A DNA stretch of 64,000 bases. Origin: Methanobacteriota archaeon (GTDB lineage: Archaea; Halobacteriota; Bog-38; Methanoflorentales; Methanoflorentaceae). Location of the stretch: positions 743,724 to 807,723 of the forward strand of contig OY969693.1 of assembly GCA_963701995.1 (NCBI GenBank), read 5' to 3'. The position numbers and the translations under genes were made by a program. Of the stretch, positions 1 through 64,000 are shown piece by piece (within the stretch, counting starts at the first letter, position 1; each line of letters starts with the position of its first letter). The notes under the pieces were generated by a model. That model was not told where the DNA came from, searched no databases, and saw only the letters and a program-made list of their open reading frames with translations.

Positions 1-80
1 ATGTCCTTGTCGGGGTTCAGGTAGCGTCCCTTGCGTGGCGCGGCCGTGGTTATCGCTGCGAGGTATTGTTCGCGATCCAT
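1..80 (-). CDS. 5' end of a minus-strand gene that continues beyond the window start (N-terminus MDREQYLAAITTAAPRKGRYLNPDKD)
   Basis: ATG at 78-80 on the minus strand, GGTGA Shine-Dalgarno-like motif about 8 nt upstream; frame open to position 1. Product not recognisable from 26 residues. Confidence 0.3.
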   Translation of the reverse strand, partial: MDREQYLAAITTAAPRKGRYLNPDKD

Positions 81-230
81 ATACGTTCTTATCACCTCTC
101 TCATTCTTTAATCTTGCTTTGCGACGTGTTTCCCGACGTCGGTTGCGATGCTGATTAAGAAGCGGATTGTGTGGGACGTCGCGCCCGAAAGGTCGAGAAG
201 GGTAGTCGGCTGCTCGCACGTCTCCGTTGC

Positions 231-1136
231 CTAGACAAATTTCTTGAACATCATTGCTTGGAGTTGACTGATGCCGAGATGCCTGGATACAAGTGCAATA
301 TCGTTTCCCGTGACCGCCAGGGCCTTAGAGGGCGGCAGCGCCGTTGCTCCGCACGCGTAGATCGTGCCTCCTCGTTTGTTAGCCCCCAGATAGCCCTGAG
401 GCGTGCCTCCTATCACGAGAACGCCCGATTTCATGTCGATTCCGGCGAACGCGTCTGCGTCCCCGCGTATGATCACCGTCCCTCCATTGAGAAGGGCGCC
501 CGAGTTCATGCCTGCGCGGCCGGTTACGATCACTGTCCCAAGCCGCATGAGAATGCCGGTGCTCAAGTCGACGTCTCCTTCAACGCAAATTTGTGCGTCA
601 CACGCGCAGCGTGCGCCAACGGTGTCTCGCACGAGTGCATCAGACACGATGAGCTGTTTGCCCGATAGAACGTTAGGGGGTACAAGCGTATCGTCACGGA
701 GGCCGTTGCACACGACATCGGTGATCGATCGATACTTCTGGTACCCGGTCCGATCAGACGCGACCTCAATGACGTTGCCGATCGGCGCCTTTACGGCCCC
801 TGCCACGTACACCACTCCAGCGGTCATACTGATTCCCATGCGCGTGTCAACGTCGCCATCGACAATCACGTCGCCCACCGGGATGGTGGCGCCGGTACCC
901 GAGAAAAAGTGCAAATCGACGCCGAAGCTTGAACAAAGTCGATGTCCGATGTCTCCGCTGACGTAGACATCATCACCACGTTTTAGGGCCTCAACGACGT
1001 CGCGATAGGTGTATGCGCTCCCTTCTTGGTGCGGGATCCGGTCGCTGGGCTCCAGCTTCGAGCCTCGATGCTGCCAATAAAAGTTGTAGGTGAAATCTGC
1101 TATGCAATCAACCGGTGCGCTTAACTCGAGCTCCAT
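231..1136 (-). CDS. GXGXG-repeat beta-helix protein (glutamate synthase domain-3 / FwdC-like family)
   Basis: 301-aa ORF with repeated Gly-rich segments (VIVTGRAG, VIIRGDADAFAG, VLVIGGT, TIYACGA) typical of the GXGXG fold; assignment from motif recall only. Confidence 0.5.
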   Translation of the reverse strand: MELELSAPVDCIADFTYNFYWQHRGSKLEPSDRIPHQEGSAYTYRDVVEALKRGDDVYVSGDIGHRLCSSFGVDLHFFSGTGATIPVGDVIVDGDVDTRMGISMTAGVVYVAGAVKAPIGNVIEVASDRTGYQKYRSITDVVCNGLRDDTLVPPNVLSGKQLIVSDALVRDTVGARCACDAQICVEGDVDLSTGILMRLGTVIVTGRAGMNSGALLNGGTVIIRGDADAFAGIDMKSGVLVIGGTPQGYLGANKRGGTIYACGATALPPSKALAVTGNDIALVSRHLGISQLQAMMFKKFV

Positions 1137-1167
1137 TACAAAGCCATGGTGTGCGCGTTAGAAAACG

Positions 1168-1635
1168 CTATCGAAAAGGCTTGCGTTCGACGGTTAGCGA
1201 GTCGTCCCCGCGAAGCACGACGTGTCCTTCGACCGAGCTAACTTCGAGTCCGTTCAGTCCTAGAGAGCCGCAAAGTACGTCCTGTTCAGGATGCGTCCCT
1301 TTTTGGATATTACAGCGCAAGACCGTGCGCTTTCCTACCGATGCCACGACCTTGAGTCGCGCTGATGCGGGATGATGTTTAGGAAGCACGATGAGGGGTG
1401 AACCAGAGTCCCGGATGAGAGCGAGGGTGCAAATGATTGCGTCGGTGGTCGTACGATCGTTGCTGAAACCCGATGCGACGAGAAGATCTTCGGGGTCAAC
1501 GGTCATTACGATCTCGTCATCTACCGTCTCGATGAAGAGCTGCCGGGCGGCCCCTGACTTCACGACGCCGATCACGCCGTCAGCACTGCGCACAAACAGG
1601 ATCTCGTCGGCGTCGAGCGGTATGCGCTGTTCCAT
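1168..1635 (-). CDS. hypothetical protein, immediately upstream of and co-directional with the GXGXG protein
   Basis: 155-aa ORF ending 31 nt before the next gene start; no recognisable motif. Confidence 0.35.
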   Translation of the reverse strand: MEQRIPLDADEILFVRSADGVIGVVKSGAARQLFIETVDDEIVMTVDPEDLLVASGFSNDRTTTDAIICTLALIRDSGSPLIVLPKHHPASARLKVVASVGKRTVLRCNIQKGTHPEQDVLCGSLGLNGLEVSSVEGHVVLRGDDSLTVERKPFR

Positions 1636-1706
1636 GCTGGCACTCTTGATAGTCCAAAACCACTAGTAAGAAAAGGGGCTCACGAAAGGCTTCACAGTGC
1701 TAGGTG

Positions 1707-1865
1707 CTACGCTTCAAGCTCTGTTATGTCTTCCGATTGGCAGGATGGGCACATCGGGTTCTTGCCTATGCCCTTGAACTTCGACCCGCACTCTTTGCAA
1801 GCGTATTGTTTCGCTTCGAGTCGCTTTATGTCTTCGTTTCCAAACGGGCCACCGACCGTACACAT
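1707..1865 (-). CDS. small zinc-ribbon protein (52 aa, two CxxC pairs)
   Basis: Hand translation of the minus strand: MCTVGGPFGNEDIKRLEAKQYACKECGSKFKGIGKNPMCPSCQSEDITELEA; below the ORF-track length cut-off. Divergent from uvrB. Confidence 0.4.
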   Translation of the reverse strand: MCTVGGPFGNEDIKRLEAKQYACKECGSKFKGIGKNPMCPSCQSEDITELEA

Positions 1866-2045
1866 GGTGAACTCTCCTTAGTACAACCATGCTCTTGAGT
1901 GCGTATAAGGGTTTCCTTAGGCTGCCGAATTAGTTTCATTTGCTTTAAGACAAGGTTATATGCGGTTAGAGGGAAAAAACATGGTGGCGCCGCTAGCTTG
2001 GAGTATCCCTCTGTCGTCCAATATAGCTTGTAAATAATAATTTAG

Positions 2046-2053
2046 TTTATATT
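2046..2053 (+). promoter_or_regulatory. TATA-box-like element (TTTATATT) upstream of uvrB
   Basis: AT-rich TTTATATT lies 27-34 bp upstream of the uvrB ATG, consistent with an archaeal promoter and a leaderless or short-leader transcript; inference only. Confidence 0.3.
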
Positions 2054-2079
2054 AAATTAAGTCCACATCCAGTACGATA

Positions 2080-4041
2080 ATGTCTCAACCCAGGTTCACC
2101 CTAAGTTCATCGTTCAAGCCGACCGGAGATCAGCCTAAGGCAATCGCGGAGCTCGTCAACGGTATCAACGGAGGAGAGAAGCACCAGACGCTCCTCGGCG
2201 TCACGGGCTCAGGAAAGACGTTCACGGTCGCAAACTTGATCGCGCACGTGCAAAAGCCCACACTCGTCATTGCGCACAACAAGACGTTAGCCGCACAGCT
2301 CTATAAGGAGTTCAGGGAGTTCTTCCCGCAAAACGCGGTTGAGTACTTCGTGAGCTATTACGATTATTATCGCCCTGAGGCCTACATCCCGCACACCGAT
2401 GTCTACGTGGCAAAGGAATCGTCCATTAACGACGAGATTGATCGGCTCCGGCATTCGGCTACCAAGTCGCTGCTGACGCGGCGTGACACCATTGTCGTTG
2501 CAAGCGTTTCGTGCATATTCGGCATTGGCTCTCCTGACGACTACCAGGCGTCCGTGCTCTCGTTGCAGGTGAGCGAGACCATCAAACGGAGCGAGATTTT
2601 GCGCAAGCTCACCTCCATGCAGTATCTGCGTAACGACGTTGACTTCTTCCGCGGGAAGTTTCGCGTGCGAGGCGACACCGTTGAGGTGTTTCCCGCATAC
2701 GGAAACACCGCGTATCGCATCGCGCTCTGGGGCGATAAGATCGAGGGACTCTACGAGTTTAATCCTGTCAACGGAAGAAAGACGGCAGCGTTTGATTTTC
2801 TCGCCATCTACCCGGCGACGCACTTCATCACCAACCGCGCGAGGCACACCGAGGCACTGCATTCGATAAAGCGTGAGCTCACTGAACGTTTAGAGTACTT
2901 GCGCGGCCAGGACAAGTTGCTTGAGGCCCAACGCCTTGAGCAGCGCACAAAATATGACCTTGAGATGTTGCGTGAGGTTGGGTATTGCAGTGGAATCGAG
3001 AATTATAGCCGTCACCTCAGCGGGCGCGCTGAGGGGGAGGCGCCCACGACACTCATCGATTATTTCCCAGACGACTACCTCCTCGTCATTGATGAGTCAC
3101 ACGTGACGATCCCCCAGCTAGTCGGCATGTACGCGGGGGACCGCTCCCGGAAAGACAACCTCGTAGAGCACGGATTCCGCCTCCCTTCAGCATACGACAA
3201 TCGTCCACTCACCTTCGGCGAGTTTGAGAAGCGGGTCAACCAGGTTATCTACGTATCGGCCACGCCGGGACCGTACGAACTGGCGAAATGTGAACACCCA
3301 GTCGAGCAGATTATTCGTCCTACGGGCCTAGTCGACCCGGCCGTGGACGTCCGCCCCGCTGAGAAGCAAGTCGACGATCTGATCGCAGAAATTCGAAAGC
3401 GACCGAGCGAGCGCGTGCTGGTAACGACATTGACGAAGAGGATGGCTGAGGATCTTTCCGAGCACCTTCACGAGATCGGCATCAAGGTGCAGTACCTTCA
3501 CTCAGACATAAGCACGCTTGATCGGGTCGATATCCTGTACGATTTACGACGCGGCGCGTTCGACGTCCTTGTCGGTATCAACCTCCTCCGAGAGGGCATC
3601 GACCTTCCCGAGGTCACCCTCATGGCCATACTCGATGCGGACAAAGAGGGCTTTCTGCGCTCTGAACGGTCGCTCATTCAGACGATCGGCCGAGTCGCTC
3701 GAAACGTCAACGGGAGCGTTATCATGTACGCAGACGTTACCACCGACTCAATGAGGCGTGCGATAGGGGAGAACAATCGTCGGCGTGCGCTGCAGCTCGC
3801 GCACAACGAGCGTCACGGGATCACTCCGCAGACCATCGTCAAACCGATCGAGGAGCTTGTCGAGCGCCGTCGGCCGGGGCTGGTAGCCGACGAAGAACCC
3901 CCTATAAGCGTCGTTGCAGAGGAGCTCGAAGAGACGATCGCAGGATTGCAAGCGGAGATGCAGCGAGCGTCGCGCGGACTTGAGTTCGAGCGGGCAGCGC
4001 TCATTCGCGACATGATTCGATCACTCGAGGGAGGGGCGTAG
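2080..4041 (+). CDS. uvrB: excinuclease ABC subunit B (UvrB)
   Basis: 653-aa ORF with Walker A GSGKT, helicase motifs and a C-terminal coiled region ([17 protein letters not shown]); TAG stop 1 nt before the uvrA start. Confidence 0.95.
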
Positions 4042-4042
4042 C

Positions 4043-6856
4043 GTGACGGAATCCATTCGCATCAAGGGCGCAAAGGAGCACAATCTCAAGAACATCGACG
4101 TTGAGATCCCGCGCGATAAGTTTGTGGTCATAACGGGGATCAGTGGTTCAGGGAAGTCATCGCTGGCTTTCGATACCATCTATGCCGAAGGACAGCGAAA
4201 GTACGTGGAATCGTTGTCCGCGTACGCCCGGCAGTTTCTTGGTCAGATGAAGAAGCCGGAAGTGGATCACATCGACGGCTTGTCTCCTGCGATTTCGATC
4301 GACCAAAAAACGACGAGCAAGAATCCCCGTTCCACCGTGGGTACGGTCACCGAGATCTTCGACTACCTGAGGCTCATGTTCGCACGAGTGGGAACCCCTC
4401 ACTGCCCGCAGTGCGGCAAGGAGATCGCCCAGCAGACCGTGCAAGAAATCGTCGATCAGGTGATGCGGCTTCCCAAAGAGACGAACATCACGATACTCGC
4501 TCCCGTTGTGAAGGACAAAAAGGGAGAACACCGTAAGATTTTGGAATTCCTGCTGAGTGACGGGTTCACACGAGCGCGCATCGATGGTGAGGTGCGCGAG
4601 CTTGATGAAGCCATCGACCTCGACAAGAACAAGCGCCATACGATCGAGGTCGTCACCGACCGTCTTACCATCGCTGATGAAGACCGGCAACGCCTCGCAG
4701 ACTCGCTTGAGACCGCTCTCGTGCTCGGTGATGGCGTCGTTATCGTCGACGTCGCCGGCGCCGAAGAGCTCCTTTTCAGTGAGCACTTCGCGTGTCCCGA
4801 GTGCGGCATCAACATGGGAGAAATTGAGCCGCGTATGTTCTCGTTTAATAGCCCGCACGGGGCCTGTCCGGCCTGCCACGGCCTTGGGTTTGAAAAGACC
4901 CTCGATGAGGACTTAATCGTGCCTGACAAATCCCTCCCCGTCAAGAGAGCCATAGCGCCGTGGGCGAAATCGACGAGTGATTACTACCCGCAGTACCTCT
5001 TGAGCGCGGCCAAACAGTTCCAGTTCGACCTTGAAGCGCCGTACGAAGAGCTGAACGACGAGCAGAAACTCCTCCTCCTCTACGGCTCGGGCAGCCAGAA
5101 AATGCTGTTTGAGTACGTCGGCCGACACGGTCACGTTCGCTTTCTCAGGCCGTTTGAGGGGGTGATCAAGAACCTGTCGCGTCGCTATCGCGAAACCGAC
5201 TCTGAGTACATCAGAGACGAGATTGAGAAGTATATGCGCCTGCGTGCGTGCGATGCGTGCAACGGCAAACGCCTTCAGCCTAAAGCTCTCGCCGTCACCA
5301 TCAGCGATCGCTCTATAGCCGACGTCTCGGCCTTGTCAGTCGATGCGGCGCACGAGTTCTTTGACAGCTTGCGCCTCTCCAACGGGAAAATGACCATTGC
5401 TGCTGAGGTCATCAAAGAGGTCAAAAAAAGGCTCAACTTTTTGCAAAACGTGGGCCTCAACTACTTGACGCTGGATCGAGCGAGCGAGACGCTTTCAGGC
5501 GGCGAGGCTCAACGAATACGGCTCGCGACGCAAATCGGTTCGGGCCTCGTTGGGGTGCTCTACATCCTAGACGAGCCGAGCATCGGTCTCCACCAGCGCG
5601 ACAATCTGCGGCTCATCGGGACGCTGAAGAGCCTCAGAGACCTCGGAAACACGCTCATCGTGGTTGAACACGACGAGGAGATGATCCGTACAGCGGACTA
5701 CGTTATCGACATGGGGCCCGGCGCCGGAGAGCACGGAGGCGCCATTGTGGCGACCGGTACCCCGAGCGACATCGTAAGCGATCCTGAGTCCATAACGGGA
5801 CAGTACCTCAACCGCGTTAAGCGGATCGAGGTGCCGAAACGACGCCGGACCACGAACGGTAACGCGCTACGCATCATCGGCGCGCGCCATAACAACCTCA
5901 AGAACATCGACGTTGAGATCCCTCTCGGGATCTTCACCTGCGTCACCGGGGTCTCCGGATCAGGAAAAAGCACCCTTATTAATGATATCCTCCACCGCAA
6001 ACTCGCCCAACAGCTGCACCGCGCGTACGGAAAGCCCGGCGACCACGACGGCGTCTTGGGCATTCAGCACATCGACAAGGTGATCACGATTGATCAGTCG
6101 CCTATCGGCAGGACGCCGCGCTCAAATCCCGCCACCTATACCGGGGTGTTCGATTTCATCCGGGCCCTCTTCGCGCAGCTTCCCGACGCCAAGGCCCGAG
6201 GCTATCGGCAGGGTCGGTTCAGCTTCAACGTGAAAGGCGGCCGCTGCGAGGCGTGCAGGGGTGACGGAATCATAAAGATCGAGATGCATTTTTTGCCCGA
6301 CGTGTACGTGCCGTGTGAGGTCTGCGAGGGGAAGCGCTACAACAGGGAAACGCTCGAAATTCGCTACAAGGGCAAGAATATCGCCGACGTGCTCGATATG
6401 ACCGTCGAAGAGGGCGTGCGCTTCTTTGAGAACATTCCGCGCATCAAACAAAAGCTGCAGACGCTCTACGACGTGGGGCTGGGGTACATCAAGCTCGGGC
6501 AGCCGGCGACGACGCTCTCCGGTGGAGAGGCACAACGCGTCAAACTGGCCACCGAACTCAGCCGGCGGAGCACCGGCAAGACGTTCTACATTCTCGACGA
6601 GCCGACGACCGGCCTGCACTTTGATGACATCAAGAAACTGCTCGCGGTGCTCGGCCGCCTCACCGATGCGGGGAATTCGGTGCTTGTCATCGAACACAAC
6701 CTCGACGTGATCAAGACGGCCGACTACATCATCGATCTGGGCCCCGAGGGAGGCGACGAAGGCGGTTACGTTGTCGCGCGGGGAACGCCTGAGATGATCG
6801 CCCGATCGGGCACGTACACTGGCGAGTTTCTCAAACGAGTGTTGAACGGATACTAA
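4043..6856 (+). CDS. uvrA: excinuclease ABC subunit A (UvrA)
   Basis: 937-aa ORF with two ABC ATPase modules ([10 protein letters not shown] and [10 protein letters not shown] Walker A motifs, two LSGGEAQR signatures) and Cys clusters for zinc fingers; GTG start. Confidence 0.95.
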
Positions 6857-6861
6857 GAGCG

Positions 6862-8673
6862 ATGCCACCACCTTCAGTCGCTGAGAGGCTTCACAACCTG
6901 CCGAGCAGTCCGGGCGTCTACCTGATGAAGGACGCCGGTGGAAGAATCATTTACATCGGCAAGGCCGTCTCACTGAAGAACCGAATCCGAACGTATTTTC
7001 ACGGCACGCCAGCGGCGCCGCGAACGAGGGCGCTCGTCGAGCGGGTCGACGACATCGAGTGGATCGTCACCAACACTGAAAAAGAGGCGCTTATCCTTGA
7101 GTCGAACCTCGTGAAGCTTCATAAGCCGCGATACAACGTTCGGCTGACTGATGACGGCAGCTTCCCGTACATCCGAATCACCGACGACCCGTTTCCGAGC
7201 ATCACCGTGACGCGCGCGGTGAGAAACGACGGATCGGCCTATTTCGGCCCGTACACGAGCGCGCAGGCCACACGTCAAAGCGTGAAGGCGCTGCGCAAGG
7301 CGTTTCCGTTGCGCAGTTGCAGCAGAGATCTGCGGCGCGTTCTGAGGCCGTGCCTCAACTATCAACTCAAGCTGTGCGCGGCTCCCTGTGCGGGCAAAAC
7401 GGATCCCGACGCATATGCTCAACTTGTGACGGGCATACAGCGGTTTCTCGAAGGGCGACAAGACGACATTCTCACTGAGCTCAAGCGCGAGATGAACGGC
7501 GCGGCGATGGACATGGAGTTCGAGCGCGCCGCGACGCTGCGCGATCGCATTGCTGTTCTCGAGAGCGTGCGAGAGCAGCAGTACGTCGAGCCGCGTCGCG
7601 GCGACGAAGACGTCATCGCCATCGCCCGTGGAGGTTCACAGGCGTGCGCGCTCATACTCATGGTCCGCGAAGGGAGGGTCACGGGGCAACAATCGTACGC
7701 GCTCCGGGGGACCGAAGGGGCCGAGACGACTGAACTGATGACGGCGTTTGTCAAGCAACACTACTTGCACCTCGAGGGGCCCTACGTCCCGAAGGGCATT
7801 CTTCTCGAGCACGCGATCGAGGAGGCAGAGGCCATCGAAAATCTCCTCACCGAGATCAGAGGAAGCCGCGTCCACGTGAGCGTTCCGCGGGCCGGACCGA
7901 AGACGAGGCTCGTCGCGCTCGCGCACAAGAACGCCGAATCGATGCTCAAGAAGCCAACAGCGGCCGATGCGCTGTACGTTCTTAAAGACGCCCTTCGACT
8001 GCGCTCGTACCCGTACCGGATCGAAGCGTTCGACGTGTCGAACCTCGCCGGTGCCGAGGCGATGGGGTCGATGGCGGTATTCATCGACGGCACACCACAG
8101 GTTAGCGAGTATCGCTCCTACAAGATCAGAAGCGTCGCTGCGATTGACGATTATGCGATGCTCAAGGAGATTGTCGGCCGGCGATATCGAGAACGTGAGG
8201 GCCGCGCGGATCTCATCGTGGTTGACGGAGGAAAGGGACAGGTGCGGGCCGTCAAGGATACTCTGACGATGCTCGGATTGAGGATCCCCCTCGTCGGCCT
8301 CGCAAAGCGCGAAGAGCTCGTTTACGTGCCTGGTCGGTCAGCGCCTGTCGCGGTGCCGCAGATCGCGCTCAACGTGTTGATGCGCGTTCGTGACGAGGCG
8401 CATAAGACGGCCATCAGGAGACATCGCAACTTCCGTTCGCGCCGGCTCTTTGAGAGCACGTTGGATCACATCCCCGGCGTCGGCAAACGGCGAAAAGTCG
8501 AGCTCCTCAAACGTTTCGGATCCGTGGCTCAGCTTAAAAAGGCGAGCCTGGAAGAGATCCAATCCGTGCCTGCCGTTGACAAGACGACCGCCAACAGCGT
8601 GTTCAGTTATTTTAACAAGCGGCAGAAGGTCGCCCGAGTGCCCACCTCGAATACGTACACGACGAACGCGTAA
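6862..8673 (+). CDS. uvrC: excinuclease ABC subunit C (UvrC)
   Basis: 603-aa ORF with an N-terminal GIY-YIG region (GVYLMKD, IYIGKA) and a C-terminal helix-hairpin-helix region; starts 5 nt after the uvrA stop. Confidence 0.93.
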   Translation: MPPPSVAERLHNLPSSPGVYLMKDAGGRIIYIGKAVSLKNRIRTYFHGTPAAPRTRALVERVDDIEWIVTNTEKEALILESNLVKLHKPRYNVRLTDDGSFPYIRITDDPFPSITVTRAVRNDGSAYFGPYTSAQATRQSVKALRKAFPLRSCSRDLRRVLRPCLNYQLKLCAAPCAGKTDPDAYAQLVTGIQRFLEGRQDDILTELKREMNGAAMDMEFERAATLRDRIAVLESVREQQYVEPRRGDEDVIAIARGGSQACALILMVREGRVTGQQSYALRGTEGAETTELMTAFVKQHYLHLEGPYVPKGILLEHAIEEAEAIENLLTEIRGSRVHVSVPRAGPKTRLVALAHKNAESMLKKPTAADALYVLKDALRLRSYPYRIEAFDVSNLAGAEAMGSMAVFIDGTPQVSEYRSYKIRSVAAIDDYAMLKEIVGRRYREREGRADLIVVDGGKGQVRAVKDTLTMLGLRIPLVGLAKREELVYVPGRSAPVAVPQIALNVLMRVRDEAHKTAIRRHRNFRSRRLFESTLDHIPGVGKRRKVELLKRFGSVAQLKKASLEEIQSVPAVDKTTANSVFSYFNKRQKVARVPTSNTYTTNA

Positions 8674-8684
8674 TCAGACACGTT

Positions 8685-9659
8685 ATGGAAGCTTGGCGTC
8701 GCAAACTGATTTTTGACCCGTTACCGCCCCTCATCACGGCCCAGAACGAAGCCATCCGGTACTATGCGCGGAGGGATCTTTTAGGCGAAGCCGTGCCATC
8801 AATAGCGTCTCTGTGGGAGTTGAGTGAGGTGCGAAGGCTGCTTCGGAAACAGAAGGATAACGGCTCTTGGCCGTACCGCGGCGCTCGCCGCACCTACCTG
8901 CGCACGGCGGATAACTACGATCAGCTCGAAACGTACCGCATCGTTGGTGAGCTGGTCGAGAAATTCGGAATGACCCGCGATCATTCGGCCATGCGGCAAG
9001 CAGCTGAATACCTCTTTTCGCATCAGACGAACGAGGGTGATTTCAGAGGTATTTACGGCACTCAGTACTCTCCAAACTACTCTGCGGCAATTATGGAGCT
9101 TCTGATCAAGGCTGGCTATGCGCGCGATGAGCGGATAGCGCAGGGTTTCCAGTGGCTGCTCCATATTCGTCAGCGTGACGGGGGATGGGCGATCCCACTG
9201 CGCACCGTAGGCGCGAAGCTTGACTCTCTTATGATGAAGGGCGATCCGGTCCAGCCAGATCGCTCAAAGCCGTTTTCTCATCTCGTGACGGGCGTCGTCG
9301 TGCGCGCTTTTGCGGCTCACGAGCGACGCCGAGCCTCATCGGCGGCGATGAAGGCGGGCACGCTGCTCGCCTCGCGGTTCTTTCGACGCGACGTGTATGC
9401 TGACAGAAGCGCGGCTGATTTTTGGACGAAGTTCTCATATCCGTTCTGGTTTACTGACCTTTTATCATCGCTTGACTCGTTGTCGCGGCTCAGGTTTGAC
9501 CGGCAAGACACCGGAATCAAGCAAGCGCTCGCTTGGTTCGTCGCCAAGCAACTATCAAGCGGGGTCTGGAAATTGAAAATGCTAAGAGGAGCGGATAAGG
9601 CGTTCAAACTTTGGCATAGCTTCGCGATTTGTCGTGTCATGAAATCGTTCTGTGACTGA
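8685..9659 (+). CDS. uncharacterised protein with prenyltransferase/terpene-cyclase-like repeats
   Basis: 324-aa ORF starting 12 nt after the uvrC stop; repeated KQKDNGSW, RQRDGGW and HQTNEGDF motifs resemble alpha-toroid QxxDGxW repeats. Confidence 0.5.
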   Translation: MEAWRRKLIFDPLPPLITAQNEAIRYYARRDLLGEAVPSIASLWELSEVRRLLRKQKDNGSWPYRGARRTYLRTADNYDQLETYRIVGELVEKFGMTRDHSAMRQAAEYLFSHQTNEGDFRGIYGTQYSPNYSAAIMELLIKAGYARDERIAQGFQWLLHIRQRDGGWAIPLRTVGAKLDSLMMKGDPVQPDRSKPFSHLVTGVVVRAFAAHERRRASSAAMKAGTLLASRFFRRDVYADRSAADFWTKFSYPFWFTDLLSSLDSLSRLRFDRQDTGIKQALAWFVAKQLSSGVWKLKMLRGADKAFKLWHSFAICRVMKSFCD

Positions 9660-10026
9660 AACGCAGAGCGCGGCAGATCAGATTCGAGAAAGAGCTCCGG
9701 AGACCACGTCCCAAGCGTAATCTGTGAGGGGAAAGAGCAACTAGCTCCAAACGGGGCCCGCAGGGTAGTGCTAGTAGGACAAGCAGGTCTAAAGAGTCGC
9801 TGCGTCGTCTGACTAGATGTTCCCTCCAACGTTCTTTTTTGCGTGCCTAGGGGCACGTAGGCTAATCCCGGAAGAGCCTTAACGCGGGAGCGCTTTTTAA
9901 GTCATAATTCCGACACGAAGCAGCAGAAGCGACGACTCGGCCCAAGTTTGGGTATGCCGTCTTTGGGCTGCGAAGGACTGCAGGGGACAACTCTTTGATC
10001 TGCACCACCTCAAGGGGGGTACGCCG

Positions 10027-11040
10027 GTGAATGCTCTACTCTTCATTGTTAGCTTGGCACTCATCTTCGTCGGCAGCAGTCTCTTTACGAATGGCGTGGA
10101 ATGGATCGGGCGCAAGTTCAATCTTTCTGAAGGCGTCGTCGGTTCGGTGTTGGCCGCCGTAGGAACGGCGTTGCCCGAAACGATCATTCCCCTGATTGCA
10201 ATTTTCTTTGTCGCTGGAACGACTGGACAGGATGTAGGCATTGGAGCGATCTTAGGTGCCCCGTTCATGCTGGGAACCCTCGCACTGTTTATTACAGGTA
10301 TGGCCGTACTCATTTTGAGACGCCGTCGGGCGATGGGAGCCAAAATCAACTTTGACAGCCAAATAACAGGGCGTGATTTGAGCGTCTTTTTCCTCGTGTA
10401 TTTAGGTGCTATAACCGTCGCTTTCATCGCACCTCAGCAAACGAAAGCGCTCATAGCGCCCCTCTTTGTGGCAATTTACATTGTGTACGTATGGCGCGTA
10501 TTCAAGACCGGCAAGGGGGCATCAGACGCACCGACGCAGCCACTCACGCTTGATTCGTGGGCAGCGCGGCTAAAAAGCGTCACTGCGCGCCAGACCCCAT
10601 CGCTACGGCTCGTGCTTGCACAAACCGCGTTATCGCTAGTCCTCATCATAGCGGGCGCGCAGCTCTTTGTGAATCAGATTGTCAGTCTCGCCGAGCAGCT
10701 CCACGCAAGTGCTATGCTGCTTGCGCTTGTTATCGCACCTATTGCGACAGAGTTGCCCGAGAAGCTCAATAGCGTCCTGTGGGTCAGCCAAGGCAAGGAT
10801 GCGCTCGCCTTGGGGAACATAACGGGGGCAATGGTGTTCCAGAGCTGCATTCCGGTGGCATTTGGCGTAGCGTTCACCTCGTGGGTGCTTGGGCCCATCG
10901 AGCTCATAAGCGCAATACTTGCTCTCATAGCGGGCATTTGGGTCTGCGTGCTTGCGGCCAGAGCGAAGCTGACGGCACCAGCGCTCATCTTCAATGGGGT
11001 CCTTTACCTGCTGTTCCTGTCGGTCGTGCTCCGGGGTTAG
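10027..11040 (+). CDS. sodium/calcium exchanger (CaCA family) membrane protein
   Basis: 337-aa polytopic ORF with duplicated alpha-repeat-like segments (GSVLAAVGTALPE and GNITGAMVFQ); GTG start. Confidence 0.75.
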   Translation: MNALLFIVSLALIFVGSSLFTNGVEWIGRKFNLSEGVVGSVLAAVGTALPETIIPLIAIFFVAGTTGQDVGIGAILGAPFMLGTLALFITGMAVLILRRRRAMGAKINFDSQITGRDLSVFFLVYLGAITVAFIAPQQTKALIAPLFVAIYIVYVWRVFKTGKGASDAPTQPLTLDSWAARLKSVTARQTPSLRLVLAQTALSLVLIIAGAQLFVNQIVSLAEQLHASAMLLALVIAPIATELPEKLNSVLWVSQGKDALALGNITGAMVFQSCIPVAFGVAFTSWVLGPIELISAILALIAGIWVCVLAARAKLTAPALIFNGVLYLLFLSVVLRG

Positions 11041-11228
11041 CAGTCTCAGATCAAAAGCTTCTTCGAAGTTTTTCCGACCTGCTAGTTAATCTTTGGTCAG
11101 GCGGGGCGCTTGGCTCTTGCTGCGTCACGAACGTATGCGGACGCTCTCGTAATTGAATTCCCCCAAATCGTTAGCTAAAAAAACGAAAAGACCAGCGCTA
11201 GACCAGTTTCCCACGCCTGCAATCCGAT

Positions 11229-11723
11229 TCAAACGATCTTGCTGACCTGGCTGCTAATGTACGGGTACGCGTCGAATGTCTGGCTGAAGGAAACGTTAAC
11301 ATCTATTACGAGGGGATGCGCGGTGACAACCCCGTTTAGATTCATCATCACGCTTTTTGTCAAGATGGCTTGCAATACAGTGCTGATTGCAGAGCCGAAG
11401 TAAATAGTTGACTGTATTGGGATGTCGACGCTTCCGCGCGCCGGGATTTGGATTCCGTCTGACGTGCCGGTGCTCAAGACCTGGTTGCCGGAGATCAATA
11501 GGAGGTTGTACGTAATGGATTTGATATTGACTCCTACGACATTCGGGTTATACAGTTTTATCACAAATGTTAACGTAAAGCCCGAGCGTGACACGTTGTC
11601 GATCGAGCTTACCGACACTCCCTGCACTTGAGGGGCCTGCAGCGTCAGCAGAAAAGCGGCCCCCACGATGGCGATAACGATTATGACTGCGGCTATTATG
11701 GCGACGATAGTTCTTGTCCGCAT
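11229..11723 (-). CDS. LEA14-like / WHy (LEA_2) domain protein with N-terminal membrane anchor
   Basis: 164-aa ORF: N-terminal transmembrane helix then a beta-rich domain with an NPN motif (KLYNPNVVGV). Confidence 0.55.
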   Translation of the reverse strand: MRTRTIVAIIAAVIIVIAIVGAAFLLTLQAPQVQGVSVSSIDNVSRSGFTLTFVIKLYNPNVVGVNIKSITYNLLLISGNQVLSTGTSDGIQIPARGSVDIPIQSTIYFGSAISTVLQAILTKSVMMNLNGVVTAHPLVIDVNVSFSQTFDAYPYISSQVSKIV

Positions 11724-12015
11724 AGCAAAAAATAGGCATTTTGACTATATATAGGAACCGAAATGATTGACTGGGCCTGTCTGTTAGAGTGAGAAGCATG
11801 TCTGGGCGCGCGTGCACATGAAGTGCGCCACAGCCGAAGGTTAGGTTAGGATTTGTAAGGAAAGCCAACCTTCCCTGGCGGCCCTAAGCTTGACGAAGGG
11901 AAAAGCATAATATCACTCTCCCGCCCTACATTCGATACGGTGCACTCCTTCTGTCCAATGCTAACCGAGTGCGAGTAAACCACAACGTAATGTTAGAAAT
12001 ACGAGGCGAGCACGA

Positions 12016-12366
12016 ATGCCATACGAGGACGTCACTACGCACGAGTGGGAGCGAACCGCCCTTTACCTTGCCGTCGGGATGCTACTAATTGTAACAGGCG
12101 CAATTTTTCTCTTTGCTATTAACCGGATCATAGGAGTAATCCTCTGGTTTGCCCTTATCGCTGTGGTGCTCGTGGCGCTGGTCAGCTGGCACACGAAAAC
12201 GTACGCGTACCGCTGCAAACGGTGCGGAGAGGAATTCGAGATATCGCGCGTGACGAATTTCGTAAGTCCACAGGGCGTAGGTAAAGACGGCGCGTGGAAG
12301 TACCTGAGATGCCCGCGATGCGACAAACACGAACGCGCCGAGGTTCTAAAGAAAGTCAAGCCGTAA
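12016..12366 (+). CDS. small membrane protein with C-terminal zinc ribbon
   Basis: 116 aa: two hydrophobic helices followed by CKRCG and CPRCD. Confidence 0.55.
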   Translation: MPYEDVTTHEWERTALYLAVGMLLIVTGAIFLFAINRIIGVILWFALIAVVLVALVSWHTKTYAYRCKRCGEEFEISRVTNFVSPQGVGKDGAWKYLRCPRCDKHERAEVLKKVKP

Positions 12367-12667
12367 CATCCGCGCTGCACGTACGTTGCTTCGCGTTCAA
12401 CAGACAATGTGCGCAGTCTTAATCGAAGCTGAAGCACGCTACTTTTGGCAAGCGCGCTCTCAAGAGTCACGGGAATCATCCGCGGCCAAAGCTGCTGCGT
12501 GCACTGTGCGCTGAAGACTCACTCTGCCTCCTCAAGGCTTAAAAAAAGGGGAGGATCGCGTCGAGCCGTTACCACAACAGTGCGTCCGGCGCTTAGCTGT
12601 TCCGAGTGTAGTTTTGGTTTCCTGCGGAGCCGCGCTTATCTTCATCAAAGCAACCGAGTTGATCGCA

Positions 12668-13456
12668 TCACAGCGTAGCCAGCACTTCCAGCCGCATCAT
12701 CTGCACGTGGACGTGCCCGTTTTCGTCTAGGGGGCGTCGCTCGATGTACGCGCTGGCGATCTGTTCCACAAAATCCTCGCGCAACGCCTCCGGAAGGCGC
12801 CCTGTGTAGGGGAGGAATACGGTGCGCAACCAGCCCTTGAGCGCCTCTTTCCCGTCGTGCACCATATCCTTCGGGATCAGCTCGACACGTTCTGGTGAGA
12901 GGCCAACGCGACTAATGAACCCGCGGTACTCTTCGACGCCGTAAAAGAACCAAGGGTAGGCGAATCCCACAAAATAACCTTTCCAGCGCCTGTCAGTGGT
13001 AAGCTTGTTCGCGACATCCGAAATTGATGCGGCATTGCCTTGCCCCCCGAACTGCAGCAGCGTCCGCCCAGACGGCTTAAGCGCCCGTTTTATTCCGGCA
13101 AGCACAGCGAGGTGGTCGCTTATCCAGTGAAGGCTTGCAAACGACACAATCAGGTCGAACTCGTGATGGTACGTGAGGCGCGTTGCATCCCCGCAGCGAA
13201 ATTGCAGATTGCGGAAAAACGCCGGAGGGAACCGGCGGTGGGCGAATTCGATCATCGTTTCAGAGCTGTCAATGCCAAGCACCGATCCATCTGGAATGTG
13301 CGCCGCGAGCTCGGCGGTCACCTTCCCATCCCCGCAGCCGATGTCGAGCACCCGTTCATCACCTGAAAGTTTCAGGGCTTGAATTGCGTCACGCGCCCAC
13401 TGCTGCTGGGACGAAGAATGTCTCTCGTAATCGGAAGCATCCCACTGATAACTCAT
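12668..13456 (-). CDS. class I SAM-dependent methyltransferase
   Basis: Motif I VLDIGCGDGK and the downstream acidic loop; start placed at the internal Met (MSYQWDASDYERH). The ORF could extend to 13519. Confidence 0.8.
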   Translation of the reverse strand: MSYQWDASDYERHSSSQQQWARDAIQALKLSGDERVLDIGCGDGKVTAELAAHIPDGSVLGIDSSETMIEFAHRRFPPAFFRNLQFRCGDATRLTYHHEFDLIVSFASLHWISDHLAVLAGIKRALKPSGRTLLQFGGQGNAASISDVANKLTTDRRWKGYFVGFAYPWFFYGVEEYRGFISRVGLSPERVELIPKDMVHDGKEALKGWLRTVFLPYTGRLPEALREDFVEQIASAYIERRPLDENGHVHVQMMRLEVLATL

Positions 13457-13708
13457 GTTTTCAACTCTCCAGTCACCGTTTATTTCTTTAGTTGTTTGCG
13501 TTCTGATTCCTCGTTCCAAGAATGATTACCGTGGAAGCGAGCTCCACAACCAGATTCGCCGCTTAGATTCAGCGATGACCCTTGCGGCGGAGATACTCTC
13601 CTGAAGTGCTGGCCTATCTCTCTAACAGCGACGAGCGCGTTGAACCTGTTGAGTCTCATTTTCTAAGCGGGGTAGCCGTCTGGTCTCGATAAGCACGCCT
13701 TGGATGGG

Positions 13709-14728
13709 TTAGGTCTCCAACACAACTCGATAATGTGCGGCGTTGTTGCGCACGCGTTGCACGGCGCTGTTTGTGTCTGCACAGGAGAATACCTCTGTTT
13801 TTGCGGCGATGTCGTGACGTGCGGCAAACGCGAGCATCTCTTGCGTTACCGCTCTCCCGCCTGTTACGCTCCCGGCGATCGATTTTTGGCCGGCAACGAG
13901 AAGCGATGCAGGGGCCGTCACTGCACCTGCTTCGTCCTTGGAGGCAAGGCGACTGACGATCGTTAACTTGCCATTGGGCCGCAGCGCCTCCACATAGGCG
14001 GTCCATGGGAGTGGCGCAATGGCCGTCGCTAATATGAAATCGAGGGTCCGGGCAGCGTTTCGCATTTGCAACGGGTCGCGGGTCATTACAAAATGATCCG
14101 CGCCAAAGGCGGCTGCGTCGTCCTTTTTTTCAGGGTTCGTCGAGAACGCGGTCACTTCGCACCCCATAGCGTGGGCGAACTGCAGGGCCAAGTGTCCGAG
14201 TCCGCCGATGCCAACGACGCCGACGTGATGATGTGGCCGCACGCCGTAGCGCCGCATCGGCGCGTACACTGTAACGCCTGCGCACAGGAGCGGTGCTGCG
14301 CCGGCCGAACCGAGCGACTCCGGAATGGAGAACGTAAAACGACTGTCAGTGCGAACGAAATCGGCGAATCCACCGTGCCGCCGGACACACGTGAGCACCT
14401 TGCTCTGGCAGAGATTCTCGTAGCCGTTCAGACACCACTCGCAGCGCAAGCAGCTGCCAGATTGCCACCCGACGCCGACTCGTTCACCAATGCTGAGCTG
14501 CTCAACGGCCGCTCCAGTGGCGGCCACCGTGCCGACGATTTCGTGTCCTGGCACGAGGGGGTAATGCGAGATACCCCAGTCGTTATCAATGAGGTGAACG
14601 TCGCTGTGGCAGATGCCGCAGTGGCTCACTTTGACATCGACTTCGTACGGGCCAAGTTTCTGAAGCTCGTAGTCGAATGGCTCCAGCGCAGCCCCTGGCG
14701 CTTGTGCAGCAAATGCGTGAACTCGCAT
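13709..14728 (-). CDS. zinc-dependent alcohol dehydrogenase (MDR superfamily, cinnamyl-ADH-like)
   Basis: 339 aa; CGICHSD and GHEIVG zinc-binding motifs and GxGxxG Rossmann motif (VGIGGLGH). Confidence 0.9.
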   Translation of the reverse strand: MRVHAFAAQAPGAALEPFDYELQKLGPYEVDVKVSHCGICHSDVHLIDNDWGISHYPLVPGHEIVGTVAATGAAVEQLSIGERVGVGWQSGSCLRCEWCLNGYENLCQSKVLTCVRRHGGFADFVRTDSRFTFSIPESLGSAGAAPLLCAGVTVYAPMRRYGVRPHHHVGVVGIGGLGHLALQFAHAMGCEVTAFSTNPEKKDDAAAFGADHFVMTRDPLQMRNAARTLDFILATAIAPLPWTAYVEALRPNGKLTIVSRLASKDEAGAVTAPASLLVAGQKSIAGSVTGGRAVTQEMLAFAARHDIAAKTEVFSCADTNSAVQRVRNNAAHYRVVLET

Positions 14729-14914
14729 GGATTGTTATCAGTGAAGGCTGTATGCCATCCACCGCATTTTAGTGTTTGGTCACCGGAAGCGGTTGGTACA
14801 TAGAGGCGGCCTTTCAGCGCGTCGCGCGTCGAGACAGCCGTTCCTACTGCCCTAAAGTGTTATATATCAAAAAGCATAGCTTCAGACATATTGTAAAAGG
14901 AAGAGGCTGCCATC

Positions 14915-15427
14915 GTGCCGAGACGAATATGGAAAGAGTGGGCGCAAGATCAGTTTCTGGGCGTCGCGCAGTTTGGGCCCATGAGGATGGAGCGCGGCAA
15001 CATTAAGTTTTTCGTGCTCATGACGCTACGCGACCAACCGCTCCACGGCTATGGTATTATTAAGGCCATTGGGGACGTGAGCGGTCACGCCCCGAGCGCA
15101 GGCGTGATCTACCCGACCTTGCAGATGCTTGAGGATCAAGGTTGCGTCGCCATGAACGAGGAGGACAACAAGAAGGTCTACGTCTTAACCGATGCGGGGA
15201 GACGCTTCTTGGACGAACACCGCGACACTGTCAAGCTGCTGAGCACGCGCGCCGCTCAGCCACGATGGAGCTCGCTTCCCGGGGTCGGCCGGCGCATCGG
15301 GGAAATTGCCCGCACGATCTTTTCCAACTACTCGTACCTTGATGACGAGAAGATACGGCAGATCGAGCACATACTTGATGGGGCAAAGAAACAGATCGGC
15401 GAAGTGATTTTTGCGAGAAAGCGTTAA
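14915..15427 (+). CDS. PadR-family transcriptional regulator
   Basis: Winged-HTH core FVLMTLRDQPLHGYGIIKAI...IYPTLQMLEDQG; the true start may be the internal ATG at 14981. Confidence 0.8.
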   Translation: MPRRIWKEWAQDQFLGVAQFGPMRMERGNIKFFVLMTLRDQPLHGYGIIKAIGDVSGHAPSAGVIYPTLQMLEDQGCVAMNEEDNKKVYVLTDAGRRFLDEHRDTVKLLSTRAAQPRWSSLPGVGRRIGEIARTIFSNYSYLDDEKIRQIEHILDGAKKQIGEVIFARKR

Positions 15428-15604
15428 GACGGCGCTGTTGTTCCTCTTAGCGAGAAATCCGACGGCTGCGTCGAGCTCGTCGCGATAGCGGCATTGAAGA
15501 GGGTTCGTAAGTCAGCTGGATCGTGCCACATCTTTGACTTTGAGGCTGCTTACAGCACGACAAAATCATAGCTTTTATAACGAATTAATCTGCTCACAGC
15601 AAGC

Positions 15605-15865
15605 ATGGACCTGTTGACCATCCTCGCCGGGATAATCCTCATTGTCATATTTCTAAGCCTTCTGGTCGCACTACTGCGTGTCGGCTTGCGATTATTGCTG
15701 TATCTAATCCCTAACGCAATAATTGGCTTGATTATTCTTGTTGGCGCTAATGTGGTAGGCATCAGCGTGCCCATAGATTGGATCACCGTGGGATTTAGTG
15801 CCTTAGCCGGAATTCCGGGAGCCATCCTGATGATCCTGCTTTACTTGCTCGGCTTCGCACTATAG
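15605..15865 (+). CDS. small hydrophobic membrane protein
   Basis: 86-aa ORF, almost entirely hydrophobic, about three predicted helices. Confidence 0.4.
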   Translation: MDLLTILAGIILIVIFLSLLVALLRVGLRLLLYLIPNAIIGLIILVGANVVGISVPIDWITVGFSALAGIPGAILMILLYLLGFAL

Positions 15866-16824
15866 GACTATGACGACTGAGGGTTCCATGTGGCCCATCG
15901 AAGAGTTTTTTTAGGCTGCTCAAATCGCGGGTCTAACTCATACCAGGGTATGAGAAAGTCATACTCACGCACACCACCGGTCAGCCCAATTTTTCCACTC
16001 AATAGTTGCAGTTGTTTCCGGTGCAACTTGTATTCAACGGCACACTCGAGTAATCTATCTGCACGCGCTGATGACGAAAATAATAGATTGCACTAGCTGC
16101 TCATTTGGCCGATGATGCGCACACCGCTTCTTGATTAGGCCGAGCCCGCAGAGCGCTCCTTTTCATGATGACCACGGTACTACCTCAAAAATACAGTCGC
16201 AGCAAAGCTCGAAACTACTTAAAGAGACGCATGAGCGTGCGACAAATATCGGTTCCAATGGAGCTTGAACGAGCTGCAAACGGCTCGGCAGATATACGCA
16301 TAGCACTGGGTGTTGCCAAAAAGAAGAATCTTATCCCGATAAAATACCTTCATTTCGAGTCCAGATTTTTAAAAAAAGCGCAAACTATGAGCGAAAACGT
16401 TAAATACGATCGTGTAGAGCTTTATTGTGCCGTGATTAATAGGAGCCGGGCTCGCGATCTGGCCTGCCTCGAAAACCGTCTTCTCTTACGGCTACCGGGC
16501 CTGTGCTCCATTCTCGGTTTTTTTCTGTAGTTTCTTAGACTCTTTTCCGGTGCAAGTAGCACGGCGAGTGCCCCATTCTGTTTGCTGTTTTGACGCTGGC
16601 CACGTCAGGCGCAGTTGCCGTGGCTTCTTGGTTGTACGAGAGATCACACAGAAGCACTGCTTCTTCAGACTTCGCTCACGATAGATATTGAAGCTGGTTC
16701 GAATCTCTTTCTTTGATTTCGGCGAAAAAAAGACTTTATGGCGACAACAAAAGCGCAGCAAATCTAAATCAATAAATAGCGTTACTTGTTAACATGTAAC
16801 AATCGAAAAAATGGAGGTGATAAT

Positions 16825-17136
16825 ATGGGAGAATTAAAAACAATTACAAAGGTTCCGGTCGGGGCAGTCGCGTTGATGGGTGCCGTACTTAATGCCATTT
16901 TAGGGCTCATTAGTGGTATCATTTCAGCTATTGGCATTGCAATTGGCGTCTCGGCAATACAAAACGCCATTCCTGCAACAACGACGCTCGGCTCGGGAGC
17001 AGGCCTCGAGGCTTCCGCTATTATCGGTGGCTTGGTTTTCGGCTTCATTGGCGGCTATATCATAGTGGCAATTGTAGCACTGATTTACAATTGGTTGGCA
17101 CCTAGAATTGGCGGCGTTAAGCTTGAACTTGAGTAA
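16825..17136 (+). CDS. small Gly/Ala-rich membrane protein
   Basis: Start chosen at the ATG preceded by GGAGGTGA; hydrophobic Gly-zipper-like segments. The ORF track begins at 16786. Confidence 0.4.
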   Translation: MGELKTITKVPVGAVALMGAVLNAILGLISGIISAIGIAIGVSAIQNAIPATTTLGSGAGLEASAIIGGLVFGFIGGYIIVAIVALIYNWLAPRIGGVKLELE

Positions 17137-17390
17137 CGGCAAGGACTTATTCAATCACCTAAATCACAGAGGTCTGACGGTAAAGCGCAAGCACAAAGTG
17201 TTGGTCGTTACTTTTTTTGTTTTTTTATAAGAACTAGCACTCTTGCCGCGCTTAGAGGTGACGCCCCACCTCTGAACGCAGTGCCAGGCGAAAACGCATT
17301 AATGTGCGATGGTTAAGATCCCTAAGACAAGCTCAAAGTGAATCCCATGTTAGATGAGCAAAGAAGCGACGCACGAGCTGGACTACGCGT

Positions 17391-17959
17391 ATGAAAGAAA
17401 AAATCAAGTTCGACAATGCGGCAAGCACCCTGTTTGCCCCGCAACTCGTCGGCCTGGTGACGACCGTTGATCGTGCCAATCGACCGAACGTGGCGACCTT
17501 CGCTTGGATAATGAGCACCTCGCACGATCCGGAGCTGGTAGCAGTGAGCGTTTCAAGACAACGCTACACCTATGAATGTCTAACAGATGAATTCGTCATT
17601 AATTTGCCGACGAAGGAGTTGCTGGAACAGGTGTGGGCCGTCGGGACCCGGTCAGGAAGGAATGTGGACAAGTTTCAGGCAACCGGGTTGACGCCCATAC
17701 CCGCAGAAGTGGTGAAGCCGCCCCGAATTGCCGAGCGCCCCCCCATATAGAATGCCGCATCATCGACACGCTAGACACGGGAGACCACACGATCTTTGTC
17801 GGCGAAGTCGTGGCAAAATCAGGCGACCCCGATGCAATGAAGGACGGGACCCTCAACGAGCGCATTGAGCCGTTGTTCCATCTTGGGGGCAAGAAATTCC
17901 TCTGCAGTCGCGAACGAATTGACGTCGACAGGCATCACAGGGGCAAAGGCAGCGTTTGA
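17391..17959 (+). pseudogene. flavin reductase-like (FMN-binding split-barrel) gene interrupted by a frameshift in a C7 run
   Basis: N-terminal half (17391-17750) and C-terminal half (about 17760-17959, DHTIFVGEVVA) are in different frames; the switch coincides with CCCCCCC at 17738-17744. Could be a sequencing error. Confidence 0.55.
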
Positions 17960-18392
17960 AATCCCGGCAATCCAGCTTGTGCGGAGGAATTTGGGGAGTT
18001 GGTCGTTGGAGCGGAGTGCTGGGCGTCTCGTGTTTATGGCGGCAACACTGGTTGCCAACCATTACCTGATTGAAAAAGGTAGTCATCTCAAGTTCAAAAT
18101 CAGAAAAAGGTTTCAAAATCACGGTGAGGGTTCGTTATACCCTGACCGGTTCGATACTGGAGTTTGAGGCCCGCTGCTCGCCCTACCTCGAATCGTCTCT
18201 TGTTCGTGCGGCGGACCCCACTCCATATTGGCCGCAGCAGCTTTGCGGTTGCGATAATTTTCTATTTACAGTGTAGGCGAGGCCGCTTTAAGCACCTTAC
18301 GGTTTTGTCTTGCGGGTGCGTCGCATATTCGCTGTTTTCTTAAGTTATGCGCTGGAGCCGTCGCCCCGGAGCTGTGACACAAACGCGGTGTC

Positions 18393-18450
18393 ACGCGTTT
18401 ACACGCAATTCCTGCCTCACGCGTTTACACGCAATTCCTGCCTCACGCGG
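18393..18450. repeat. tandem direct repeat, 26-bp unit CACGCGTTTACACGCAATTCCTGCCT x2 plus a partial third, preceded by a 7-bp-stem hairpin
   Basis: Read directly from the sequence; lies 35-90 bp upstream of the ORF at 18486. Confidence 0.6.
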
Positions 18451-18485
18451 CCTTATAGCGCGTCTGTGAGCAGGTTAGATCAGAG

Positions 18486-18923
18486 GTGAATGTTATGGCG
18501 ACAAATGTAGCGAGCGCGCAAACGGGCGAACCGCTATACGCGGGTGTCGCCCCGGCGCTGCGCATAAACAGGCGCATTGAAAACGACGAGATTCCACTCT
18601 TTATGCAACGGTGCGTTATTGACGCAACGCGCTGGGAAGTAGACGGAACACGGTACGAACAATGGCGCGCTGAAAACGGCAACGGGAAAGAGCCCGCATT
18701 TAAATGGCGTGACGAGGTGGTTACGCCCCACCTCCAGCAGCGATTTGACGGGCTTGAACTGCGAGGCGATGGGCATCTCTGCGGTATCCGACACGATATC
18801 GACGAGGAGATCGACGAGCGTTTCTACGACACGCAACAGCTTCGGGGCTCCATGCTCGCAAAGTGCCCGGGACAACGATGGCTGTTCGCTCTCGGGTGCT
18901 GCAGAAGATACAGACCGCAGTAG
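18486..18923 (+). CDS. hypothetical protein
   Basis: 145-aa ORF downstream of the tandem-repeat region; no recognisable motif. Confidence 0.3.
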   Translation: MNVMATNVASAQTGEPLYAGVAPALRINRRIENDEIPLFMQRCVIDATRWEVDGTRYEQWRAENGNGKEPAFKWRDEVVTPHLQQRFDGLELRGDGHLCGIRHDIDEEIDERFYDTQQLRGSMLAKCPGQRWLFALGCCRRYRPQ

Positions 18924-19002
18924 AGTTCGCGCCCTTTCGAAGCTCGAATGAAGCTGACAGCGACCCACATGCGGCACTAGTGGCGTGCGCTACGGCGTCC
19001 AT

Positions 19003-19314
19003 TTACGCGTCCGCGTACTCGATGTCCGGAAAGGCGTCTTCGAATTCGAGCCTCCTGTCCGTGAGCTTGTTCCACACGATCACCGCCTCTTCTGGGGTAA
19101 GCGGTGTCAGTTCCGGGTCGTGCTCTTCGTCGTCGCCAAAGAACGGCACTGTTTTTTCGTATTTGAAATAGCGCCCGCTCGGCGTCCGGAACAGGTCGAC
19201 GTTCGTGAGCCCGGTTTTCAGCGTTTCAATGCAGAACTGGTGTTCGTTTCGCGCAAGAAGGATGGCCGTATCGGTGTCGTACACCACGCCGCCAAACGCT
19301 TGTTTCATGGACAT
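19003..19314 (-). CDS. hypothetical protein (103 aa)
   Basis: Compact ORF with balanced composition; no recognisable motif. Confidence 0.4.
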   Translation of the reverse strand: MSMKQAFGGVVYDTDTAILLARNEHQFCIETLKTGLTNVDLFRTPSGRYFKYEKTVPFFGDDEEHDPELTPLTPEEAVIVWNKLTDRRLEFEDAFPDIEYADA

Positions 19315-20210
19315 GTCGTTTGGATGAACTCAGACTTAAGCTTTGTATATGCGCGCGGAAAGTAAAACAGGGTCACGCGAAAAAAGCGATGGCTGCGTGA
19401 ACACGACGAACCAGCCGAACTGCAACAAGTGCCGCCGCGTCGCCAAAGCGGTCAACAGCGTGCTTCGGCCGCGACACAGCAGCGTCAACAATGGGGCTCC
19501 AAACCGGATGATGATTCTGTCCTTCGTCGGTGCTAGGCGCTGTTGTTGCTGATGCGCTCAATGTGGATTTAGCATGAGGCGCAGCGTTTTAGCATGGTGC
19601 GCGATCAATTACCCCCGACCTTTTCACCTGTCTTTTGCGCTTGCACGGGGTGGTTTATACACAACGGGTTTAAGAGAGCCCTATTTTGCGCTTCTTTTCT
19701 CGATTACGTGGTCTCAAAAATCCGCTAGATCGTGCCACTTGTCCGATCGTCCCGGGTTTAAACGAACCGCGTGGTACGTTTTTTTTGCACGTGAGATCAT
19801 CTTAGATCGCTGCTACGGAACGACCTCTTGTCTGCTCGTCCTGCGAGCGTGCCTGAACAAAGCCTTCCGAGTGGTAGACGACGAGAATGAGGCAGATCCC
19901 ACCACGCCAGGGACCAACGTATTCTGCAAATGGAGAAAGGCCGTTACCACCACGGCCTGTTGAAAGCAGCATCCCTGATGCAATTCACAAGGGAGGGATA
20001 CCCGATCGGACAGCTCATCATCATCGATACCGCAGAAAATCAAGGGCTCGCGCGACTTCTGCGATTCAAAAATCGCCCTTTCCTTGTCGCAGGCGTCGGC
20101 GGCGTTCTCGATCTGTTACAAAAAACGGACAGCGAAAACCGTTTGCTGCCTTACGCTCCAAAAAGGGACTGTGTGACAGCGGCGGCTTGACGGGCCGTTT
20201 TGCACGCGGT

Positions 20211-20408
20211 TCATTCCGTATGCTCTTCGGCCTCGAGCATTTCCATCAAGGGCTTCTTCAGAATGAGGACGCGCCTTCCGACTCGGACGGCCGGCAACTC
20301 GCCGGACTGCACCATCCGATACGCGGTCGTTCGGCTAATGCCTATAAGGCGTGCGGCGTGCTCAACGGACAACGTCAGAGCTTCGTCTTTATGGTGTTCT
20401 TTTGTCAT
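20211..20408 (-). CDS. helix-turn-helix DNA-binding protein (excisionase/MerR-like HTH_17 type)
   Basis: 65 aa; LSVEHAARLIGISRTTAYRMVQSGELPAVRVGRRVLI matches the small HTH excisionase-family pattern. Confidence 0.7.
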   Translation of the reverse strand: MTKEHHKDEALTLSVEHAARLIGISRTTAYRMVQSGELPAVRVGRRVLILKKPLMEMLEAEEHTE

Positions 20409-20481
20409 GGTCGCACCTTCACGAACGAAAAGGCGCTGAGCTACATATATATGTCGTCCCCAGCGCCGTGCGTAACTAACG

Positions 20482-21288
20482 TCAATGCACGTCCCTAAAC
20501 AGGAGGGAGCCGATGATGGTTATCAGAATGAAGAATCCAACAACGACGCCGAGGTCGAGCATGAGAGGGTACGCGTGCAATCCGGTGACCGCGTATCGTA
20601 ACGCGTCAACAGCATAGGTGAGGGGATTGATATCCGCCAGCGCTTTCATCCAGCCAGGCAGCGACGTGACAGGGAAAAGCGCGCCGCTCAGGAAAAAGAT
20701 CGGCAAGACGAGGAAGATCATCACCACCTGCAGACCCTCGATGCTCTCGAGCCGGGACGCGATGCTGACCCCCAACTCTCCAAACCCCATGCCGATGAAG
20801 AACATGGTCACCACTATGAGCGCGAGAGCAGCCGGAAGTCCCAGAGGGCCGGAAATCCTCACCCCAAGCACGGCTGCCACGACAAGGACGATGAGCCCCT
20901 GTGTTATTGCCGTAGTCGTTCCGCCGAGGGCCTTCCCGAGGAGTATTGAGGATCGTGACACCGGAGCAACGAGGATCTCCTTGAGAAAGCCAAACTCCTT
21001 GTCGAACATGAAGCTCATCCCTGAGGATAACGACATGTTTGTGAAGAGCGCCACCATGCCGAGGACCCCTGGGACTAGGAAGTCGAGGTAATTCGTCGTG
21101 CCTGTCGACCCGGCAAGTTGCAGCGATGAGCCGAGCGAGGAGCTGAATCCTATTCCGAATATGATGAGCCACGCCATCGGCTGGATGAGCGAGGTGAGAA
21201 GGCGCGACTTGGCTCTGACGAAGCGGATCATCTCCCTCCACCAGATCGAGTAAATGTCACCCAGAAAGTTCGTCGGTACGTTCGGCAT
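20482..21288 (-). CDS. ABC-2 type transporter permease
   Basis: 268 aa, about six transmembrane segments with ABC-2 family signature regions; no ATPase gene adjacent. Confidence 0.8.
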   Translation of the reverse strand: MPNVPTNFLGDIYSIWWREMIRFVRAKSRLLTSLIQPMAWLIIFGIGFSSSLGSSLQLAGSTGTTNYLDFLVPGVLGMVALFTNMSLSSGMSFMFDKEFGFLKEILVAPVSRSSILLGKALGGTTTAITQGLIVLVVAAVLGVRISGPLGLPAALALIVVTMFFIGMGFGELGVSIASRLESIEGLQVVMIFLVLPIFFLSGALFPVTSLPGWMKALADINPLTYAVDALRYAVTGLHAYPLMLDLGVVVGFFILITIIGSLLFRDVH

Positions 21289-21569
21289 GGCTAGGGCTTA
21301 GTGGTTTCGAAGTCCTCGCACCGCTCACGAGGTTTTTCGTTTCTGTCTTTGTCGATCAAAGGGCGTAGTCTACGAATCTTGCCGGCGAACAACTTTTAGC
21401 AACTTCTGCAGGCAAGTAAGTTAACGTCGTTTGGTTTACGTTTGACATGATCTCGTGTTACTGGACACAAAAGCTTTCGCACGTCGCAGCAGTACAGCTT
21501 TCCGATCCACATCTTTATGGCCGTTGGTATTCCTCTACCGCGCGGCTATTCAGGAGGTGACCCATCGCG

Positions 21570-21797
21570 ATGAAGAGATATACCGTCGCCGCTGTCGTTG
21601 TCATTACCGTGCTGCTCAGCTCAGTGCTGCCTACCACGACGGCAAGCGCCCAAGCAGTTGGTAAAGTGCCATATAAGCCAGCGCCGCTGAAATTATGGAA
21701 AAGCTTTGAACATACAGTCCTCGCAAAAATTAGCCAATCGGACGTGCCGGACAACACGATCGCATTGCTGAGCGCGCTCAGAGCGGTATTGCCCTGA
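21570..21797 (+). CDS. small putative secreted protein
   Basis: 75-aa ORF with an N-terminal signal-peptide-like segment (VVVITVLLSSVLPTTTASAQA). Confidence 0.25.
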   Translation: MKRYTVAAVVVITVLLSSVLPTTTASAQAVGKVPYKPAPLKLWKSFEHTVLAKISQSDVPDNTIALLSALRAVLP

Positions 21798-21878
21798 CCA
21801 GTCGTCAGCTGATAACGAGCATCGGCAAATAGCGCCGTGCCCTCTCACATCAAGGCAGAAAAAGAAAGTGCAAAGCCA

Positions 21879-22103
21879 CTATCGTCGTTGCTGCCTCGTG
21901 AGCTCGTCTTGGCTGCCTTCAAAGCGCGGGACCTCTCCTGGCTGAAAGTACACTAGCGGGCGGTCAGCCGTTCGGTCTGCCTTCCGCTTGTCTAAGTCGT
22001 CCACATAGGCCTTGAGCTTCTCACAGCACGTCTCTAGTTCTTTTACGCGTCTTTCCAGTGCGGCTATCCGTTCGTCGTTCGTGTTTACACCTACCAGAGT
22101 CAT
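21879..22103 (-). CDS. small coiled-coil protein
   Basis: 74-aa ORF with a heptad-like segment (RIAALERRVKELETCCEKLKAYVDDLDKRK). Confidence 0.3.
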   Translation of the reverse strand: MTLVGVNTNDERIAALERRVKELETCCEKLKAYVDDLDKRKADRTADRPLVYFQPGEVPRFEGSQDELTRQQRR

Positions 22104-22350
22104 AAAACGCTTGCCATCTTTGTCACCTGCTGATCACACTTCCATGACGTTGCCGACAACAAAAACGTTGTCTTTTCCGCTTGCTTGCGGTGGAGCTGCA
22201 GAATCTGATACACGAGCTGCGGGCGCTATAGGGAATTATTGAGGGGACTTCTATGTAGCCCTCTCCTTTTTTGGCACGTTCTCACTATCGAATTCTCGCT
22301 ATGACGAAAAACTAATAGATCAAGCTGCACAGACTCTCTTCAAGATCAAC

Positions 22351-23157
22351 ATGGCAAAGGAGAGATTCACGCTAGCCGAATCAATGACTTTCGTTGATAA
22401 GAAAGTCGTAGTCACTGGTGCTGCTTCCGGCATCGGAAAAGCGATCGCCCTGCGATTCGCTGAAGCTGGTGCATCTGTGTTACTTCTAGACGTTAACCCA
22501 GAAGGACTATCCGAGGCGGTTGGCTGTTTGGAAACCGCTCGTTGCCAGCATTCTACCTATGAAATTGACCTGGCCGACAAGAAGAAAATCGATCAGTTTT
22601 GGTCGACTCTCGACGGCGAACGCCCGCCCGATATTCTCGTAAACAACGCCGGCGTTTATCCGATGGAGGACTACTTGAACGTCGACGAGCACTTCCTAGA
22701 AAAAGTGTTTGACGTAAATATGAACGCCGCCTTCTGGATGTGTCAGAACTTCATTAGGTTGAGAAAGGAAAGAGGCGGCATCATCGTCAATGTCTCTTCC
22801 ATTGAGGCAGTTCTACCGTTCAAAAAGGACATGGTGCACTATGGCATGAGTAAGGCAGGCGTTATCGCACTCACGAGATCGCTCGCTCGAGACTACGGAA
22901 AGAGCGGCTTTCGGGTCAATGTCGTTCTTCCGGGCGCCATAAGAACGTCAGGGACGCGGTCATTAGTGAAAGATGCCATTCTCAACGTGAAGCTTGATCT
23001 CGTCAAGAGCGGATACGATTTTCAGCAAAGGCTTGCTCTTGGACGATGGGGTGAACCCGACGAGGTGGCGAAAGTCGTTCTCTTTCTTTGCAGTGACTTG
23101 GCAAGCTACGTTCAAGGCGCAATCGTCCCCGTTGACGGGGGCTTTCTTTCTTCCTAA
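22351..23157 (+). CDS. short-chain dehydrogenase/reductase (SDR)
   Basis: 268 aa; TGAASGIGKA cofactor motif, NNAG, and catalytic YGMSK. Confidence 0.9.
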   Translation: MAKERFTLAESMTFVDKKVVVTGAASGIGKAIALRFAEAGASVLLLDVNPEGLSEAVGCLETARCQHSTYEIDLADKKKIDQFWSTLDGERPPDILVNNAGVYPMEDYLNVDEHFLEKVFDVNMNAAFWMCQNFIRLRKERGGIIVNVSSIEAVLPFKKDMVHYGMSKAGVIALTRSLARDYGKSGFRVNVVLPGAIRTSGTRSLVKDAILNVKLDLVKSGYDFQQRLALGRWGEPDEVAKVVLFLCSDLASYVQGAIVPVDGGFLSS

Positions 23158-23610
23158 GAGCGCGCTCTAAAGCTGGAGAGCTCGACACAACCGATACGAA
23201 CATCAACGGCAAGCTAGTGCTAAAGGCATCAGATGTCCATACTGCGCGTGCCCCAACAGTACATAAGCGAGATACCGAACTTTTTTTTGAGACTATACAC
23301 GAAAGAAAACAGGCGTCCCTTATAGTGATGGGGTGTGCTGCGCGAAACGGGGCACGGTTTTACAACCGAGCAAAGAAGTTTTAGAACCTGTCGAAGAAAC
23401 TCGAGCTGATGCTCGTCTCTCAGCTTTGGAGTCTGCGATCAACCAGCGCGGTTAATCCTTTCTTCAAACGAAAGCGAAATCTTTCTCAAAAACAAAAACA
23501 GATGAGCCCGAGGTGATTCAAACGCCTTTCGCTGTGCAAAATGCGAAGGCATATAATGATGGAGTGAACTGCCCACGACAATAACCAGAGACACAGTTGG
23601 GTGCGTACTA

Positions 23611-24163
23611 ATGAGCATCGAGAACCGCTCTCTCCTCGCGGCACTCCTTTTTGTGGGTGTGGCGCAGTTCATTCTCGTGATAGCCATCACCGAAGCGCTG
23701 TATCCCGGGTATTCTGTGGCGACCAACGCACTCAGCGATTTGGGTGTCGGAGAAACGGCGCTTTTGTTCAACGCGTCGGTCGCGGTGTTAGGAGTATGCG
23801 TATTCATCGGGTCGCTGGTCGGCCGGCGTACCCTCCGCAGGGCCTTACAATCACTCTCGTGGCCACCGGCGCCTGTGCTGCAGGGGTGGCATATTCCCTG
23901 AAACCACCGGCGCGTCCCCCCTCGTCTTCTCGATCGTCACATTTGTCTTCGGCGCAGTTTCCGCGATCGTCTCATGTAGGGTACTGCGCCCGCCGCTCTC
24001 GTACGTCTCAGTGGGCCTGGGGATCATCGCGCTCTTTGCCCTTGTCCTAACCCTCACGCTTCACGATCTGGGAATAGGTCTAGGCGGGATGGAGCGCATG
24101 ACCGCCTACCCGATCTTCTTGTGGGCGCTCGGGTTCGGAGGATCCCTGATAGGTGCAAAGTGA
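23611..24163 (+). pseudogene. DUF998-like membrane protein, apparently frameshifted
   Basis: N-terminal 96 aa resemble the intact paralog at 31460-32170, then the hydrophobic continuation is in another frame from about 23880 to the TGA at 24161-24163. Confidence 0.4.
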
Positions 24164-24270
24164 CTATTAATCGGCCGAAGCGGAGCTGTCACATTTGATG
24201 GATTTTATGATATGACGGTTGCCATGTTGCAGGGGATCCCTCGCGGTGCGGCGGGCCAGCAGCAGTGTAC

Positions 24271-24618
24271 TCATTTGACAATGTCTTTTAGCTCTCGACT
24301 AAGCGAATAGCCAATGATGACTCTGATGCCGACGATGAATGCGAGAATAACAGCCTGATCCAAATTGGGACTGAGTATCGTCCTTACGAGGTCATTCGCG
24401 ATAAAAAGCTCCAAGGCCAGAACGATTTTTGAGGTGTAATCCAATCTGATGGCGGTGTAATCGGGGGGGTGTCGGCGAAGGACACTCTTTACGAGCTCCA
24501 CTACGACGCGGGCACTTGCGTAGAAGATGATGACGGCGCCTACGACCTCGAAGAAGGTGACAATCCAGCTGACGACAATTACCCAGTTGCTAATATCCTC
24601 GAACATGTGGATGAACAA
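24271..24618 (-). CDS. small membrane protein (DUF1622-like)
   Basis: 115 aa, three hydrophobic helices. Confidence 0.5.
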   Translation of the reverse strand: MFIHMFEDISNWVIVVSWIVTFFEVVGAVIIFYASARVVVELVKSVLRRHPPDYTAIRLDYTSKIVLALELFIANDLVRTILSPNLDQAVILAFIVGIRVIIGYSLSRELKDIVK

Positions 24619-24678
24619 CAGTCGGGCTTTTTATCGGTGATACTTGGTAATAACATTTCCTTCGCGAAACCTACCCAG

Positions 24679-26808
<2,130 letters not shown>

Positions 26809-27331
26809 AGGTACCTCGGAAGTAGGCTAGTGCCGCGGCGCAAATAGCTTTCGTTTGACCGTCTCACCTTTCTCACTCGCAGTGATTTGAACCGGTCTCA
26901 ACTTCAGGCGAGCTGCTAGTTGGGAATGAGTAGGTGCTTCTGCGTCAAGCAGGCACATTGACCGCCGATCACTTCTGCGCCCGGTAACTTCGGTTGAGCA
27001 CCACGGTGACGCGAGAGGTGAAGTGGCTAATACTAGTGCAAACACAGTGACTATTTATGACTACACAGGAGCGCAAGCCAAAAGAGCCCAGTTTTGTCAC
27101 AGGCCAAGAAGCTCTAATATATGAAGTCGAACGGGCGTGTGGCCAATTAAACAAGCTTAAGGACTTGCAACTAGACGAGCCTTTTTTGCGTGCGGTGGCT
27201 GCGGAAATACGAGCGCACATGAACCACTTAGGGGCAAGCTTGCAGAGCTTAACGGAGCCTTGTGGCTAATGACTGTAGCTAAAACGGCTCGCGCTTGCCA
27301 AGGAGCCTCCTCGGCTTCAGCCCTGCTGCGA

Positions 27332-27601
27332 TCAACTCTCACGTCTGTCCGCGTCGCCTTGCCTACCAACAATCGTGCCCAGCACAAGGCGCTTACTTAG
27401 AGGGCTAAGATACGTGTGACGTCTTTCTTTTTCTTGCCCTTCTCGCTCCACATCCCTGAAGCACGAAACGAGCGCGTCGAGTGCCTGCGTATCATCTAGA
27501 CTAGCCTCGGACTTCTCATAAGCTTTTGTCTTGACCTCTGAAAGCGCGCGGCTCAATAGCTCCGCGTCGCTGCCCGTTAAGATTAGCCCACTTTCTATCA
27601 T
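27332..27601 (-). CDS. small-protein paralog A of a three-copy family (89 aa)
   Basis: MIESGLILTGSDAELLSRALSEVKTK...; AGGAGG Shine-Dalgarno motif upstream; paralogs at 44108 and 60516 share the leader. Confidence 0.5.
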   Translation of the reverse strand: MIESGLILTGSDAELLSRALSEVKTKAYEKSEASLDDTQALDALVSCFRDVEREGQEKERRHTYLSPLSKRLVLGTIVGRQGDADRRES

Positions 27602-27713
27602 CTTTCCCCTCCTGGTCGGTGATTTTTACATGAACTACGTGACATAATGCATGATCGCTTTGTTCTGACGCCGATATTAGCGCCAAAATGGCCTTCATTC
27701 GCCGTGAAGAGAG

Positions 27714-27857
27714 TTAAGCAAGCTTCAAAGGGTAAATGGCCACTGGGCTAGTCTCTGATGTAGCGCGGACGGCGTACTCCTCACAATACGAAACGCCCTC
27801 CCTATCGCCACGCTGCTTACAATGGGCGTACTTTTCGCACCTTTGGCAGTTCATCAT
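27714..27857 (-). CDS. Cys-rich mini-ORF (47 aa) inside repeat family R3
   Basis: MMNCQRCEKYAHCKQRGDREGVSYCEEY...; similar mini-ORFs at 32220-32327 and 31232-31303; coding status uncertain. Confidence 0.2.
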   Translation of the reverse strand: MMNCQRCEKYAHCKQRGDREGVSYCEEYAVRATSETSPVAIYPLKLA

Positions 27858-28070
27858 ATTTGCATTTCATGAATGGCAGAGTAAAGAAGCCTATCCGCGC
27901 GGGGGGAAACTAACCGGGCCAGAAATATCCGGCGATTTGTTCCTCCAACGCGCTTTGCATGTTATGTCTCCATGTGCGTAAGGGTCGCTCGCAAATTCAC
28001 CATCTAGTCGGGTAGGAAATCGTCAAAAGCCCTAATCTGCTTGCCATTGGAGGGCGCATAGACGTTATCC
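27761..28070. repeat. dispersed repeat family R3, copy 1 (about 310 bp)
   Basis: About 80-85% identical to 32234-32530; its 3' half recurs inverted at 58909-59045. Confidence 0.6.
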
Positions 28071-28231
28071 GCTTCTGAAACCTGCCAGACCGGCTTATGT
28101 GGTAGTCACAAAAATCAAATCAAAACGAGGAGGTACATGGCAGCCCAGCACTGTCAGAAGTATTTTAGTCGTGTCTAAAAGGAGCCTAGAGCAGAGAGTA
28201 TTAACAATAAGCATCATCAAGGACATTCAAT

Positions 28232-28687
28232 GTGAAAACATTGATTGTCTATGTTTCAATTCACCACCAGAACACGGAAAAAGTAGCAAAGGTGATGGCA
28301 GAAGTGCTGGGGGCGGACCTTGTCCCTATCGGTCAGGCGCAACCCGACACCCTCACGGCGTATGACCAGATCGGATTCGGATCAGGGATTTATTACATGA
28401 AGTTCCATAAGAGGCTCCTCCAGTTTGTGGAGGCGCTCCCGGCCGTCACGAGAAAACGGGCTTTTATCTTCTCTACGGGCGGTGAAGGGGAAATACAGAG
28501 GCATGCTGCTCTGAAAGAGCTGTTGATGAATCGAGGATTCTCCAACGTGGGCGATTTCTCCTGCAAGGGATGGGATACCTGGGGGCCTCTGAAACTTGTC
28601 GGGGGGACTAATAAGGGAAGACCAAATGCGGAAGATCTGGAGGAGGCGCGGGTATTTGCACGGGGATTGAAAGAAAAACATACATGA
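28232..28687 (+). CDS. flavodoxin-like protein
   Basis: 151 aa; MKTLIVYVSIHHQNTEKVAKVMAEVLGADL start typical of the flavodoxin fold; GTG start. Confidence 0.7.
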   Translation: MKTLIVYVSIHHQNTEKVAKVMAEVLGADLVPIGQAQPDTLTAYDQIGFGSGIYYMKFHKRLLQFVEALPAVTRKRAFIFSTGGEGEIQRHAALKELLMNRGFSNVGDFSCKGWDTWGPLKLVGGTNKGRPNAEDLEEARVFARGLKEKHT

Positions 28688-28878
28688 CTTGAGCTTGTGA
28701 GCTTACGCTTACCTGCTCCCAGGGTCGGCTTCTGGAGCAGGCGACGCTGCAAGACGCCCCTTATGCTTAGTTTTAACCTTTCTGAACAATATTCGGTTTC
28801 TGGGCGCGATTGTTCGGCGGCGGCAAAAGAAGGAAGCGTGAGGTCGATAGCCGCATGAACTGATGGAATTACGTCAGA

Positions 28879-29287
28879 TCATTTGATGTTCTGCGCGAGC
28901 TCATCCGCAGTCGTTGCCGTCTTCTTCATTAAATTTGACAACGTTTCAATGAACTTCGACCGTCTGTCTATCGTCATCTCCAAGCGTAGCGACGTCATTT
29001 CCGACATTTTGTTCATGCCATCTGACAGTACCTCTAAGCTCTGAAATACGCCCCCTGAGCTGCTGCTGTTCTTGCAGCACATTCTGCAATTCCGCATTTG
29101 CTTGCTGTGCGTCGTCCCGAACGGCGCTTATGTCTTCTATCAACTCAAATAATAGCTCGATTTCTTTTGATAGGTCTTTCCGCTTTGGCATTGCCTCACC
29201 TTCTGCGCGTTCCGCGTGTTCCGCGTGTGTTGAACTGCACATACACCGCCGGCCGCGCTTAAAAGTGATATCTTGATATCCGATCAT
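28879..29287 (-). CDS. coiled-coil protein, apparently split by a frameshift at a C5/G5 run
   Basis: Two overlapping minus-strand ORFs (28946-29287 and 28879-29097) join into one roughly 118-aa coiled-coil protein if a 1-nt indel at 29051-29055 is corrected. Confidence 0.3.
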
Positions 29288-29499
29288 ATAAAAACAGTGT
29301 GACCATTAGGGCGCGGGGTTTTGATGCTGCTATGTAGTTGTTTATCTTACATTTTTTGCTGCAGCTGGAAAACGAACGCCTCGCTGGCTTTAAATCGAAA
29401 AAAGAAATAAATAAAGAGGAGATAAGGAATAAGTTATAGGAACACGCTATAAAAACCCCCTAACTTTCATTTTAGGACCTCATTTTAAACTCTATTAGT

Positions 29500-29832
29500 T
29501 TAGTCTTCTTGGCTACCGAACAGGTCTTGAACACGAGCTATAGGCTTTTCAGGGTCAAATATATGAAAAGTTAAAAAATAGTCATCTTCAGTGCGGTTAA
29601 TGGCATATTTTTCAAGGCGTAGTGGTAATGCTTCATTGTCACGTGAGAAAATGGGCTCTCCGTGCTTCTTTACAGCTATCTCATTCAGCCTATCGGTTTC
29701 AGCGTCCTAATAGGCTTCTTCTTCTGCTGACATTTTTGATTCCTCAATAAAGCGAGTTTGGAGATAGTCTGCAACTTCTTTAGCTAGGCGTTCTAAAAGG
29801 ACTTTACGAACTTTCATATGCCTATCAGTCAT
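29500..29832 (-). pseudogene. small gene in a low-GC island with one in-frame TAG codon
   Basis: Hand translation MTDRHMKVRKVLLERLAKEVADYLQTRFIEESKMSAEEEAY-TAG-DAETDRLNEIAVKKHGEPIFSRDNEALPLRLEKYAINRTEDDYFLTFHIFDPEKPIARVQDLFGSQED; the frame is maintained across the TAG at 29707-29709. Confidence 0.3.
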
Positions 29833-29977
29833 GCGCTTAAATCCTTCCAATACTTACTCCCCCCAGCTCTCCTTTTTCGCCTTCACAATAAAACACGTAA
29901 CACTCAACTTTTGCAGCTTATATCTTCGCACTTTGACAAGCGGCAAAGATCCGTTCGTGCGCGAAGGCGTAGCCGTA

Positions 29978-30057
29978 GCGCACTCACTACGCTAGGTCAA
30001 GGTGTCCAAGAATTACGACAGCCGCCCCCTTTGCTTGGATTTAATGTTGAATTGCTA
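29978..30057. repeat. 80-bp direct repeat, left copy, flanking the gene at 30172-30915
   Basis: GCGCACTCACTACGCTAGGTC...TTTAATGTTGAATTGCTA; about 88% identical to 30923-31002. Confidence 0.6.
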
Positions 30058-30171
30058 GAGGAAAACCCCATATGCCTCCTTACTTGTTGCCCAAAAACCT
30101 ACTTACTGCACATGCAAAATTACTGTGTTGGTTTTGCGGAGCGTGTTTCTCCTTCGTGATCTGTTTTTTCC

Positions 30172-30915
30172 TTGCGTATGCCTTATCCCCTTCCGTGCGC
30201 TACTCAATTTGATGATATTATGACCGACGAAAAGAAAGAAGAGAAGAGAATCGCCATGGAAGAACGACGCAAGCATCCCTTCGAGGCAACCGTTACGCCC
30301 GAGGTGCTCGAACGGGGGCGACACTGGATCACTGTCCGGCTGAGGAACGTATCAACGGAGCCCCTCGTCGACGTAAGCGCGACGCTGTATACCTATAACT
30401 CGCACGATCTCGACGTTTTGACAAGCGGCTCTTTTCATTTCGTGCAAGAGTTGCGCCCTCACGACATGGCAGCGCTCAACTTCCACGTTTTTGCGAACCA
30501 CACAGGATGGGTCTATCTGCACGTCACGGCGTACCGCGACGGTGCTTTCGTGAACTGGTACTCCCCCTATTATGAGGTTCGACTCGTTGAAGATCCCGCC
30601 GAGATCCAGACCTTCTTCGTGAATCGGCCCTACTGGGCCTATGAAGAAACAATCGAGACGGAAACGGTCGTGCACGCCCACCGCGACGTGCCGAATCTAC
30701 GGCTCGAAATCGCTGCAACTCCCCCGTCGAAATCCCACACGCTCATGGACGTAGTTGATATCGATTTCATCGCAGAAGGCGGCACGAAGCGATTCGTAAG
30801 CGAGCTTTACGCGAGTGAAGAAGGCATGTACCACCTCACAGCGCGCCTTTTTCACGATCAGAAGCTCATTAGCAGCAAGCTGGCATCCTGCTACGTTACG
30901 CCCCTTGAGGAGTGA
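30172..30915 (+). CDS. hypothetical protein (247 aa) bounded by 80-bp direct repeats
   Basis: Long ORF with typical composition; the true start may be the internal Met at 30217; no recognisable motif. Confidence 0.5.
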   Translation: MRMPYPLPCATQFDDIMTDEKKEEKRIAMEERRKHPFEATVTPEVLERGRHWITVRLRNVSTEPLVDVSATLYTYNSHDLDVLTSGSFHFVQELRPHDMAALNFHVFANHTGWVYLHVTAYRDGAFVNWYSPYYEVRLVEDPAEIQTFFVNRPYWAYEETIETETVVHAHRDVPNLRLEIAATPPSKSHTLMDVVDIDFIAEGGTKRFVSELYASEEGMYHLTARLFHDQKLISSKLASCYVTPLEE

Positions 30916-30922
30916 ATCTGCG

Positions 30923-31002
30923 GCGCACTCACTACGCTAGGTCGAGGTGTCCAAAAATTACGACAGCCTTCCCGCTTGCATGAATTTAATGTTGAATTGC
31001 TA
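30923..31002. repeat. 80-bp direct repeat, right copy
   Basis: Matches 29978-30057 in the same orientation. Confidence 0.6.
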
Positions 31003-31459
31003 ACGGGAATACGCCTATACGGTGGCCTAATTAAGGCACAAGCTAATTCAAGGCGTCGGTTTTGGTAGCAGAGCCACGAGGCGACAGAGCGCTGCGAGGG
31101 AAGCCGAGGGGCGTAGCGGTCTCTGTGTGCCGGAATACTTGGAATATTTGGAAGCTATAAAAAGGAGTTTTACTAGTTTTACCTCGCACTCAGCGGTCTT
31201 TCAAGCTTGCTGTTTACTGATCGGAATTTTCTTATTCTTTGTCCGCACAGAGGGGGTAAAATTGCCAACAGGCGTACTTCTCGCACCCTAGACAGCTCAT
31301 CATGTTAGTCTCTTTGGGCAGCAGCGGAAAGCACGTTACCGCGTCGCGAAAATAACTAGGTCGCCGATTTTTGGGTTTTTTCGTATGTGCGCCATACCGA
31401 AAGCTTTATTGTCGCTGCTACTGCGTTATTTGGCGTTTAGTGACGATTGATAACGACCG

Positions 31460-32170
31460 GTGCATCTGTTTCAGAACGACGGCGATAAGAAACGAGAACA
31501 CCGTTTGGAGGTCTTTGTGCCAGCAGATGAAACGTCGCCACCTATACATCGAACACTGCGGCAGGTCGCGGGCGTGTGCGGCCTGTTGGGTGCAATCGTC
31601 GCTTTGAGCTTTGTAGGGCTTGCGATCTTTTATTCACCAGGCAATTTCAGTATCACGCAAAACTGGCTTAGCGATCTCGGCGGTATGGGCTATACGGCCT
31701 TTGAGAACGTCTCCCGGCCCTCAGTCACCTCGTCTACCACGGCGCTCCTCTTCGATTCGGGGCTCTCAGTGGCGGGCATTCTTGGCATCATCTTCTCGTT
31801 AGGACTGTTGAGCGATGCCCATTCGCCTGCGTACCGGCTAGGTGCGGTGTGCACGACGTTGGGAGCAGCTGCGATCGCCGGGGTCGGTCTCTTGCCCGAG
31901 CCGCTTGGCGTCATACATATCGTCGCAAGCTTCGCTTTTGGGATATTCTTCGCGGCAGCTATGTTCCTCATTGGCGGCTCGCTTGTCGATTCTTCCGCAA
32001 AGCCTTTAGGGGCGTTTTCAATCGCCCTCGGCATCGTCGCTCTGATAGGTACCTCTCAAATCAGTTACGAGCGGGGCGTCGCTGAGATTATCTTAGCCGC
32101 CGCGATAGCACTTTGGTTTGTGGTCTTTAGCATTCGAATGTTGAGGCGCGCGTCGCTCCGCGAGACATAG
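31460..32170 (+). CDS. DUF998-family membrane protein
   Basis: 236-aa polytopic protein, paralogous to the frameshifted copy at 23611-24163; GTG start. Confidence 0.6.
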   Translation: MHLFQNDGDKKREHRLEVFVPADETSPPIHRTLRQVAGVCGLLGAIVALSFVGLAIFYSPGNFSITQNWLSDLGGMGYTAFENVSRPSVTSSTTALLFDSGLSVAGILGIIFSLGLLSDAHSPAYRLGAVCTTLGAAAIAGVGLLPEPLGVIHIVASFAFGIFFAAAMFLIGGSLVDSSAKPLGAFSIALGIVALIGTSQISYERGVAEIILAAAIALWFVVFSIRMLRRASLRET

Positions 32171-32233
32171 AATAGCACCCACTCATTTCGTTTACGATCC
32201 CCTTAGCTCGCCCTGCTAGTTAGTTTAGGATAA

Positions 32234-32530
32234 AGCGCGGACGGCGATATTCTTCGCAATACGGAACGTGCTCCCTATCGCCACGCAACCTACAATGGGC
32301 GTACTTCTCGCACCTTTGGCAGTTCATCACGGGCGCATTTCATGAGTGTAGCGTAAAGAGGGCTATCCACGCGGTGGGAAACTAACCGTCGCCAGGAATA
32401 CCAAAGTCAGCGCATCGGCGATTTATTCCTCCAACGCGCTTTGCATGCCATGTCTCATGTGTGTAGAGGTCGCTCCCAAATTCACCACCTAGACGGGCAG
32501 GAAATCGTCAAAAGCCGTAATCTGCTTGGG
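32234..32530. repeat. dispersed repeat family R3, copy 2
   Basis: Aligns with 27761-28070 in the same orientation; contains the mini-ORF MNCQRCEKYAHCRLRGDREHVPYCEEY on the minus strand (32220-32327). Confidence 0.6.
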
Positions 32531-32764
32531 GAGGGGGCACAAAAACGACTGGGCTCACGAGTGGTGAACGCGACGTGGTGCACTTGTGATTGTGAAAGAG
32601 CTGGGATCTACTGGGGTAGTAAGTCGACCGCGAAGCGCTCTCAAGGCTAACCGCATCAAAAGAGACGCAGCGACAAGTCTCTAATGGGAGATTAGGACGC
32701 AGCTCTATGAGCACGTGCGTAAGAAGATACGCACAGGAGTCTTTTTATAAGCGCCGCTGGAAAC

Positions 32765-33646
32765 GTGTTTGTTATGCATACCGGTTTTTGCAGATTCAAC
32801 GTCGGCCTCTTTGAGTGCATAGCGCTCAGTGATGGTTCTTTTACCTATCCTAGCCCGGGTCCGTTTCTCTTCGCCAACGCTCCTATCGAGGGTTTGCGAG
32901 CAAAGCTTCACGCGTATCACATTCAACCAGAGCAGTGGACAGAGTGGACAAGCCCATACACGTGCATTGCCGTTGACACTGGCACCCATCGTGCGCTCAT
33001 CGACACTGGCGGCGGGAGTCTCAGCCTTGATACGGGCCGCCTGCTGCAGAACCTTCACGCCGTGGGTATTGAGCCCGCGGAAATTGACGTAATCGTCATC
33101 AGCCACGCACATCCGGACCATCTCGGCGGTAATACCAGCACTAACGGAGAACCCATTTTCCCTAACGCACGCTTTGTCATTCACCGAGACGAATGGGATT
33201 TTTGGATGGGGATGCCCGACTTACGGGCACTGCAGACCGAGGACTTCGTCAAACGGCTGCTCGTCAACACCGCGCGCGCGAAGCTCGGAGCGATTGAGGG
33301 GCAGGTCGAACTCATTAACCGTGAAAAGGAGATCCTGCCCGGCATTCGGGCACTCGCCGCCCCGGGCCACACGCCGGGCCACATGGCTTTGGCCATATAC
33401 TCAAACGACAGGCAGCTGTTATGCCTCTCAGATACGGTGCTCCACCCCATCCATTTGGAGTCGCCTGAGTGGTACGCCGCCGTCGACCTCGATCCTGAGC
33501 AAACCGTCATCACACGTCACCGGCTCCTTGCGACGGCCGCAAACCAGAAATCGCTCGTCCACGCGTATCACTTCCCGTTTTCTGCGTTAGGACACATCGT
33601 CGCAAAGGGAGATGGATGGCAATGGCGCAGCTGGAAAGCAAAATAG
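32765..33646 (+). CDS. MBL-fold metallo-hydrolase
   Basis: 293 aa; HAHPDH metal-binding motif and downstream His/Asp ligands (PGHTPGH). Confidence 0.85.
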   Translation: MFVMHTGFCRFNVGLFECIALSDGSFTYPSPGPFLFANAPIEGLRAKLHAYHIQPEQWTEWTSPYTCIAVDTGTHRALIDTGGGSLSLDTGRLLQNLHAVGIEPAEIDVIVISHAHPDHLGGNTSTNGEPIFPNARFVIHRDEWDFWMGMPDLRALQTEDFVKRLLVNTARAKLGAIEGQVELINREKEILPGIRALAAPGHTPGHMALAIYSNDRQLLCLSDTVLHPIHLESPEWYAAVDLDPEQTVITRHRLLATAANQKSLVHAYHFPFSALGHIVAKGDGWQWRSWKAK

Positions 33647-33774
33647 CTGACTGTTGTGCCGAGGTGGAAGCGCTCAGCAAGATGGCGAATATACTGGCCA
33701 GTGTCAGCCAATGAGAATGTGAGATCATAGACGAGAGAATCAAAGAGACCATGCGCCATTTGAAGGCACAGTGC

Positions 33775-33999
33775 AAGGCGCAGAGCAGGCCCGTCTATGG
33801 CTATGATGACGCGGATGCGCGCGGTCCCGCAACGAGCAGGAGCAGCACTTATAAAACGGGCGCTCTCTCTGCGGTCGAATCGCCAGACGTAAGAGCAGAT
33901 CGCGAAACGGCTGAACGCCGCCGGGATCCTGGGCAAGGGCAGCGGCACGTGGACAGTAATGAGCATCAGGAGGATCTTCCTTAGTCTGTGGGCTGCACG
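33775..33999 (+). pseudogene. remnant of a serine-recombinase (recombinase-domain) gene
   Basis: Frame reads AALIKRALSLRSNRQT-TAA-EQIAKRLNAAGILGKGSGTWTVMSIRRIFLSLW, matching the IAxxLNxxGIxxxxGxxWxxxxVRRIL motif of large serine recombinases; no catalytic N-terminus and an in-frame stop at 33880-33882. Confidence 0.35.
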
Positions 34000-34061
34000 T
34001 CTCCAGTAGACCCCCAGATTGGGCTAAGCTTAAGTGGTTAACACCCAAGCAATAAGATATT

Positions 34062-34502
34062 ATGACTTTTGAAGATTGCGTGAAGTTTGCAAACGAACGA
34101 GTAATCTGTTCAATCGCTACCGTCGACGGCGATCAGCCGCACGTGCGGATGTTTGGGTTGTGGTTTGCCGATAAGGACGGCTTCTACTTCTCGACTCAGA
34201 AGACGGGTAACGTCTACCGACAACTCTCGGTGAATCCTAAACTGGCGTTGTGTTTCTACGCGCCTCCTGAAACTCAATCGGGGCAAGGGCCCACGATGGA
34301 CATGGGGAAGATAATGCGCGCTAAAGGCACAGCTAAGTTCATTGACGACCCATCTTTGAAAGAGCGACTCTTAAGCGAGAGACCGTTTATACGTCCATTT
34401 GCCGAAAATGTTGTCATATTTCGTGTGGAAGGCGGTGAAGCGTGGTTTTGGACGTTTGCCGACAGCGGACGTGAATCAGCGATTGAGCGGGTTAGCTTTT
34501 GA
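34062..34502 (+). CDS. pyridoxamine 5'-phosphate oxidase family (FMN-binding split-barrel) protein
   Basis: 146 aa; ICSIATVDGDQPHVRMFGLWF pattern typical of PNPOx-like proteins. Confidence 0.7.
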   Translation: MTFEDCVKFANERVICSIATVDGDQPHVRMFGLWFADKDGFYFSTQKTGNVYRQLSVNPKLALCFYAPPETQSGQGPTMDMGKIMRAKGTAKFIDDPSLKERLLSERPFIRPFAENVVIFRVEGGEAWFWTFADSGRESAIERVSF

Positions 34503-34639
34503 GGTAAAGCCGTTTGGCAAGAGGGGCGTGATAGACAGCGGAAAACCATTATCAACGTAAATGATTGGGTTTAAACAGAGACTTTTAAGAACAAAAGCAT
34601 AGTTCTGGGGTCATTCTGCTTCACTGTCACACAAAGGAG

Positions 34640-35137
34640 GTGTTCAACAAAATGACAAAAAATGGTCTTATCAATATTTCCGCAGAGCCAGGAGGACGAG
34701 AGATCGTTATCATTTCAGTCTTCGACGCGCCGCGCGAGCACGTGTTCAGGGCGTACACCGATCCGAATCTTATACCGCAATGGTGGGGTCTGAGAGAGCA
34801 CACTACCACTGTTGATACAATGGACGTGAGACCAGGCGGGGTTTGGCGATTGGTCTCGCGCGACCCCGACGGGAATGAGTTCGCCTTCAAAGGCGTATAT
34901 CACGCCGTAGTGCCCCCCGAGCGGCTTGTCCGAACGTCTGAATTCGAAGGCATGCCCGGTCACGTATCGCTTGAAACGGCGACCTTCGAAGAGCAAGACG
35001 TCAAGACAACGGTGACTGCAATAGCCGTTTTCCAGACCGTTGAAGATCGCGACAGGATGCTCCAGTCGGGAATGGAGGCAGGGGTGGCTGAGACTACAGA
35101 TCGTCTTGTCGAACTTCTGCAAAACCTGAAGCGGTAA
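34640..35137 (+). CDS. SRPBCC-family protein (AHSA1 / Aha1-like)
   Basis: 165 aa; FDAPREHVFRAYTDP...WWG motif characteristic of the family. Confidence 0.7.
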   Translation: MFNKMTKNGLINISAEPGGREIVIISVFDAPREHVFRAYTDPNLIPQWWGLREHTTTVDTMDVRPGGVWRLVSRDPDGNEFAFKGVYHAVVPPERLVRTSEFEGMPGHVSLETATFEEQDVKTTVTAIAVFQTVEDRDRMLQSGMEAGVAETTDRLVELLQNLKR

Positions 35138-35380
35138 AGAAAAAGAAAGGTTGATTCGCGCGCGAGTATTCTGAACTTCACCAAGTATAGGTGCGCGATC
35201 GTTCTCCATATCGGCTAGTATCACAGATATCACCGATCCGGCGTACTCGCATCCGCGTGTAGCCTAGGACGATTTTATAACTATATTATGGTGAACCGGC
35301 ATACGCGGTGACGAATTGCCCCACATCGGGCCCTGCGATCTCGAGCGCAAGACATCCAGATCGTAAGGCAACAGCAAACT

Positions 35381-35920
35381 ATGAAACGAAGTGTGTTCGG
35401 GTTAATCGTCTTGTTATTGACTGCTACGGTGCTTACTGCGGTGGTTATCACAAACTTTCCTCATTCGTCAAAGCCCGATTACAGCGCCGATTTTGCGAGA
35501 AGTATCGGAGGCACAGGGTGGGCCCCCATAAATCCGATATCACAGATAGCCGACAATGTGTACTCGGGGTCGTATAGAGCAAGCAGCGGCAATAGCAGCG
35601 GAAATGGAAGCCTTACACTCACGGTGACGATCGAGATTGCACAGTCCGAAGCTGCGGCAAAAGAACGATATGGACATTTAGTGCTCCAAAAAAAGAATGA
35701 CGGGTATACAAGTGGGGAGGGCAACCTTGGGAACTCCACCATATGGGGGGACACGACAGCGTCGTGGTTTGGGTATAAAACCAACAGCCCCGTAAATGCA
35801 TCGACGAGTGCATCGACGAGTGCATCGACGTATACCTTCTTGTGCGCCTTCGATAAAGAGATTAATAACTGGGTTGTCGTAACTGAAACCACAGATACGA
35901 TCGGTCAAAACCTCAGCTGA
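35381..35920 (+). CDS. secreted/membrane-anchored hypothetical protein with an internal ASTSASTSAST repeat
   Basis: 179 aa with an N-terminal signal/anchor (LIVLLLTATVLTAVVI); contains a 12-nt tandem repeat at 35798-35830. Confidence 0.5.
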   Translation: MKRSVFGLIVLLLTATVLTAVVITNFPHSSKPDYSADFARSIGGTGWAPINPISQIADNVYSGSYRASSGNSSGNGSLTLTVTIEIAQSEAAAKERYGHLVLQKKNDGYTSGEGNLGNSTIWGDTTASWFGYKTNSPVNASTSASTSASTYTFLCAFDKEINNWVVVTETTDTIGQNLS

Positions 35921-36179
35921 TCTAATTTTACCGTCTTTGTCCGGCCGCAACCCTTTTTTTGAATGAAATCGCTGCAAAAAATTTGCTACGCCACCCGAAA
36001 CAGAGAGTAATTTCGAAACTGCGATAAAATAATGCCTATGGAGGGTTGGTTGCTCGAAATTAGCGATGCGCTGTCGATTGTGAAACTGGTTTTGTAAACG
36101 CGTTCGATTCGTCGTTTTTCATAACATTTAAGCTCTGTCGTGCTGCCTACTAAACGGCTTACTTCATAGGAGGTGAAAG

Positions 36180-36431
36180 ATGGCACAGGAACCGCTAACG
36201 CACCCGCAGCGACCGGCAAAAAAACGAGCGGCACAACAATTCCCTTTGTGGATAATGTACGTCTCTATCGCCGTGGTTTTCGGATGGCTTCTCTTTATAG
36301 CATTCTGGCTTTTCTACTATGCCAGCAGTTTTAGCATTCTCCAAAACATCGCTATTTTCCTGCTCTCTCTCGTCGTCGCTTTGATAATTGAAACGATCCT
36401 CTGGGTTCCGTGGAGCATGAAACGCGCCTGA
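36180..36431 (+). CDS. small membrane protein
   Basis: 83 aa with two hydrophobic helices. Confidence 0.4.
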   Translation: MAQEPLTHPQRPAKKRAAQQFPLWIMYVSIAVVFGWLLFIAFWLFYYASSFSILQNIAIFLLSLVVALIIETILWVPWSMKRA

Positions 36432-36546
36432 AAACAGCAATTGCGCATGGTCCGCAAGACGGTATCGGGTGAGCGATGGCGCATTACCGTTGCTCGTCTT
36501 CACGCTGGGTTGCGCAGCTTCGGCAGAAGAACGGAGCTGAGAGAAC

Positions 36547-37251
36547 TCACGACGAGTCGAGCAACTGCACCAACTGAGCAACGTTGCGCTCTTGTGTGAC
36601 AAATCGCGGCGGTATGCTTCTTTGAATGAATCCGGATATCCCGAGCAGCTCTTCCATATCAGATGACAGTGCGTACGTTGGCCGCCCGCTCGTGTCGGGT
36701 TTCTTCTGGCTAATCAGCCGCGCGTGGTGTAACAGTCTGCTGTTGCTACTGCCCACGACGATCACAAGGTTCTCGAAGGCGTATCCGCGCTTGACGTGGG
36801 CGTTGTATGGATAGCGCTGGCGACACGCGGCTCGCTCAGACGCTGACAACCAGTTGAAATCGATCGTATGATCGATCGTGAAATAGCCGACGAAGTACAG
36901 CGCTTCGGGATACTCAGCGTTGTCGTGATTAAACGGTTTTAATCCCGCGTAAAAAACGAGCAGGTCCTCTTCACCCAACTCAAGGAGATACCGACGTTTT
37001 GCCGTAGCGTCACCATAGGTGCACGTCTCGAACTCTGGATCATCGTGCATTGGCACGTGCCTGAGCGCTGGTGGCACGTACGTCGACAGCGGTTTCCCAT
37101 TCCTGCCGATTCGTTCGCCGTAAGTCGTAGCAGTGCACGATCGATACGTCTCCGGAATGGGAACGAATTCGAACGATCCGCCCTCAAAAATTGGACCATA
37201 GGTTCCGCCGCTTCCCTTATCGATGCCGACGCGCAGCAGTAGTGCTTTCAT
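36547..37251 (-). CDS. uncharacterised conserved protein (possibly Nmad3-like, unverified)
   Basis: 234 aa starting MKALLLRVGIDKGSGGTYGPIFEGGSFEFVPIPE; the start is the internal Met of the longer track ORF. The family suggestion is from memory and needs a search. Confidence 0.5.
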   Translation of the reverse strand: MKALLLRVGIDKGSGGTYGPIFEGGSFEFVPIPETYRSCTATTYGERIGRNGKPLSTYVPPALRHVPMHDDPEFETCTYGDATAKRRYLLELGEEDLLVFYAGLKPFNHDNAEYPEALYFVGYFTIDHTIDFNWLSASERAACRQRYPYNAHVKRGYAFENLVIVVGSSNSRLLHHARLISQKKPDTSGRPTYALSSDMEELLGISGFIQRSIPPRFVTQERNVAQLVQLLDSS

Positions 37252-37948
37252 TGTTTTAGGCCCCGAGAGTTCAGGTCTGAAGCACGCAATGGCAAGCTGC
37301 GCTCGGCGTGTATTTGCAAGAGCCCCGCTGCATCGCTGCAAAGCGTGCCATCAGCGTGCCGTTGAAGAAACGAGAGTCCCTTTCGGCAATTCGGGCAGAA
37401 GTTAGGCATTTCGTATGCAATTTCGCAGCGAGCGATAAATACATTTGTCACGTCGGCGGCATCGTGACTCAATTGAGACTGCTTGCACCGCAACTTGCGC
37501 GAAGTCACCTCGCTATGGTGTTGATGCTAGCACCTTGCGTGGCTCGCGTGCGAATCCTCACCAGCTCCTCGTTGGTCTTGAGGGTCTCGGGTACCTCAGA
37601 CGAACGGGGCGTCCCTCTTTGCACAGCAGGCGCTTGTGAACGAAATCAGGTCAAGCGTGTAGCATACAGTGGTGTCCCTTGTTCGGAGTCCCGAGAGCGG
37701 AGGAAGCCCCTATGCCTGGCCTAGGGACTCTCTGAAGGAAATCTATTCCATGATTTCGCCGTCCTTTTTCCGAGCGTGAGCGACCGCGCTATCTAGAATA
37801 GGCAGGGATCACGCCAGTAAGCAGAGCCCAAAGATCCGTTTAGGTGCAACTATACAAAAACCGGCACTCGGGCTACATCTGTTGACCCGCTTTTATTAAG
37901 CCCCTCGATATAAAATAGAGAAGAAAAATAACGGTTTATGATTAAGGG

Positions 37949-38587
37949 GTGACTATGGATTTAGAAAAAGCAACTTCTTACATTGACGCTCTATACGAAA
38001 AAAGGGGGTTCAGTAAAAAAGGATACATTGAGGCTACGGAGTTACAGGAATTCGGAACCGTAGTGGATGATGACGTGTCGAGGATGCTTTATGTCTTAAC
38101 TCGACTGACGCGTGCACGAAGGATTTTAGAAATTGGAACTAGTATAGGATATTCAACAGTGTCAATAGCTAATGCTGTGAAAGGATATGACGGCAAAATC
38201 CTTACTATTGAGTGTGAGCAACACGTTGCACAGCAAGCGATGAAGCATTTTGAACGTGCTGGGGTTGCACGGAACATTGAAGTGAAAATTGGTGATGCAC
38301 GCGAAATAGTTCCCCGAATTCGAGAACACTTTGATTTAATATTTCAAGATGTTGGTGATAAAGAGCTGTACCCTTTGTTATTTGACGATTGCATTCGTCT
38401 TTTAAGACCTGGCGGACTCCTTTTGGCAGAAGACACGCTGTTTCCTGTTATGGGGCTGGATAGCAAGGGGACTCGTTTCGTTGCACCCATACAAAAGTTT
38501 AATGAAATGGTTGTCGATAGCTCCTTTTTAGAGAGTACGATACTACCAATAGGCGACGGATTAACCATAGCTGTAAAGATGAGCTAG
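37949..38587 (+). CDS. class I SAM-dependent O-methyltransferase (caffeoyl-CoA OMT-like)
   Basis: 212 aa; ILEIGTSIGYSTV motif I and DLIFQD acidic motif; sits in a low-GC island; GTG start. Confidence 0.85.
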   Translation: MTMDLEKATSYIDALYEKRGFSKKGYIEATELQEFGTVVDDDVSRMLYVLTRLTRARRILEIGTSIGYSTVSIANAVKGYDGKILTIECEQHVAQQAMKHFERAGVARNIEVKIGDAREIVPRIREHFDLIFQDVGDKELYPLLFDDCIRLLRPGGLLLAEDTLFPVMGLDSKGTRFVAPIQKFNEMVVDSSFLESTILPIGDGLTIAVKMS

Positions 38588-38904
38588 TGAGTGTTTTTTA
38601 TACAATACTATTCCCCGAAAACTGTGTTACACAAAAAATCCTCAGAAGATTGCTCATATAGCCTCTAAGAATCGCAGGTGGCTTTCCTTTCATTCTAATA
38701 CTCTACTTTATGCACCAGATAAGATCGACAAGATTCCATTATCATTGCTCGCTGGTGTGGGTACCGCGGCAAGTCTCAATACTGTTCTTTCCCGTTACTA
38801 CATTGAGGCTTACGACTCTCCTTTAACAGCCGCATGGCTACGAGATTGCGCGATTCGAGCTGGATGGCGAAACGAAATACTCAAAGAACTCTGAAGGACA
38901 CAAA

Positions 38905-40401
38905 ATGACACTCGAGGAGAACACTGATTCGCGCATCGGCTACGAGTGGATTGCGCTTTCCGTAACGACCATTGGCGTGTTGATGGCGTCGATCGATGGG
39001 TCAGCCGTGATCATCGCGCTGCCCACGATCTTAGCGGACCTGCAGGCGAGTTTTATCACCATGATGTGGGTACTCTTAGGGTACCTGCTTATCGTCGCGG
39101 CCATCGTACCCGTGGTAGGCAGGCTCGCGGACATACTGGGACGTAAGAACCTCTACAACATCGGCTTTGTCATCTTCACCGTCGGGTCGCTGCTATGCGG
39201 GCTATCGCTCCCGCAGTTCCATGGCGTTGACTTGTTGGTGTACCGCATGATACAGGGCGTCGGCGGCGCACTGCTCATGACGAACAGCGTCGTGATCGTC
39301 ACCGACGCCTTTCGCAAGGGGAACATCGGCTTCGCCCTCGGCGTGAACGGGGTCGCGTTTTCCGCGGGGTTCCTCCTCGGCCCGCTCGTCGGCGGCGTAC
39401 TCACCGCAATTTCGTGGCGGCTCGTGTTTCTCGTGAACGTGCCCATTGGCATTTTTGGCACGATTTATGGGGTGTACAAGCTCAGAGAACCGGTCGTTCC
39501 GCTTGCGGATCAGATCTTTGATTGGGCCGGAGCTATTACGTTTACGACGGGGCTGACGGCACTCTTGCTCGCCGTGTCGCTCTATGCGTTTCCCATCACT
39601 GGCGCGTGGGTCGTGTACGTTCTGTGCGTGGTCACAGTGGTCTCGCTCGCAGCGTTCATCTTCGTCGAAGGACGCGTCCCTCAGCCGATGCTGAACCTTC
39701 ACCTCCTCTCGAACCGCGTCTTCACGTACGCCACCGCGGCGAGTGGGCTCAGTGGCCTGGCTCGCGGTGCCGTGCTCTTCGTTCTCATCTTCTTCTTGCA
39801 GGGGCCCTACGGAGCAGACCCTCTCACGGCAGGCATTCTCTTGACGCCTTTTGGCGCTGCGCTGTTGGTCACTGCGCCGATTTCAGGACGCCTGTCTGAC
39901 CGCTATGGGGCACGGTACCTCGCCACCGGCGGACTCCTTATCGACGCTGGGGCGCTCATCGGGATGGCCACTATCGTGAGCACGACGCCCTATTGGGTGG
40001 TGGCCGTCTTAATGGCGCTCATAGGGGCTGGGTCGGGCATCTTCTGGTCGCCAAATACGAACGCGGCGATGAGTGCTGTGGAGCCGAACGAGCGTGGCGC
40101 GGCGTCTGGCATCCGGACGATGGTCCAGAATACCGGTCAGATGCTCGCCATCGCGATCGCATTCCCCCTCGTCCTCAGCAAGCTTCCTGAAGCGGTCTTG
40201 TACCACGTCTTTCTGTACGGCGGGGGGTTGAGCAGCGATCCACTGGTCTTGGCAGCGTTTGAGCTCGGCATGCACCAGGCATTTCTCGTGTCAGCGGCCA
40301 TCTCTGCGTTGGCCGCGATCATCTCGTTTATGCGGCCGAAACAAGCACCGCACGACGCTACGGCGGCTACGCCTACAAACGACACTACCCAACCACCCTG
40401 A
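38905..40401 (+). CDS. MFS transporter
   Basis: 498 aa, about 14 transmembrane segments; MFS motif-A-like GRLADILGRK. Confidence 0.9.
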   Translation: MTLEENTDSRIGYEWIALSVTTIGVLMASIDGSAVIIALPTILADLQASFITMMWVLLGYLLIVAAIVPVVGRLADILGRKNLYNIGFVIFTVGSLLCGLSLPQFHGVDLLVYRMIQGVGGALLMTNSVVIVTDAFRKGNIGFALGVNGVAFSAGFLLGPLVGGVLTAISWRLVFLVNVPIGIFGTIYGVYKLREPVVPLADQIFDWAGAITFTTGLTALLLAVSLYAFPITGAWVVYVLCVVTVVSLAAFIFVEGRVPQPMLNLHLLSNRVFTYATAASGLSGLARGAVLFVLIFFLQGPYGADPLTAGILLTPFGAALLVTAPISGRLSDRYGARYLATGGLLIDAGALIGMATIVSTTPYWVVAVLMALIGAGSGIFWSPNTNAAMSAVEPNERGAASGIRTMVQNTGQMLAIAIAFPLVLSKLPEAVLYHVFLYGGGLSSDPLVLAAFELGMHQAFLVSAAISALAAIISFMRPKQAPHDATAATPTNDTTQPP

Positions 40402-40756
40402 GCCAGTTTATCAGCTTACCGGAGCGCTTTTCATTTCGCCAAAAGGAAGCCAGATCGGGCGTCTTTCTAGGGACGCGGCAGCAACCTCCGTTGCACGTGT
40501 AACTGGGCTTCCAACCATGGCCGCAGTTGCCGTCGAGGATTTCTAATTCCGGAGACCATCAGGATTGACCTCGTGAAGCAGCGATTTGGTCGTTCGTATA
40601 GCCCCGCCACATACACACGTATTACGGCGGCCCCATCATTTGACAAAATGCACGTTTTTTGACAAGTATGCTATCCCAAAAAGAGACATTTTGCGCCTCA
40701 GCCACTGATAGCATCCCGAACCACAAAATAATTTTCGCGCGTAAGCGATCAGAAAG

Positions 40757-41206
40757 TTATGTGCCCTCTTTGACTGTCCTAGCTGTCCGCACGTAGGCAG
40801 CCAACAAGACGATCGTGATAAGCGGCACAATAATATCATCGTAAAGAGCTCCGCCAGCGTTACCAGCGGCATAATTGCCGTGCACAATGATATCCATAAT
40901 GTGCCCATAGGCTGCCCCCCACAGAAATATCGTCGTCGCTATGACCGTTGCCACCCAGTAGTTGCCTCTGAGCCAAATACAGGTGATGCCCAGAATCCCG
41001 ATGGCAAGGTTGGCAAAGCCGACTTCTTGCTGGAATGGACTTCCTGTCGCCCATCCGATATTGGTCGCGACGCTATCAGCAAAAAAGACGTGTCCAACAA
41101 AGCCGATAAGAGAAGCGATCCCGACGCTGATCACTAAGAAGGAGAGCAGAAACACCTCTATCACGCGGTGCCGCGTCCGAGGCTGCTTGTCAACGAGAAG
41201 GTACAC
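40757..41206 (-). CDS. membrane protein (hypothetical)
   Basis: 149 aa, four hydrophobic helices. Confidence 0.5.
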   Translation of the reverse strand: MYLLVDKQPRTRHRVIEVFLLSFLVISVGIASLIGFVGHVFFADSVATNIGWATGSPFQQEVGFANLAIGILGITCIWLRGNYWVATVIATTIFLWGAAYGHIMDIIVHGNYAAGNAGGALYDDIIVPLITIVLLAAYVRTARTVKEGT

Positions 41207-41455
41207 GATCGCAACGACAATGCTGAGCAGGATGTAGAGGTATGCTGTGTCGAAATTGGCCGTTTGATCACCTTTGAGCGTGTTATGCAGTCTGGAGCAT
41301 GAGTTCCTCGTTTATGATCCTGCCGTTTTGTAATAGTGAGCAACTGGTGACCCTGCGGCTCCCTGCGCCAAAGGTTGGGTTTTGGAGCCGGATTTTTGGC
41401 GGCGGTAGAAAAAAGGAAGAGTAAGGCCATCGCATGGGGAGAGAGGGACAAAAAA

Positions 41456-41854
41456 ATGGAACGATATAAGCTTTCATCAGACTCCACGAGCAGCGATTTT
41501 ATCCCAATCGCATTGGCAGTTCACGCCATATTAGGCGGCCTGCCCGTCACGATACGAAGCCAGAACCATCCGGGTGTTCAAATTGAAGACGGCAAAGTGA
41601 AAAGTAGGAACTACACGGGTCCTATACTTGAAAGAGTTCTCGCCGAGAACATTGTGATAAGGACGCGACCGCAAGCGGGAGAATACATAAATGTACCAGT
41701 TATAGTTGCCCCCATACAGGACAGCTCAGGTTCGGCACTAGCCGCCATTGGCGTTGTCGATATAACTGGAATATTCGACCTAGCAGATCTCATGAGCCAA
41801 CAATCGCAGATGATCAGCCAAATGCGTTATTGCGCCGTGCCTGCGAGCAAGTAA
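41456..41854 (+). CDS. DUF2111-like archaeal protein
   Basis: Start placed at the internal ATG (MERYKLSS); the track ORF starts at 41375. Family call from recall. Confidence 0.4.
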   Translation: MERYKLSSDSTSSDFIPIALAVHAILGGLPVTIRSQNHPGVQIEDGKVKSRNYTGPILERVLAENIVIRTRPQAGEYINVPVIVAPIQDSSGSALAAIGVVDITGIFDLADLMSQQSQMISQMRYCAVPASK

Positions 41855-41906
41855 GGGGACTCGGAGGGATCGATATCGAAGAAATATGGATTGAGAATTT
41901 GGGTCA

Positions 41907-42185
41907 CTACTCGGCGGCGCCGTGAATACAATAGTAGCCCGTAGTCAGCGCGTACGCTATGTAGACGGGGCACTTCCTGCAGCCGCATCCCAGCATTTCA
42001 GGAGGCTTTTTGCTCTTGCCGGTTGCGCAATGGGCCCACCCGCTGCACCGGGTATGCTTGAACGTCGGGCAAGTTGTGCAGCAGAGACATCTCACCACGT
42101 TTTCTGATGTCGTCGGAACCTTCACGAAAATCCCCTCATGAAGTGGACTAGGCTCGTACAATAGCCCCTCGACGTTCTCCCTCAA
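41907..42185 (-). CDS. Cys-rich small protein (DUF2769-like)
   Basis: 92 aa with clustered Cys (CLCCTTCPTF, CSGWAHC, CGCRKC). Confidence 0.45.
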   Translation of the reverse strand: MRENVEGLLYEPSPLHEGIFVKVPTTSENVVRCLCCTTCPTFKHTRCSGWAHCATGKSKKPPEMLGCGCRKCPVYIAYALTTGYYCIHGAAE

Positions 42186-42345
42186 TCGCTAGAAGCAACG
42201 GCAATATTTGGAAATGACCAGAACCTAATAAACGTTCTTCCCCCGTTCCTGTTTGGGCTTCTTTTCTTGACTATCATTGTAGGATTTGCGTTCGACCTTG
42301 AACTGACAAGTGCCGAAGGACTATCTAACGTCAGAATAAGCGGAT

Positions 42346-42390
42346 GACTAGCGCCAAAAAGCCTCAAAAGTACAAGCTTTATCCTGCGAA
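42346..42390. repeat. short dispersed repeat R5 (45 bp), copy 1
   Basis: GACTAGCGCCAAAAAGCCTCAAAAGTACAAGCTTTATCCTGCGAA; about 87% identical to 55202-55246. Confidence 0.5.
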
Positions 42391-42524
42391 ACCGCAGTCT
42401 TGAGGACAGTAGGAATATGCCTCCTTAGTCACCTATTCGTGGGAAGCGAAATGGCTTTCGTCAAATGTATGGGCCGATGCGGTATCCGCCCGGCTAGAAG
42501 CAGGAAACCGGAGCCATAGGTTAC

Positions 42525-43347
42525 TCAGCCCTTAATAAAGGCGAGCAAGTCGGCGTTCAACTGATCTTGGCAGATGGTGGGCAGACCGTGCGGTGCGCCC
42601 GGATAAACCTTCAATGTCGCCTGCGGCGCGATTTCGACAGTACGCAACGCTGCGGCTTGAATTGGCACTATTTGGTCATCGTCGCCGTGCACGACCAACG
42701 TAGGTATGGTCATCTTTTTCAAATCTTCGGTAAAATCGGTCTCGGAAAATTGCTTGATGCAATCGTACACGCCAGCCATCCCCGCCAACATTCCTTGCAG
42801 CCAGAAGGATTCGCGCACGCCCTCAGATACCTTGGCACCTTGTCGGTTATAGCCATAAAACGGCAGCGTAAAGTCCTTGAAAAACTGCGCGCGGTTGTCA
42901 AACACTTGTTTCCGAATGTCGTCAAACACAGCGAGCGGCGTGCCCTTGGGATTGGCTGCAGTTTTGAGCATCAGAGGCGGGACCGCGCTGACAAGCACTG
43001 CCTTGGCGACGCGGGATGTGCCGTGCCGTCCGATGTAGCGAGCGACTTCGCCGCCGCCCGTGGAGTGACCGATCATCACCATCTCGCGCAGGTTTAGCGC
43101 GTTGATAAGATCGGCAAGATCATCCGCATATTGGTCCATCGTATTGCCGTCCCAAGTCTGTTCCGAACGTCCATGACTGCGGCGGTCATGGGCAATCACG
43201 CGATAGCCCTTTTGCGTCAGAAACAGCATCTGGGCGTCCCAAGCGTCGGCACTGAGTGGCCAACCGTGACTAAACACTACGGGCTGTCCGTCGCCCCCAG
43301 TCCTTGTAATAGATCTGCGTGCCGTCTTTGGTTTTAATTGTGCGCAT
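42525..43347 (-). CDS. alpha/beta hydrolase (non-heme chloroperoxidase/arylesterase-like), frameshifted near the N-terminus
   Basis: Body (from 43277) matches the classical [19 protein letters not shown]...[17 protein letters not shown] family; the true N-terminus [18 protein letters not shown] starts at 43347 and is out of frame across a C5 run at 43294-43298. Confidence 0.85.
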
Positions 43348-43720
43348 CTTTTCTCTCCGTGAAATGACGAACAGTTATATTTTCTTTACACGATCTCTAA
43401 TTCGTTAATTCGACGTTTTGCTAGAGCCAAAACGTTGAAATCGCGTTCGCTGATTTTTGTCGTTGCTTGAACATACCAAGCCCAATTTTATTTACATCTT
43501 TTCCGCTGAAAGCGTGCAAGATGATCGCCGCCGACCGTGTCGGCATTGTAGTCACCGAGGAGCGTTCCGCCAGGTGAGACCAAATGATATGCAGGCCGCG
43601 ACGTTTTGGGCCGCCTGCAGCCCGGATCATCAGCACTGGCTGTCCCTGTCCGCGCACTTCGAAATATATTTGAGAATTGCGTTCTGCGTCGTCTTAAAGG
43701 CTTTAATACGCTAAATTTGT

Positions 43721-43967
43721 CGTCTCAAGGGAAACCGCCGTAACGTACTAAATTTGTAATAAAGCTTCAAATAGGTTTTTTGGTTATACTATTGTTGCCT
43801 CGGTTTAGCATTTCTAAGGCTGTGAAACCGCTCCGGTTCCATGGGTCGATGCTTGGTCCAAATAAGTTCGTGTGACTTTTTTAGAAGTACGCGGGGTGGT
43901 TAACAGCCTTAGTTGCCTCTTGTTCTTCTTTCAACACCTAAACTCGCAGCTTACGATCATCGTAAGA
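43721..43967. repeat. repeat family R2, copy 1 (about 245 bp) directly upstream of the small-protein leader
   Basis: About 95% identical to 60127-60370; no frame-conserved ORF between copies; contains a 10-bp inverted repeat pair (43814-43829 and 43898-43912). Confidence 0.65.
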
Positions 43968-44107
43968 GTGCGGCCATTTACCTATTGAAGCTTGCTAAGT
44001 GCGCATAGATAGGAATAACGGGCGGTTTGACGCTATTATTGACGTCGAAAAAAGCGATCACGCTTAATGTCATGTGTTCATGTAAAAACACCGACCAGGA
44101 GGGAAAG

Positions 44108-44483
44108 GTGATTGAGAAGGGATTAATCTTAACGGGCAGCGACGCGGAGTTATTGAGCCAGGCGCTTGCGGAAGTCAAAACAAAAGTCTCTGAAGAGTCC
44201 GATGCTAGTTTAGATGATACTCAAGCACTGGATGCACTCGTTTCGTGTATTAGAAATGGGGAAAAAGAAGGACAGCAGAAAGAAGGACAGCAAGCGTCGT
44301 AGCCTCTTACGCAAGCGCCTTATCTTGGGCACGCTTCTCGATAGGCAAGGCCGCGCGGATGGAAAGAAACGCATACACTTCATCCAGAGCCCGGTGTCCT
44401 TGATTCTCGCACATTTCTTCTATTTTGGCCGTGCGAGCTCACTAAGTCCTCCTTTTTTTCAGCTGCGGCAAACCGCTAGATAA
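44108..44483 (+). pseudogene. small-protein paralog B, frameshifted
   Basis: GTG start after AGGAGGG; the first 64 codons match paralogs A and C, then TAG at 44300-44302, while the conserved C-terminal segment (LRKRLILGTLLDRQGRADG) continues in another frame. Confidence 0.4.
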
Positions 44484-44703
44484 ATAGCCACATAGGTGGT
44501 ATGGAGCAATTCACTGCGGGAGCATAACGCATAGTGTCGAGGACGCCTAGAAACCAAAGCATCTCCGTTGGATCTACGGCACAGCCGAAATCATTTGCGC
44601 ACGTCCTCCAATTAGACAGATTTTTTGCCGAGAAAATCCTTTCCTAGTTCAACCAGAAAACAATTTGAAATCAAAGAATAAAGCCGGTTAGGGAGGGGTT
44701 AAT

Positions 44704-46125
44704 ATGGCCAATGAGTTCCGTAAGGAAATCGATAGTTTAGGTGAAGTCAACGTGCCTGCTGATAAGTTGTGGGGGGCGCAAACGCAACGTTCGTTGGAGC
44801 ATTTTAGTATCGCAGGCGATTTGATGCCGCGAGAGATGATTGAATCCTACGCCATATTAAAAAAAGCAGCAGCTATCGTGAATTTCCAGCTCGGCCAACT
44901 GACGGAGGACCGCCGGGATTTGATAGTCAAAGTGTGTGATGAAATTCTGGCCGGTCAACATCAGGACCAGTTTCCTCTTCACGTATGGATGACAGGAAGC
45001 GGGACTCATTTCAACATGAATGTAAATGAGGTTATTTCCAATCGCTGCTCCCAGCTAACCGGAAATCCCCTGGGCAGTAAAATACCGGTGCATCCCAATG
45101 ATCACGTTAATAGGTCACAGTCTTCAAATGACTCATTTCCGTCGGCCATGCATATTGCTGCAGCAAAAGCGATAAATCAGCGATTAATACCGTCCGTGAA
45201 ACATTTACGCGATTCGTTACACGCCAAGGCAGAAGAATGGAAGGACATTGTAAAGGTAGGCCGGACCCATATGCAGGATGCTACCCCCCTCACCTTTGGG
45301 CAGGAATTTTCTGGCTATGTAGGGTTGTTGGATGATAATCTAGACCGTTTAGATACCAATGTGCGAGAAGTATACCGTTTGGCGTTGGGAGGCACTGCAG
45401 TAGGGACAGGAATTAACGCTCCTCCGGGATTTGACGAAAAAGTGGGAGCTCAAATCGCAAAACTAACTGGCCTTCCGTTTGTAACTGCGCCAAACAAATT
45501 CGCCGTCCAAGGCTCTCATGATGCCCTGGTCATGCTGAGCGGCACCCTAAAAACCCTGGCAACGTCCCTATATAAAGTTGCTAACGATATTCGTATCTTA
45601 TGTTCTGGGCCGCGCTGTGGGTTAAATGAACTTAGTATTCCATCTAATGAGCCAGGGTCTTCTATTATGCCCGGGAAGGTCAACCCATCCCAGTGTGAAG
45701 CTTTGGCCATGGTGGCCGTGCAGGTAATGGCTAACGACATAGCAGTTGCTTTTGGTGGAGGAGGTGGTTATCTGGAAATGAACGTGTATAAGCCACTAAT
45801 AATCCACAACATTATGCATTCCATCCAAATTATGGCAGATGGGTGCCACAACTTCCGGTTGTTCCTCGTGGAAGGAGCTGAACTTAATAGAAAGCAGATT
45901 AACACCTTCTTGGAACGATCGCTCATGTTGGTAACTGCCCTTAGTCCTATTATTGGCTATGATAAAGCATCAAAAGTCGCCCACTATGCGCTCGATAATG
46001 ATTTAACGCTTAAAAAAGCTGCTATAGAGCTTGGCTGTATGCCAGAAGACGAATTTGATCGTGTGGTCGATCCGGCGAAGATGGTGTATCCCCGTGTTTC
46101 TCAGCGTGACGGTGACGGCAATTAG
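44704..46125 (+). CDS. fumC: class II fumarate hydratase (aspartase/fumarase superfamily)
   Basis: 473 aa; signature [17 protein letters not shown] and conserved [14 protein letters not shown] region. Confidence 0.9.
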
Positions 46126-46202
46126 ACGCGGGAAACTGGTCTAAAATGACTATTCAACAGCAGTGAGTTCCTTTTCCGTATAACGTGTAAGGGTGGGTAG
46201 TA

Positions 46203-47906
46203 GTGATTCGGCACCACGATGTTCTCATTATCGGAGGAGGTTTGACTGGACTTCGGGCTGCCCTACGCATCTCAGATGCCGGCCTGAACGGGGCGGTAGT
46301 CTCCAAGGTGCATCCGTTGCGGTCTCATTCTGTGGCAGCCCAGGGCGGAATGAATGCCGCATTTGGGAACGTTAAGGGCGAAGATGGCACGACGGACAGC
46401 TGGAAAAGTCACGCGCGCGATACCGTTGCAGGATCTGATTATCTAGCCGACCAGGACGCCGTTGAACGCATGTGTCGTGAGGCTCCTACCGCCGTTATCG
46501 AACTCGAACACATGGGGATGGTGTGGTCAAGAATTGACAACGGAAAAATTGCACAGCGCCCTTTCGGCGGGGCAGGATTTCCAAGAACCTGTTATGCAGC
46601 AGATCGCACCGGTCACAACGCGCTCCACACCCTGTATGAACATGCGTCGCAGCGGGAAATCCCGGTTTATGAGGAGTTTATCGTCACGTCGCTCATAACT
46701 AATGACGGACGGTGCGTTGGATGCACGGCCCTGGAACTCATGACAGGCCAGGTCCACGGCCTCCTCGCAAAGGCTGTCCTCATGGCCACTGGCGGTTTTG
46801 GCCGGATATTCAACAGGTCGACAAATGCGTTAATTAGCACCGGTGACGGACAGGCCCTCGCGCTGCGTGCGGGCGCACTGCTCAAGGACATGGAGTTTGT
46901 CCAGTTCCATCCGACCACCCTTTACCGGACGAACATTTTGATCACGGAAGGGGCCCGCGGTGAGGGGGGCATCCTCCTCAACCAGAATGGCGAGCGCTTT
47001 ATGGCACGGTACGCTCCGAAGTCGATCGACCTCGCCCCGCGTGATGTGGTGGCACGGGCTATCGAACGGGAAATCGCCGAGGGAAGAGGATATGAGGGAG
47101 GTTATGTGCACCTTGACCTGCGCCATTTGGGCGCGGATCGGATCAGGGAACGGTTGCCAGGGATACGGCAGATCGCGATGGATTTTGCTGGTGTCGATCC
47201 TATCCAGGATCCGGTGCCGATCCAACCAGGTCAGCACTACTCTATGGGCGGTATTGATGTCGATATCAACGGCGCCAGCACACTTCCGGGCCTCTACGCT
47301 GCAGGTGAGTGTGCCTGTGTCAGTGTCCACGGAGCGAACCGGCTTGGTGGAAATTCTCTCGTGGAAACCGTAGTATTCGGACGGCTGGTCGCCGAGAAAA
47401 TCATCGAGGATGTTGCCCAAATCACCCCTCCCGATAATGGGCCGGCAAAAGCCGCCGTGACGCGTGTAAACGCTAGAATCGGCGGCATACTTCGACGTGA
47501 GGGAGGAGAACGCGTCTTTATGATTAGGGATATGATGACCGACACGATGTCCACCAAATTCGGAATATTCCGTGAAGAACAGAAGATGCAGGAAGGCCTC
47601 GACGAGATCAAAAAAATGCAGGAACGTGTTTCCCACGCTTCGCCCCAGAACAAAGAGCGCCAATTAAACCAGGCACTTGTACGGTTCTTGGAGCTGGAGG
47701 GAATGCTCCTCCTGGCTGAGGCAGTTGCCCGTGGGGCGCTTGCCCGGGAGGAGAGCAGGGGTTCCCACACGAGGAAGGATTACCCCGAACGCGACGATCA
47801 TAACTTCCTCAAACACACGCTGGTGGGATTGCGAGACGAAACAATGTATGTTTCGTATAAGCCCGTTGCGTTAGGCGTGTTTGAGCCACAGGAGCGCGTT
47901 TACTGA
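46203..47906 (+). CDS. sdhA: succinate dehydrogenase / fumarate reductase flavoprotein subunit
   Basis: 567 aa; FAD-binding DVLIIGGGLTGLRAAL, RSHSVAAQGG FAD-attachment region, and HGANRLGGNSL active-site motif; GTG start. Confidence 0.9.
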   Translation: MIRHHDVLIIGGGLTGLRAALRISDAGLNGAVVSKVHPLRSHSVAAQGGMNAAFGNVKGEDGTTDSWKSHARDTVAGSDYLADQDAVERMCREAPTAVIELEHMGMVWSRIDNGKIAQRPFGGAGFPRTCYAADRTGHNALHTLYEHASQREIPVYEEFIVTSLITNDGRCVGCTALELMTGQVHGLLAKAVLMATGGFGRIFNRSTNALISTGDGQALALRAGALLKDMEFVQFHPTTLYRTNILITEGARGEGGILLNQNGERFMARYAPKSIDLAPRDVVARAIEREIAEGRGYEGGYVHLDLRHLGADRIRERLPGIRQIAMDFAGVDPIQDPVPIQPGQHYSMGGIDVDINGASTLPGLYAAGECACVSVHGANRLGGNSLVETVVFGRLVAEKIIEDVAQITPPDNGPAKAAVTRVNARIGGILRREGGERVFMIRDMMTDTMSTKFGIFREEQKMQEGLDEIKKMQERVSHASPQNKERQLNQALVRFLELEGMLLLAEAVARGALAREESRGSHTRKDYPERDDHNFLKHTLVGLRDETMYVSYKPVALGVFEPQERVY

Positions 47907-48676
47907 TGAACCTGAAAGTGTACCGATACCGTGAGGGAATGGCTGCGCCCCGTTACGATACCTTTGAGCTGGTGCCAAGTCCAGGAATGACGGTGTTGGA
48001 GGCTTTATTCGTGGTCCAGGAACAGCTCGATGATTCACTCGCATTTCATTATTCCTGCCGTGGAGCAGTCTGTGGAACCTGTGCGATGTTAATCAACAAA
48101 GTCCCCCGCCTGGCGTGCCGTACCCAAGTCGAATCTCTCCTGAAGGGAGCCCTCAAGGTCGCTCTTGCCCCGTACCCGGCACTTAGCGAGATTGTGCCGT
48201 GGGATCCCGAAAAAGAGGTTTTGGTGGAGCCCCTTCCCCATTTGCCTGTCATCAAGGATCTTATTGTGGATATGGATGTATTTTTCCGGTTCTACCGGTT
48301 CATAGAACCAGTTTTTCGATCACGCGATGCCACTCCTGAAAAGGAGCGGCTGATGGATCCTGCCGCTGTTAAGAAGCTCGAAGTGTACACGAACTGCATT
48401 CTGTGCGCCGCGTGTCACGGCGCCTGTCCCGTTGCAGGACAAAATCCCAGGTACCTCGGACCTGCTGCCCTCGCCAAACTCTACCGCTTTCACATTGACT
48501 CGCGAGAGGTTGAACAAAACAACTCAATACTCAAACGAGCAGACGTACCAGATGGCTGGTGGGCCTGTGAAATGTATGGGAACTGTAACCTGGTGTGCCC
48601 CAAAGGCGTTCCCCCCAGAACCGCAATCGCAAAAGCCGTGGCAGCACTGCACAGAGAGAGAAAAGAAGCCGATTAA
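47906..48676 (+). CDS. sdhB: succinate dehydrogenase / fumarate reductase iron-sulfur subunit
   Basis: 256 aa; 2Fe-2S motif CRGAVCGTC and two Cys clusters (CILCAACHGACP, CEMYGNCNLVCP); ATG overlaps the sdhA TGA by 1 nt. Confidence 0.88.
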   Translation: MNLKVYRYREGMAAPRYDTFELVPSPGMTVLEALFVVQEQLDDSLAFHYSCRGAVCGTCAMLINKVPRLACRTQVESLLKGALKVALAPYPALSEIVPWDPEKEVLVEPLPHLPVIKDLIVDMDVFFRFYRFIEPVFRSRDATPEKERLMDPAAVKKLEVYTNCILCAACHGACPVAGQNPRYLGPAALAKLYRFHIDSREVEQNNSILKRADVPDGWWACEMYGNCNLVCPKGVPPRTAIAKAVAALHRERKEAD

Positions 48677-48929
48677 ACTGGAATTTGTCCAAAAAAATAG
48701 GAAATAGAACGAGTTCACGGATTTGCGTCGAATGTGCTGGCTATTTGAAGCTCAAATTGTGCTTGAAACTGCAAATCACCTACGTAATGCAACAAGCGGA
48801 GATCAAAGGCAGCCTCAAGCCAGGCATGGAAGCAGCGGTAGTCCGGATACGTCGCTCCTATGAAGATCCGATCAGCAGGAGTTAGCGATGATATAATCTC
48901 AAAAAAAAAACGGTTAAGGGGGGAAAACG

Positions 48930-49982
48930 TTGGAAACGGATTTGACTTATTACCGGCGTCAGGCACGAGAGAAGCTCACGCGCATATGCGGCGTTTATCC
49001 AGTGTGCGACGGTGATCCAGATCACATATGCACTGGACAGAAATATGGTGCCCTCATAGGACTCGGAGGTGCAGGACAGGCCAAGACATTTGAGGCAAAC
49101 TACAGAGCCCTGCAACAGTACCGGCTGAAAATGCGGGTGATCAAGGCTCATCACGAGCCAGAGATGTCCATTTCAATCTTTGGAACGGAGCTCACGGCCC
49201 CGGTTATGGGGGCAGCTATGTCAGGCGTGAAAACCAACTTGAATGATGCGATGCCCGAAGAAGAGTTTTATTGGGGTCTCTTGAAGGGAGCTCAGGCGTT
49301 CGGGACCATCGGCATGGTGGGAAACACCCCAACAAGTCCCGAAGACTTGGGGGTCGCCACCGTGGGGAAGAACCAAGGGTGGGGAATCCCGTCCCTTAAA
49401 CCCCAGGCCCAGGATCGATTGATCAAGCTCTTCCAGCTGGCAGAAAAACTGGACGTGATTGCCATTGAAGTTGATCTGGAAGGCGCGGGGTCTACATCTT
49501 GGACCACGCCGGAAAAAAGGGTTTACCGGAAGAATGAGAACGAGTTACAGGAACTCGTAGACTGCACCCGAAAACCCGTTATCTTCAAGGGTATTATGAG
49601 CACGGAAGACGCAGTTAAGGTGGTGGATTCCGGCGCAAGTGCGTGTTATGTATCGAATCACGGGGGCAGAGTCCTGGACTGCGGCCAGGGGGTGGCAGAG
49701 GTCCTTCCTGACATCGCGGAGGAGATTTCAGGAAAGATCCCCATACTGGCGGACGGAACGGTGCGAACTGGATTTGACGTGCTCAAGATCCGGGCTCTTG
49801 GTGCGGATGTAGCCCTCATCGGCCGGCCCCTCGCACAAGTGTGCATTGGAGGGGGATACGTGGCGGTACAGATGTATTTTGATTACGTTAAGGATGATCT
49901 TCGCCGGGCGATGCTGTTGACGGGATGTAATACGCTCAAAGACGCCAACATGAATATTCTGGACAAATTAGCGCATCCATAA
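48930..49982 (+). CDS. FMN-dependent alpha-hydroxy-acid dehydrogenase/oxidase family protein
   Basis: 350 aa; VSNHGGRVLD and GADVALIGRP motifs of the FMN_dh fold; unusual Cys-containing N-terminus (CGVYPVCDGDPDHIC). Confidence 0.75.
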   Translation: METDLTYYRRQAREKLTRICGVYPVCDGDPDHICTGQKYGALIGLGGAGQAKTFEANYRALQQYRLKMRVIKAHHEPEMSISIFGTELTAPVMGAAMSGVKTNLNDAMPEEEFYWGLLKGAQAFGTIGMVGNTPTSPEDLGVATVGKNQGWGIPSLKPQAQDRLIKLFQLAEKLDVIAIEVDLEGAGSTSWTTPEKRVYRKNENELQELVDCTRKPVIFKGIMSTEDAVKVVDSGASACYVSNHGGRVLDCGQGVAEVLPDIAEEISGKIPILADGTVRTGFDVLKIRALGADVALIGRPLAQVCIGGGYVAVQMYFDYVKDDLRRAMLLTGCNTLKDANMNILDKLAHP

Positions 49983-51339
49983 TTCGGCTATTCGATGGTT
50001 GTAGACCAACCTGCGGCGATTGTCGACGCAAATTGCACGCGCCTCGCTTTTTTCTGCGTGCGCTTTTGCCTGATGGCGTTTTGAATCACGACGCCTCACA
50101 GCGGCGATCTTCCGTTTGAGCTCCACGGAATCTTCTTTATCGCGTCATTAGCAACGCGTTCTGCTCGCCATGCGAGACATGCTCATTTCAATGGAAGCAG
50201 CTGTTCGTTTTGCTTACGACGCAGAGCCTGAGCTTCATAAGCCGAGGTGTGAGTGCTGCGCCTGCAACTGAGCATCGTAAAACAGCTGATCGCACGATGC
50301 GTCGGGTTTATACGGCATTGCTCTCACCCCTCCGGCACGAGTTCGTAGTTCACGAGCACATTGTCCACAAACACGAAGCGCAGTAAACACCCGTACCGGT
50401 CGGTTTCAGAGACATCTTTGACAAGGGTAACGGTTTTGCTCGCATCCTGCTCTCAATCCCTTGCGGTGGCTTCAGGCCCAAGCCATTCTTTCTTCGTAGT
50501 ATCTTACGCGTGTCGATTCCAATGCACAGCACCTCGTATTTCGATCGCCTGCTCGGATAGGTTCCTGCCTTTCCGTAGATCTTATCACAAACGCTTCGGT
50601 CCGACCTTGCGTTTTTATGCGTGAAGCGAGCTGCACGCCCACGTCATAGTACTCGGCAAGCTCGTTTTCTGACGGCACGAAATACGTTTCCAGCTCTTGG
50701 AGCACCTCAAAGCCACAGGCTGAAACGGCTTTTGCGAGCTTCGCGGCCCCGCCGAAACCGACGGCTTGAGATATGAAGTGCATTAATTAAGGCACGCATG
50801 TGCATCCATATAGTGCAATGATGTCTTATATGGAACCATACGACTGAGACTATTTATGTGGCAAAAATCTGGAGAAGTTGACACAGCAGAAGAAGTGTGT
50901 ACTGACGGGTTTCCGTAATGTGAGTGAGGGATAAAATGATTAAATCTACCCATACATTGAAAGATTATAAAACTCTGGTTAAACTGATTACAGAATTGTG
51001 CGAGAAAGGAGCAAACCAAAGTGCCAAAGATAATCGTGACTCAGTGGACACCGCTGCTTCTTTTGCAAATGGGCGATATGTTGCCTACCTGGAAGTGTTA
51101 AATCTGATTGTTAATTATAAAAAAGAGGACAAAGAATGAACTGGGGCCGGACCAACTTAGAGAACGCCGCGCAGCGTGTTTTACCCTCTCCGTAGTTCCT
51201 AGCTCGTTGTTTCTTTTTAAGATTTAAAGGCTGCAGCATCGTCCGTTTCAGGAGTATGTCTGCACCACTTTATAGTGATAGGCCCCCAGATGCCCCTGCA
51301 ACGTGGTAAAGCCATAGTACGCCATCAATATGGTTCGTC

Positions 51340-51831
51340 ACGGTTGCAATTTGGAGCGCGATTCGTCGAGGTGTAGCAGGACCAAGAAATCAGTCCACAA
51401 ATCGACAAAAATTCAACCTCAGACCGTCAAAAGTGGGGGCTCTGGGCCAGGAGGGAGCCAGCGTGACAGCCCATGGCCCAGACGATCTGCTTCACCACTG
51501 CCCCCCAAAGGAGATAATACGTGGTGTTGCGGCACTAAAGACCCGCGAAGTAGCATAAACGTTTCCGGTGTTTGATGACGACTGGCGCAAAAACGCGTGC
51601 CGGGGCGAATGAAACACACGGAGATCCGCTCGGTCGAGGCATAAGGCGCTGCTATGAGTATGAGGTCAAACGCGTGAGGTGTCACGTCAACAGAACCTAC
51701 ATCTCTCCTGCAGCGGCCTTACGCGCGTTTACCAGTATTTTCTTTCCATATAAACGTAGGGAGCTCAGAGCGGGCGATCTCTTAAAAAATAACGCTCCAA
51801 AGCATTGTAAAACCTGCAATGGCTCCGAAAA
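51340..51831. repeat. composite repeat (degenerate R3 3' part + R4), copy 1
   Basis: 51397-51831 aligns with 59041-59526 at about 80% identity with indels; reading frames are not conserved between copies. Confidence 0.55.
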
Positions 51832-52562
51832 CACTGGTGCAAAATTGACGAGAGATTATGCGAACGGTCCGGTCTCGTCGCTGATGCTTAGTGGTCAGCA
51901 TCCGTTTGTTTCGAGCCGTGGCTCCGGAACCATCTAATGATACACTTGATATAGAGATGCTGATAAGAAGGTCACGCGATAAAGCGACAAAAGACTTTTT
52001 GTCGCCATCATACTAGTTTACGGAGAAAATTCGGGCTGATATCGGATGACCCAAGCCTGCCGGCCGTCCATGCAATGAACAAGTCAGCGATGGTGCTAAT
52101 GTCTGTGCGAGGTGAGGTGCGTTGGACGATAGCTTGCGCGACGCCGAAATTGCGTTGGATCTAGATAAGAACATCTGTCCGGCATGTGGCGTGGCGTATA
52201 CTGAAGAGACGAAGTTCTGTCAGAACTGCGGCAAAAGACTCGAGGTCGCCCCCGCTAAACGAGAGAGAAAATTTCTGCTCTGGCTGCGGCGCCTATTACG
52301 TCGAACACGCTGAAATTTGCCGCAGCTACAGAAAAGCATTTGCGCCTGCGCCTCGAGAAATCGGCCTACGTGCAAACGGTGAATTGGAAGATTGGCGCTT
52401 ATGCCACCTTATAACGATCCTTAAACCTGCACCACCATTTAAGTGTGAAAAAATGCAAAAATGGAGGGGGCTCCCGACAAAAAAATGGGAAATGCGTATT
52501 TACATCAATCAGAATGTTTTTTTGGCGCGCTCTCAAGCGCGTCGACAAGGAGTTGAAATACA

Positions 52563-52781
52563 ATGTGGGAAGATCCTGAAAGTGGACCAGGAATGCGACA
52601 CGGCATGGGAAAAGGAAGAGGGATGATGATGATGTGGGAGAAGCTCGACGACAACGCGAAGAAGATGCTCGCCACACGAATGCTTGATGAGCGCATCCTG
52701 AAGAAAGAACTTAAGATCAAGTACTTGGAGCACAAAGTCGAGACCCTAAAGATGATGAAAACGTGGATAGAAAAGATGTGA
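52563..52781 (+). CDS. small DUF5320-like protein
   Basis: 72 aa; Gly/Met-rich N-terminus (GPGMRHGMGKGRGMMMMWEK) followed by a charged helix. Confidence 0.3.
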   Translation: MWEDPESGPGMRHGMGKGRGMMMMWEKLDDNAKKMLATRMLDERILKKELKIKYLEHKVETLKMMKTWIEKM

Positions 52782-52926
52782 GCTCTGCTGGCAGCGCCGT
52801 ATCTGCTGCACTGCCTCGCTCGAGCGAGGACTGCTTACGACAAAAGGTAGGTAATCTTTGCCCGAGAAAGTTCTTTTTTAAAGAAGACCTAAAGAAAAAG
52901 ATCCGCAGCGTTTATGGGGTGAAAGA

Positions 52927-53598
52927 ATGGGAAGGCTTACTCAATACAGCGCGCCAAACCTTTCCGCCGAGGCTCAAGTTGACTCTGAGAACTGGAATCA
53001 GCAGCCGTCGGCCAGCATAGTGGCGCAGGCCGTCGAAAATATCCAACGGCGTGGCCTGGCAGTAGTTCGAGCACACAATGGCGAGATTGCGCTCGAAAGG
53101 CTCAAAGAGCTGATTCCGCCCGGAGCCGAGGTCATGAGTGGTGCCTCAACGACGTTGCTCGAGATTGGCTACGATGAATACGTTAACAGCGACAGATCAC
53201 GATGGAACGATCTCCATCGCGCTATCGTCGCAGAGAACGACGAAAAAAAGAGGCACGAGCTACGTAGAAAATCTATTACTGCTGATTACTTCGTCTCCGG
53301 CGTCAACGCCATCGCACAGTCAGGCGAAATTGTCGCGTGCGACGAGTCGGGGAGTCGCGTAGGGGCGTGGGCGTTTGCGGCGGATCACCTGATACTTGTC
53401 AGCGGCACGAACAAAATTGTCCCAACGCTTGGCGATGCATTGCGCCGCGTCCGTGAGTACGCGTATCCCCTAGAAAATGTCCGCGCGAAACGAGCGTACG
53501 GAACGCCAAGTCAGCTCGACAAGTGGGTGATTCTTGCAAATGAGGAAACTGAGGGCCGAGTGACCCTCATACTCATCGACGAGTCGCTCGGATATTGA
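52927..53598 (+). CDS. LUD-domain (lactate-utilisation LutC-like, DUF162) protein
   Basis: 223 aa; ADYFVSGVNAIAQSGEIV and ADHLILVSGTNKIVPTL segments typical of the LUD fold. Confidence 0.7.
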   Translation: MGRLTQYSAPNLSAEAQVDSENWNQQPSASIVAQAVENIQRRGLAVVRAHNGEIALERLKELIPPGAEVMSGASTTLLEIGYDEYVNSDRSRWNDLHRAIVAENDEKKRHELRRKSITADYFVSGVNAIAQSGEIVACDESGSRVGAWAFAADHLILVSGTNKIVPTLGDALRRVREYAYPLENVRAKRAYGTPSQLDKWVILANEETEGRVTLILIDESLGY

Positions 53599-53767
53599 GA
53601 TGGCTTGCCTCGCTAAAATCGAACTTAATCTGCCGCTGTTGATAGCCGGAGACATCGGCAGTCCTCGGGCACGAATCGATGAGCCCCGACCAATCCATTT
53701 AGATTGCACTAGCGAACCATCGGCGCAATGCCGGATGCTTGGACAAAAAGGATGATAAAGGCCGACG

Positions 53768-55063
53768 ATGACCCAGAAAACGCAAGGGCCGAGGGACATA
53801 ACGATTGTGCCCCAAATCCCACTCCTCGGACCTGAAAGCTCATATTTCGTTGATAAATGGAAAAAAGAGAACAGGATAGAAGACCTCTATGATCTTGTCC
53901 ATGTCTATGTGCGTTCACACGTCATGAGAGCGATCGCATTAGATCGGCCACAAATACAAACCCTCTTGCGTCGCTTCTTGCCATCAAAACCAGGCAATGC
54001 GCCCTATTCCGATGGCGTGACGATAACGTCAGAAAGGATGCAAGACATATACACAGCAGTCATTTCCAATGAAGAATCAGAATTAGGGTTCCTTGATTAT
54101 GGGGGTGCCGGCTTCTTCTTTGCCGTCATCTTTGACCATTCAACGCTGGAAAAGATGATACGAGACACAGTTGAACGGCCTGAGGTGGCAGACATGGTAA
54201 AAGAGCTCGAGGCTAGGGGACGTAGCCTTGGGGATCTTTTAGAGTGGCAAGAAATAGGGCTCAGAATCCACGGTGAGGATTACTTCCTAAAATACGGCTT
54301 TTTGTCAGCGCGTGACCTGAATGATATAGAGGCCATCTGCAGACAACTCGATCGTGATTATGTCTCTTCAGATACGCTCGCCGTCTGCACATACTACTGT
54401 ATTCTGAGATTGCTCGGGGCGATGAATAACGTCCTTAGGGCACGTGGCCCGTTTACTCTGGCTGACCTACAGACCGATGAACTACTCCAAAATTTGTTTT
54501 TTTCCAGAGTGCGCTATATACTGCACTATACCGGACCCCTGACCAACTACGCACTGTTGCGGATGCTCACTCTGCTGGGAGGCGAGGCTCTACCGGCGAG
54601 GCAAACGGGCGAACACCAGATGACGTTCTCAAGCGATGCGGGATTCAGCATTAGCTATCCCGGAGAATGGATGATCGATACGACCGATCCATCCGTGTCC
54701 GTGAAACTCTACATCTATGCGGCTCACGCCAACGTGGGCGCCGTCAGTGTCGAGGCGGCCGACCTTGCATCAGGCGCGACGTTTGACGATTTCATCAACG
54801 CTAACCTCGAGAATCTGACGAATCTCAGAGATTTCGCACTTATCTCAAGTGAGAGCATTACCTTCGCCGATCAGCGCGCCTGCAAAGTGGTCTGGCAAGC
54901 GACCATTCCCGTTCAGCTCACCGATACCCAAATCAAGGCGATGCAGATTTTTGTTATGAAGAACGGAAAGGGATACGTGGTTACCTACGAGGCGATGCCG
55001 AGAGACTTTGACTCGCACCTGTCAGAAGCGCAAGAGGTAATAGGTTCGTTTACGTTCACTTAG
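53768..55063 (+). CDS. hypothetical protein with C-terminal DcrB/DUF1795 (PsbP-like) domain
   Basis: 431 aa; C-terminal 140 aa (FSISYPGEWMID...KNGKGYVVTYEA) resemble the DUF1795 fold; the N-terminal 290 aa are unassigned. Confidence 0.55.
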   Translation: MTQKTQGPRDITIVPQIPLLGPESSYFVDKWKKENRIEDLYDLVHVYVRSHVMRAIALDRPQIQTLLRRFLPSKPGNAPYSDGVTITSERMQDIYTAVISNEESELGFLDYGGAGFFFAVIFDHSTLEKMIRDTVERPEVADMVKELEARGRSLGDLLEWQEIGLRIHGEDYFLKYGFLSARDLNDIEAICRQLDRDYVSSDTLAVCTYYCILRLLGAMNNVLRARGPFTLADLQTDELLQNLFFSRVRYILHYTGPLTNYALLRMLTLLGGEALPARQTGEHQMTFSSDAGFSISYPGEWMIDTTDPSVSVKLYIYAAHANVGAVSVEAADLASGATFDDFINANLENLTNLRDFALISSESITFADQRACKVVWQATIPVQLTDTQIKAMQIFVMKNGKGYVVTYEAMPRDFDSHLSEAQEVIGSFTFT

Positions 55064-55201
55064 CGTCACCCGTCCTTTGCCGCGTTCATAGCTCGCCTAC
55101 TCAAGGCCACAATGACCTGTTGCGCGATACTACTGGCACGCATCATCAGCTCAACCAGTTGGCGAAGCGGAGTCCTTATTGTATCCTCTCAGCTGTCTCG
55201 T

Positions 55202-55246
55202 GACTAGCGCCAAAACGCCTCAAAATTAGAAGCTTTAGCCTGCGAA
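55202..55246. repeat. short dispersed repeat R5, copy 2
   Basis: Matches 42346-42390. Confidence 0.5.
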
Positions 55247-55692
55247 TGATTCCGAACGTGCCCTGATACGGTCAATGGCTCGAGATGAGTTTGTCGTTGC
55301 CGCGGGGGCCATGGGGATGAGCGGTGCGCAGCTACGACAGGACTTCAACGGTGGCATGTCCATCGCCGAGATGGCTGCCAGCGCGGGCGTAGCATTGGAA
55401 CCGATAATCGCTGCAATTGTCAGCGATGCTTCAGCCCGGATCGACCGAGCGGTCGTGCTGGGATCAGTCGAGCAAGATGATGGTAATTCAGCAAAATCTA
55501 AGTTACGCGCGTGGGCCGAGCGACTGGTCCTCATCCATAAGGGGACCTCCCCCAGTAGCCGATATTGAAGGCAGCAGTTAATTCCAGCGAACCATGATCG
55601 GCAACCGCATAGGAGCAGAACTTTAGCCCATTTCCGTCGTTTAACAGCAGTTAAGCTTTTATTTGCACTCGGTTTCTTTTTAAGCGATCGCT

Positions 55693-56052
55693 ATGTTGTC
55701 TATTGACGTGTTGTATTACGAGGACTGCCCGCATTACAAAGAGGCAGCAGACACCCTCAAACAGGTTCTCGAGGAGGAGCACGTTGAAGCGAGGGTGAAT
55801 ATGGTAAAGGTCGCCAAAGGCGGGGAAGCAGAGGTGGTTGGCTTCCTCGGCTCGCCTACGATTTTGGTCGACGGGCACGATGTGCAGCGAGGAACGGACC
55901 ATACGTCCCCGTTTCAGGGACACTGCAGGATTTTCAGATACAAGGGACACGTATTTGAAATTCCGCCAAAAGACATGATTCGAGAGGCGGTTAAAGCAGT
56001 TCGCGTGAGCGAGAAACGCGACGGCGACCGGTACGGCAATTTACAGAGATAG
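55693..56052 (+). CDS. small thioredoxin-fold protein
   Basis: 119 aa; VLYYEDCPHY...GFLGSPTILVDGHDV pattern of thioredoxin-like or ArsD-like small proteins; divergent from arsC. Confidence 0.45.
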   Translation: MLSIDVLYYEDCPHYKEAADTLKQVLEEEHVEARVNMVKVAKGGEAEVVGFLGSPTILVDGHDVQRGTDHTSPFQGHCRIFRYKGHVFEIPPKDMIREAVKAVRVSEKRDGDRYGNLQR

Positions 56053-56169
56053 ACAACAACTAGAGACTTGCTATCATGCCATAGCAAGTATGTTTCGCTT
56101 ACAAAATGCCTGGATCTTGGTGAAAATATGGCAGTAACATCTTGACGCTGCAAGAAAAACGCACGGGTG

Positions 56170-56604
56170 CTAAAGAGAACCAAAAGTTACAATGATCCAT
56201 TCCCTTATCTCGTCACGCACGCGCCTAAAAGACGTGCACGGTGCACTTTCAGGCCCCGCGTCTAAGACAGGATCGTCAAAGGCGTGATGGATGTACTCGG
56301 TCCCTCCGGGGATAATGGCTCCGGGGAAAATGGGGCATCTCTCTTGGGCGTCAGCACACATGGTCACGACGTAGTCGAAGGATCCGTCGAGATACTCGTC
56401 GAGCGGCTTTGCGTGCTGTGAGGCAATGTCGATGCCCTCCTCTGCCATCACTTCGATAGCGCACAAGTGCATTTCGGTCGGTTCGCTGCCGGCGCTGTAT
56501 GCTTCGTAACGATCACCGTAACGCGCGTTGACGAACCCTTCGGCCATCTGTGAGCGCGCCGCATTGTGCGTGCAAAGGAACAAGATCCTTTTTTTCGCGT
56601 TCAT
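56170..56604 (-). CDS. arsC: arsenate reductase (LMW-PTP / thioredoxin-coupled ArsC family)
   Basis: Start at the internal Met (MNAKKRILFLCTHNAARSQMAEG); P-loop CTHNAARS and downstream catalytic Cys. The track ORF extends to 56892, probably spuriously. Confidence 0.85.
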   Translation of the reverse strand: MNAKKRILFLCTHNAARSQMAEGFVNARYGDRYEAYSAGSEPTEMHLCAIEVMAEEGIDIASQHAKPLDEYLDGSFDYVVTMCADAQERCPIFPGAIIPGGTEYIHHAFDDPVLDAGPESAPCTSFRRVRDEIREWIIVTFGSL

Positions 56605-56887
56605 CTTCTTAGAACCCTCCAAAAACAGAGTGCCGAATCCATTCTTGTAAGAAGATACAGCATCTGGTTCATAACCACATCCTATAGTTTTTCTATATCG
56701 TGGGTGCACCCTGCACGACCCGTTTAGCGGCCGAACCCTATTACCTTTGCACGCGCTACCTCTGAACTTGGCCCGTAGATCAAAGCAAATCGAAGAAAGA
56801 TGCAGTCTCAGTCTTATTGCCTCTGATATTGCCGCTTTATCCGGTAACTTGCTGCGCTTAAATCGCACCAAAAAGACTTCCGAGCTG

Positions 56888-57000
56888 ACCATTTACCCTT
56901 TGAAGCTTGTTTAGAGCATGCCTCAAAGAATAACGGCCATTTTAACGCTAATATTGGCTCAGAAAAAAGCGATCGTGAATTACGCTTCTTGGGAATAGAA
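56888..57000. repeat. solo copy of the small-protein leader (no downstream paralog gene)
   Basis: GACCATTTACCCTTTGAAGCTTG...AACGGCCATTTTAACGCTAATATT aligns with the leaders at 27602-27747, 43968-44107 and 60371-60515. Confidence 0.5.
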
Positions 57001-57085
57001 CCCCCGCATCCAGCTCGCGACAGGTTTTCTCTGATGGTTGTGGCGTAAGCATAGCTTCCACTGCGATGGTGTTGATTGCTTTCAA

Positions 57086-57259
57086 CTACGCTCGCTCTAG
57101 ATAAAATTCTACTAAAAACCGAATAACGTCATCCTGCGTGCATTGCCTTTTTTTCGCTGCTTGCAGCTCGTAGAGCAACTCGACTAGCATATCGCGTGTC
57201 TCAACGCTGACGTTGAGGCTTGTGCGTTCCTCGCTTTTCGCCATTTCATTTTCGTTCAT
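57086..57259 (-). CDS. ribbon-helix-helix (CopG/Arc-like) small DNA-binding protein (57 aa)
   Basis: Hand translation MNENEMAKSEERTSLNVSVETRDMLVELLYELQAAKKRQCTQDDVIRFLVEFYLERA shows a beta-strand then two helices; below the track cut-off. Confidence 0.35.
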   Translation of the reverse strand: MNENEMAKSEERTSLNVSVETRDMLVELLYELQAAKKRQCTQDDVIRFLVEFYLERA

Positions 57260-57367
57260 GATGCACGTGGTAGCAAGAAAGTATGCCGCGCTTTGTGCGG
57301 TTACTGGAGTCTAGTTTGTTGCTTTACTTTGGCTAGAAATATGTATCCGCGAAGGCTCTGTGGTTGA

Positions 57368-57679
57368 CTCTCGCATTCTCCGGCAGCCGCCAAGCTGAAG
57401 GAGAGCGAGCAGAAATATCGCACTCTTGTGGAGACCGCACATAGCATAATCTGCACCGTCGATCCAGCAGGCATAATCACATTCATCAACGATTATGGCG
57501 CAACATTCTTTGGCTACACGCGGGAAGAGCTTGTGGGAGAGGACATCATGGTCATAATCCCAGACATCGAGAGTTCCGGCCGACAATTCACGCCGCTTAT
57601 CCGCGATATTTTATCCTACCCAGATCGGCACGCAGTGAGCTTGAACGAGAACTTCACCAAGGATGGGAGACGCGTATAG
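57368..57679 (+). pseudogene. isolated PAS-domain fragment (likely sensor-kinase remnant)
   Basis: Open frame KESEQKYRTLVETAHSIICTVDPAGIITFINDYGATFFGYTREELVGEDIMVIIPD is a PAS S-box with no transmitter or output domain following. Confidence 0.4.
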
Positions 57680-57985
57680 AATCTTCAGTACCAGATAGGC
57701 GGCGGCGCTCGCATCGTAAATGGAGATCTAAGGAAATTTTGCGAGCAGCAATCCGATCTACTACAGTCGGATCAATCAAACAAGAATTACATATTAACCA
57801 AACGGTGTCCCACGGTGTGAACGGGGTGGATTGGCGATTTTACAAGAGTCCGAGGCCAGAGCCGGTATATGATATTTACATGCAGGTACTGGGCACCGGC
57901 AAGCTTTGATTCTTAAGCTATTTGATTAAAATGTGCTAAGGTATTAACTCTAGCGAAGCGCGAGAGAGCTTGGGGGAAATAGAAA

Positions 57986-58471
57986 ATGACTACGTTTAGC
58001 GCTGGCATTCTTTTATTCAGGTTCAAGAATGAGAAACTTGAAGTGATGCTTGTTCACCCAGGTGGGCCATTTTGGGCAAATAAGGACGATGGCGTGTGGT
58101 CGATACCTAAAGGGCTGCCCGAAGAGAATGAAAATCCCCTGGACACGGCAAGAAGAGAATTTAAAGAAGAAACAGGATTTGAAGTTGATGGCGAGTTTAT
58201 TGATTTGGGAGAGTTAAATCAATCCAGCGTAAAGATAGTACACGTATGGGCTCTGGAAAAAGATCTCGATATAGCGAATATTGTGAGTAATACGATTATT
58301 TATGAGTGGCCAAAAAACTCCGGGAAACTACAGGAGATTCCTGAGGCCGACAAAGCTGGTTGGTTCGATATTGAGCTAGGTAAGAGAAAAATCATAAAAG
58401 GACAAATCGGTTTTATTAATAAACTAATAGAGGTTATTAATCACTCTAAGAAAGAAAAGCATACTGGTTAA
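57986..58471 (+). CDS. NUDIX hydrolase
   Basis: 161 aa; Nudix box GLPEENENPLDTARREFKEETGF; lies in a low-GC segment. Confidence 0.85.
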   Translation: MTTFSAGILLFRFKNEKLEVMLVHPGGPFWANKDDGVWSIPKGLPEENENPLDTARREFKEETGFEVDGEFIDLGELNQSSVKIVHVWALEKDLDIANIVSNTIIYEWPKNSGKLQEIPEADKAGWFDIELGKRKIIKGQIGFINKLIEVINHSKKEKHTG

Positions 58472-58908
58472 GGATAGACTCGACTTTATGACATCTTTTC
58501 ACACGGTCTCGTCTCAACCAGTCTATCCGCTTGGAAATATGGAAAGTAAGCTACTTGATCGTCACTCGCGTTTTCTTTTCTATTTCAGTAGGCTCCTTCT
58601 TTGGCAAATTAAGCTCAAGCACTCCGTTCTTAAACGACGCTTGTGCCTTGTCCGGCAACACGTCGGCAGGCAGGTCAAGCGCACGTCGGTATGACGCATA
58701 GCCGCGTTCGCGCCCGTCACAGCCACCATCGAGACGAGCACGATGGTGGCCATGGCGATACTTAACATACTAATTTTGTATTTCATCAAATACACCTTGC
58801 TTCCGTTGGCGGGTTTTGCAATGTGCGAGGACACCATCCATGCATACCCGCCCGGCAAAGGGGTTCGTTCCTAAATTGCGTACCTATACGATTCTTAGTA
58901 ATAAAGGT

Positions 58909-59526
58909 TGGTTAACGCCTGTGCGCTCTCCAATGGCAAGCAGATCACGCATTTTGACCTTGGCCTGCTTGTCTAGGTGGTGAATTTGGGAGCGACCCCT
59001 ACACACACGGGAGATATACCATGCAAAGCGCGTTGGAGGAACAAATCGACCAAAATTCAACCTCAGACCGTCAAAACTGGGGGCTCTGGGCCAGGAGTGA
59101 CAGCTCATGACCCAAAGCGATTTGCTTCACCACTGCCACCTAAGGAGATAATCCGTGGTGTTGCAGAAGGCAAAGACTCATGAAGCAGCATAAATGTTTC
59201 CGACATTTGGTAACGAACGCAAAAACGTGCGCTGCAGGGGGGGATTACACAAGATTCGGGCGCCGTGGGGAGCATAAGGCGCTGATGAACATGAGGTCAA
59301 GCGCGTGCATCATCACGTAGACCGTCTGTGGCAGGCACCTCGAAGCGACGCCAGTCGGGTCAAGCGTGCGGCATCACGTAAAGGAACCTACATCTCCCGC
59401 TACAGCGCCTTATGCGCGTTTTTCTGGTTATTTCCTTTGAATATAAACGTGGGTAGCTCCGAGCGGGCGCTCTTTTGAAAAATAACGCTCTAAAGCGATT
59501 TAATACCTGCAATGGCTCCGAAAAAA
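58909..59526. repeat. composite repeat (inverted R3 3' part + R4), copy 2
   Basis: 58909-59045 is the reverse complement of the R3 3' half; 59041-59526 aligns with 51397-51831 and has an internal duplication of about 50 nt. Confidence 0.55.
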
Positions 59527-59710
59527 CGGTAGAGCTTTAAGGAGAGAATAAGCGAATGTGCTATACCAACGACCGGTTAGTTCTACCACGCGCATAGCCC
59601 CCTATGCAACTTTTTGCCAATGTTTTCTTTGGAAGCTTCAAGTAGTACAAGGGTTTGTCACAAATGTTTAAGTCGCCCACTGTTAGAGCATTCAACAAGG
59701 AGATGACGCA

Positions 59711-60010
59711 GTGACCAAGTTCTTTATCCAGTGGCGAGTCAACGCAGAAAAGGTGCTTGATACAGCAGGGAAACTGCATCTGACGATGCTCGAAATAGTC
59801 AAGGCTGAACTGAGCGCCGGAAGGCTTATTGAATGGAGACAGTTCAACAACGGAGCGAACGGCTATGCCATTGCCGAAGCGAGCGAAGATGCCGTTTTCA
59901 CTACCATGGTCAGGTGGATGCCAGCTATCTCGTTTAAAGCCGTCCCAGTGCATAGTGTCGACCAATCGATAAAAACATTAAAGAAAGCAGCTGCAGCGAA
60001 GCAGGCCTAG
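59711..60010 (+). CDS. small conserved protein (DUF3303-like)
   Basis: 99 aa; GTG start after AGGAG; MTKFFIQWRVNAEK...GYAIAEASEDAVFTTMVRW pattern. Confidence 0.45.
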   Translation: MTKFFIQWRVNAEKVLDTAGKLHLTMLEIVKAELSAGRLIEWRQFNNGANGYAIAEASEDAVFTTMVRWMPAISFKAVPVHSVDQSIKTLKKAAAAKQA

Positions 60011-60126
60011 TAACTGCTCTTTTTATCAGCTGCCGCTCACGAGTAGGCCAGCAAAACGAACTTTGGAAGTGCCGGAGCCGAGCTTGCGTTCAAGGCGTGC
60101 ACAGATCCGAATCTATGCTAACTTAT

Positions 60127-60370
60127 CGTCTCGAGGGAAACCGCCGTAACCTACTAAATTTGTAATAAAGCTTCAAATAGGTTTTTTGGTTATACTATTG
60201 TTGCCTCGGTTAGCATTTCTAAGGCTGTGAAACCGCTCCGGGCATGGGCCGATGCTTGGTCCAAATAAGTCCGTGTGACTTTTTTAGAAGTACGCGGGGT
60301 GGTTAACAGCCTTAGTTGCCTCTTGTTCTTTTTTTAACACCTAAACTCGCAGCTTACGGTCAGCGTCAGG
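60127..60370. repeat. repeat family R2, copy 2
   Basis: About 95% identical to 43721-43967 and, like it, placed directly 5' of the conserved leader. Confidence 0.65.
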
Positions 60371-60515
60371 GTGCGGCCATTTACCTTTTGAAGCTTGCTT
60401 AACGCTCTTCGCGGTGAATAACGGCCATTTTGACGCTAATATCAGCGTCAGAACAAAGCGATCATGCATTATGTAAGGTGGCGCACACAAAAAGTACCGA
60501 TAAAGGAGGAAAAAA

Positions 60516-60800
60516 ATGATTGAAAGCGGACTAATTTTAACCGGCAGCGACGCGGAGCTATTGAGCCGTGCGCTTTCAGAAGTCAAAACAAAAGTCTATG
60601 AGGAGTCCGAGACGAGTCTAGATGATACCCAAGCACTCGATGCACTCCTTTCGAGTTTCAGAACTGCGGAGACCGAAGAACGGGCAAAAGAACGAAGTCA
60701 CGCGTATCTTAGCCCCTTGGGTAAGCGCCTTATGCTTGGCACGATTATCCATAGGCAAGGCGGCGCGGACGGCCATAAGAGCGGCTCGCAGCAGAGCTAA
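60516..60800 (+). CDS. small-protein paralog C (94 aa), apparently intact
   Basis: MIESGLILTGSDAELLSRALSEVKTKVYEESETSLDDTQALDALLSSF...; AAAGGAGG 8 nt upstream. Confidence 0.55.
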   Translation: MIESGLILTGSDAELLSRALSEVKTKVYEESETSLDDTQALDALLSSFRTAETEERAKERSHAYLSPLGKRLMLGTIIHRQGGADGHKSGSQQS

Positions 60801-60897
60801 ACGCCGGAGGGGACTCTTTTGCAAGCGCGGCTGCAGTTTTAGTATACTTTTCTTTTCAACGGAGCGTCCCGTTTCCCTGCGGCTATCTCTTGGCTAA

Positions 60898-61281
60898 TCA
60901 TGGATTCTCCTGCCTCTCTTCGGGCCGCCCTCGCGTGAGCAATTCATACAAATTATCGAGGTATACCTTTCGTTCTTTGATCGTCGGCTGAAATTGTTCA
61001 ATAAACGCGATCCCACCCAGGCGCGTTATTTCGCGCTCTGTCTCGTTAACTTCTTGCTCTAACTGCGCGAGTAAGCCAACTGCGTTATCCCTCAGGGCAA
61101 CCGCGTCGTTAAACATCGTTGCCGCGTTTCGTACGACGTCTTCCGCCTCGGTCGTAATTAGCGTCTCATAACGGTTCATCCACCAGCCGATATTGTCCTT
61201 ATACGTGGCCTTATCGGGGGTATTATCTCGGCGTAACGCTTTCGCAATCTTCGTTCCTGCTTTATCCAAGTTAATAGCCAT
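60898..61281 (-). CDS. hypothetical protein
   Basis: Start chosen at the internal ATG with a GAGG motif upstream (MAINLDKAGTKIAKALRR); the track ORF extends to 61323. Confidence 0.4.
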   Translation of the reverse strand: MAINLDKAGTKIAKALRRDNTPDKATYKDNIGWWMNRYETLITTEAEDVVRNAATMFNDAVALRDNAVGLLAQLEQEVNETEREITRLGGIAFIEQFQPTIKERKVYLDNLYELLTRGRPEERQENP

Positions 61282-61441
61282 TTTTAGATCCTCGGTTTTA
61301 CATATATGCGGACTGTCCGTCACACGATCATCGACGTGAGAGTATCGACCATATATTTGCGGTCAATCGACCCGGATAGCTGAATCGTAAAATCGGTTCC
61401 GCGTCCACGCCCGCGCCCTTTTCAGTGTATGTCAACTATCC

Positions 61442-62248
61442 TCACACTAAATCTTTAAGCGCATCCAACAAAGCCTTTCGCTCGACTGAGCCCGTCGGAG
61501 ATATGTAGAAATCAACGCCACGACCTCTTCCACGCCCTTTTCGTTCAACTTCAACATAACCGTACAACTCCAATTCAGCAGTGAGTTCGGAAAGGGTCTT
61601 GTGCGAGACCTGTTCACGTCCGTTAAGCCTCATAATATTGTTAAATTCCCTATAAACCTCAGTTGGCGACTGCTTTTCCTCTTTACTGTATACGGTTTCT
61701 AGCAACACCTTCTGATGTGGTGAGAGACGTACCACTTCTCTGCGTAACAACGACACTTCTGCAAGTCGTTCCGCACGACGCACATCCTCTTCTGCAACAG
61801 TCGTTCGCCCTTCTTCTTCACAAAGGTCAGCAGCAGTTGATAGCAAATCAAGCGCATATCGGGCATCGCCGTTTCTCTGTGCCGCTAATGCAGCGCATAA
61901 CGGAATCACTTCATCGCTCAGCGCATTCGGATAAAACGCCTGTTCAACGCGATACTCCAGAATATCCCTTAACTGAGGCGCGTCATAAGCCGGAAAAGTA
62001 ACATCTACATATACATACGATGACTGGTCACGGGCGTCGGTGATTAGTGTAGGGAAGTCATATTTGTTCGTGATCCCGATAAGACAGATGTTAGAATCTC
62101 GCGTGAACTTGTAGATGGGGCTATATTCGTCTTTTCTGTTCTTAATGAGCATTTTGTCTATCTCATCGAGAATAATGATCGCAATATTCCCTTTGACCTT
62201 CTGTTCGATTTTTGTCCAGTACTCGTTAGTTTTAACCGGTTGCTTGTT
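61442..62248 (-). pseudogene. orc1: Orc1/Cdc6 replication-initiator gene remnant lacking the Walker A region
   Basis: Open frame includes Walker B IAIIILDEID, FPAYDAPQLRDILEYRVEQAF, CAALAAQRNGDARYALDLL and the C-terminal winged helix; upstream it stops at TGA (62249-62251), the preceding PYRV-like segment is in another frame, and no GxxGxGKT motif is found. Confidence 0.7.
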
Positions 62249-62374
62249 TCAATTCCAAAGTTGCTAGCAATAGTCTTGAGAATTTGATAAATTGACGTTC
62301 ATAATCCTAGCTATTGGATTCATACTTCATCTCCTTGCAGTAGAAACAAATACGTGAGACGGGGTCATTGAAGG

Positions 62375-62409
62375 TTAATAATTGCTATCTACGTTAATTA
62401 TTGCTATCT
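62375..62409. repeat. direct repeat TTAAT(A/T)ATTGCTATCT x2 at the 5' boundary of the Orc1 remnant
   Basis: Two 16-bp units separated by 3 nt; overlaps the stop of the small ORF at 62394-62612. Confidence 0.5.
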
Positions 62410-62612
62410 GCGGTCGCAGCTACGCGGTTTAGCGCTCTGGCCAGCCGGATTGCGAGAGCAAGAAGTGAGTCAAGCTGCTCCTGCTGAGAATCGCACGGAT
62501 GCCATAGCGCGTTTATCTCTTCCAGGCTATTAAGGCGGTGCGAGGCGTGCATCTCATCGTCAGCAATAGCCTCGCGTGTCGTTTCAATATCGGCGTCAGT
62601 GTCGGTCATCAT
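62394..62612 (-). CDS. small acidic hypothetical protein
   Basis: 72-aa ORF whose start overlaps the stop of the upstream surface-protein gene by 4 nt (ATGA). Confidence 0.35.
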   Translation of the reverse strand: MMTDTDADIETTREAIADDEMHASHRLNSLEEINALWHPCDSQQEQLDSLLALAIRLARALNRVAATADSNN

Positions 62613-63133
62613 TTTCCCCTCAGCAAGATAACATAAACCGCTCCAATAGCCACGAGCGCAAAGACTCCAAAAGCCCCAGCAATGAGAGGCACGTCTGCGC
62701 CTTGCGGTGGTGCGGGTGCATTGCCTTGGACTGTGTAAGTGATGTTAGCGCTTAGCGCTGGGCGCGCTGCCGATGTCGTATTAACGAGCATGCTTGAGCT
62801 AAAATTGCCGTCCTTGGCGTCGCTCGGTACGTCAAGCCTCACGGCCACCGTTACGTTTGAGTTTGGAGCGATTGCCACGCTTGCTGGGCTCGCGTTTAGC
62901 TGTCCGCTCGTATTCGTAACATTGGTGAAGGTGATAGAATAAGCGAGCGTCGAATTGCCGCCGGTGTTGTAGAGTATGACGTCTCGCTCTGCGCTACCTC
63001 CGCGTCCGACCGTGCCGAAATCAATACGGACTGATGAAACGCCTATCCCTACTTGTGCATTAATTAAAGCACTCACTACAATAAGAAAAACAAAGAAAAG
63101 AGGCGTTAAGCATCGTCTCACTCTAAAACTCAT
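62609..63133 (-). CDS. cell-surface protein with signal peptide, many N-glycosylation sequons and C-terminal membrane anchor
   Basis: 174 aa; N-terminal hydrophobic signal, at least eight NxS/T sequons, C-terminal hydrophobic helix ending LRGK (PGF-CTERM-like). Confidence 0.5.
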   Translation of the reverse strand: MSFRVRRCLTPLFFVFLIVVSALINAQVGIGVSSVRIDFGTVGRGGSAERDVILYNTGGNSTLAYSITFTNVTNTSGQLNASPASVAIAPNSNVTVAVRLDVPSDAKDGNFSSSMLVNTTSAARPALSANITYTVQGNAPAPPQGADVPLIAGAFGVFALVAIGAVYVILLRGK

Positions 63134-63293
63134 TATGCTAGACTCCTTTTTTTAGACTTAAATCGCTATTGCCATAAGCGTTGAAACTGCTGTAAATCCC
63201 TGAGAATCCACCTGACACTTGCGGCCCATCACGCGACTACGATTGTGCTTTTCATAAACGGGTGAGGGGCACAGTGGCACGATTTTTTGACAA

Positions 63294-63887
63294 TCATTCG
63301 CGTTTGAAAACCAGGCTGGGTTCCAATTGATTCCAGCTCTCATCTATCGATAGAGGCATTTTTAAACCACTCAGATGTCTGCTATTGTGTTTACTAAACA
63401 GGGCTTTCGTCTCAGCTCTCGTCAAGCCGAGTCGCTCTATGTATACATTTGTGATGTTCACAATGCCACTTATCAGAAGGCTTTGGTGTGGCTCAAAAGG
63501 AGCCTCGTTGTTACGTTCTCGTTCGCGTGTTGTGCTGTATTGTGGACCGTTTAGGTCTATATAACATACTTCGAGATGAGTCGCCAGCGCCTTTCTCAGT
63601 TTTTCTTCGTCTTTCTCGGCTTCTTCTTCAAGCAGCAGCGCTATACCTAGACGAGCGTTGCGGAACAGTACGAAGTTCCCCTCTTTGATGCCTTCCAATC
63701 CCTGCCTTTCGTATACGTTGCGTCGAATCGTGTGTAATGCGCTATGCAGTTGCTCGGGCGTCTCTTTTCCGTGTTTCTCTCTTTGTGCTGTTCTGATCCG
63801 CTCAAAGCGCTCTCTCTCCGCTTCGGGCATTTCTTCAAGTTCTCGTTTGATCGCCTGTTCGTCCTCAATATCCTCAGCTTGTGTCAT
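63294..63887 (-). CDS. hypothetical protein
   Basis: Start taken at the internal Met (MTQAEDIEDEQ); the track ORF extends to 63992; Glu/Arg-rich N-terminus, no recognisable motif. Confidence 0.35.
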   Translation of the reverse strand: MTQAEDIEDEQAIKRELEEMPEAERERFERIRTAQREKHGKETPEQLHSALHTIRRNVYERQGLEGIKEGNFVLFRNARLGIALLLEEEAEKDEEKLRKALATHLEVCYIDLNGPQYSTTRERERNNEAPFEPHQSLLISGIVNITNVYIERLGLTRAETKALFSKHNSRHLSGLKMPLSIDESWNQLEPSLVFKRE

Positions 63888-64000
63888 GCGTACTTCTCTT
63901 CTATCTCCACGGCGAGACTTGAAGATAGGTTTTTTGCAGCCCAGATGTTTTTGGTGCCGGTCGCGGGCGCTCTCTCCGTTGTTCTTCCACAAGCCTGGCA

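What the first reader, a model, noticed from the sequence alone, without database searches (positions are those of the whole stretch)
58909..59526. Repeat families R3 and R4 forming mosaic composites at four sites
R3 (about 300 bp) is present at 27761-28070 and 32234-32530, with a degenerate piece at about 31232-31380. Its 3' half recurs inverted at 58909-59045, fused to a 435-490-bp element R4 (59041-59526) that also occurs at 51397-51831. Identity is about 80% with indels and an internal 50-nt duplication in one R4 copy, so the copies are diverging. Together with R1 and R2, the 27-33 kb and 51-61 kb regions are built from reshuffled modules, which points to repeated recombination or decaying mobile DNA rather than ordinary intergenic sequence.
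Basis: seen in the sequence. Interest (0 to 1): 0.55.

Follow-up and report, generated by a model that had tools for sequence, protein, structure and literature searches.

The report
Reshuffled mini-gene and non-coding modules
The repeats are real but do not look like transposons: one family is an unannotated 36-amino-acid cysteine-rich gene with its upstream region, the other is a conserved non-coding element, and recombination has cut and rejoined copies of both in the genome of a peat-dwelling archaeon.

Summary
R3 lies at 27741-28079 (+), 32211-32547 (+) and 58910-59050 (-), with a weak piece at 31266-31357. R4 lies at 51381-51899 and 59021-59598. An independent assembly reproduces the R3c/R4b junction.

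The modules really are shuffled, both within this genome and between related peat 'Halobacteriota' genomes. I found no sign of mobile DNA: no terminal inverted repeats, no target duplications, no transposase or integrase.

The 5' half of R3, read on the opposite strand, is an unannotated 36-aa four-cysteine gene (MMNCQRCEKYAHC..PYCEEYRRPR). It is intact at 32220-32330, frameshifted at 27714-27857 and diverged at 31232-31303. Synonymous changes outnumber non-synonymous ones against most intact homologues. The 3' half of R3 (module A) is that gene's upstream flank.

R4 has no conserved ORF and no Rfam match. R4a sits at the same syntenic position in two related lineages and is more conserved than neutral sites. 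It has an invariant TATA-like box and a ~30-bp hairpin, so it is a candidate promoter/ncRNA element.

A and R4b are joined inside an 8-nt microhomology (ACAAATCG). The next 57 nt are 96% identical between the R4 copies, against 75% for the core. This points to recent homology-facilitated illegitimate recombination.

Interest is moderate to low.

The parts
58910..59050 (-). Module A, copy c (the 3' half of R3, inverted). Non-coding, about 81% identical to copies a and b. Its inner end is joined to R4b within ACAAATCG (59041-59048).
59041..59097 (.). Block M, copy b. A 57-nt block at the left edge of R4, 96% identical to 51397-51455 and absent from the R4 orthologues of related genomes. On the - strand it reads as a small hairpin followed by T4 runs.
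59098..59598 (.). R4b core, a diverged paralogue of R4a (75% identity). It contains the 13-bp perfect hairpin arms 59272-59284 / 59403-59415, a 60-nt insertion with a duplicated 25-nt motif (59295, 59358), the TATA-like box 59440-59448, and the invariant 19-mer CCTGCAATGGCTCCGAAAA at 59506.
51397..51455 (.). Block M, copy a. It begins with ACAAATCG. The 167 nt upstream (51230-51396) show no significant similarity to module A.
51456..51864 (.). R4a core. A conserved non-coding element with no ORF shared by the four versions. It is orthologous in L054-L059 and L060-L062. TATA-like box at 51747-51755; hairpin arms at 51639-51651 / 51710-51724.
27930..28079 (+). Module A, copy a (3' half of R3a). 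It lies between the mini-gene (- strand) and a flavodoxin-like gene (28232-28687, +).
27714..27857 (-). Four-cysteine mini-gene, frameshifted copy (5' half of R3a read on the - strand). Product: MMNCQRCEKYAHCKQRGDREGVSYCEEYAVRATSE... The original C-terminus RRPRYIRD* is still readable in another frame.
32396..32547 (+). Module A, copy b (3' half of R3b). It lies between the mini-gene (-) and a metallo-beta-lactamase-fold gene (32765-33646, +).
32220..32330 (-). Four-cysteine mini-gene, intact copy (36 codons). Product: (V/M)MNCQRCEKYAHCRLRGDREHVPYCEEYRRPRFILN*.
31232..31303 (-). Diverged 23-codon paralogue of the mini-gene (MMSCLGCEKYACWQFYPLCADKE*).
58554..58712 (-). Remnant of an hsp20 gene (last 53 codons; 94% aa identity to the L054-group gene, 81% to the L060 gene). 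Homology to relatives stops at 58712, the left breakpoint of the segment that carries A and R4b.

Best explanation
The segment 58909-59598 is a chimeric intergenic region produced by recombination between paralogous chromosomal modules. It is not a transposable element.

Module A (58910-59050) is a copy of the roughly 140-bp upstream flank that, at 27.9 kb and 32.4 kb, lies next to an unannotated 36-aa four-cysteine mini-gene on the opposite strand. R3 is that mini-gene plus its flank.

R4b is an old, diverged paralogue of R4a. R4a is a discrete, roughly 400-nt conserved non-coding element that related species keep at the same syntenic position upstream of a zinc-ribbon mini-gene and a LUD-domain gene.

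Inferred: R4 carries a promoter (an invariant TATA-like box) and is transcribed into a non-coding RNA or leader. The transcript is more likely on the - strand, beginning at a roughly 30-bp imperfect hairpin and ending at T-runs just beyond the left edge of the core.

Inferred: the A|R4b junction arose by homology-facilitated illegitimate recombination. One crossover lay in the R4a/R4b homology, which copied the 57-nt block M from one R4 copy to the other. The other crossover lay in the 8-nt microhomology ACAAATCG, which A-type and M-type sequences share.

Shown: the repeats, the mini-gene, R4 orthology and constraint, the microhomology and the identity step.

Inferred: transcription, strand, and the order and mechanism of events.
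For: Repeats and composite. An independent assembly, L011, reproduces the junction at 99.95% identity.

Mini-gene:
- The reverse strand of R3 encodes MMNCQRCEKYAHC[KR]LRGDRE..PYCEEYRRPR.., with intact 36-codon versions in the window (32220-32330) and in L038, L044, L045 and L050.
- The intact window copy versus L050 shows 8 synonymous against 3 non-synonymous codon changes, with differences by codon position of 4/1/9. In the more diverged copies (L038 11359, L045 9440), AAC>AAT, TGC>TGT, CAA>CAG and AGG>CGG are silent at N3, C4, Q5 and R6.
- A search of 1.84 billion representative proteins finds only 9 hits, among them a 36-aa and a 54-aa protein that keep C4, C7, C13 and C25.

R4:
- No ORF is kept in frame across the four versions.
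- R4a is syntenic in L054-L059 and L060-L062.
- Core identity is 87.2% to L060, against 76.7% for the adjacent spacer and 77-78% for third codon positions of neighbouring genes. To L054 it is 89.8% against 84-86%.
- Both flanks of the core are non-homologous or neutral. The TATA-like box and hairpin arms are invariant in all four versions.
- Among variable hairpin positions, 5 keep G.U only on the - strand and 1 only on the + strand.
- The three non-homologous left flanks each carry T5-T6 on the - strand.

Recombination:
- Block M is 96% identical between the R4 copies against 75% for the core, and it is absent from the orthologues.
- ACAAATCG is present in R3a (27933-27940, reverse strand), at the start of M in R4a (51397) and at the junction (59041).
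- Synteny breakpoints with relatives fall at module edges.

Against mobility: no TIRs, no TSDs, no transposase, integrase or PHROG signal, and no Rfam family.
Against: There are no expression data, so transcription, strand and RNA ends are inferences.

RNAalifold finds no covariation support for a global R4 fold on either strand (covariation terms +5.6 and +4.7 kcal/mol). The strand asymmetry of 5:1 is weak (p about 0.1) and partly circular. Hairpin-plus-T-rich sites also sit at the right edge on the + strand. Folding z-scores are modest (-0.85 to -3.15).

R4 is known from only four distinct sequences, all in a narrow lineage. L063, L064 and L065 lack it.

An 8-nt microhomology plus one identity step is compatible with other histories. 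A-M-R4 could be ancestral, or M could be a small element inserted twice.

The function of module A is unknown. It shows no conserved structure. The ATG it contains ('MQSALEEQI') is not conserved in L044.

The whole genome could not be searched, so genome-wide copy numbers are unknown.
Confidence: 0.6

Rival explanations
1. R3 and R4 are non-autonomous mobile elements (MITE-like), or debris of an integrated element, that have inserted at several sites and are now decaying.
For: There are multiple dispersed copies at about 75-81% identity in both orientations. The modules occur in different contexts in related genomes. A truncated Orc1/Cdc6 gene lies nearby (61442-62152), and a related locus carries a primase-polymerase gene downstream (L060). 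R4 contains an internal segment bounded by 13-bp perfect inverted repeats.
Against: No TIRs bound R3, R4 or the composite. There are no flanking direct repeats. No transposase, integrase or PHROG hit was found, and there is nothing in the viral or plasmid collections. Copy boundaries differ from copy to copy. R4a is orthologous and constrained in two other lineages. The R3 boundary coincides with the stop codon of a selected mini-gene.
Confidence: 0.12
2. R4 is the long 5' flank or leader of small heat-shock (hsp20) genes and was co-duplicated with hsp20. The two copies in the window are leftovers after both hsp20 genes were broken. On this reading R4 acts in cis on hsp20 expression, as a heat-responsive leader or upstream control region.
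For: In L060-L062 a full-length hsp20 gene (7690-8172, -) lies directly downstream of R4 on the - strand. In the window an hsp20 remnant (58554-58712, -) lies about 330 nt beyond R4b in the same orientation. The hsp20 paralogues are 76% identical at the DNA level, similar to the 72-75% identity of the R4 paralogues. The first 12 codons of hsp20 and its proximal promoter have been moved to 30164-30255.
Against: R4a is conserved at 89.8% between the window and the L054 group, although neither has hsp20 next to it. The L054-group hsp20, orthologous to the window remnant, has no R4 upstream. In L060 a hairpin plus T6 separates R4 from the hsp20 promoter region. The association rests on a single lineage.
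Confidence: 0.2
3. R4 is the decayed remains of a duplicated protein-coding gene (a pair of pseudogenes).
For: It is 400-500 bp long and has many indels between the copies. ORFs of 80-120 codons exist in R4a.
Against: No reading frame is shared by the four versions. Indels are not multiples of three. Mismatches show no 3-nt periodicity (43/43/42). Orthologues carry stops in every frame. Yet the core is more conserved than neutral sites, which decaying pseudogenes would not be.
Confidence: 0.05

Closest known systems
Putative mobile promoters / promoter propagation (Matus-Garcia et al. 2012, PMC3488235)
   Same: A homologous non-coding stretch (module A, 140 bp, about 81% identical) lies upstream of non-homologous downstream sequences: a flavodoxin-like gene, an MBL-fold gene and a chimeric ORF in one orientation, and the mini-gene or R4 in the other. 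Copies are moved by recombination, with no transposase.
   Different: That paper's operational window (-50 to -150 from the start codon) is not met for two of the three copies, because A ends 153, 218 and 124 nt upstream. In two copies the adjacent mini-gene was duplicated together with A, and the paper's filter excludes whole-unit duplications. No promoter activity has been shown.
Archaeal zinc-finger micro-proteins (Haloferax C(P)XCG proteins, PMC6562870 and PMC11241148; Halobacterium Brz, PMC2253796)
   Same: It is a very small (36 aa), cysteine-rich, unannotated or barely annotated archaeal protein encoded in an 'intergenic' region next to other genes.
   Different: It has only one CxxC knuckle. 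The other two cysteines are spaced C-x11-C, so there are no C(P)XCG motifs. There is no sequence similarity to any Pfam family. The family is confined to a few peat metagenome lineages. Zinc binding and function are untested, and the AlphaFold model is of low confidence (pLDDT 64).
Homology-facilitated illegitimate recombination (for example PMC3240628)
   Same: One end of the exchanged tract lies in extended homology (the R4a/R4b core). The other lies in a microhomology of a few nucleotides (ACAAATCG). The result is a sharp step in identity, 96% against 75%.
   Different: HFIR was described for incoming linear DNA in bacteria. Here it is inferred, not observed, for intrachromosomal exchange in an archaeon.
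Bacterial interspersed mosaic elements / REP-type intergenic repeats (from my own knowledge of E. coli BIMEs)
   Same: Intergenic repeats are assembled as mosaics of a few module types, in both orientations.
   Different: BIME modules are 20-40-bp palindromic units present in hundreds of copies. Here the modules are 60-400 bp with two to four copies in 64 kb, one is protein-coding, and there is no palindromic unit structure.
5'-UTR RNA thermometers of small heat-shock genes (ROSE-like elements; from my own knowledge)
   Same: In one related lineage, a conserved structured non-coding sequence lies upstream of an hsp20-family gene.
   Different: R4 is about four times longer and is separated from hsp20 by a T-run and the proximal promoter. 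It persists without hsp20 in two genomes. No Rfam thermometer family matches.

Membership tests
MITE / IS-type transposable element | Terminal inverted repeats at the element ends | tested here: not met
   An inverted-repeat search around all four sites found none at the ends. It found only an internal 13-bp hairpin in R4.
MITE / IS-type transposable element | Target-site duplication flanking each copy | tested here: not met
   No shared 6-mer lies within 25 nt of the paired boundaries of R3a, R3b, R4a or the composite. For comparison, 121 of 300 random site pairs share one by chance. The boundaries are somewhat fuzzy.
MITE / IS-type transposable element | A transposase or integrase in the element or in a parent element | tested here: not met
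   Pfam and PHROGs scans of the ORFs in 27-37 kb and 50-64 kb gave no transposase or integrase. The rest of the genome could not be searched.
MITE / IS-type transposable element | Presence/absence polymorphism with constant ends between related genomes | tested here: not met
   R4a is fixed at the same syntenic site in two other lineages. The left limit of homology differs between them. R3 pieces of different extent occur in relatives.
Known RNA families (Rfam 15: rRNA, RNase P, SRP, riboswitches, thermometers, sRNAs) | Covariance-model score at or above the gathering threshold | tested here: not met
   There were no hits in the whole window at the gathering threshold. There were none at E<=10 in 58800-59700. 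Only two chance-level hits appeared in 27200-28250.
Structured non-coding RNA (generic) | Conserved secondary structure supported by compensatory changes | tested here: inconclusive
   Only four sequences are available. The covariation terms are positive on both strands. Only the central hairpin is kept, with a weak bias towards G.U pairs on the - strand.
Putative mobile promoters (PMC3488235) | At least 50 nt at 80% identity or more, lying within -50 to -150 of the start codons of non-homologous genes, with non-homologous upstream genes | tested here: not met
   The identity and length criteria are met and the downstream genes are unrelated. However, A ends 153 and 218 nt upstream of two of them, and the mini-gene on the other side is homologous in two copies.
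Zinc-finger micro-proteins (C(P)XCG type) | Fewer than 70 aa, with two C(P)XCG motifs | tested here: not met
   The protein is 36 aa. Its pattern is C-x2-C-x5-C-x11-C, with one CxxC and no CPxCG. The size criterion is met; the motif criterion is not.
Zinc-finger micro-proteins (C(P)XCG type) | Zinc binding | not testable with these tools
   The AlphaFold model has low confidence (pLDDT 64). It shows a beta-hairpin after the CxxC knuckle.
Type I toxin-antitoxin repeat loci (LDR/Sib-like) | A conserved short hydrophobic toxin ORF with an overlapping antisense RNA | tested here: not met
   No ORF is conserved in R4. The R3 mini-protein is charged and cysteine-rich, not hydrophobic.
Protein-coding gene (R3 5' half, reverse strand) | An open frame kept across homologues, with an excess of synonymous changes | tested here: met
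   Intact 36-codon ORFs occur in five loci. The intact window copy versus L050 shows 8 synonymous against 3 non-synonymous changes. Against L038 and L044 the counts are 6:5 and 7:5. Third-position changes dominate in comparisons with L050. Homologous predicted proteins of 36 and 54 aa exist.

The most novel reading that the evidence does not exclude
R4 is a new, lineage-specific regulatory RNA locus. It would be a bidirectional TATA-centred promoter producing a roughly 300-nt - strand RNA that begins with a long hairpin, tied to stress genes (hsp20, zinc-ribbon and LUD genes). The 36-aa Cys4 mini-protein would be a new multi-copy micro-protein family. Its cassettes, together with R4, would mark recombination hot spots that rewire the promoters of stress-related genes in peat methanogen-related archaea.
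Probability: 0.3. Interest if true: 0.5.

Novelty: new member of a known kind. Interest (0 to 1): 0.35.

Why it matters
Three things follow.

First, apparent 'repeat junk' in an uncultured peat archaeon resolves into an unannotated micro-protein gene family and a constrained non-coding element. Gene callers and Rfam miss both.

Second, the junction gives a clean sequence footprint of microhomology-assisted recombination between paralogous intergenic regions in an archaeal chromosome. This is a route to promoter or leader exchange that needs no mobile elements.

Third, the mini-protein and R4 are concrete targets for peat metatranscriptomes and metaproteomes.

None of this overturns current understanding. 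It adds members to known categories.

Tried and rejected
- The genome-contig scan with an R4 18-mer returned only nine chance hits in unrelated bacteria. The source genome is not in that collection, so genome-wide copy number could not be obtained.
- Viral-contig scans with R3 and R4 words gave nothing. Plasmid BLAST gave nothing.
- Rfam at gathering and at E<=10 gave nothing meaningful.
- The 'MQSALEEQI' ORF that starts in module A is rejected. It hits a stop after 7 codons in R3b and after 16 in R3a, its ATG is absent in L044/L045, and in L020 it merely runs antisense to a membrane-protein gene.
- A conserved small ORF in R4 is rejected.
- The idea that 51230-51396 is a degenerate module A (which would make A-M-R4 ancestral) is rejected. 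Local alignment scores are no better than shuffles, z <= 1.1.
- The idea that R4b is the native upstream region of the NUDIX-adjacent hsp20 is not supported. The L054-group orthologue has no R4-like sequence upstream.
- RNAalifold on module A, both strands, found no supported structure.
- The bacterial-type promoter/terminator scan is uninformative for an archaeon.
- LUD-gene neighbours in L063, L064 and L065 have different contexts and no R4.
- AlphaFold of the mini-protein gave too low a confidence to justify a fold search.

Full report
**Context.** The window has 52.7% G+C and no tRNA or Rfam match. It carries ordinary chromosomal genes: uvrABC, class II fumarase, a succinate dehydrogenase/fumarate reductase-like pair (assigned by eye from the translations), and a thioredoxin-domain protein. 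There is also a truncated archaeal Orc1/Cdc6 gene at 61442-62152. Exact protein look-ups place it on a 2,115,296-bp NCBI contig. Close relatives are named 'MAG... [Halobacteriota archaeon]', and related contigs come from peat and wetland metagenomes. The regions at 27-33 kb and 51-61 kb have low coding density by standard ORF calling.

- Profile searches set the limits. R3a is at 27741-28079 (+) and R3b at 32211-32547 (+). R3c is at 58910-59050 (-) and covers the 3' 140 nt only. A weak piece lies at 31266-31357. R4a is at 51381-51899 and R4b at 59021-59598.
- R4b has a 60-nt insertion carrying a second copy of a 25-nt motif.
- An independently assembled Logan contig (L011) reproduces window 56477-60181 at 99.95%, so the R3c/R4b fusion is not a mis-assembly of this record.
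- One correction: identity along R4 is not uniform (see the junction section below).

**What R3 is.** Read on the opposite strand, the 5' half of R3 is a 36-codon ORF, MMNCQRCEKYAHC[K/R]LRGDRE..PYCEEYRRPR... 
- It is intact at window 32220-32330 (-) and in the related loci L038, L044, L045 and L050.
- It is frameshifted by a 1-nt deletion at 27714-27857 (-), where the original C-terminus is still readable in another frame.
- Between the intact window copy and L050 there are 8 synonymous and 3 non-synonymous codon differences, distributed 4/1/9 over the codon positions. In the more diverged copies, N3, C4, Q5 and R6 are kept through silent changes, including AGG>CGG.
- An exhaustive HMMER search of 1.84 billion representative proteins finds only nine hits. 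Among them are a 36-aa and a 54-aa protein with the same four cysteines, plus several frameshift fusions.
- Pfam has no model for it. The AlphaFold model is of low confidence (pLDDT 64) and shows a beta-hairpin after the CxxC knuckle.

So R3 is a lineage-specific micro-protein gene plus its upstream flank, which I call module A (the 3' half of R3). In each window copy the mini-gene is divergent from a + strand gene: flavodoxin-like at 28232, DUF998 at 31460 and MBL-fold at 32765. Module A contains an SD-like motif and an ATG ('MQSALEEQI'). That ORF is interrupted in both full R3 copies and its ATG is missing in L044, so it is not a gene. Module A shows no supported RNA structure. Its function is unknown.

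**What R4 is.** 
- No reading frame is shared by the copies, indels are not multiples of three, and mismatches show no periodicity. Rfam finds nothing even at E<=10.
- Contigs carrying orthologues of the LUD-domain gene (52927-53598) show that R4a is vertically inherited. In the L054-L059 group and in L060-L062 an R4 sequence lies at the same place, upstream of the zinc-ribbon mini-gene (window 52122-52313) and the LUD gene.
- The core (window 51476-51864) is 87.2% identical to L060. The spacer just downstream is 76.7% identical, and third codon positions of the two neighbouring genes are 77-78%. Against L054 the figures are 89.8% for the core and 84-86% for third positions.
- To the left of the core, the three lineages have unrelated sequences.
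- R4 is therefore a discrete, constrained, non-coding element.
- All four versions keep a TATA-like box (GTTTATAT[T/G] on the - strand; window 51747-51755 and 59440-59448). They also keep a long imperfect hairpin whose outer arms are a perfect 13-mer in R4b (59272-59284 / 59403-59415).
- A start about 24 nt downstream of the box on the - strand would fall on the first base of the hairpin (read directly from the sequence).
- Among variable hairpin positions, five keep G.U pairing only on the - strand and one only on the + strand. The three non-homologous left flanks each have a T5-T6 run on the - strand within about 60 nt.
- These features favour a - strand RNA of about 300 nt, but the evidence is weak. 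RNAalifold gives no covariation support on either strand. Folding z-scores are modest. Hairpin-plus-T-rich sites also occur at the right edge on the + strand.
- R4 was not found in three further related contexts (L063-L065).

**The junction.** Homology between R3a/b and R3c ends, and homology between R4a and R4b begins, within ACAAATCG.
- R3a reads ..GGAGGAACAAATCG|CCGG.
- R4a reads ..CAGTCCACAAATCG|ACAAAAATTC.
- The composite reads ..GGAGGAACAAATCG|ACCAAAATTC.

The 57 nt that follow (block M, 51397-51455 / 59041-59097) are 96% identical between the two R4 copies, against 75% for the core. Block M is absent from the R4 orthologues of L054 and L060. The 167 nt upstream of M at R4a are not a degenerate module A. 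The simplest reading has two steps. R4a and R4b are old paralogues. A recent exchange then copied M from one to the other, with one crossover in the R4 homology and the other in the 8-nt microhomology with an A-type sequence. That is homology-facilitated illegitimate recombination (concept: PMC3240628). The direction and order of events cannot be resolved.

**Shuffling on a larger scale.** Relatives carry the same modules in other orders. These are R1-5', R1-3' with its 89-94-aa ORF, the mini-gene, parts of A, and a 67-aa ORF module at 50926-51229.
- Synteny with L054 stops at 58712, inside an hsp20 gene of which only the last 53 codons remain in the window. The A-R4b segment starts about 200 nt beyond that point.
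- In L060 a full hsp20 gene lies directly next to R4.
- In the window, the first 12 codons and the proximal promoter of that hsp20 are fused to another gene at 30164-30255.
- This suggests a link between R4 and hsp20. However, R4a is conserved without hsp20 in two genomes, and the L054-group hsp20 has no R4 upstream. I therefore rank 'hsp20 leader' as a rival rather than the main reading.

**Mobile DNA?** No evidence was found:
- no terminal inverted repeats;
- no flanking direct repeats;
- no transposase, integrase or phage-family protein in the two regions;
- no hit in viral contigs or plasmids.

Copy ends also vary from copy to copy. The truncated Orc1/Cdc6 gene, and a primase-polymerase gene in a relative's flank, suggest that a degraded integrated element may lie beyond 60.9 kb. 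R3 and R4 do not behave as parts of it.

**Comparison with what is known.**
- Module A behaves like the 'putative mobile promoters' of Matus-Garcia et al. (PMC3488235) but fails their positional definition.
- The mini-protein resembles archaeal zinc-finger micro-proteins (PMC6562870, PMC11241148, PMC2253796) in size and cysteine content. It lacks their C(P)XCG motifs.
- R4 is an unclassified candidate ncRNA or regulatory element.
- The mosaic habit recalls BIMEs only superficially.

**Verdict.** The feature is a new member of known kinds: paralogous small-gene cassettes and conserved non-coding elements rearranged by recombination. Interest is 0.35. The main limits are that only four R4 sequences are available, there are no expression data, and the rest of the genome could not be searched.

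Noticed in passing
window 43727-43975 and 60134-60378; also L020 2196-2442, L037 3004-3378 (-), L038 7235-7470, L044 11932-12166, L054 8023-8235: The 5' part of repeat R1 (about 240 nt) is nearly invariant across seven loci from several genomes. It contains a 10-bp long-range stem (CTAAGGCTGT / ACAGCCTTAG) that encloses further helices, and two T6 runs. It has no Rfam match and may be an unclassified ncRNA or a terminator/promoter cassette.
   Followed up: partly
window 60516-60800 (+), 27332-27601 (-), about 44100-44302 (+, truncated): The 3' part of R1 encodes a paralogous 89-94-aa protein (MIESGLILTGSDAELLSRALSEVKTK...). It has an SD-like motif and no Pfam or PHROG match, and the exact product is not on record as a called gene.
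   Followed up: partly
window 50924-51139 (+): A 67-71-aa ORF (MIKSTHTLKDYKTLVKL...) just upstream of R4a belongs to a narrow family of 28 clusters, all from peat or wetland metagenomes and one 'Halobacteriota' MAG. In relatives it sits next to ferritin, rubrerythrin, cupredoxin and glutathione-peroxidase genes.
   Followed up: partly
window 58554-58712 (-) and 30164-30255 (+): An hsp20 gene is broken into pieces. Its last 53 codons survive at 58.6 kb. The first 12 codons (MTDEKKEEKRIA) with the proximal promoter are fused in frame to a 219-aa gene at 30.2 kb. In L060 these pieces form an intact hsp20 plus downstream gene pair.
   Followed up: yes
window 58713-58858 (-): A signal-peptide-like ORF start (MKYKISMLSIAMATIVLVSMVAVTGANAA) runs out of frame into the hsp20 remnant. 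It is probably a chimeric gene fragment created by the same rearrangement.
   Followed up: no
window 52122-52313 (+) and 52563-52781 (+): Two small genes lie between R4a and the LUD gene. One is a 63-aa zinc-ribbon protein (Pfam Zn_Ribbon_1) under clear purifying selection, with identity by codon position of 96.9/98.4/81.2% against L060. The other is a conserved 72-aa ORF with no family.
   Followed up: partly
window 29978-30073 and 30923-31018: A 96-nt direct repeat (84% identical) brackets the 30172-30915 gene.
   Followed up: no
window 61442-62152 (-): This is an Orc1/Cdc6 gene lacking its N-terminal ATPase part. Its protein cluster holds many further truncated variants from other assemblies. 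A relative (L060) has a WHD_Cdc6 fragment and a primase-polymerase gene nearby, which suggests a degraded integrated element.
   Followed up: no
window 42345-42390 and 55201-55246: A 46-nt repeat is 91% identical between the two sites. The second copy ends exactly where synteny with the L054 group stops (55246).
   Followed up: no
L054 12914-13016: A weak additional match (E 0.001) to the left part of the R4 profile lies between the PsbP-like gene and the NUDIX gene of the related genome. It may be a third, degenerate R4 copy.
   Followed up: no

What the first reader, a model, noticed from the sequence alone, without database searches (positions are those of the whole stretch)
60371..60850. 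Three-copy small-protein module with a conserved ~140-bp leader, plus one solo leader
A roughly 90-aa protein (MIESGLILTGSDAELLSRALSEVKTK...) occurs three times within 33 kb: 27332-27601 (minus), 44108-44483 (plus, frameshifted) and 60516-60800 (plus). Each copy follows a conserved leader that starts GGCCATTTACC(C/T)TTTGAAGCTTGCTTAA, carries an imperfect palindrome (GACGCTAATATCAGCGTC at 60432-60449) and ends in a strong AGGAGG ribosome-binding site. A fourth leader without a gene sits at 56888-57000 beside a ribbon-helix-helix ORF. Similarity continues about 50 bp past the stop codons, so the unit behaves as a duplicating or mobile module. I do not recognise the protein family.
Basis: seen in the sequence. 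Interest (0 to 1): 0.7.

Follow-up and report, generated by a model that had tools for sequence, protein, structure and literature searches.

The report
Repeated small-protein gene with shared promoter
An uncultured peat archaeon carries several old, selectively maintained copies of an unknown ~90-residue protein gene, each behind the same conserved unstructured control region; it is a gene family with a reusable promoter, not a jumping element.

Summary
The leader motif occurs four times (0 expected by chance). Three copies precede a ~90-aa ORF: 60516-60800, 27332-27601 on the minus strand, and a disrupted copy from 44108. The fourth (56886-982) stands alone.

It is not an IS, MITE or assembly artefact. 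The copies are old paralogues (w27/w60 dS 0.74, dN 0.046). Each is closer to copies in other genomes than to its window siblings. No terminal inverted repeats or transposase were found.

The protein has over 400 homologues, all small and all from peat or wetland archaeal MAGs of the 'bog_38' lineage. It has no Pfam, NCBIfam, PHROG, PADLOC or PDB match. The model shows two helices and a disordered tail.

The leader evolves about three times slower than synonymous sites but has no consensus RNA structure. I read it as a promoter/operator plus a 5'UTR with a Shine-Dalgarno site. It holds a TATA-like CTAATAT inside a covarying dyad, then a near-invariant 19-nt block.

The leader is modular. Of 66 leaders, 56 precede this gene. 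Others precede an unrelated 67-aa protein or a non-coding element, or stand alone. A 35-aa Cys-rich mini-ORF sits upstream in 24 of 61 assessable loci.

The protein's function is unknown. Interest is moderate.

The parts
60375..60402 (+). U1 box of the w60 leader (GGCCATTTACCTTTTGAAGCTTGCTTAA). An optional upstream element.
   Evidence: It is present in only about a third of leaders elsewhere (22 of 66). Mean pairwise identity is 0.49.
60416..60467 (+). Leader core. It holds the dyad TGACG (60431-60435) / CGTCA (60446-60450) around a TATA-like CTAATAT (60436-60442), then the near-invariant block CAGAACAAAGCGATCATGC (60449-60467). Inferred to be a promoter/operator, with the transcription start predicted near 60464-60468.
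   Evidence: Logo of 65 leaders. Dyad statistics. Pairwise identity 0.75 against 0.65 at third codon positions. The same CTAATA box sits 25-32 nt upstream of two other ATGs in the window. The transcription start itself is inferred, not shown.
60468..60515 (+). Unstructured 5' UTR with Shine-Dalgarno AGGAGG (60504-60509), 6 nt before the ATG.
   Evidence: RNAalifold gives zero consensus pairs. One-base indels among copies show it is non-coding.
60516..60800 (+). Small-protein gene 'c0', intact, 94 aa.
   Evidence: 430 homologues. Codon-position identities 0.82/0.87/0.65. dN/dS about 0.13.
60801..60842 (+). Conserved 3' tail ending in GTTTTAG. Probably the 3' UTR and a weak oligo-T terminator.
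   Evidence: The terminator role is inferred.
27602..27741 (-). Leader of copy w27 (U1, core, UTR and SD).
27332..27601 (-). c0 copy w27, intact, 89 aa.
   Evidence: Against w60, dN is 0.046 and dS 0.74. The closest relative is L003, at 0.89 nucleotide identity.
27714..27857 (-). Cys-rich mini-ORF directly 5' of the w27 leader. The consensus is 35 aa, MMNCQRCEKYAHCKLRGDKEQVPYCEEYRRPRYIRD. This copy is frameshifted and reads on into U1.
   Evidence: The mini-ORF is upstream of the leader in 24 of 61 assessable loci.
27057..27269 (+). 'c5', a 70-aa ORF convergent with w27.
   Evidence: The region 27018-27334 is 97% identical in nucleotides to L003. c5 lies downstream of c0 in 8 of 57 loci.
43972..44107 (+). 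Leader of copy w44.
44108..44483 (+). c0 copy w44, disrupted. GTG start, stop after 64 codons at 44300-44302, remainder in another frame. It lies about 220 nt upstream of the fumarase gene (44704).
56886..56982 (+). Solo leader (U1 plus core). Similarity ends just after the GCGATCGTG block, and no c0 gene follows.
60145..60361 (+). 'E' module upstream of the w60 leader, with a second copy at 43739-43961. Conserved and non-coding. It holds a 13-nt inverted repeat (60219-60231 / 60303-60315) that the alignment fold extends to a stem of about 20 bp, and T-runs at 60280-60285 and 60329-60335.
   Evidence: By the known oligo-T termination rule of archaeal RNA polymerase, the T-runs should stop read-through. 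That places the c0 promoter inside the leader (inference).
61442..62152 (-). Truncated Orc1/Cdc6 gene (lid plus winged helix, no Walker motifs), convergent with w60.
   Evidence: Remnants of differing length lie downstream of c0 in 12 of 57 loci.
50936..51139 (+). 67-aa 'MIKS' protein gene. In other genomes (L002, L150) this gene sits directly behind a complete copy of the same leader. In this window it has a different upstream region.

Best explanation
This is a lineage-restricted family of paralogous small-protein genes, here called c0 (87-94 aa). It belongs to the uncultured peat archaeal lineage represented by MAG 'bog_38' (Halobacteriota). Each copy is expressed from the same self-contained control region of about 140 nt.

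Shown:
- c0 is a real coding gene under strong purifying selection.
- The leader core and UTR are conserved well beyond the neutral rate.
- The leader has no conserved RNA secondary structure.
- The copies are ancient paralogues that sit next to the same flanking genes in different genomes.
- The leader also occurs in front of unrelated cargo, or alone.
- About a fifth of c0 copies are decayed.

Inferred:
- The leader works at the DNA level as an archaeal promoter. A TATA-like CTAATAT box lies inside a 5-bp dyad, which would be an operator for a dimeric repressor competing with TBP/TFB. A near-invariant 19-nt block spans the -15 to +3 region. An optional upstream U1 box precedes all this.
- The promoter gives an unstructured 5' UTR of about 50 nt with a strong Shine-Dalgarno site.
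- All copies are therefore co-regulated as a small regulon.
- New arrangements arise by duplication and by recombination at short homologies. In L150 the c0 CDS was replaced by another small gene exactly at the SD-ATG spacer.

The protein has an acidic two-helix N-terminal domain and a disordered tail with the conserved motif Y-(L/F)-S-P-L-x-K-R-L-x-L-G-T. It is most likely a small protein-binding adaptor or regulator. Possible partners are the Cys-rich 35-aa mini-protein often encoded just upstream, or the 70-aa c5 protein encoded convergently. Its biochemical function is not known.
For: Family and lineage:
- The leader motif occurs 4 times against 0 expected.
- There are 430 homologues, all 80-160 aa, from peat or wetland archaeal MAGs and metagenomes. 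Only 146 clusters at 50% identity exist and there are no distant relatives.

Selection on the gene:
- Codon-position identities are 0.82/0.87/0.65.
- Median dN is 0.11 and dS 0.85. For w27 against w60, dN is 0.046 and dS 0.74.

Selection on the leader:
- Leader core identity is 0.75 and UTR 0.71, against 0.37-0.39 in the flanks.
- The median leader distance is 0.28, against dS 0.85.
- RNAalifold finds no consensus structure on either strand, and Rfam gives nothing.

Promoter features:
- The logo shows GCTAATAT and CAGAA(A/C)AAA(C/G)CGATCA(Y)GC almost invariant across 65 copies.
- The dyad is 72% Watson-Crick, against 6-53% when one arm is slid.
- One dyad position covaries between A-T and T-A (Fisher p = 7e-5, not corrected for phylogeny).
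- CTAATA boxes lie 25-32 nt upstream of two other ATGs in the window.
- T6 and T7 runs lie just upstream of the w60 leader.

Age and position:
- Each window copy is nearer to copies in other genomes (0.81-0.89) than to its window siblings (0.75-0.81).
- Flanking genes are shared with those loci.

Modularity:
- Of 66 leaders, 56 have the c0 ATG at a fixed distance: about +101 nt from the core in most, about +370 nt in the five class-B loci.
- In L002 and L150 the leader precedes the MIKS protein, which is unrelated to c0 by hhalign.
- In L142 the leader precedes a non-coding element.
- Solo or truncated leaders occur at W56886 and in L024.
Against: - There are no transcript data, so the TATA assignment and the transcription start are inferences from sequence. 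Other T-rich boxes (CATTTACC in U1, CCATTTTGAC) could be the real TATA. That would put the invariant block inside the transcript.
- Where the Cys-rich mini-ORF lies upstream, the 'leader' could be an intercistronic spacer of a two-gene transcript.
- The near-invariance of a 19-nt block is more than a basal promoter needs, and it remains unexplained.
- The protein model is only moderately confident (pLDDT 65), and no fold or family match gives a function.
Confidence: 0.6

Rival explanations
1. A non-autonomous mobile element (MITE-like or cassette-like) that copies itself around the genome, carrying a small ORF and an outward-firing promoter.
For: - There are several copies plus a solo leader within 33 kb.
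- Intergenic modules are arranged as a mosaic.
- The leader is found in front of different cargo.
- About 20% of copies are decayed.
- Mobile-element debris lies nearby: Cdc6 remnants, an integrase fragment in L158, and an 880-bp two-gene insertion in L024.
Against: - No inverted repeats lie at the ends of the modules, and the module ends differ between copies.
- No transposase was seen among the flanking ORFs scanned with Pfam.
- dS between window copies is 0.74, with strong purifying selection on the gene.
- Copies have closer relatives next to the same flanking genes in other genomes.
- No relatives occur in IMG/VR.
Confidence: 0.07
2. The leader is a structured cis-regulatory RNA in the 5' UTR (riboswitch, attenuator or thermometer) that controls translation or termination of c0.
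For: - The leader is conserved beyond synonymous sites.
- It lies at a fixed distance from the ATG.
- The dyad could form a 5-bp hairpin, with one covarying pair.
Against: - RNAalifold finds 0 pairs in 19 sequences and essentially none in 22, on either strand.
- The second position of the dyad is a C-A mismatch in about half of the copies.
- Rfam gives no hit even at permissive E-values.
- Single-base indels fall in the UTR part.
Confidence: 0.07
3. c0 is an orphan antitoxin-like or centromere-binding-like ribbon-helix-helix protein left over from integrated plasmids. It would bind the dyad in its own promoter (autoregulation). Its disordered tail would bind a partner that is now lost or encoded elsewhere.
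For: - The N-terminus has a strand-helix-helix pattern (GLILTG-SDAELLSRAL...), followed by a disordered tail with a conserved motif.
- A dyad lies over the TATA-like box.
- Cdc6 replicase remnants lie next door.
Against: - No RHH Pfam model matches, even at E <= 10.
- hhalign against a hand-made RHH alignment gives a probability of 0.35%.
- By my own count, residues 1-49 have about 10 acidic and 4 basic residues, and the putative strand has no basic or polar DNA-reading residues.
- The helices are about twice the RHH length.
- No toxin-like gene is adjacent.
Confidence: 0.12
4. The leader boxes are origin-recognition-box-like sites for Orc1/Cdc6 proteins, so the loci are relics of replication origins.
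For: Truncated Orc1/Cdc6 genes recur downstream of c0 (12 of 57 loci).
Against: - There is one leader per gene, at a fixed distance from its ATG.
- The leaders are spread over 33 kb rather than clustered around an AT-rich unwinding element.
- The Cdc6 genes are remnants of differing length.
- Most c0 loci have no Cdc6 nearby.
Confidence: 0.03
5. The copies are assembly artefacts (duplicated or collapsed repeats).
For: None beyond the repetition itself.
Against: - The copies are only 76-83% identical and have different flanks.
- Equivalent multi-copy arrangements appear in many independent MAGs and metagenome contigs.
Confidence: 0.01

Closest known systems
Paralogous small-protein (micro-protein) genes of archaea, such as the zinc-finger micro-proteins of Haloferax volcanii and the small proteins of Methanosarcina mazei (from my own knowledge, not tested here)
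   Same: - Very small, lineage-specific ORFs, present in several copies and absent from domain databases.
- The upstream 35-aa ORF here has four Cys residues, like the zinc-finger micro-proteins.
   Different: - c0 has no Cys motif and no sequence relation to those families.
- Here the copies also share a control region of about 140 nt, conserved across paralogues that have dS of about 0.85.
Archaeal promoters whose repressor site overlaps the TATA box/BRE, such as the TrmB-, Lrp- and MDR1-type operators (established knowledge)
   Same: A short dyad brackets an AT-rich box about 25 nt upstream of the predicted transcription start, followed by an A-rich proximal region.
   Different: - No regulator has been identified.
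- The box CTAATAT is not the canonical TTTATATA.
- The 19-nt block downstream is far more conserved than a basal promoter requires.
MITE-type intergenic repeats that carry promoters, such as the Correia elements of Neisseria (own knowledge)
   Same: - A short repeated intergenic unit that can sit in front of different genes and presumably drive them.
- Solo copies exist.
   Different: - No terminal inverted repeats, no target-site duplications and no sign of recent transposition.
- The copies are old and under selection.
- This organism is an archaeon.
Type II antitoxins and ParG/omega-type ribbon-helix-helix proteins
   Same: - Size.
- A folded N-terminal part and a disordered C-terminal part with a conserved motif.
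- A dyad in the gene's own promoter.
   Different: - No sequence or profile similarity.
- The N-terminal domain is acidic.
- The helices are long.
- No partner toxin or ATPase gene is present.

Membership tests
IS element / MITE | Terminal inverted repeats at the ends of the repeated unit | tested here: not met
   The inverted-repeat search on all three copies finds no pair at the module ends. The module ends also differ between copies.
IS element / MITE | Near-identical copies, target-site duplications and a transposase somewhere in the genome | tested here: not met
   The copies are 76-83% identical, with dS 0.74. No transposase domain was found among the flanking ORFs scanned. The rest of the genome is not available.
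Structured cis-regulatory RNA (riboswitch or leader, Rfam family) | A conserved secondary structure supported by covariation, or a match to a covariance model | tested here: not met
   RNAalifold gives 0 pairs and -0.4 kcal/mol. Rfam gathering and E-value scans are empty.
Ribbon-helix-helix superfamily / type II antitoxin | Sequence or profile match to RHH families | tested here: not met
   Pfam at E <= 10 gives no RHH model. hhalign against CopG, Arc, Mnt, ParG and omega (sequences recalled from memory) plus the window's own 57-aa RHH-like ORF gives a probability of 0.35%.
Ribbon-helix-helix superfamily / type II antitoxin | A strand-helix-helix fold that forms an intertwined dimer | tested here: inconclusive
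Ribbon-helix-helix superfamily / type II antitoxin | An adjacent, co-transcribed toxin gene | tested here: not met
   The neighbours are a 35-aa Cys-rich ORF about 150 nt upstream and convergent c5 or Cdc6 remnants. None matches a toxin or defence model.
Integron-type gene cassette | A promoterless ORF with a 3' attC recombination site, next to an integron integrase | tested here: not met
   The conserved element is 5' of the ORF and carries the SD. The 3' tail is only about 42 nt. No integrase lies at the array; there is only a distant integrase fragment in L158.
Archaeal replication origin (ORB elements) | Clustered ORB repeats flanking an AT-rich unwinding element, beside an intact orc1/cdc6 gene | tested here: not met
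   The leaders are 3-17 kb apart, one per gene. The Cdc6 gene is truncated. No AT-rich dip is seen.
Any described protein family (Pfam, NCBIfam, PHROGs, PADLOC, PDB) | A significant profile or structure match | tested here: not met
Archaeal promoter with an operator (functional class, not a family) | A mapped transcription start about 25 nt downstream of the TATA-like box, and a protein bound to the dyad | not testable with these tools
   Only sequence inference is available: box position, an A-rich proximal region, upstream T-runs, and analogous boxes at other genes.

The most novel reading that the evidence does not exclude
The Cys-rich 35-aa mini-protein, c0 and (in some loci) the 70-aa c5 may form a previously undescribed small-protein system. 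It would have been domesticated from integrated replicons of this peat archaeal class, and could act, for example, as an antitoxin-like, anti-defence or replication-control module. A dedicated regulator would switch it on through the near-invariant 19-nt block and the dyad. The leader would then be a portable 'regulon entry ticket' that recombination at SD microhomology attaches to new small genes.
Probability: 0.15. Interest if true: 0.6.

Novelty: new member of a known kind. Interest (0 to 1): 0.35.

Why it matters
- It defines an undescribed, strongly conserved small-protein family, and a conserved non-coding control element, in an abundant but uncultured class of peat archaea for which almost no regulatory biology is known.
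- The leader is an unusually clean candidate for an archaeal promoter/operator. The 66 natural variants found here could be tested directly by mapping public peat metatranscriptomes.
- The locus also shows how small genes in archaea are gained, swapped and lost behind a fixed control region.
- It does not reveal a new kind of mobile element or RNA.

Tried and rejected
Protein searches that gave no usable hit:
- Pfam, NCBIfam, PHROGs and PADLOC scans of c0 and its neighbours gave nothing significant.
- A PDB sequence-profile search gave nothing below E = 0.69.
- A profile search of 1.84 billion representatives found only the family itself.

RNA searches:
- Rfam gathering and permissive scans of the window and the class-B loci were empty.
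- RNAalifold on the leader found no structure on either strand.

Mobile-element and virus checks:
- IMG/VR had no protein relative. The 11 hits to the 19-mer pattern matched only that short stretch of the leader profile, so I took them as chance.
- The exact-match contig look-up of the window protein returned nothing.

Hypotheses rejected:
- The region upstream of w60/w44 is homologous to the class-B element. The alignment was unconvincing.
- c0 is related to the MIKS protein (hhalign probability 0.09%).
- c0 is an RHH by profile.
- A conserved upstream ORF or an overlapping antisense ORF lies in the leader. Frame-breaking one-base indels and the codon-position pattern favour only the c0 frame.
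- The leaders are origin or ORB sites.
- The copies are assembly duplicates.

Full report
**1. Observation**

The 28-nt leader motif matches at 27714-27741(-), 43972-43999(+), 56887-56914(+) and 60375-60402(+), with none expected in shuffles.

The ORFs are 60516-60800(+), 94 aa, and 27332-27601(-), 89 aa. The 44108 copy has a GTG start, a stop after 64 codons at 44300-44302, and the rest in another frame.

Self-BLAST gives 27279-27741 ~ 60842-60375 (81%), 43714-44362 ~ 60120-60772 (83%) and 56889-56982 ~ 60377-60471 (80%). Similarity therefore runs about 42 nt past the stop. w44 and w60 also share a further 255 nt or so upstream.

**2. Host and context**

The window is archaeal chromosome. It carries uvrB/A/C (the long ORFs at 2080-8673, assigned by eye rather than by a scan), fumarase and succinate dehydrogenase A/B (44704-48676), and a truncated Orc1/Cdc6 gene (61442-62152, minus strand). 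Ordinary metabolic genes lie between the copies.

The small protein, here called c0, has 430 database homologues at E <= 0.01. All are 80-160 aa and lack Pfam domains. Where named, they come from 'Halobacteriota archaeon' MAGs.

A scan of species-representative genomes found 26 loci. All are in peat or wetland MAGs (isolates 'bog_38' and 'fen_3', SPRUCE, and Danish MFD bins), with 2-5 copies per MAG.

A full HMM search of 1.84 billion representatives found only 146 clusters, all short, many of them fragments, and no distant family. No relative was found in IMG/VR viral contigs.

**3. c0 is a real, selected gene, and the copies are old**

Over 19 copies, pairwise identity is 0.82, 0.87 and 0.65 at codon positions 1, 2 and 3. 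Nei-Gojobori estimates on codons 1-49 of 39 intact copies give a median dN of 0.11 and dS of 0.85. For w27 against w60, dN is 0.046 and dS 0.74.

Each window copy is closer to copies in other genomes than to its window siblings:
- w60 to L001/L112: 0.88
- w27 to L003: 0.89
- w44 to L005: 0.81
- among the window copies: 0.75-0.81

Flanking genes are shared with those loci. For example, the Ig-like gene lies downstream of both w60 and L001, and the c5 gene lies downstream of w27, L002, L003, L005 and L006.

These results exclude an assembly artefact and recent transposition. No terminal inverted repeats mark the module ends. About 11 of 51 c0 reading frames are disrupted, so the family turns over by birth and decay.

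**4. The leader**

Across copies the leader core has pairwise identity 0.75 and the UTR 0.71. That is above third codon positions (0.65) and far above the flanks (0.37-0.39). Its median distance is 0.28 against dS 0.85. It is therefore under selection in its own right.

It is not a structured RNA. RNAalifold gives zero consensus pairs in 19 sequences and essentially none in 22 longer ones, on either strand. Rfam finds nothing. One-base indels show it is non-coding.

A profile alignment of 65 leaders shows three features:
- a well-conserved GCTAATAT box;
- an almost invariant block CAGAA(A/C)AAA(C/G)CGATCA(Y)GC;
- a dyad TG(A/T)CG-N10-C(G/A)(T/A)CA around the box.

In the dyad, three of the five positions are conserved as complements and one covaries: A-T in 34 copies, T-A in 9, T-T in 6 (Fisher p = 7e-5, not corrected for phylogeny). 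The Watson-Crick fraction is 0.72, against 0.06-0.53 when one arm is slid.

The promoter reading is an inference and rests on four points:
- (a) CTAATA boxes lie 25-32 nt upstream of the ATGs of two other genes in the window. One (22351) is preceded by CGAAAAA, which resembles a BRE. The other is c5.
- (b) The block downstream is A-rich, as archaeal promoter-proximal regions are.
- (c) T6 and T7 runs at 60280-60285 and 60329-60335 should terminate incoming archaeal transcription. An intact, selected c0 at 60516 then needs a promoter between 60336 and 60503.
- (d) Intact copies that lack any shared upstream gene have only the leader in common.

The predicted transcription start is near 60464-60468. 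That gives an unstructured 5' UTR of about 50 nt with AGGAGG 6 nt before the ATG.

**5. Modularity**

A metagenome scan for a 19-nt degenerate pattern from the conserved block, filtered with the leader profile and combined with the other loci, gave 66 true leaders.
- 56 are followed by c0 at a fixed spacing: about +101 nt from the core in most loci, and about +370 nt in the five class-B loci.
- In L002 and L150 a complete leader, including the SD, precedes an unrelated 67-aa protein (MIKSTHTLKDYK...; hhalign probability 0.09% against c0).
- L150 is the orthologous locus of w60. It has the same E module and leader at 90% identity and the same Ig-like gene downstream. There the c0 CDS has been replaced exactly at the SD-ATG spacer.
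- The same 67-aa gene exists in the window at 50936-51139, behind a different upstream region.
- In five 'class-B' loci the leader is followed by a conserved non-coding element of about 170 nt that ends in an oligo-T run. A tiny ORF then overlaps the c0 start.
- L142 has this non-coding element without c0.
- Solo leaders (window 56886-56982, and L024) end just after the invariant block.

**6. Neighbours**

- A 35-aa Cys-rich mini-ORF (MMNCQRCEKYAHCKLRGDKEQVPYCEEYRRPRYIRD) ends 5-10 nt before U1 in 24 of 61 assessable loci. These include w27, where it is frameshifted. A leaderless copy lies at 32220-32330.
- A 70-aa ORF, c5 (27057-27269), is convergent with c0 in 8 loci. It is 97% identical in nucleotides between the window and L003.
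- Orc1/Cdc6 remnants of varying length follow c0 in 12 of 57 loci.
- One long contig shows an integrase fragment 6 kb away, among many genes without domains.

None of these proteins matches a described family. The picture is of small genes, probably derived from old integrated replicons, that are now fixed in the chromosome.

**7. The protein**

AlphaFold with 39 sequences gives pLDDT 65. Residues 11-31 and 37-62 are helices, modelled at pLDDT 84-89 up to about residue 50. Residues 1-10 are coil and the tail is disordered.

Conservation is concentrated in residues 1-49 and in the motif Y-(L/F)-S-P-L-x-K-R-L-x-L-G-T at 64-76.

I therefore favour a protein-binding adaptor or regulator, and I rate the antitoxin-like RHH reading as a minority option.

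**8. Verdict**

But it is a selected, ancient paralogous gene family with a reusable promoter/operator and 5' UTR. It is not a mobile element and not an RNA switch.

It is a new member of a known kind and of moderate interest. The unexplained near-invariance of the 19-nt block, and the recurrent pairing with a Cys-rich mini-protein, are the features most worth following up.

Noticed in passing
window 50936-51139 (+); L002 4264-4464 (-); L150 6486-6686 (-): A 67-aa protein of unknown family (MIKSTHTLKDYKTLVKLI...). In the window it has its own upstream region. In two other genomes it sits directly behind a complete copy of the c0 leader, with the junction in the SD-ATG spacer. In L002 a flavodoxin-like gene follows with an ATGA overlap; in the window only a stub of that gene remains.
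   Followed up: partly
window 32220-32330 (-) and 27714-27857 (-): Two copies of a 35-aa mini-ORF with four Cys residues (MMNCQRCEKYAHC.LRGD.E.VPYCEEYRRPR...). A conserved upstream region (TTAGTTTCCCACCGCGTGGATAGCCCTCTTTAC) suggests a leaderless transcript. The 27.8-kb copy is frameshifted.
   Followed up: partly
window 27018-27334: The 70-aa ORF c5 (27057-27269) and its flanks are 97% identical in nucleotides to locus L003 and 90-96% to four others. This is more conserved than the adjacent c0 gene. Variation is mostly at third codon positions.
   Followed up: partly
window 60145-60361 and 43739-43961; also L150, L001, L023, L009: A conserved non-coding 'E' module with a 13-nt inverted repeat (60219-60231 / 60303-60315) that the alignment fold extends to a stem of about 20 bp (consensus fold -32 kcal/mol, little covariation), plus internal T6 and T7 runs. 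Its start carries an inverted copy of the U1 sub-motif TTTGAAGCTT. It may be a small RNA gene; the strand is unknown.
   Followed up: partly
window 27749-28070, 32221-32528, 58910-59048 (inverted); 51397-51864 and 59041-59556: Further intergenic repeat modules (77-85% identical) that combine in different orders with the c0 module. One contains the start of an ORF, MQSALEEQIA..., which is a full 65-aa ORF in L150, hydrophobic enough by eye to be a membrane protein.
   Followed up: no
window 61442-62152 (-): An Orc1/Cdc6 gene that lacks its N-terminal ATPase half (lid and winged helix only). Remnants of different lengths, 81-92% identical in nucleotides (87-95% in protein), recur next to c0 in L010, L015, L111 and L123, with shorter fragments in L050, L007 and L009. 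More distant Cdc6 remnants (34-54% protein identity) lie next to c0 in L002, L003, L006 and L091.
   Followed up: partly
L004, L013, L014, L018, L019 (about 250 nt between leader core and c0) and L142 7170-7365 (-): A conserved non-coding element of about 170 nt behind the same leader, ending in TTGTTGTTTTTT. Its consensus fold is stable (-39 kcal/mol), but six sequences at 88% identity are too alike to show covariation. A 47-aa acidic ORF (MNETDQKIL...) follows and overlaps the c0 start.
   Followed up: partly
L024 2046-2920: An insertion of about 880 bp splits a leader from its c0 gene. On the opposite strand it carries a 155-aa zinc-ribbon-like protein and an 80-aa protein, with diverged copies of the mini-ORF end plus U1 on both sides. 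A related ORF (same BLAST cluster, c15) lies upstream of the second leader in L002.
   Followed up: no
window 29978-30073 / 30923-31018 and 42345-42390 / 55201-55246: Two more short direct-repeat families (84-91% identical), unrelated to the c0 module.
   Followed up: no
window 56170-56892 (-): The 240-aa ORF is probably over-extended. The low-molecular-weight phosphatase/ArsC-like domain starts at residue 103, and a plausible start (MNAKKRILFLC...) lies near 56604. About 280 nt of non-coding sequence then separates it from the solo leader.
   Followed up: no
window 44108-44704: The decayed c0 copy, with its apparently intact leader, lies about 220 nt upstream of the fumarase and succinate-dehydrogenase genes on the same strand. 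The leader might contribute to their transcription.
   Followed up: no

What the first reader, a model, noticed from the sequence alone, without database searches (positions are those of the whole stretch)
61442..62409. Truncated, frameshifted Orc1/Cdc6 gene bounded by a direct repeat
The minus-strand ORF preserves Walker B, sensor regions and the winged-helix C-terminus of Orc1/Cdc6, but the frame closes at a TGA (62249-62251), the next upstream segment is in another frame, and no Walker A motif is found. A direct repeat TTAAT(A/T)ATTGCTATCT x2 (62375-62409) sits at the truncation boundary. This could be a decayed extra initiator copy, as often found in integrated archaeal elements, or the relic of a disrupted origin.
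Basis: partly seen in the sequence, partly recalled or inferred. Interest (0 to 1): 0.5.

Follow-up and report, generated by a model that had tools for sequence, protein, structure and literature searches.

The report
Dead plasmid-type Orc1/Cdc6 gene relic
This is the dead, 5'-truncated and frameshifted remainder of a replication-initiator gene (Orc1/Cdc6) that came in on a plasmid-like mobile element and now lies in a patchwork of element debris in an archaeal chromosome; it is an ordinary gene relic, not a broken replication origin.

Summary
The sequence-level observation holds. The minus strand of 61442-62298 encodes residues 91-376 of a 376-aa Orc1/Cdc6. Walker B, sensor 1, sensor 2, lid and winged helix are kept. 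A 4-nt deletion at 62236/62237 shifts the frame, and Walker A is absent.

Intact homologues at 84-94% identity show that the gene stops abruptly at 62298. There it is joined to the upstream region and first 8 codons of an unrelated element gene. The first 90 codons are therefore lost by recombination, not by sequencing error.

The 19-nt tandem repeat (62374-62411) is real, but it lies 77 nt beyond the truncation point, in DNA of different origin. It is single-copy at the same position in a related element and occurs nowhere else in 604 kb of related loci. It does not resemble the iteron arrays upstream of intact copies, so it is not an ORB.

Directly after the relic's stop codon lies a second, older relic: the last 38 codons of a different Orc1 family (61323-61436).

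Related peat-soil archaeal MAGs carry many such relics, about half with extra stops or frameshifts. The closest named relatives are the Cdc6-like genes of Methanothermobacter plasmids.

Verdict: a decayed mobile-element initiator gene in a mosaic of element remnants. It is a new member of a known kind and of low interest.

The parts
61442..62236 (-). Type-A Orc1/Cdc6 relic, residues 113-376 plus stop codon (61442-61444). The frame is open, and the longest start-codon ORF begins at ATG 62152 (M141, 236 aa). It contains Walker B (62162-62176), sensor 1 N169 (~62066-62068), the lid (~61769-61969), sensor 2 R238 (~61859-61861) and the winged helix (~61445-61729).
   Evidence: 90.5% nt and 94% aa identity to the intact gene in L001.
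62237..62298 (-). Type-A Orc1 relic, residues 91-112, in a different reading frame. A 4-nt deletion (TCTC in homologues) between 62237 and 62236 separates it from the rest.
62299..62392 (-). Foreign segment fused to Orc1 codon 91. It is homologous to the upstream region, Shine-Dalgarno-like GGAGATGA and first 8 codons (ATG at 62321-62323) of a 203-aa element gene of L002/L003, and is also present in L010. Read from that ATG it gives only a 19-aa peptide, MNPIARIMNVNLSNSQDYC*.
   Evidence: blastn 80.6% over 98 nt, E=2e-16; alignments; translation.
62374..62411 (.). Tandem 19-nt repeat: GTTAATAATTGCTATCTAC / GTTAATTATTGCTATCTGC on the + strand, 17/19 identical. The proximal copy (62374-62392) is orthologous to a single copy in L002/L003. 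The distal copy (62393-62411) is specific to the window and supplies the stop codon of the truncated 72-aa ORF.
62428..63160 (-). L003-like segment (94.5% nt identity). It carries the 174-aa secreted Ig-like-fold protein gene (62609-63133) and a 72-aa ORF (62394-62612). The 72-aa ORF is a C-terminally truncated version of a 90-aa gene. In L002/L003 these two genes directly follow the intact orc1; here they lie upstream of the relic.
63280..63940 (-). Gene of a 197-aa ORFan family (63294-63887 from the ATG), 91.5% nt identical to a gene that also precedes an Orc1 relic in L010. The family is widespread in Halobacteriota MAGs and has no Pfam or PHROG match.
61323..61436 (-). Second, older relic: the last 38 codons of a type-B Orc1 (P0027/P0024 family, 48-49% identical to the window's type-A relic), with one in-frame stop (IVDIH*KGRGRGRGTDFTIQLSGSIDRKYMVDTLTSMIV*).
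   Evidence: 92% aa identity to P0027 residues 346-383; 83.5% nt to the intact gene in L035.
60375..60842 (+). Repeat segment carrying a conserved 94-aa ORF (60516-60800), convergent with the Orc1 relics. The same gene lies downstream of intact type-B orc1 (L035) and of Orc1 relics in at least 8 other loci. Two further copies lie in the window.

Best explanation
The feature is a non-functional relic (pseudogene) of a plasmid-type Orc1/Cdc6 replication-initiator gene. It lies in a patchwork of at least four mobile-element fragments at the end of the window (about 60.4-64.0 kb).

Inferred history:
1. A type-B element (orc1-B, then further genes, then the convergent 94-aa gene) was present.
2. 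A type-A orc1 (L001-like) displaced all but the last 38 codons of orc1-B.
3. An illegitimate recombination or deletion then removed the type-A origin region and codons 1-90, including the Walker A P-loop. Codon 91 became joined to the start of an unrelated gene from an L003-like element.
4. A 4-nt deletion added a frameshift.
5. A further deletion in the L003-like part truncated a 90-aa gene. It left a duplicated 19-nt piece of upstream, possibly promoter, DNA at the joint.

Shown: the homologies, the joints, the missing motifs and the absence of origin repeats. Inferred: the order of events, and that nothing functional is made. Without a P-loop, without the element's iterons and without a start codon in front of Walker B, the remainder cannot act as an ATP-dependent initiator.
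For: - The domain content and the missing N-terminus are established.
- Homology breaks sharply at 62298, where the flank switches to the L003 11387-11484 homologue.
- There is a 4-nt deletion.
- The intact relatives are 376 aa long and element-borne. The nearest named relatives are plasmid genes.
- Iteron arrays lie upstream of intact copies and are absent from the window.
- The type-B tail lies immediately after the type-A stop codon. The same A-then-B-relic arrangement occurs in L001, L024, L034 and L046/L049.
- The genes that follow orc1 in L003 lie upstream of the relic here, and one of them is truncated.
- Related MAGs carry about 20 such relics with breakpoints scattered over codons 91-330. 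Roughly half have extra stops or frameshifts.
- An independent relic next to FTR is near-identical in 8 metagenome contigs from different samples and shares a 2-nt frameshift.
- GC content is 45-49% in 58-64 kb, against about 53% in the rest of the window.
Against: - The last 264 codons have no stop.
- Substitutions specific to the window lineage are 13 synonymous against 2 non-synonymous. dN/dS against other copies is 0.03-0.07, as low as between intact genes. So either the truncation is recent or the C-terminal part is still constrained. The data cannot separate these, because no copy with the same joint was found.
- No integrase, tRNA gene or att site was found in the window to define an integrated element.
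- The window ends at 64000 and the rest of the genome could not be fetched.
Confidence: 0.85

Rival explanations
1. The remainder is still used. A 236-aa protein (lid plus winged helix, from ATG 62152) is made and binds origin repeats of related elements. It would act as a decoy, incompatibility factor or repressor rather than as an initiator.
For: The frame stays open for 264 codons. Change on the window lineage is strongly biased towards synonymous substitutions (13:2) and dN/dS is 0.03-0.07. The DNA-binding winged helix and lid are intact. Many relics in related genomes also keep the 3' part.
Against: - The truncation points differ between loci (codons 91, 145, 200, 278 and others). The low dN/dS is therefore explained by divergence of the intact parents before independent, recent truncations.
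- About half of comparable relics carry stops or frameshifts in the retained part. The FTR-linked relic carries the same frameshift in all 8 near-identical contigs examined.
- No start codon precedes Walker B. The only promoter-like DNA upstream drives a 19-aa out-of-frame peptide.
- The excess of 3' relics is partly a detection bias, because 5'-only relics also exist.
Confidence: 0.07
2. It is the remnant of a chromosomal replication origin. The orc1 gene was the host's origin-adjacent initiator and the 19-nt repeats are degenerate origin recognition boxes.
For: Archaeal origins usually sit next to orc1 genes (established knowledge). Cumulative GC skew peaks near 61 kb. One 2-mismatch match to a canonical ORB core lies at 62335-62347.
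Against: - The ORB-core match is at chance level: 2 found against 1.3 expected. It is not conserved in L003 or L010.
- The 19-nt unit is single-copy in the orthologous upstream region of another gene and absent elsewhere.
- The DNA carrying it is not the native upstream region of this orc1.
- The native upstream iterons are absent.
- The nearest relatives are plasmid- or element-borne.
- The skew turn covers only 3 kb of genes that all lie on the minus strand.
Confidence: 0.03
3. It is a sequencing or assembly artefact. The gene is intact in the organism, and both the frameshift and the truncation come from errors or a chimeric join.
For: The source is a metagenome-assembled 2.1-Mb contig, and small indels occur in such assemblies. 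The region is rich in repeats shared between elements.
Against: - The joint at 62298 has only a few bases of microhomology and no shared repeat long enough to mislead an assembler.
- The 90 missing codons are nowhere in the window.
- The deleted TCTC is not a homopolymer.
- Equivalent relics with other breakpoints are found in many independent assemblies.
Confidence: 0.03

Closest known systems
Archaeal Orc1/Cdc6 initiators (Aeropyrum pernix ORC1, PDB 2v1u; Sulfolobus solfataricus Orc1-1 and Orc1-3, PDB 2qby)
   Same: The relic aligns to residues ~128-357 of these ~386-aa proteins (E~1e-32). It has the Walker B, sensor 1, sensor 2, lid and winged-helix regions, and matches Pfam Cdc6_lid and Cdc6_C.
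   Different: It lacks the first 90 residues, including the Walker A P-loop. It carries a frameshift and has no start codon before Walker B. No origin repeats lie next to it.
Cdc6-like replication genes of Methanothermobacter plasmids (records NC_001336, 13,514 nt; NC_001337, 11,014 nt; NZ_AP025699). From memory, the first two are pFV1 and pFZ1.
   Same: They are the best-matching named relatives of the intact type-A protein: 40-42% identity over 79-97% of the protein. They are carried on small extrachromosomal replicons, consistent with the element-borne context of intact type-A genes.
   Different: Identity is only about 40% and the host order differs. The window copy is chromosomal and dead.
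Extra orc1/cdc6 copies in integrated or captured extrachromosomal elements of archaeal chromosomes, as in haloarchaea and Sulfolobus. The idea of origin capture (Robinson and Bell 2007) is cited from memory. PMC3936714, on multiple replication origins in Haloarcula hispanica, came up but only its title and abstract were seen.
   Same: It is an additional, non-core initiator gene of mobile-element origin sitting in a variable chromosome region.
   Different: Here both the gene and its origin have been destroyed, so no extra origin function can remain. Two successive relics (type A, then the type-B tail) lie head to tail.
Origin recognition boxes (ORB and mini-ORB) and plasmid iterons
   Same: The intact type-A elements have iteron-like 17-nt repeats in both orientations in a ~700-nt region upstream of orc1.
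   Different: The window's 19-nt tandem repeat has a different sequence. It has only two adjacent copies, lies in another gene's upstream region and is not repeated in relatives.

Membership tests
Orc1/Cdc6 AAA+ initiator (functional member) | Walker A P-loop (GxxGxGKT) | tested here: not met
   GPTGSGKT is at residues 59-66 of P0001. Window homology starts at residue 91, and tblastn finds no other piece in the window.
Orc1/Cdc6 AAA+ initiator (functional member) | Walker B, sensor 1 and sensor 2 of the AAA+ module | tested here: met
   IIILDE (62162-76), CLIGITN and GDARY are present in the open frame and align to P0001 and to 2v1u. However, Walker B lies upstream of the first start codon.
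Orc1/Cdc6 AAA+ initiator (functional member) | Cdc6 lid domain and C-terminal winged-helix domain | tested here: met
   PF22703 at E=1.7e-28 (98.7 bits, cut-off 27) and PF09079 at E=6.7e-9 (36.1 bits, cut-off 25.1).
Orc1/Cdc6 AAA+ initiator (functional member) | One uninterrupted reading frame of about 370-400 aa with a start codon | tested here: not met
   The gene is truncated at codon 91 and has a 4-nt deletion at 62236/62237. The longest ORF is 236 aa.
orc1-adjacent replication origin (ORB or iteron array plus AT-rich stretch) | Several copies of a recognition repeat, usually in both orientations, next to the orc1 gene | tested here: not met
   The iterons of intact type-A loci are absent from the window at up to 3 mismatches. 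The canonical ORB core is found only at chance level. The 19-nt repeat has two adjacent direct copies only and is single-copy in L003.
orc1-adjacent replication origin | Origin activity or initiator binding | not testable with these tools
   This needs marker-frequency analysis, 2D gels or binding assays.
Integrated mobile element (integrative plasmid or provirus) | Integrase gene and flanking att repeats, often at a tRNA gene | tested here: not met
   The window has no tRNA gene. Integrases from related loci give no match better than E=0.016. No flanking long direct repeats were found. The element may run past the window end at 64000.
Integrated mobile element (integrative plasmid or provirus) | Gene content shared with mobile elements, patchy distribution and deviating composition | tested here: met
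   Segments at 60.4-63.9 kb match four different element-like loci in different arrangements. Intact relatives sit with ParA, a D5 primase, restriction-modification genes and integrase fragments. GC is 45-49% against ~53%. There was no match in IMG/VR and only 3 distant matches (~25% identity) in the GenBank phage collection.

The most novel reading that the evidence does not exclude
The head-to-tail relics here (type-A orc1 lacking codons 1-90, followed at once by the last 38 codons of type-B orc1) may record a recurrent, directional process. The same A-then-B-relic order occurs in several other loci, and related genomes hold many 3'-retaining relics. In this reading, incoming plasmid-like elements replace the replication module (origin plus the 5' part of orc1) of resident elements, or integrate into the 3' part of resident orc1 genes. 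Alternatively, the retained lid and winged-helix ORFs are kept as origin-binding decoys against related elements. Either reading would make these relics more than random decay.
Probability: 0.08. Interest if true: 0.5.

Novelty: new member of a known kind. Interest (0 to 1): 0.2.

Why it matters
On its own it matters little. It adds one more decayed, element-derived initiator gene to an archaeal chromosome, and it should be annotated as a pseudogene rather than as a replication protein or an origin marker.

It has some wider use. The intact relatives define a previously unnamed family of Orc1-encoding, iteron-bearing elements in peat and fen Halobacteriota MAGs. The nested relics show how quickly their replication modules are exchanged and destroyed. 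Origin-prediction pipelines that rely on orc1 adjacency would produce a false origin call here.

Tried and rejected
- Junction search. An exact 22-mer across the 62298 joint gave no hit in the metagenome collection. No orthologous same-joint copy was available for a clean dN/dS test.
- Fetching the rest of the source genome. Exact-protein look-ups for the 174-aa, 236-aa, 197-aa and 94-aa products all failed. Yet three proteins (the 197-aa protein, fumarase and UvrB) are in the protein collection on a 2,115,296-nt contig. Nothing beyond 64000 could therefore be seen.
- Viral origin. There were no relatives in IMG/VR. The GenBank phage collection gave only ~25%-identity hits, in a haloarchaeal virus (SNJ2) and a Haloferax phage. 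PHROGs gave nothing for the neighbouring genes.
- Rfam and tRNA scans of the window found nothing.
- Neighbouring ORFs (141, 94, 72 and 197/232 aa, and several genes of related loci) have no Pfam match. The 174-aa protein has only sub-threshold Ig-like-fold hits.
- Population dN/dS on the FTR-linked relic. The 8 contigs are virtually identical (0-1 differences in 827 nt), so the test was uninformative.
- Directional 5' truncation. In the genome scan most relics keep the 3' end. However, the search patterns favoured the conserved C-terminal half, and an N-anchored scan found 3-4 5'-only relics among 15 evaluable loci. The asymmetry is not established.
- The type-B tail as an att site. L013 has two direct copies flanking a DUF6790 gene. 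The window's own DUF6790 gene (40757-41206) has no such flanks. This was not pursued further.

Full report
**What is in the sequence.** On the minus strand the frame is open from 62248 down to the stop at 61442-61444. It reads NKQPVKTNEYWTKIEQKVKGNIAIIILDEIDKM...ALLDALKDLV*. It matches Pfam Cdc6_lid (E=1.7e-28) and Cdc6_C winged helix (E=6.7e-9). It also aligns to residues ~128-357 of the solved archaeal initiators 2v1u and 2qby (E~1e-32). The next 22 residues (TSIYQILKTIASNFGIETSNRL) lie in another frame at 62233-62298. The longest ORF with a start codon begins at ATG 62152 (236 aa), just after Walker B. No Walker A and no other fragment of this gene exists anywhere in the 64-kb window, whether searched with close or distant Orc1 queries.

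**Mapping the break with intact homologues.** A protein search found full-length 373-395-aa homologues at 84-94% identity on metagenome contigs, beside many shorter pieces. In P0001 the P-loop GPTGSGKT is at residues 59-66 and Walker B at 132-137.

DNA comparison with the contigs carrying these genes (L001-L004) shows that window 61442-62298 equals gene positions 271-1131 (90.5% identity to L001). Homology then stops dead at 62298. Alignment shows two lesions:
- A 4-nt deletion (TCTC in L001 and L003) between 62237 and 62236. This is the frameshift.
- A joint at 62298/62299. On the gene's upstream side the sequence switches to a homologue of L003 11387-11484, which is the upstream region, a Shine-Dalgarno-like GGAGATGA and the first 8 codons (ATG at 62321-62323) of an unrelated 203-aa gene. 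In L003 that gene lies 3 kb downstream of orc1.

Read from that ATG the window gives only MNPIARIMNVNLSNSQDYC*. The first 90 codons were therefore removed by recombination or deletion with only a few bases of microhomology. Resequencing cannot restore them, and there is no long shared repeat at the joint that could have misled an assembler.

**The direct repeat.** The repeat is real: two copies of TTAATWATTGCTATCT against 0.05 expected by chance. It extends to 19 nt at 17/19 identity, at 62374-62392 and 62393-62411. It is not at the truncation boundary.

The proximal copy lies inside the foreign 203-gene upstream segment and has one orthologue in L002/L003 (GTGGATAGTAATTGTTAAG). L010, which shares the downstream part of that segment, lacks it. 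The distal copy is specific to the window and sits at a second joint. Beyond it, 62428-63160 is 94.5% identical to L003 8357-9086. That stretch holds the 174-aa and 90-aa genes which in L003 directly follow orc1. The 90-aa gene is cut to 72 aa here and takes its stop codon from the distal repeat copy.

A search at up to 4 mismatches over 604 kb of related loci finds no further copies. The array scores below TRF's minimum of 30, whereas the window has 19 TRF rows that reach it. I read the repeat as a small tandem duplication of upstream DNA created at, or surviving next to, a deletion joint. It may be TATA-containing promoter DNA, which is inference only.

**Not an origin relic.** Upstream of the intact type-A genes in L001-L004 lies a ~700-nt intergenic region with at least 5 copies, in both orientations, of a 17-nt iteron (ATACAYnAYnRATACAC). 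A second repeat (TATGTATGyTTCGAnTTGTAA) occurs twice as a direct repeat in L001 and L003 and as an inverted pair in L003 and L005. This is a typical initiator-adjacent origin layout. Neither motif occurs in the window at up to 3 mismatches.

A canonical ORB core (TTCCAGTGGAAAC, up to 2 mismatches) gives 2 hits against 1.3 expected. The one at 62335-62347 is not conserved in L003 or L010. The fall of cumulative GC skew after 61 kb covers only 3 kb of genes that are all on the minus strand, so it says nothing about an origin.

**A second relic and the mosaic.** Immediately after the type-A stop codon, 61323-61436 encodes IVDIH*KGRGRGRGTDFTIQLSGSIDRKYMVDTLTSMIV*. These are the last 38 residues of a different Orc1 family (type B: P0027 and P0024, 48-49% identical to the window's type-A relic), with one in-frame stop.

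The same order, type-A orc1 followed by a 5'-truncated type-B relic, is seen in several loci:
- after intact type-A genes in L001 and L034 (B residues 235-383) and L046/L049;
- after a type-A 3' fragment at the contig start in L024.

Downstream, the conserved 94-aa gene (60516-60800, convergent) also follows intact orc1-B in L035 and Orc1 relics in at least 8 loci. Upstream, 63280-63940 (a 197-aa ORFan family) is 91.5% identical to a gene that precedes another Orc1 relic in L010.

The 60.4-64.0 kb region is thus a palimpsest of at least four element lineages in an arrangement found in none of the reference loci. Its GC content is 45-49%, against about 53% elsewhere. The rest of the window is ordinary chromosome, with UvrABC, fumarase, succinate dehydrogenase and similar genes. 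Exact matches place it on a 2.1-Mb contig. A same-cluster (at least 90% identity) fumarase homologue is named 'Halobacteriota archaeon'.

**Element nature of the family.** Intact type-A genes sit with ParA, a D5_N primase-helicase, an HTH_17 protein and type I restriction-modification genes (L034). In L033 they sit with a primase-polymerase-like protein and integrase fragments, and in L002 with an integrase fragment and many ORFans. The best named relatives are Cdc6-like genes of Methanothermobacter plasmids, at 40-42% identity. There was no match in IMG/VR, and only ~25% identity to genes of haloarchaeal viruses. No integrase, tRNA gene or att repeat was found in the window itself, so the borders of the debris field are undefined. 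It may continue past 64000.

**Is the remainder still used?** Against other copies the relic shows dN/dS of 0.03-0.07, as low as between intact genes. Changes specific to the window lineage are 13 synonymous to 2 non-synonymous. The compared relics have different breakpoints (codons 91, 200, 278), so this divergence was accumulated by intact parents. It shows only that the truncation is recent relative to a dS of about 0.3.

Across 28 genome loci, breakpoints are scattered (codons 91, 109, 145, 166, 199, 214 ... 327). About half of the relics carry further stops or frameshifts. An independent relic beside the FTR gene of a methanogen shares a 2-nt frameshift across 8 near-identical contigs from different metagenome samples. 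These facts favour neutral decay.

The apparent rule that relics keep the 3' end is weakened in two ways. The search patterns were biased towards the conserved C-terminal half. An N-anchored scan also found 10 full-length genes and 3-4 5'-only relics.

**Verdict.** The interpretation 'decayed extra initiator copy from an integrated or mobile element' is supported. 'Relic of a disrupted origin' is not. This is a new member of a well-known kind and of low interest. The modestly interesting side results are the nested A/B relics and the iteron-bearing intact element family in peat-soil archaea.

Noticed in passing
window 61323-61436 (- strand): The last 38 codons of a second, different Orc1 family (type B, P0027-like, 92% aa identity) with one in-frame stop. 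They start 5 nt after the stop codon of the type-A relic. The same A-then-B-relic order occurs in L001, L024, L034 and L046/L049.
   Followed up: yes
window 27279-27741, 43714-44362, 60120-60842: Three copies (76-83% nt identity) of a ~0.4-0.65-kb segment carrying an ~90-aa ORF (MIESGLILTGSDAELLSRALSEVKTK...). The ORF has no Pfam or PHROG match. The same gene lies near Orc1 relics in at least 8 related loci and downstream of intact type-B orc1 in L035. The copy at 44027-44302 has a divergent start and end.
   Followed up: partly
window 27645-27742, 43974-44059, 56889-56982, 60377-60471: A ~95-nt sequence present four times in the window (75-80% identity). Three copies lie inside the ~90-aa-ORF repeat segments listed above, upstream of the ORF. 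The fourth, at 56.9 kb, stands alone next to the LMWPc phosphatase gene.
   Followed up: no
window 27749-28070, 32221-32528, 58910-59048; 51397-51864 and 59041-59556: Further dispersed repeats (77-85% identity) link the low-coding stretch at 58.9-59.6 kb to sequences at 27.7, 32.2 and 51.4 kb. Pieces also match L013 and L002/L003. The 58.5-60.4 kb stretch has almost no long ORFs and looks degraded.
   Followed up: no
L001 540-900, L003 6510-6870 (also L002 and L004); second repeat also L005 2434-2655: A putative element origin. At least 5 copies of a 17-nt iteron (ATACAYnAYnRATACAC) lie in both orientations in the ~700-nt region upstream of intact type-A orc1. A second repeat (TATGTATGyTTCGAnTTGTAA) occurs twice directly in L001 and L003 and as an inverted pair in L003 and L005.
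   Followed up: partly
window 18391-18449: A perfect tandem repeat of a 26-nt unit (TCACGCGTTTACACGCAATTCCTGCC), 2.3 copies. This is the strongest tandem array in the window.
   Followed up: no
L013 10894-10959 and 11622-11690; window 40756-41337: In L013 two direct copies of the ~66-nt type-B Orc1 tail flank a ~0.6-kb segment carrying a DUF6790 gene. That segment is 83.5% identical to window 40756-41337, but the window copy has no such flanks. It could be an att-like duplication or a chance arrangement.
   Followed up: partly
window 58551-58661 (- strand): A short ORF ending ...DKAQASFKNGVLELNLPKKEPTEIEKKTRVTIK looks by eye like the C-terminal end of a small heat-shock (Hsp20-type) protein with no N-terminal part. 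It may be another gene fragment. It was not tested against a profile.
   Followed up: no
window 35274-35357: A weak tblastn match (E~0.02, 43-54% identity over 24-28 aa) to the N-terminal part of the short tyrosine-integrase-like proteins found in L002 and L033. It may be an integrase fragment or chance.
   Followed up: no
L037-L044 (metagenome contigs): An independent type-A Orc1 relic, truncated near codon 115 and sharing a 2-nt frameshift at gene nt 780. It is virtually identical in 8 contigs from different samples and lies two small genes away from FTR (formylmethanofuran-H4MPT formyltransferase) in a methanogen genome.
   Followed up: yes
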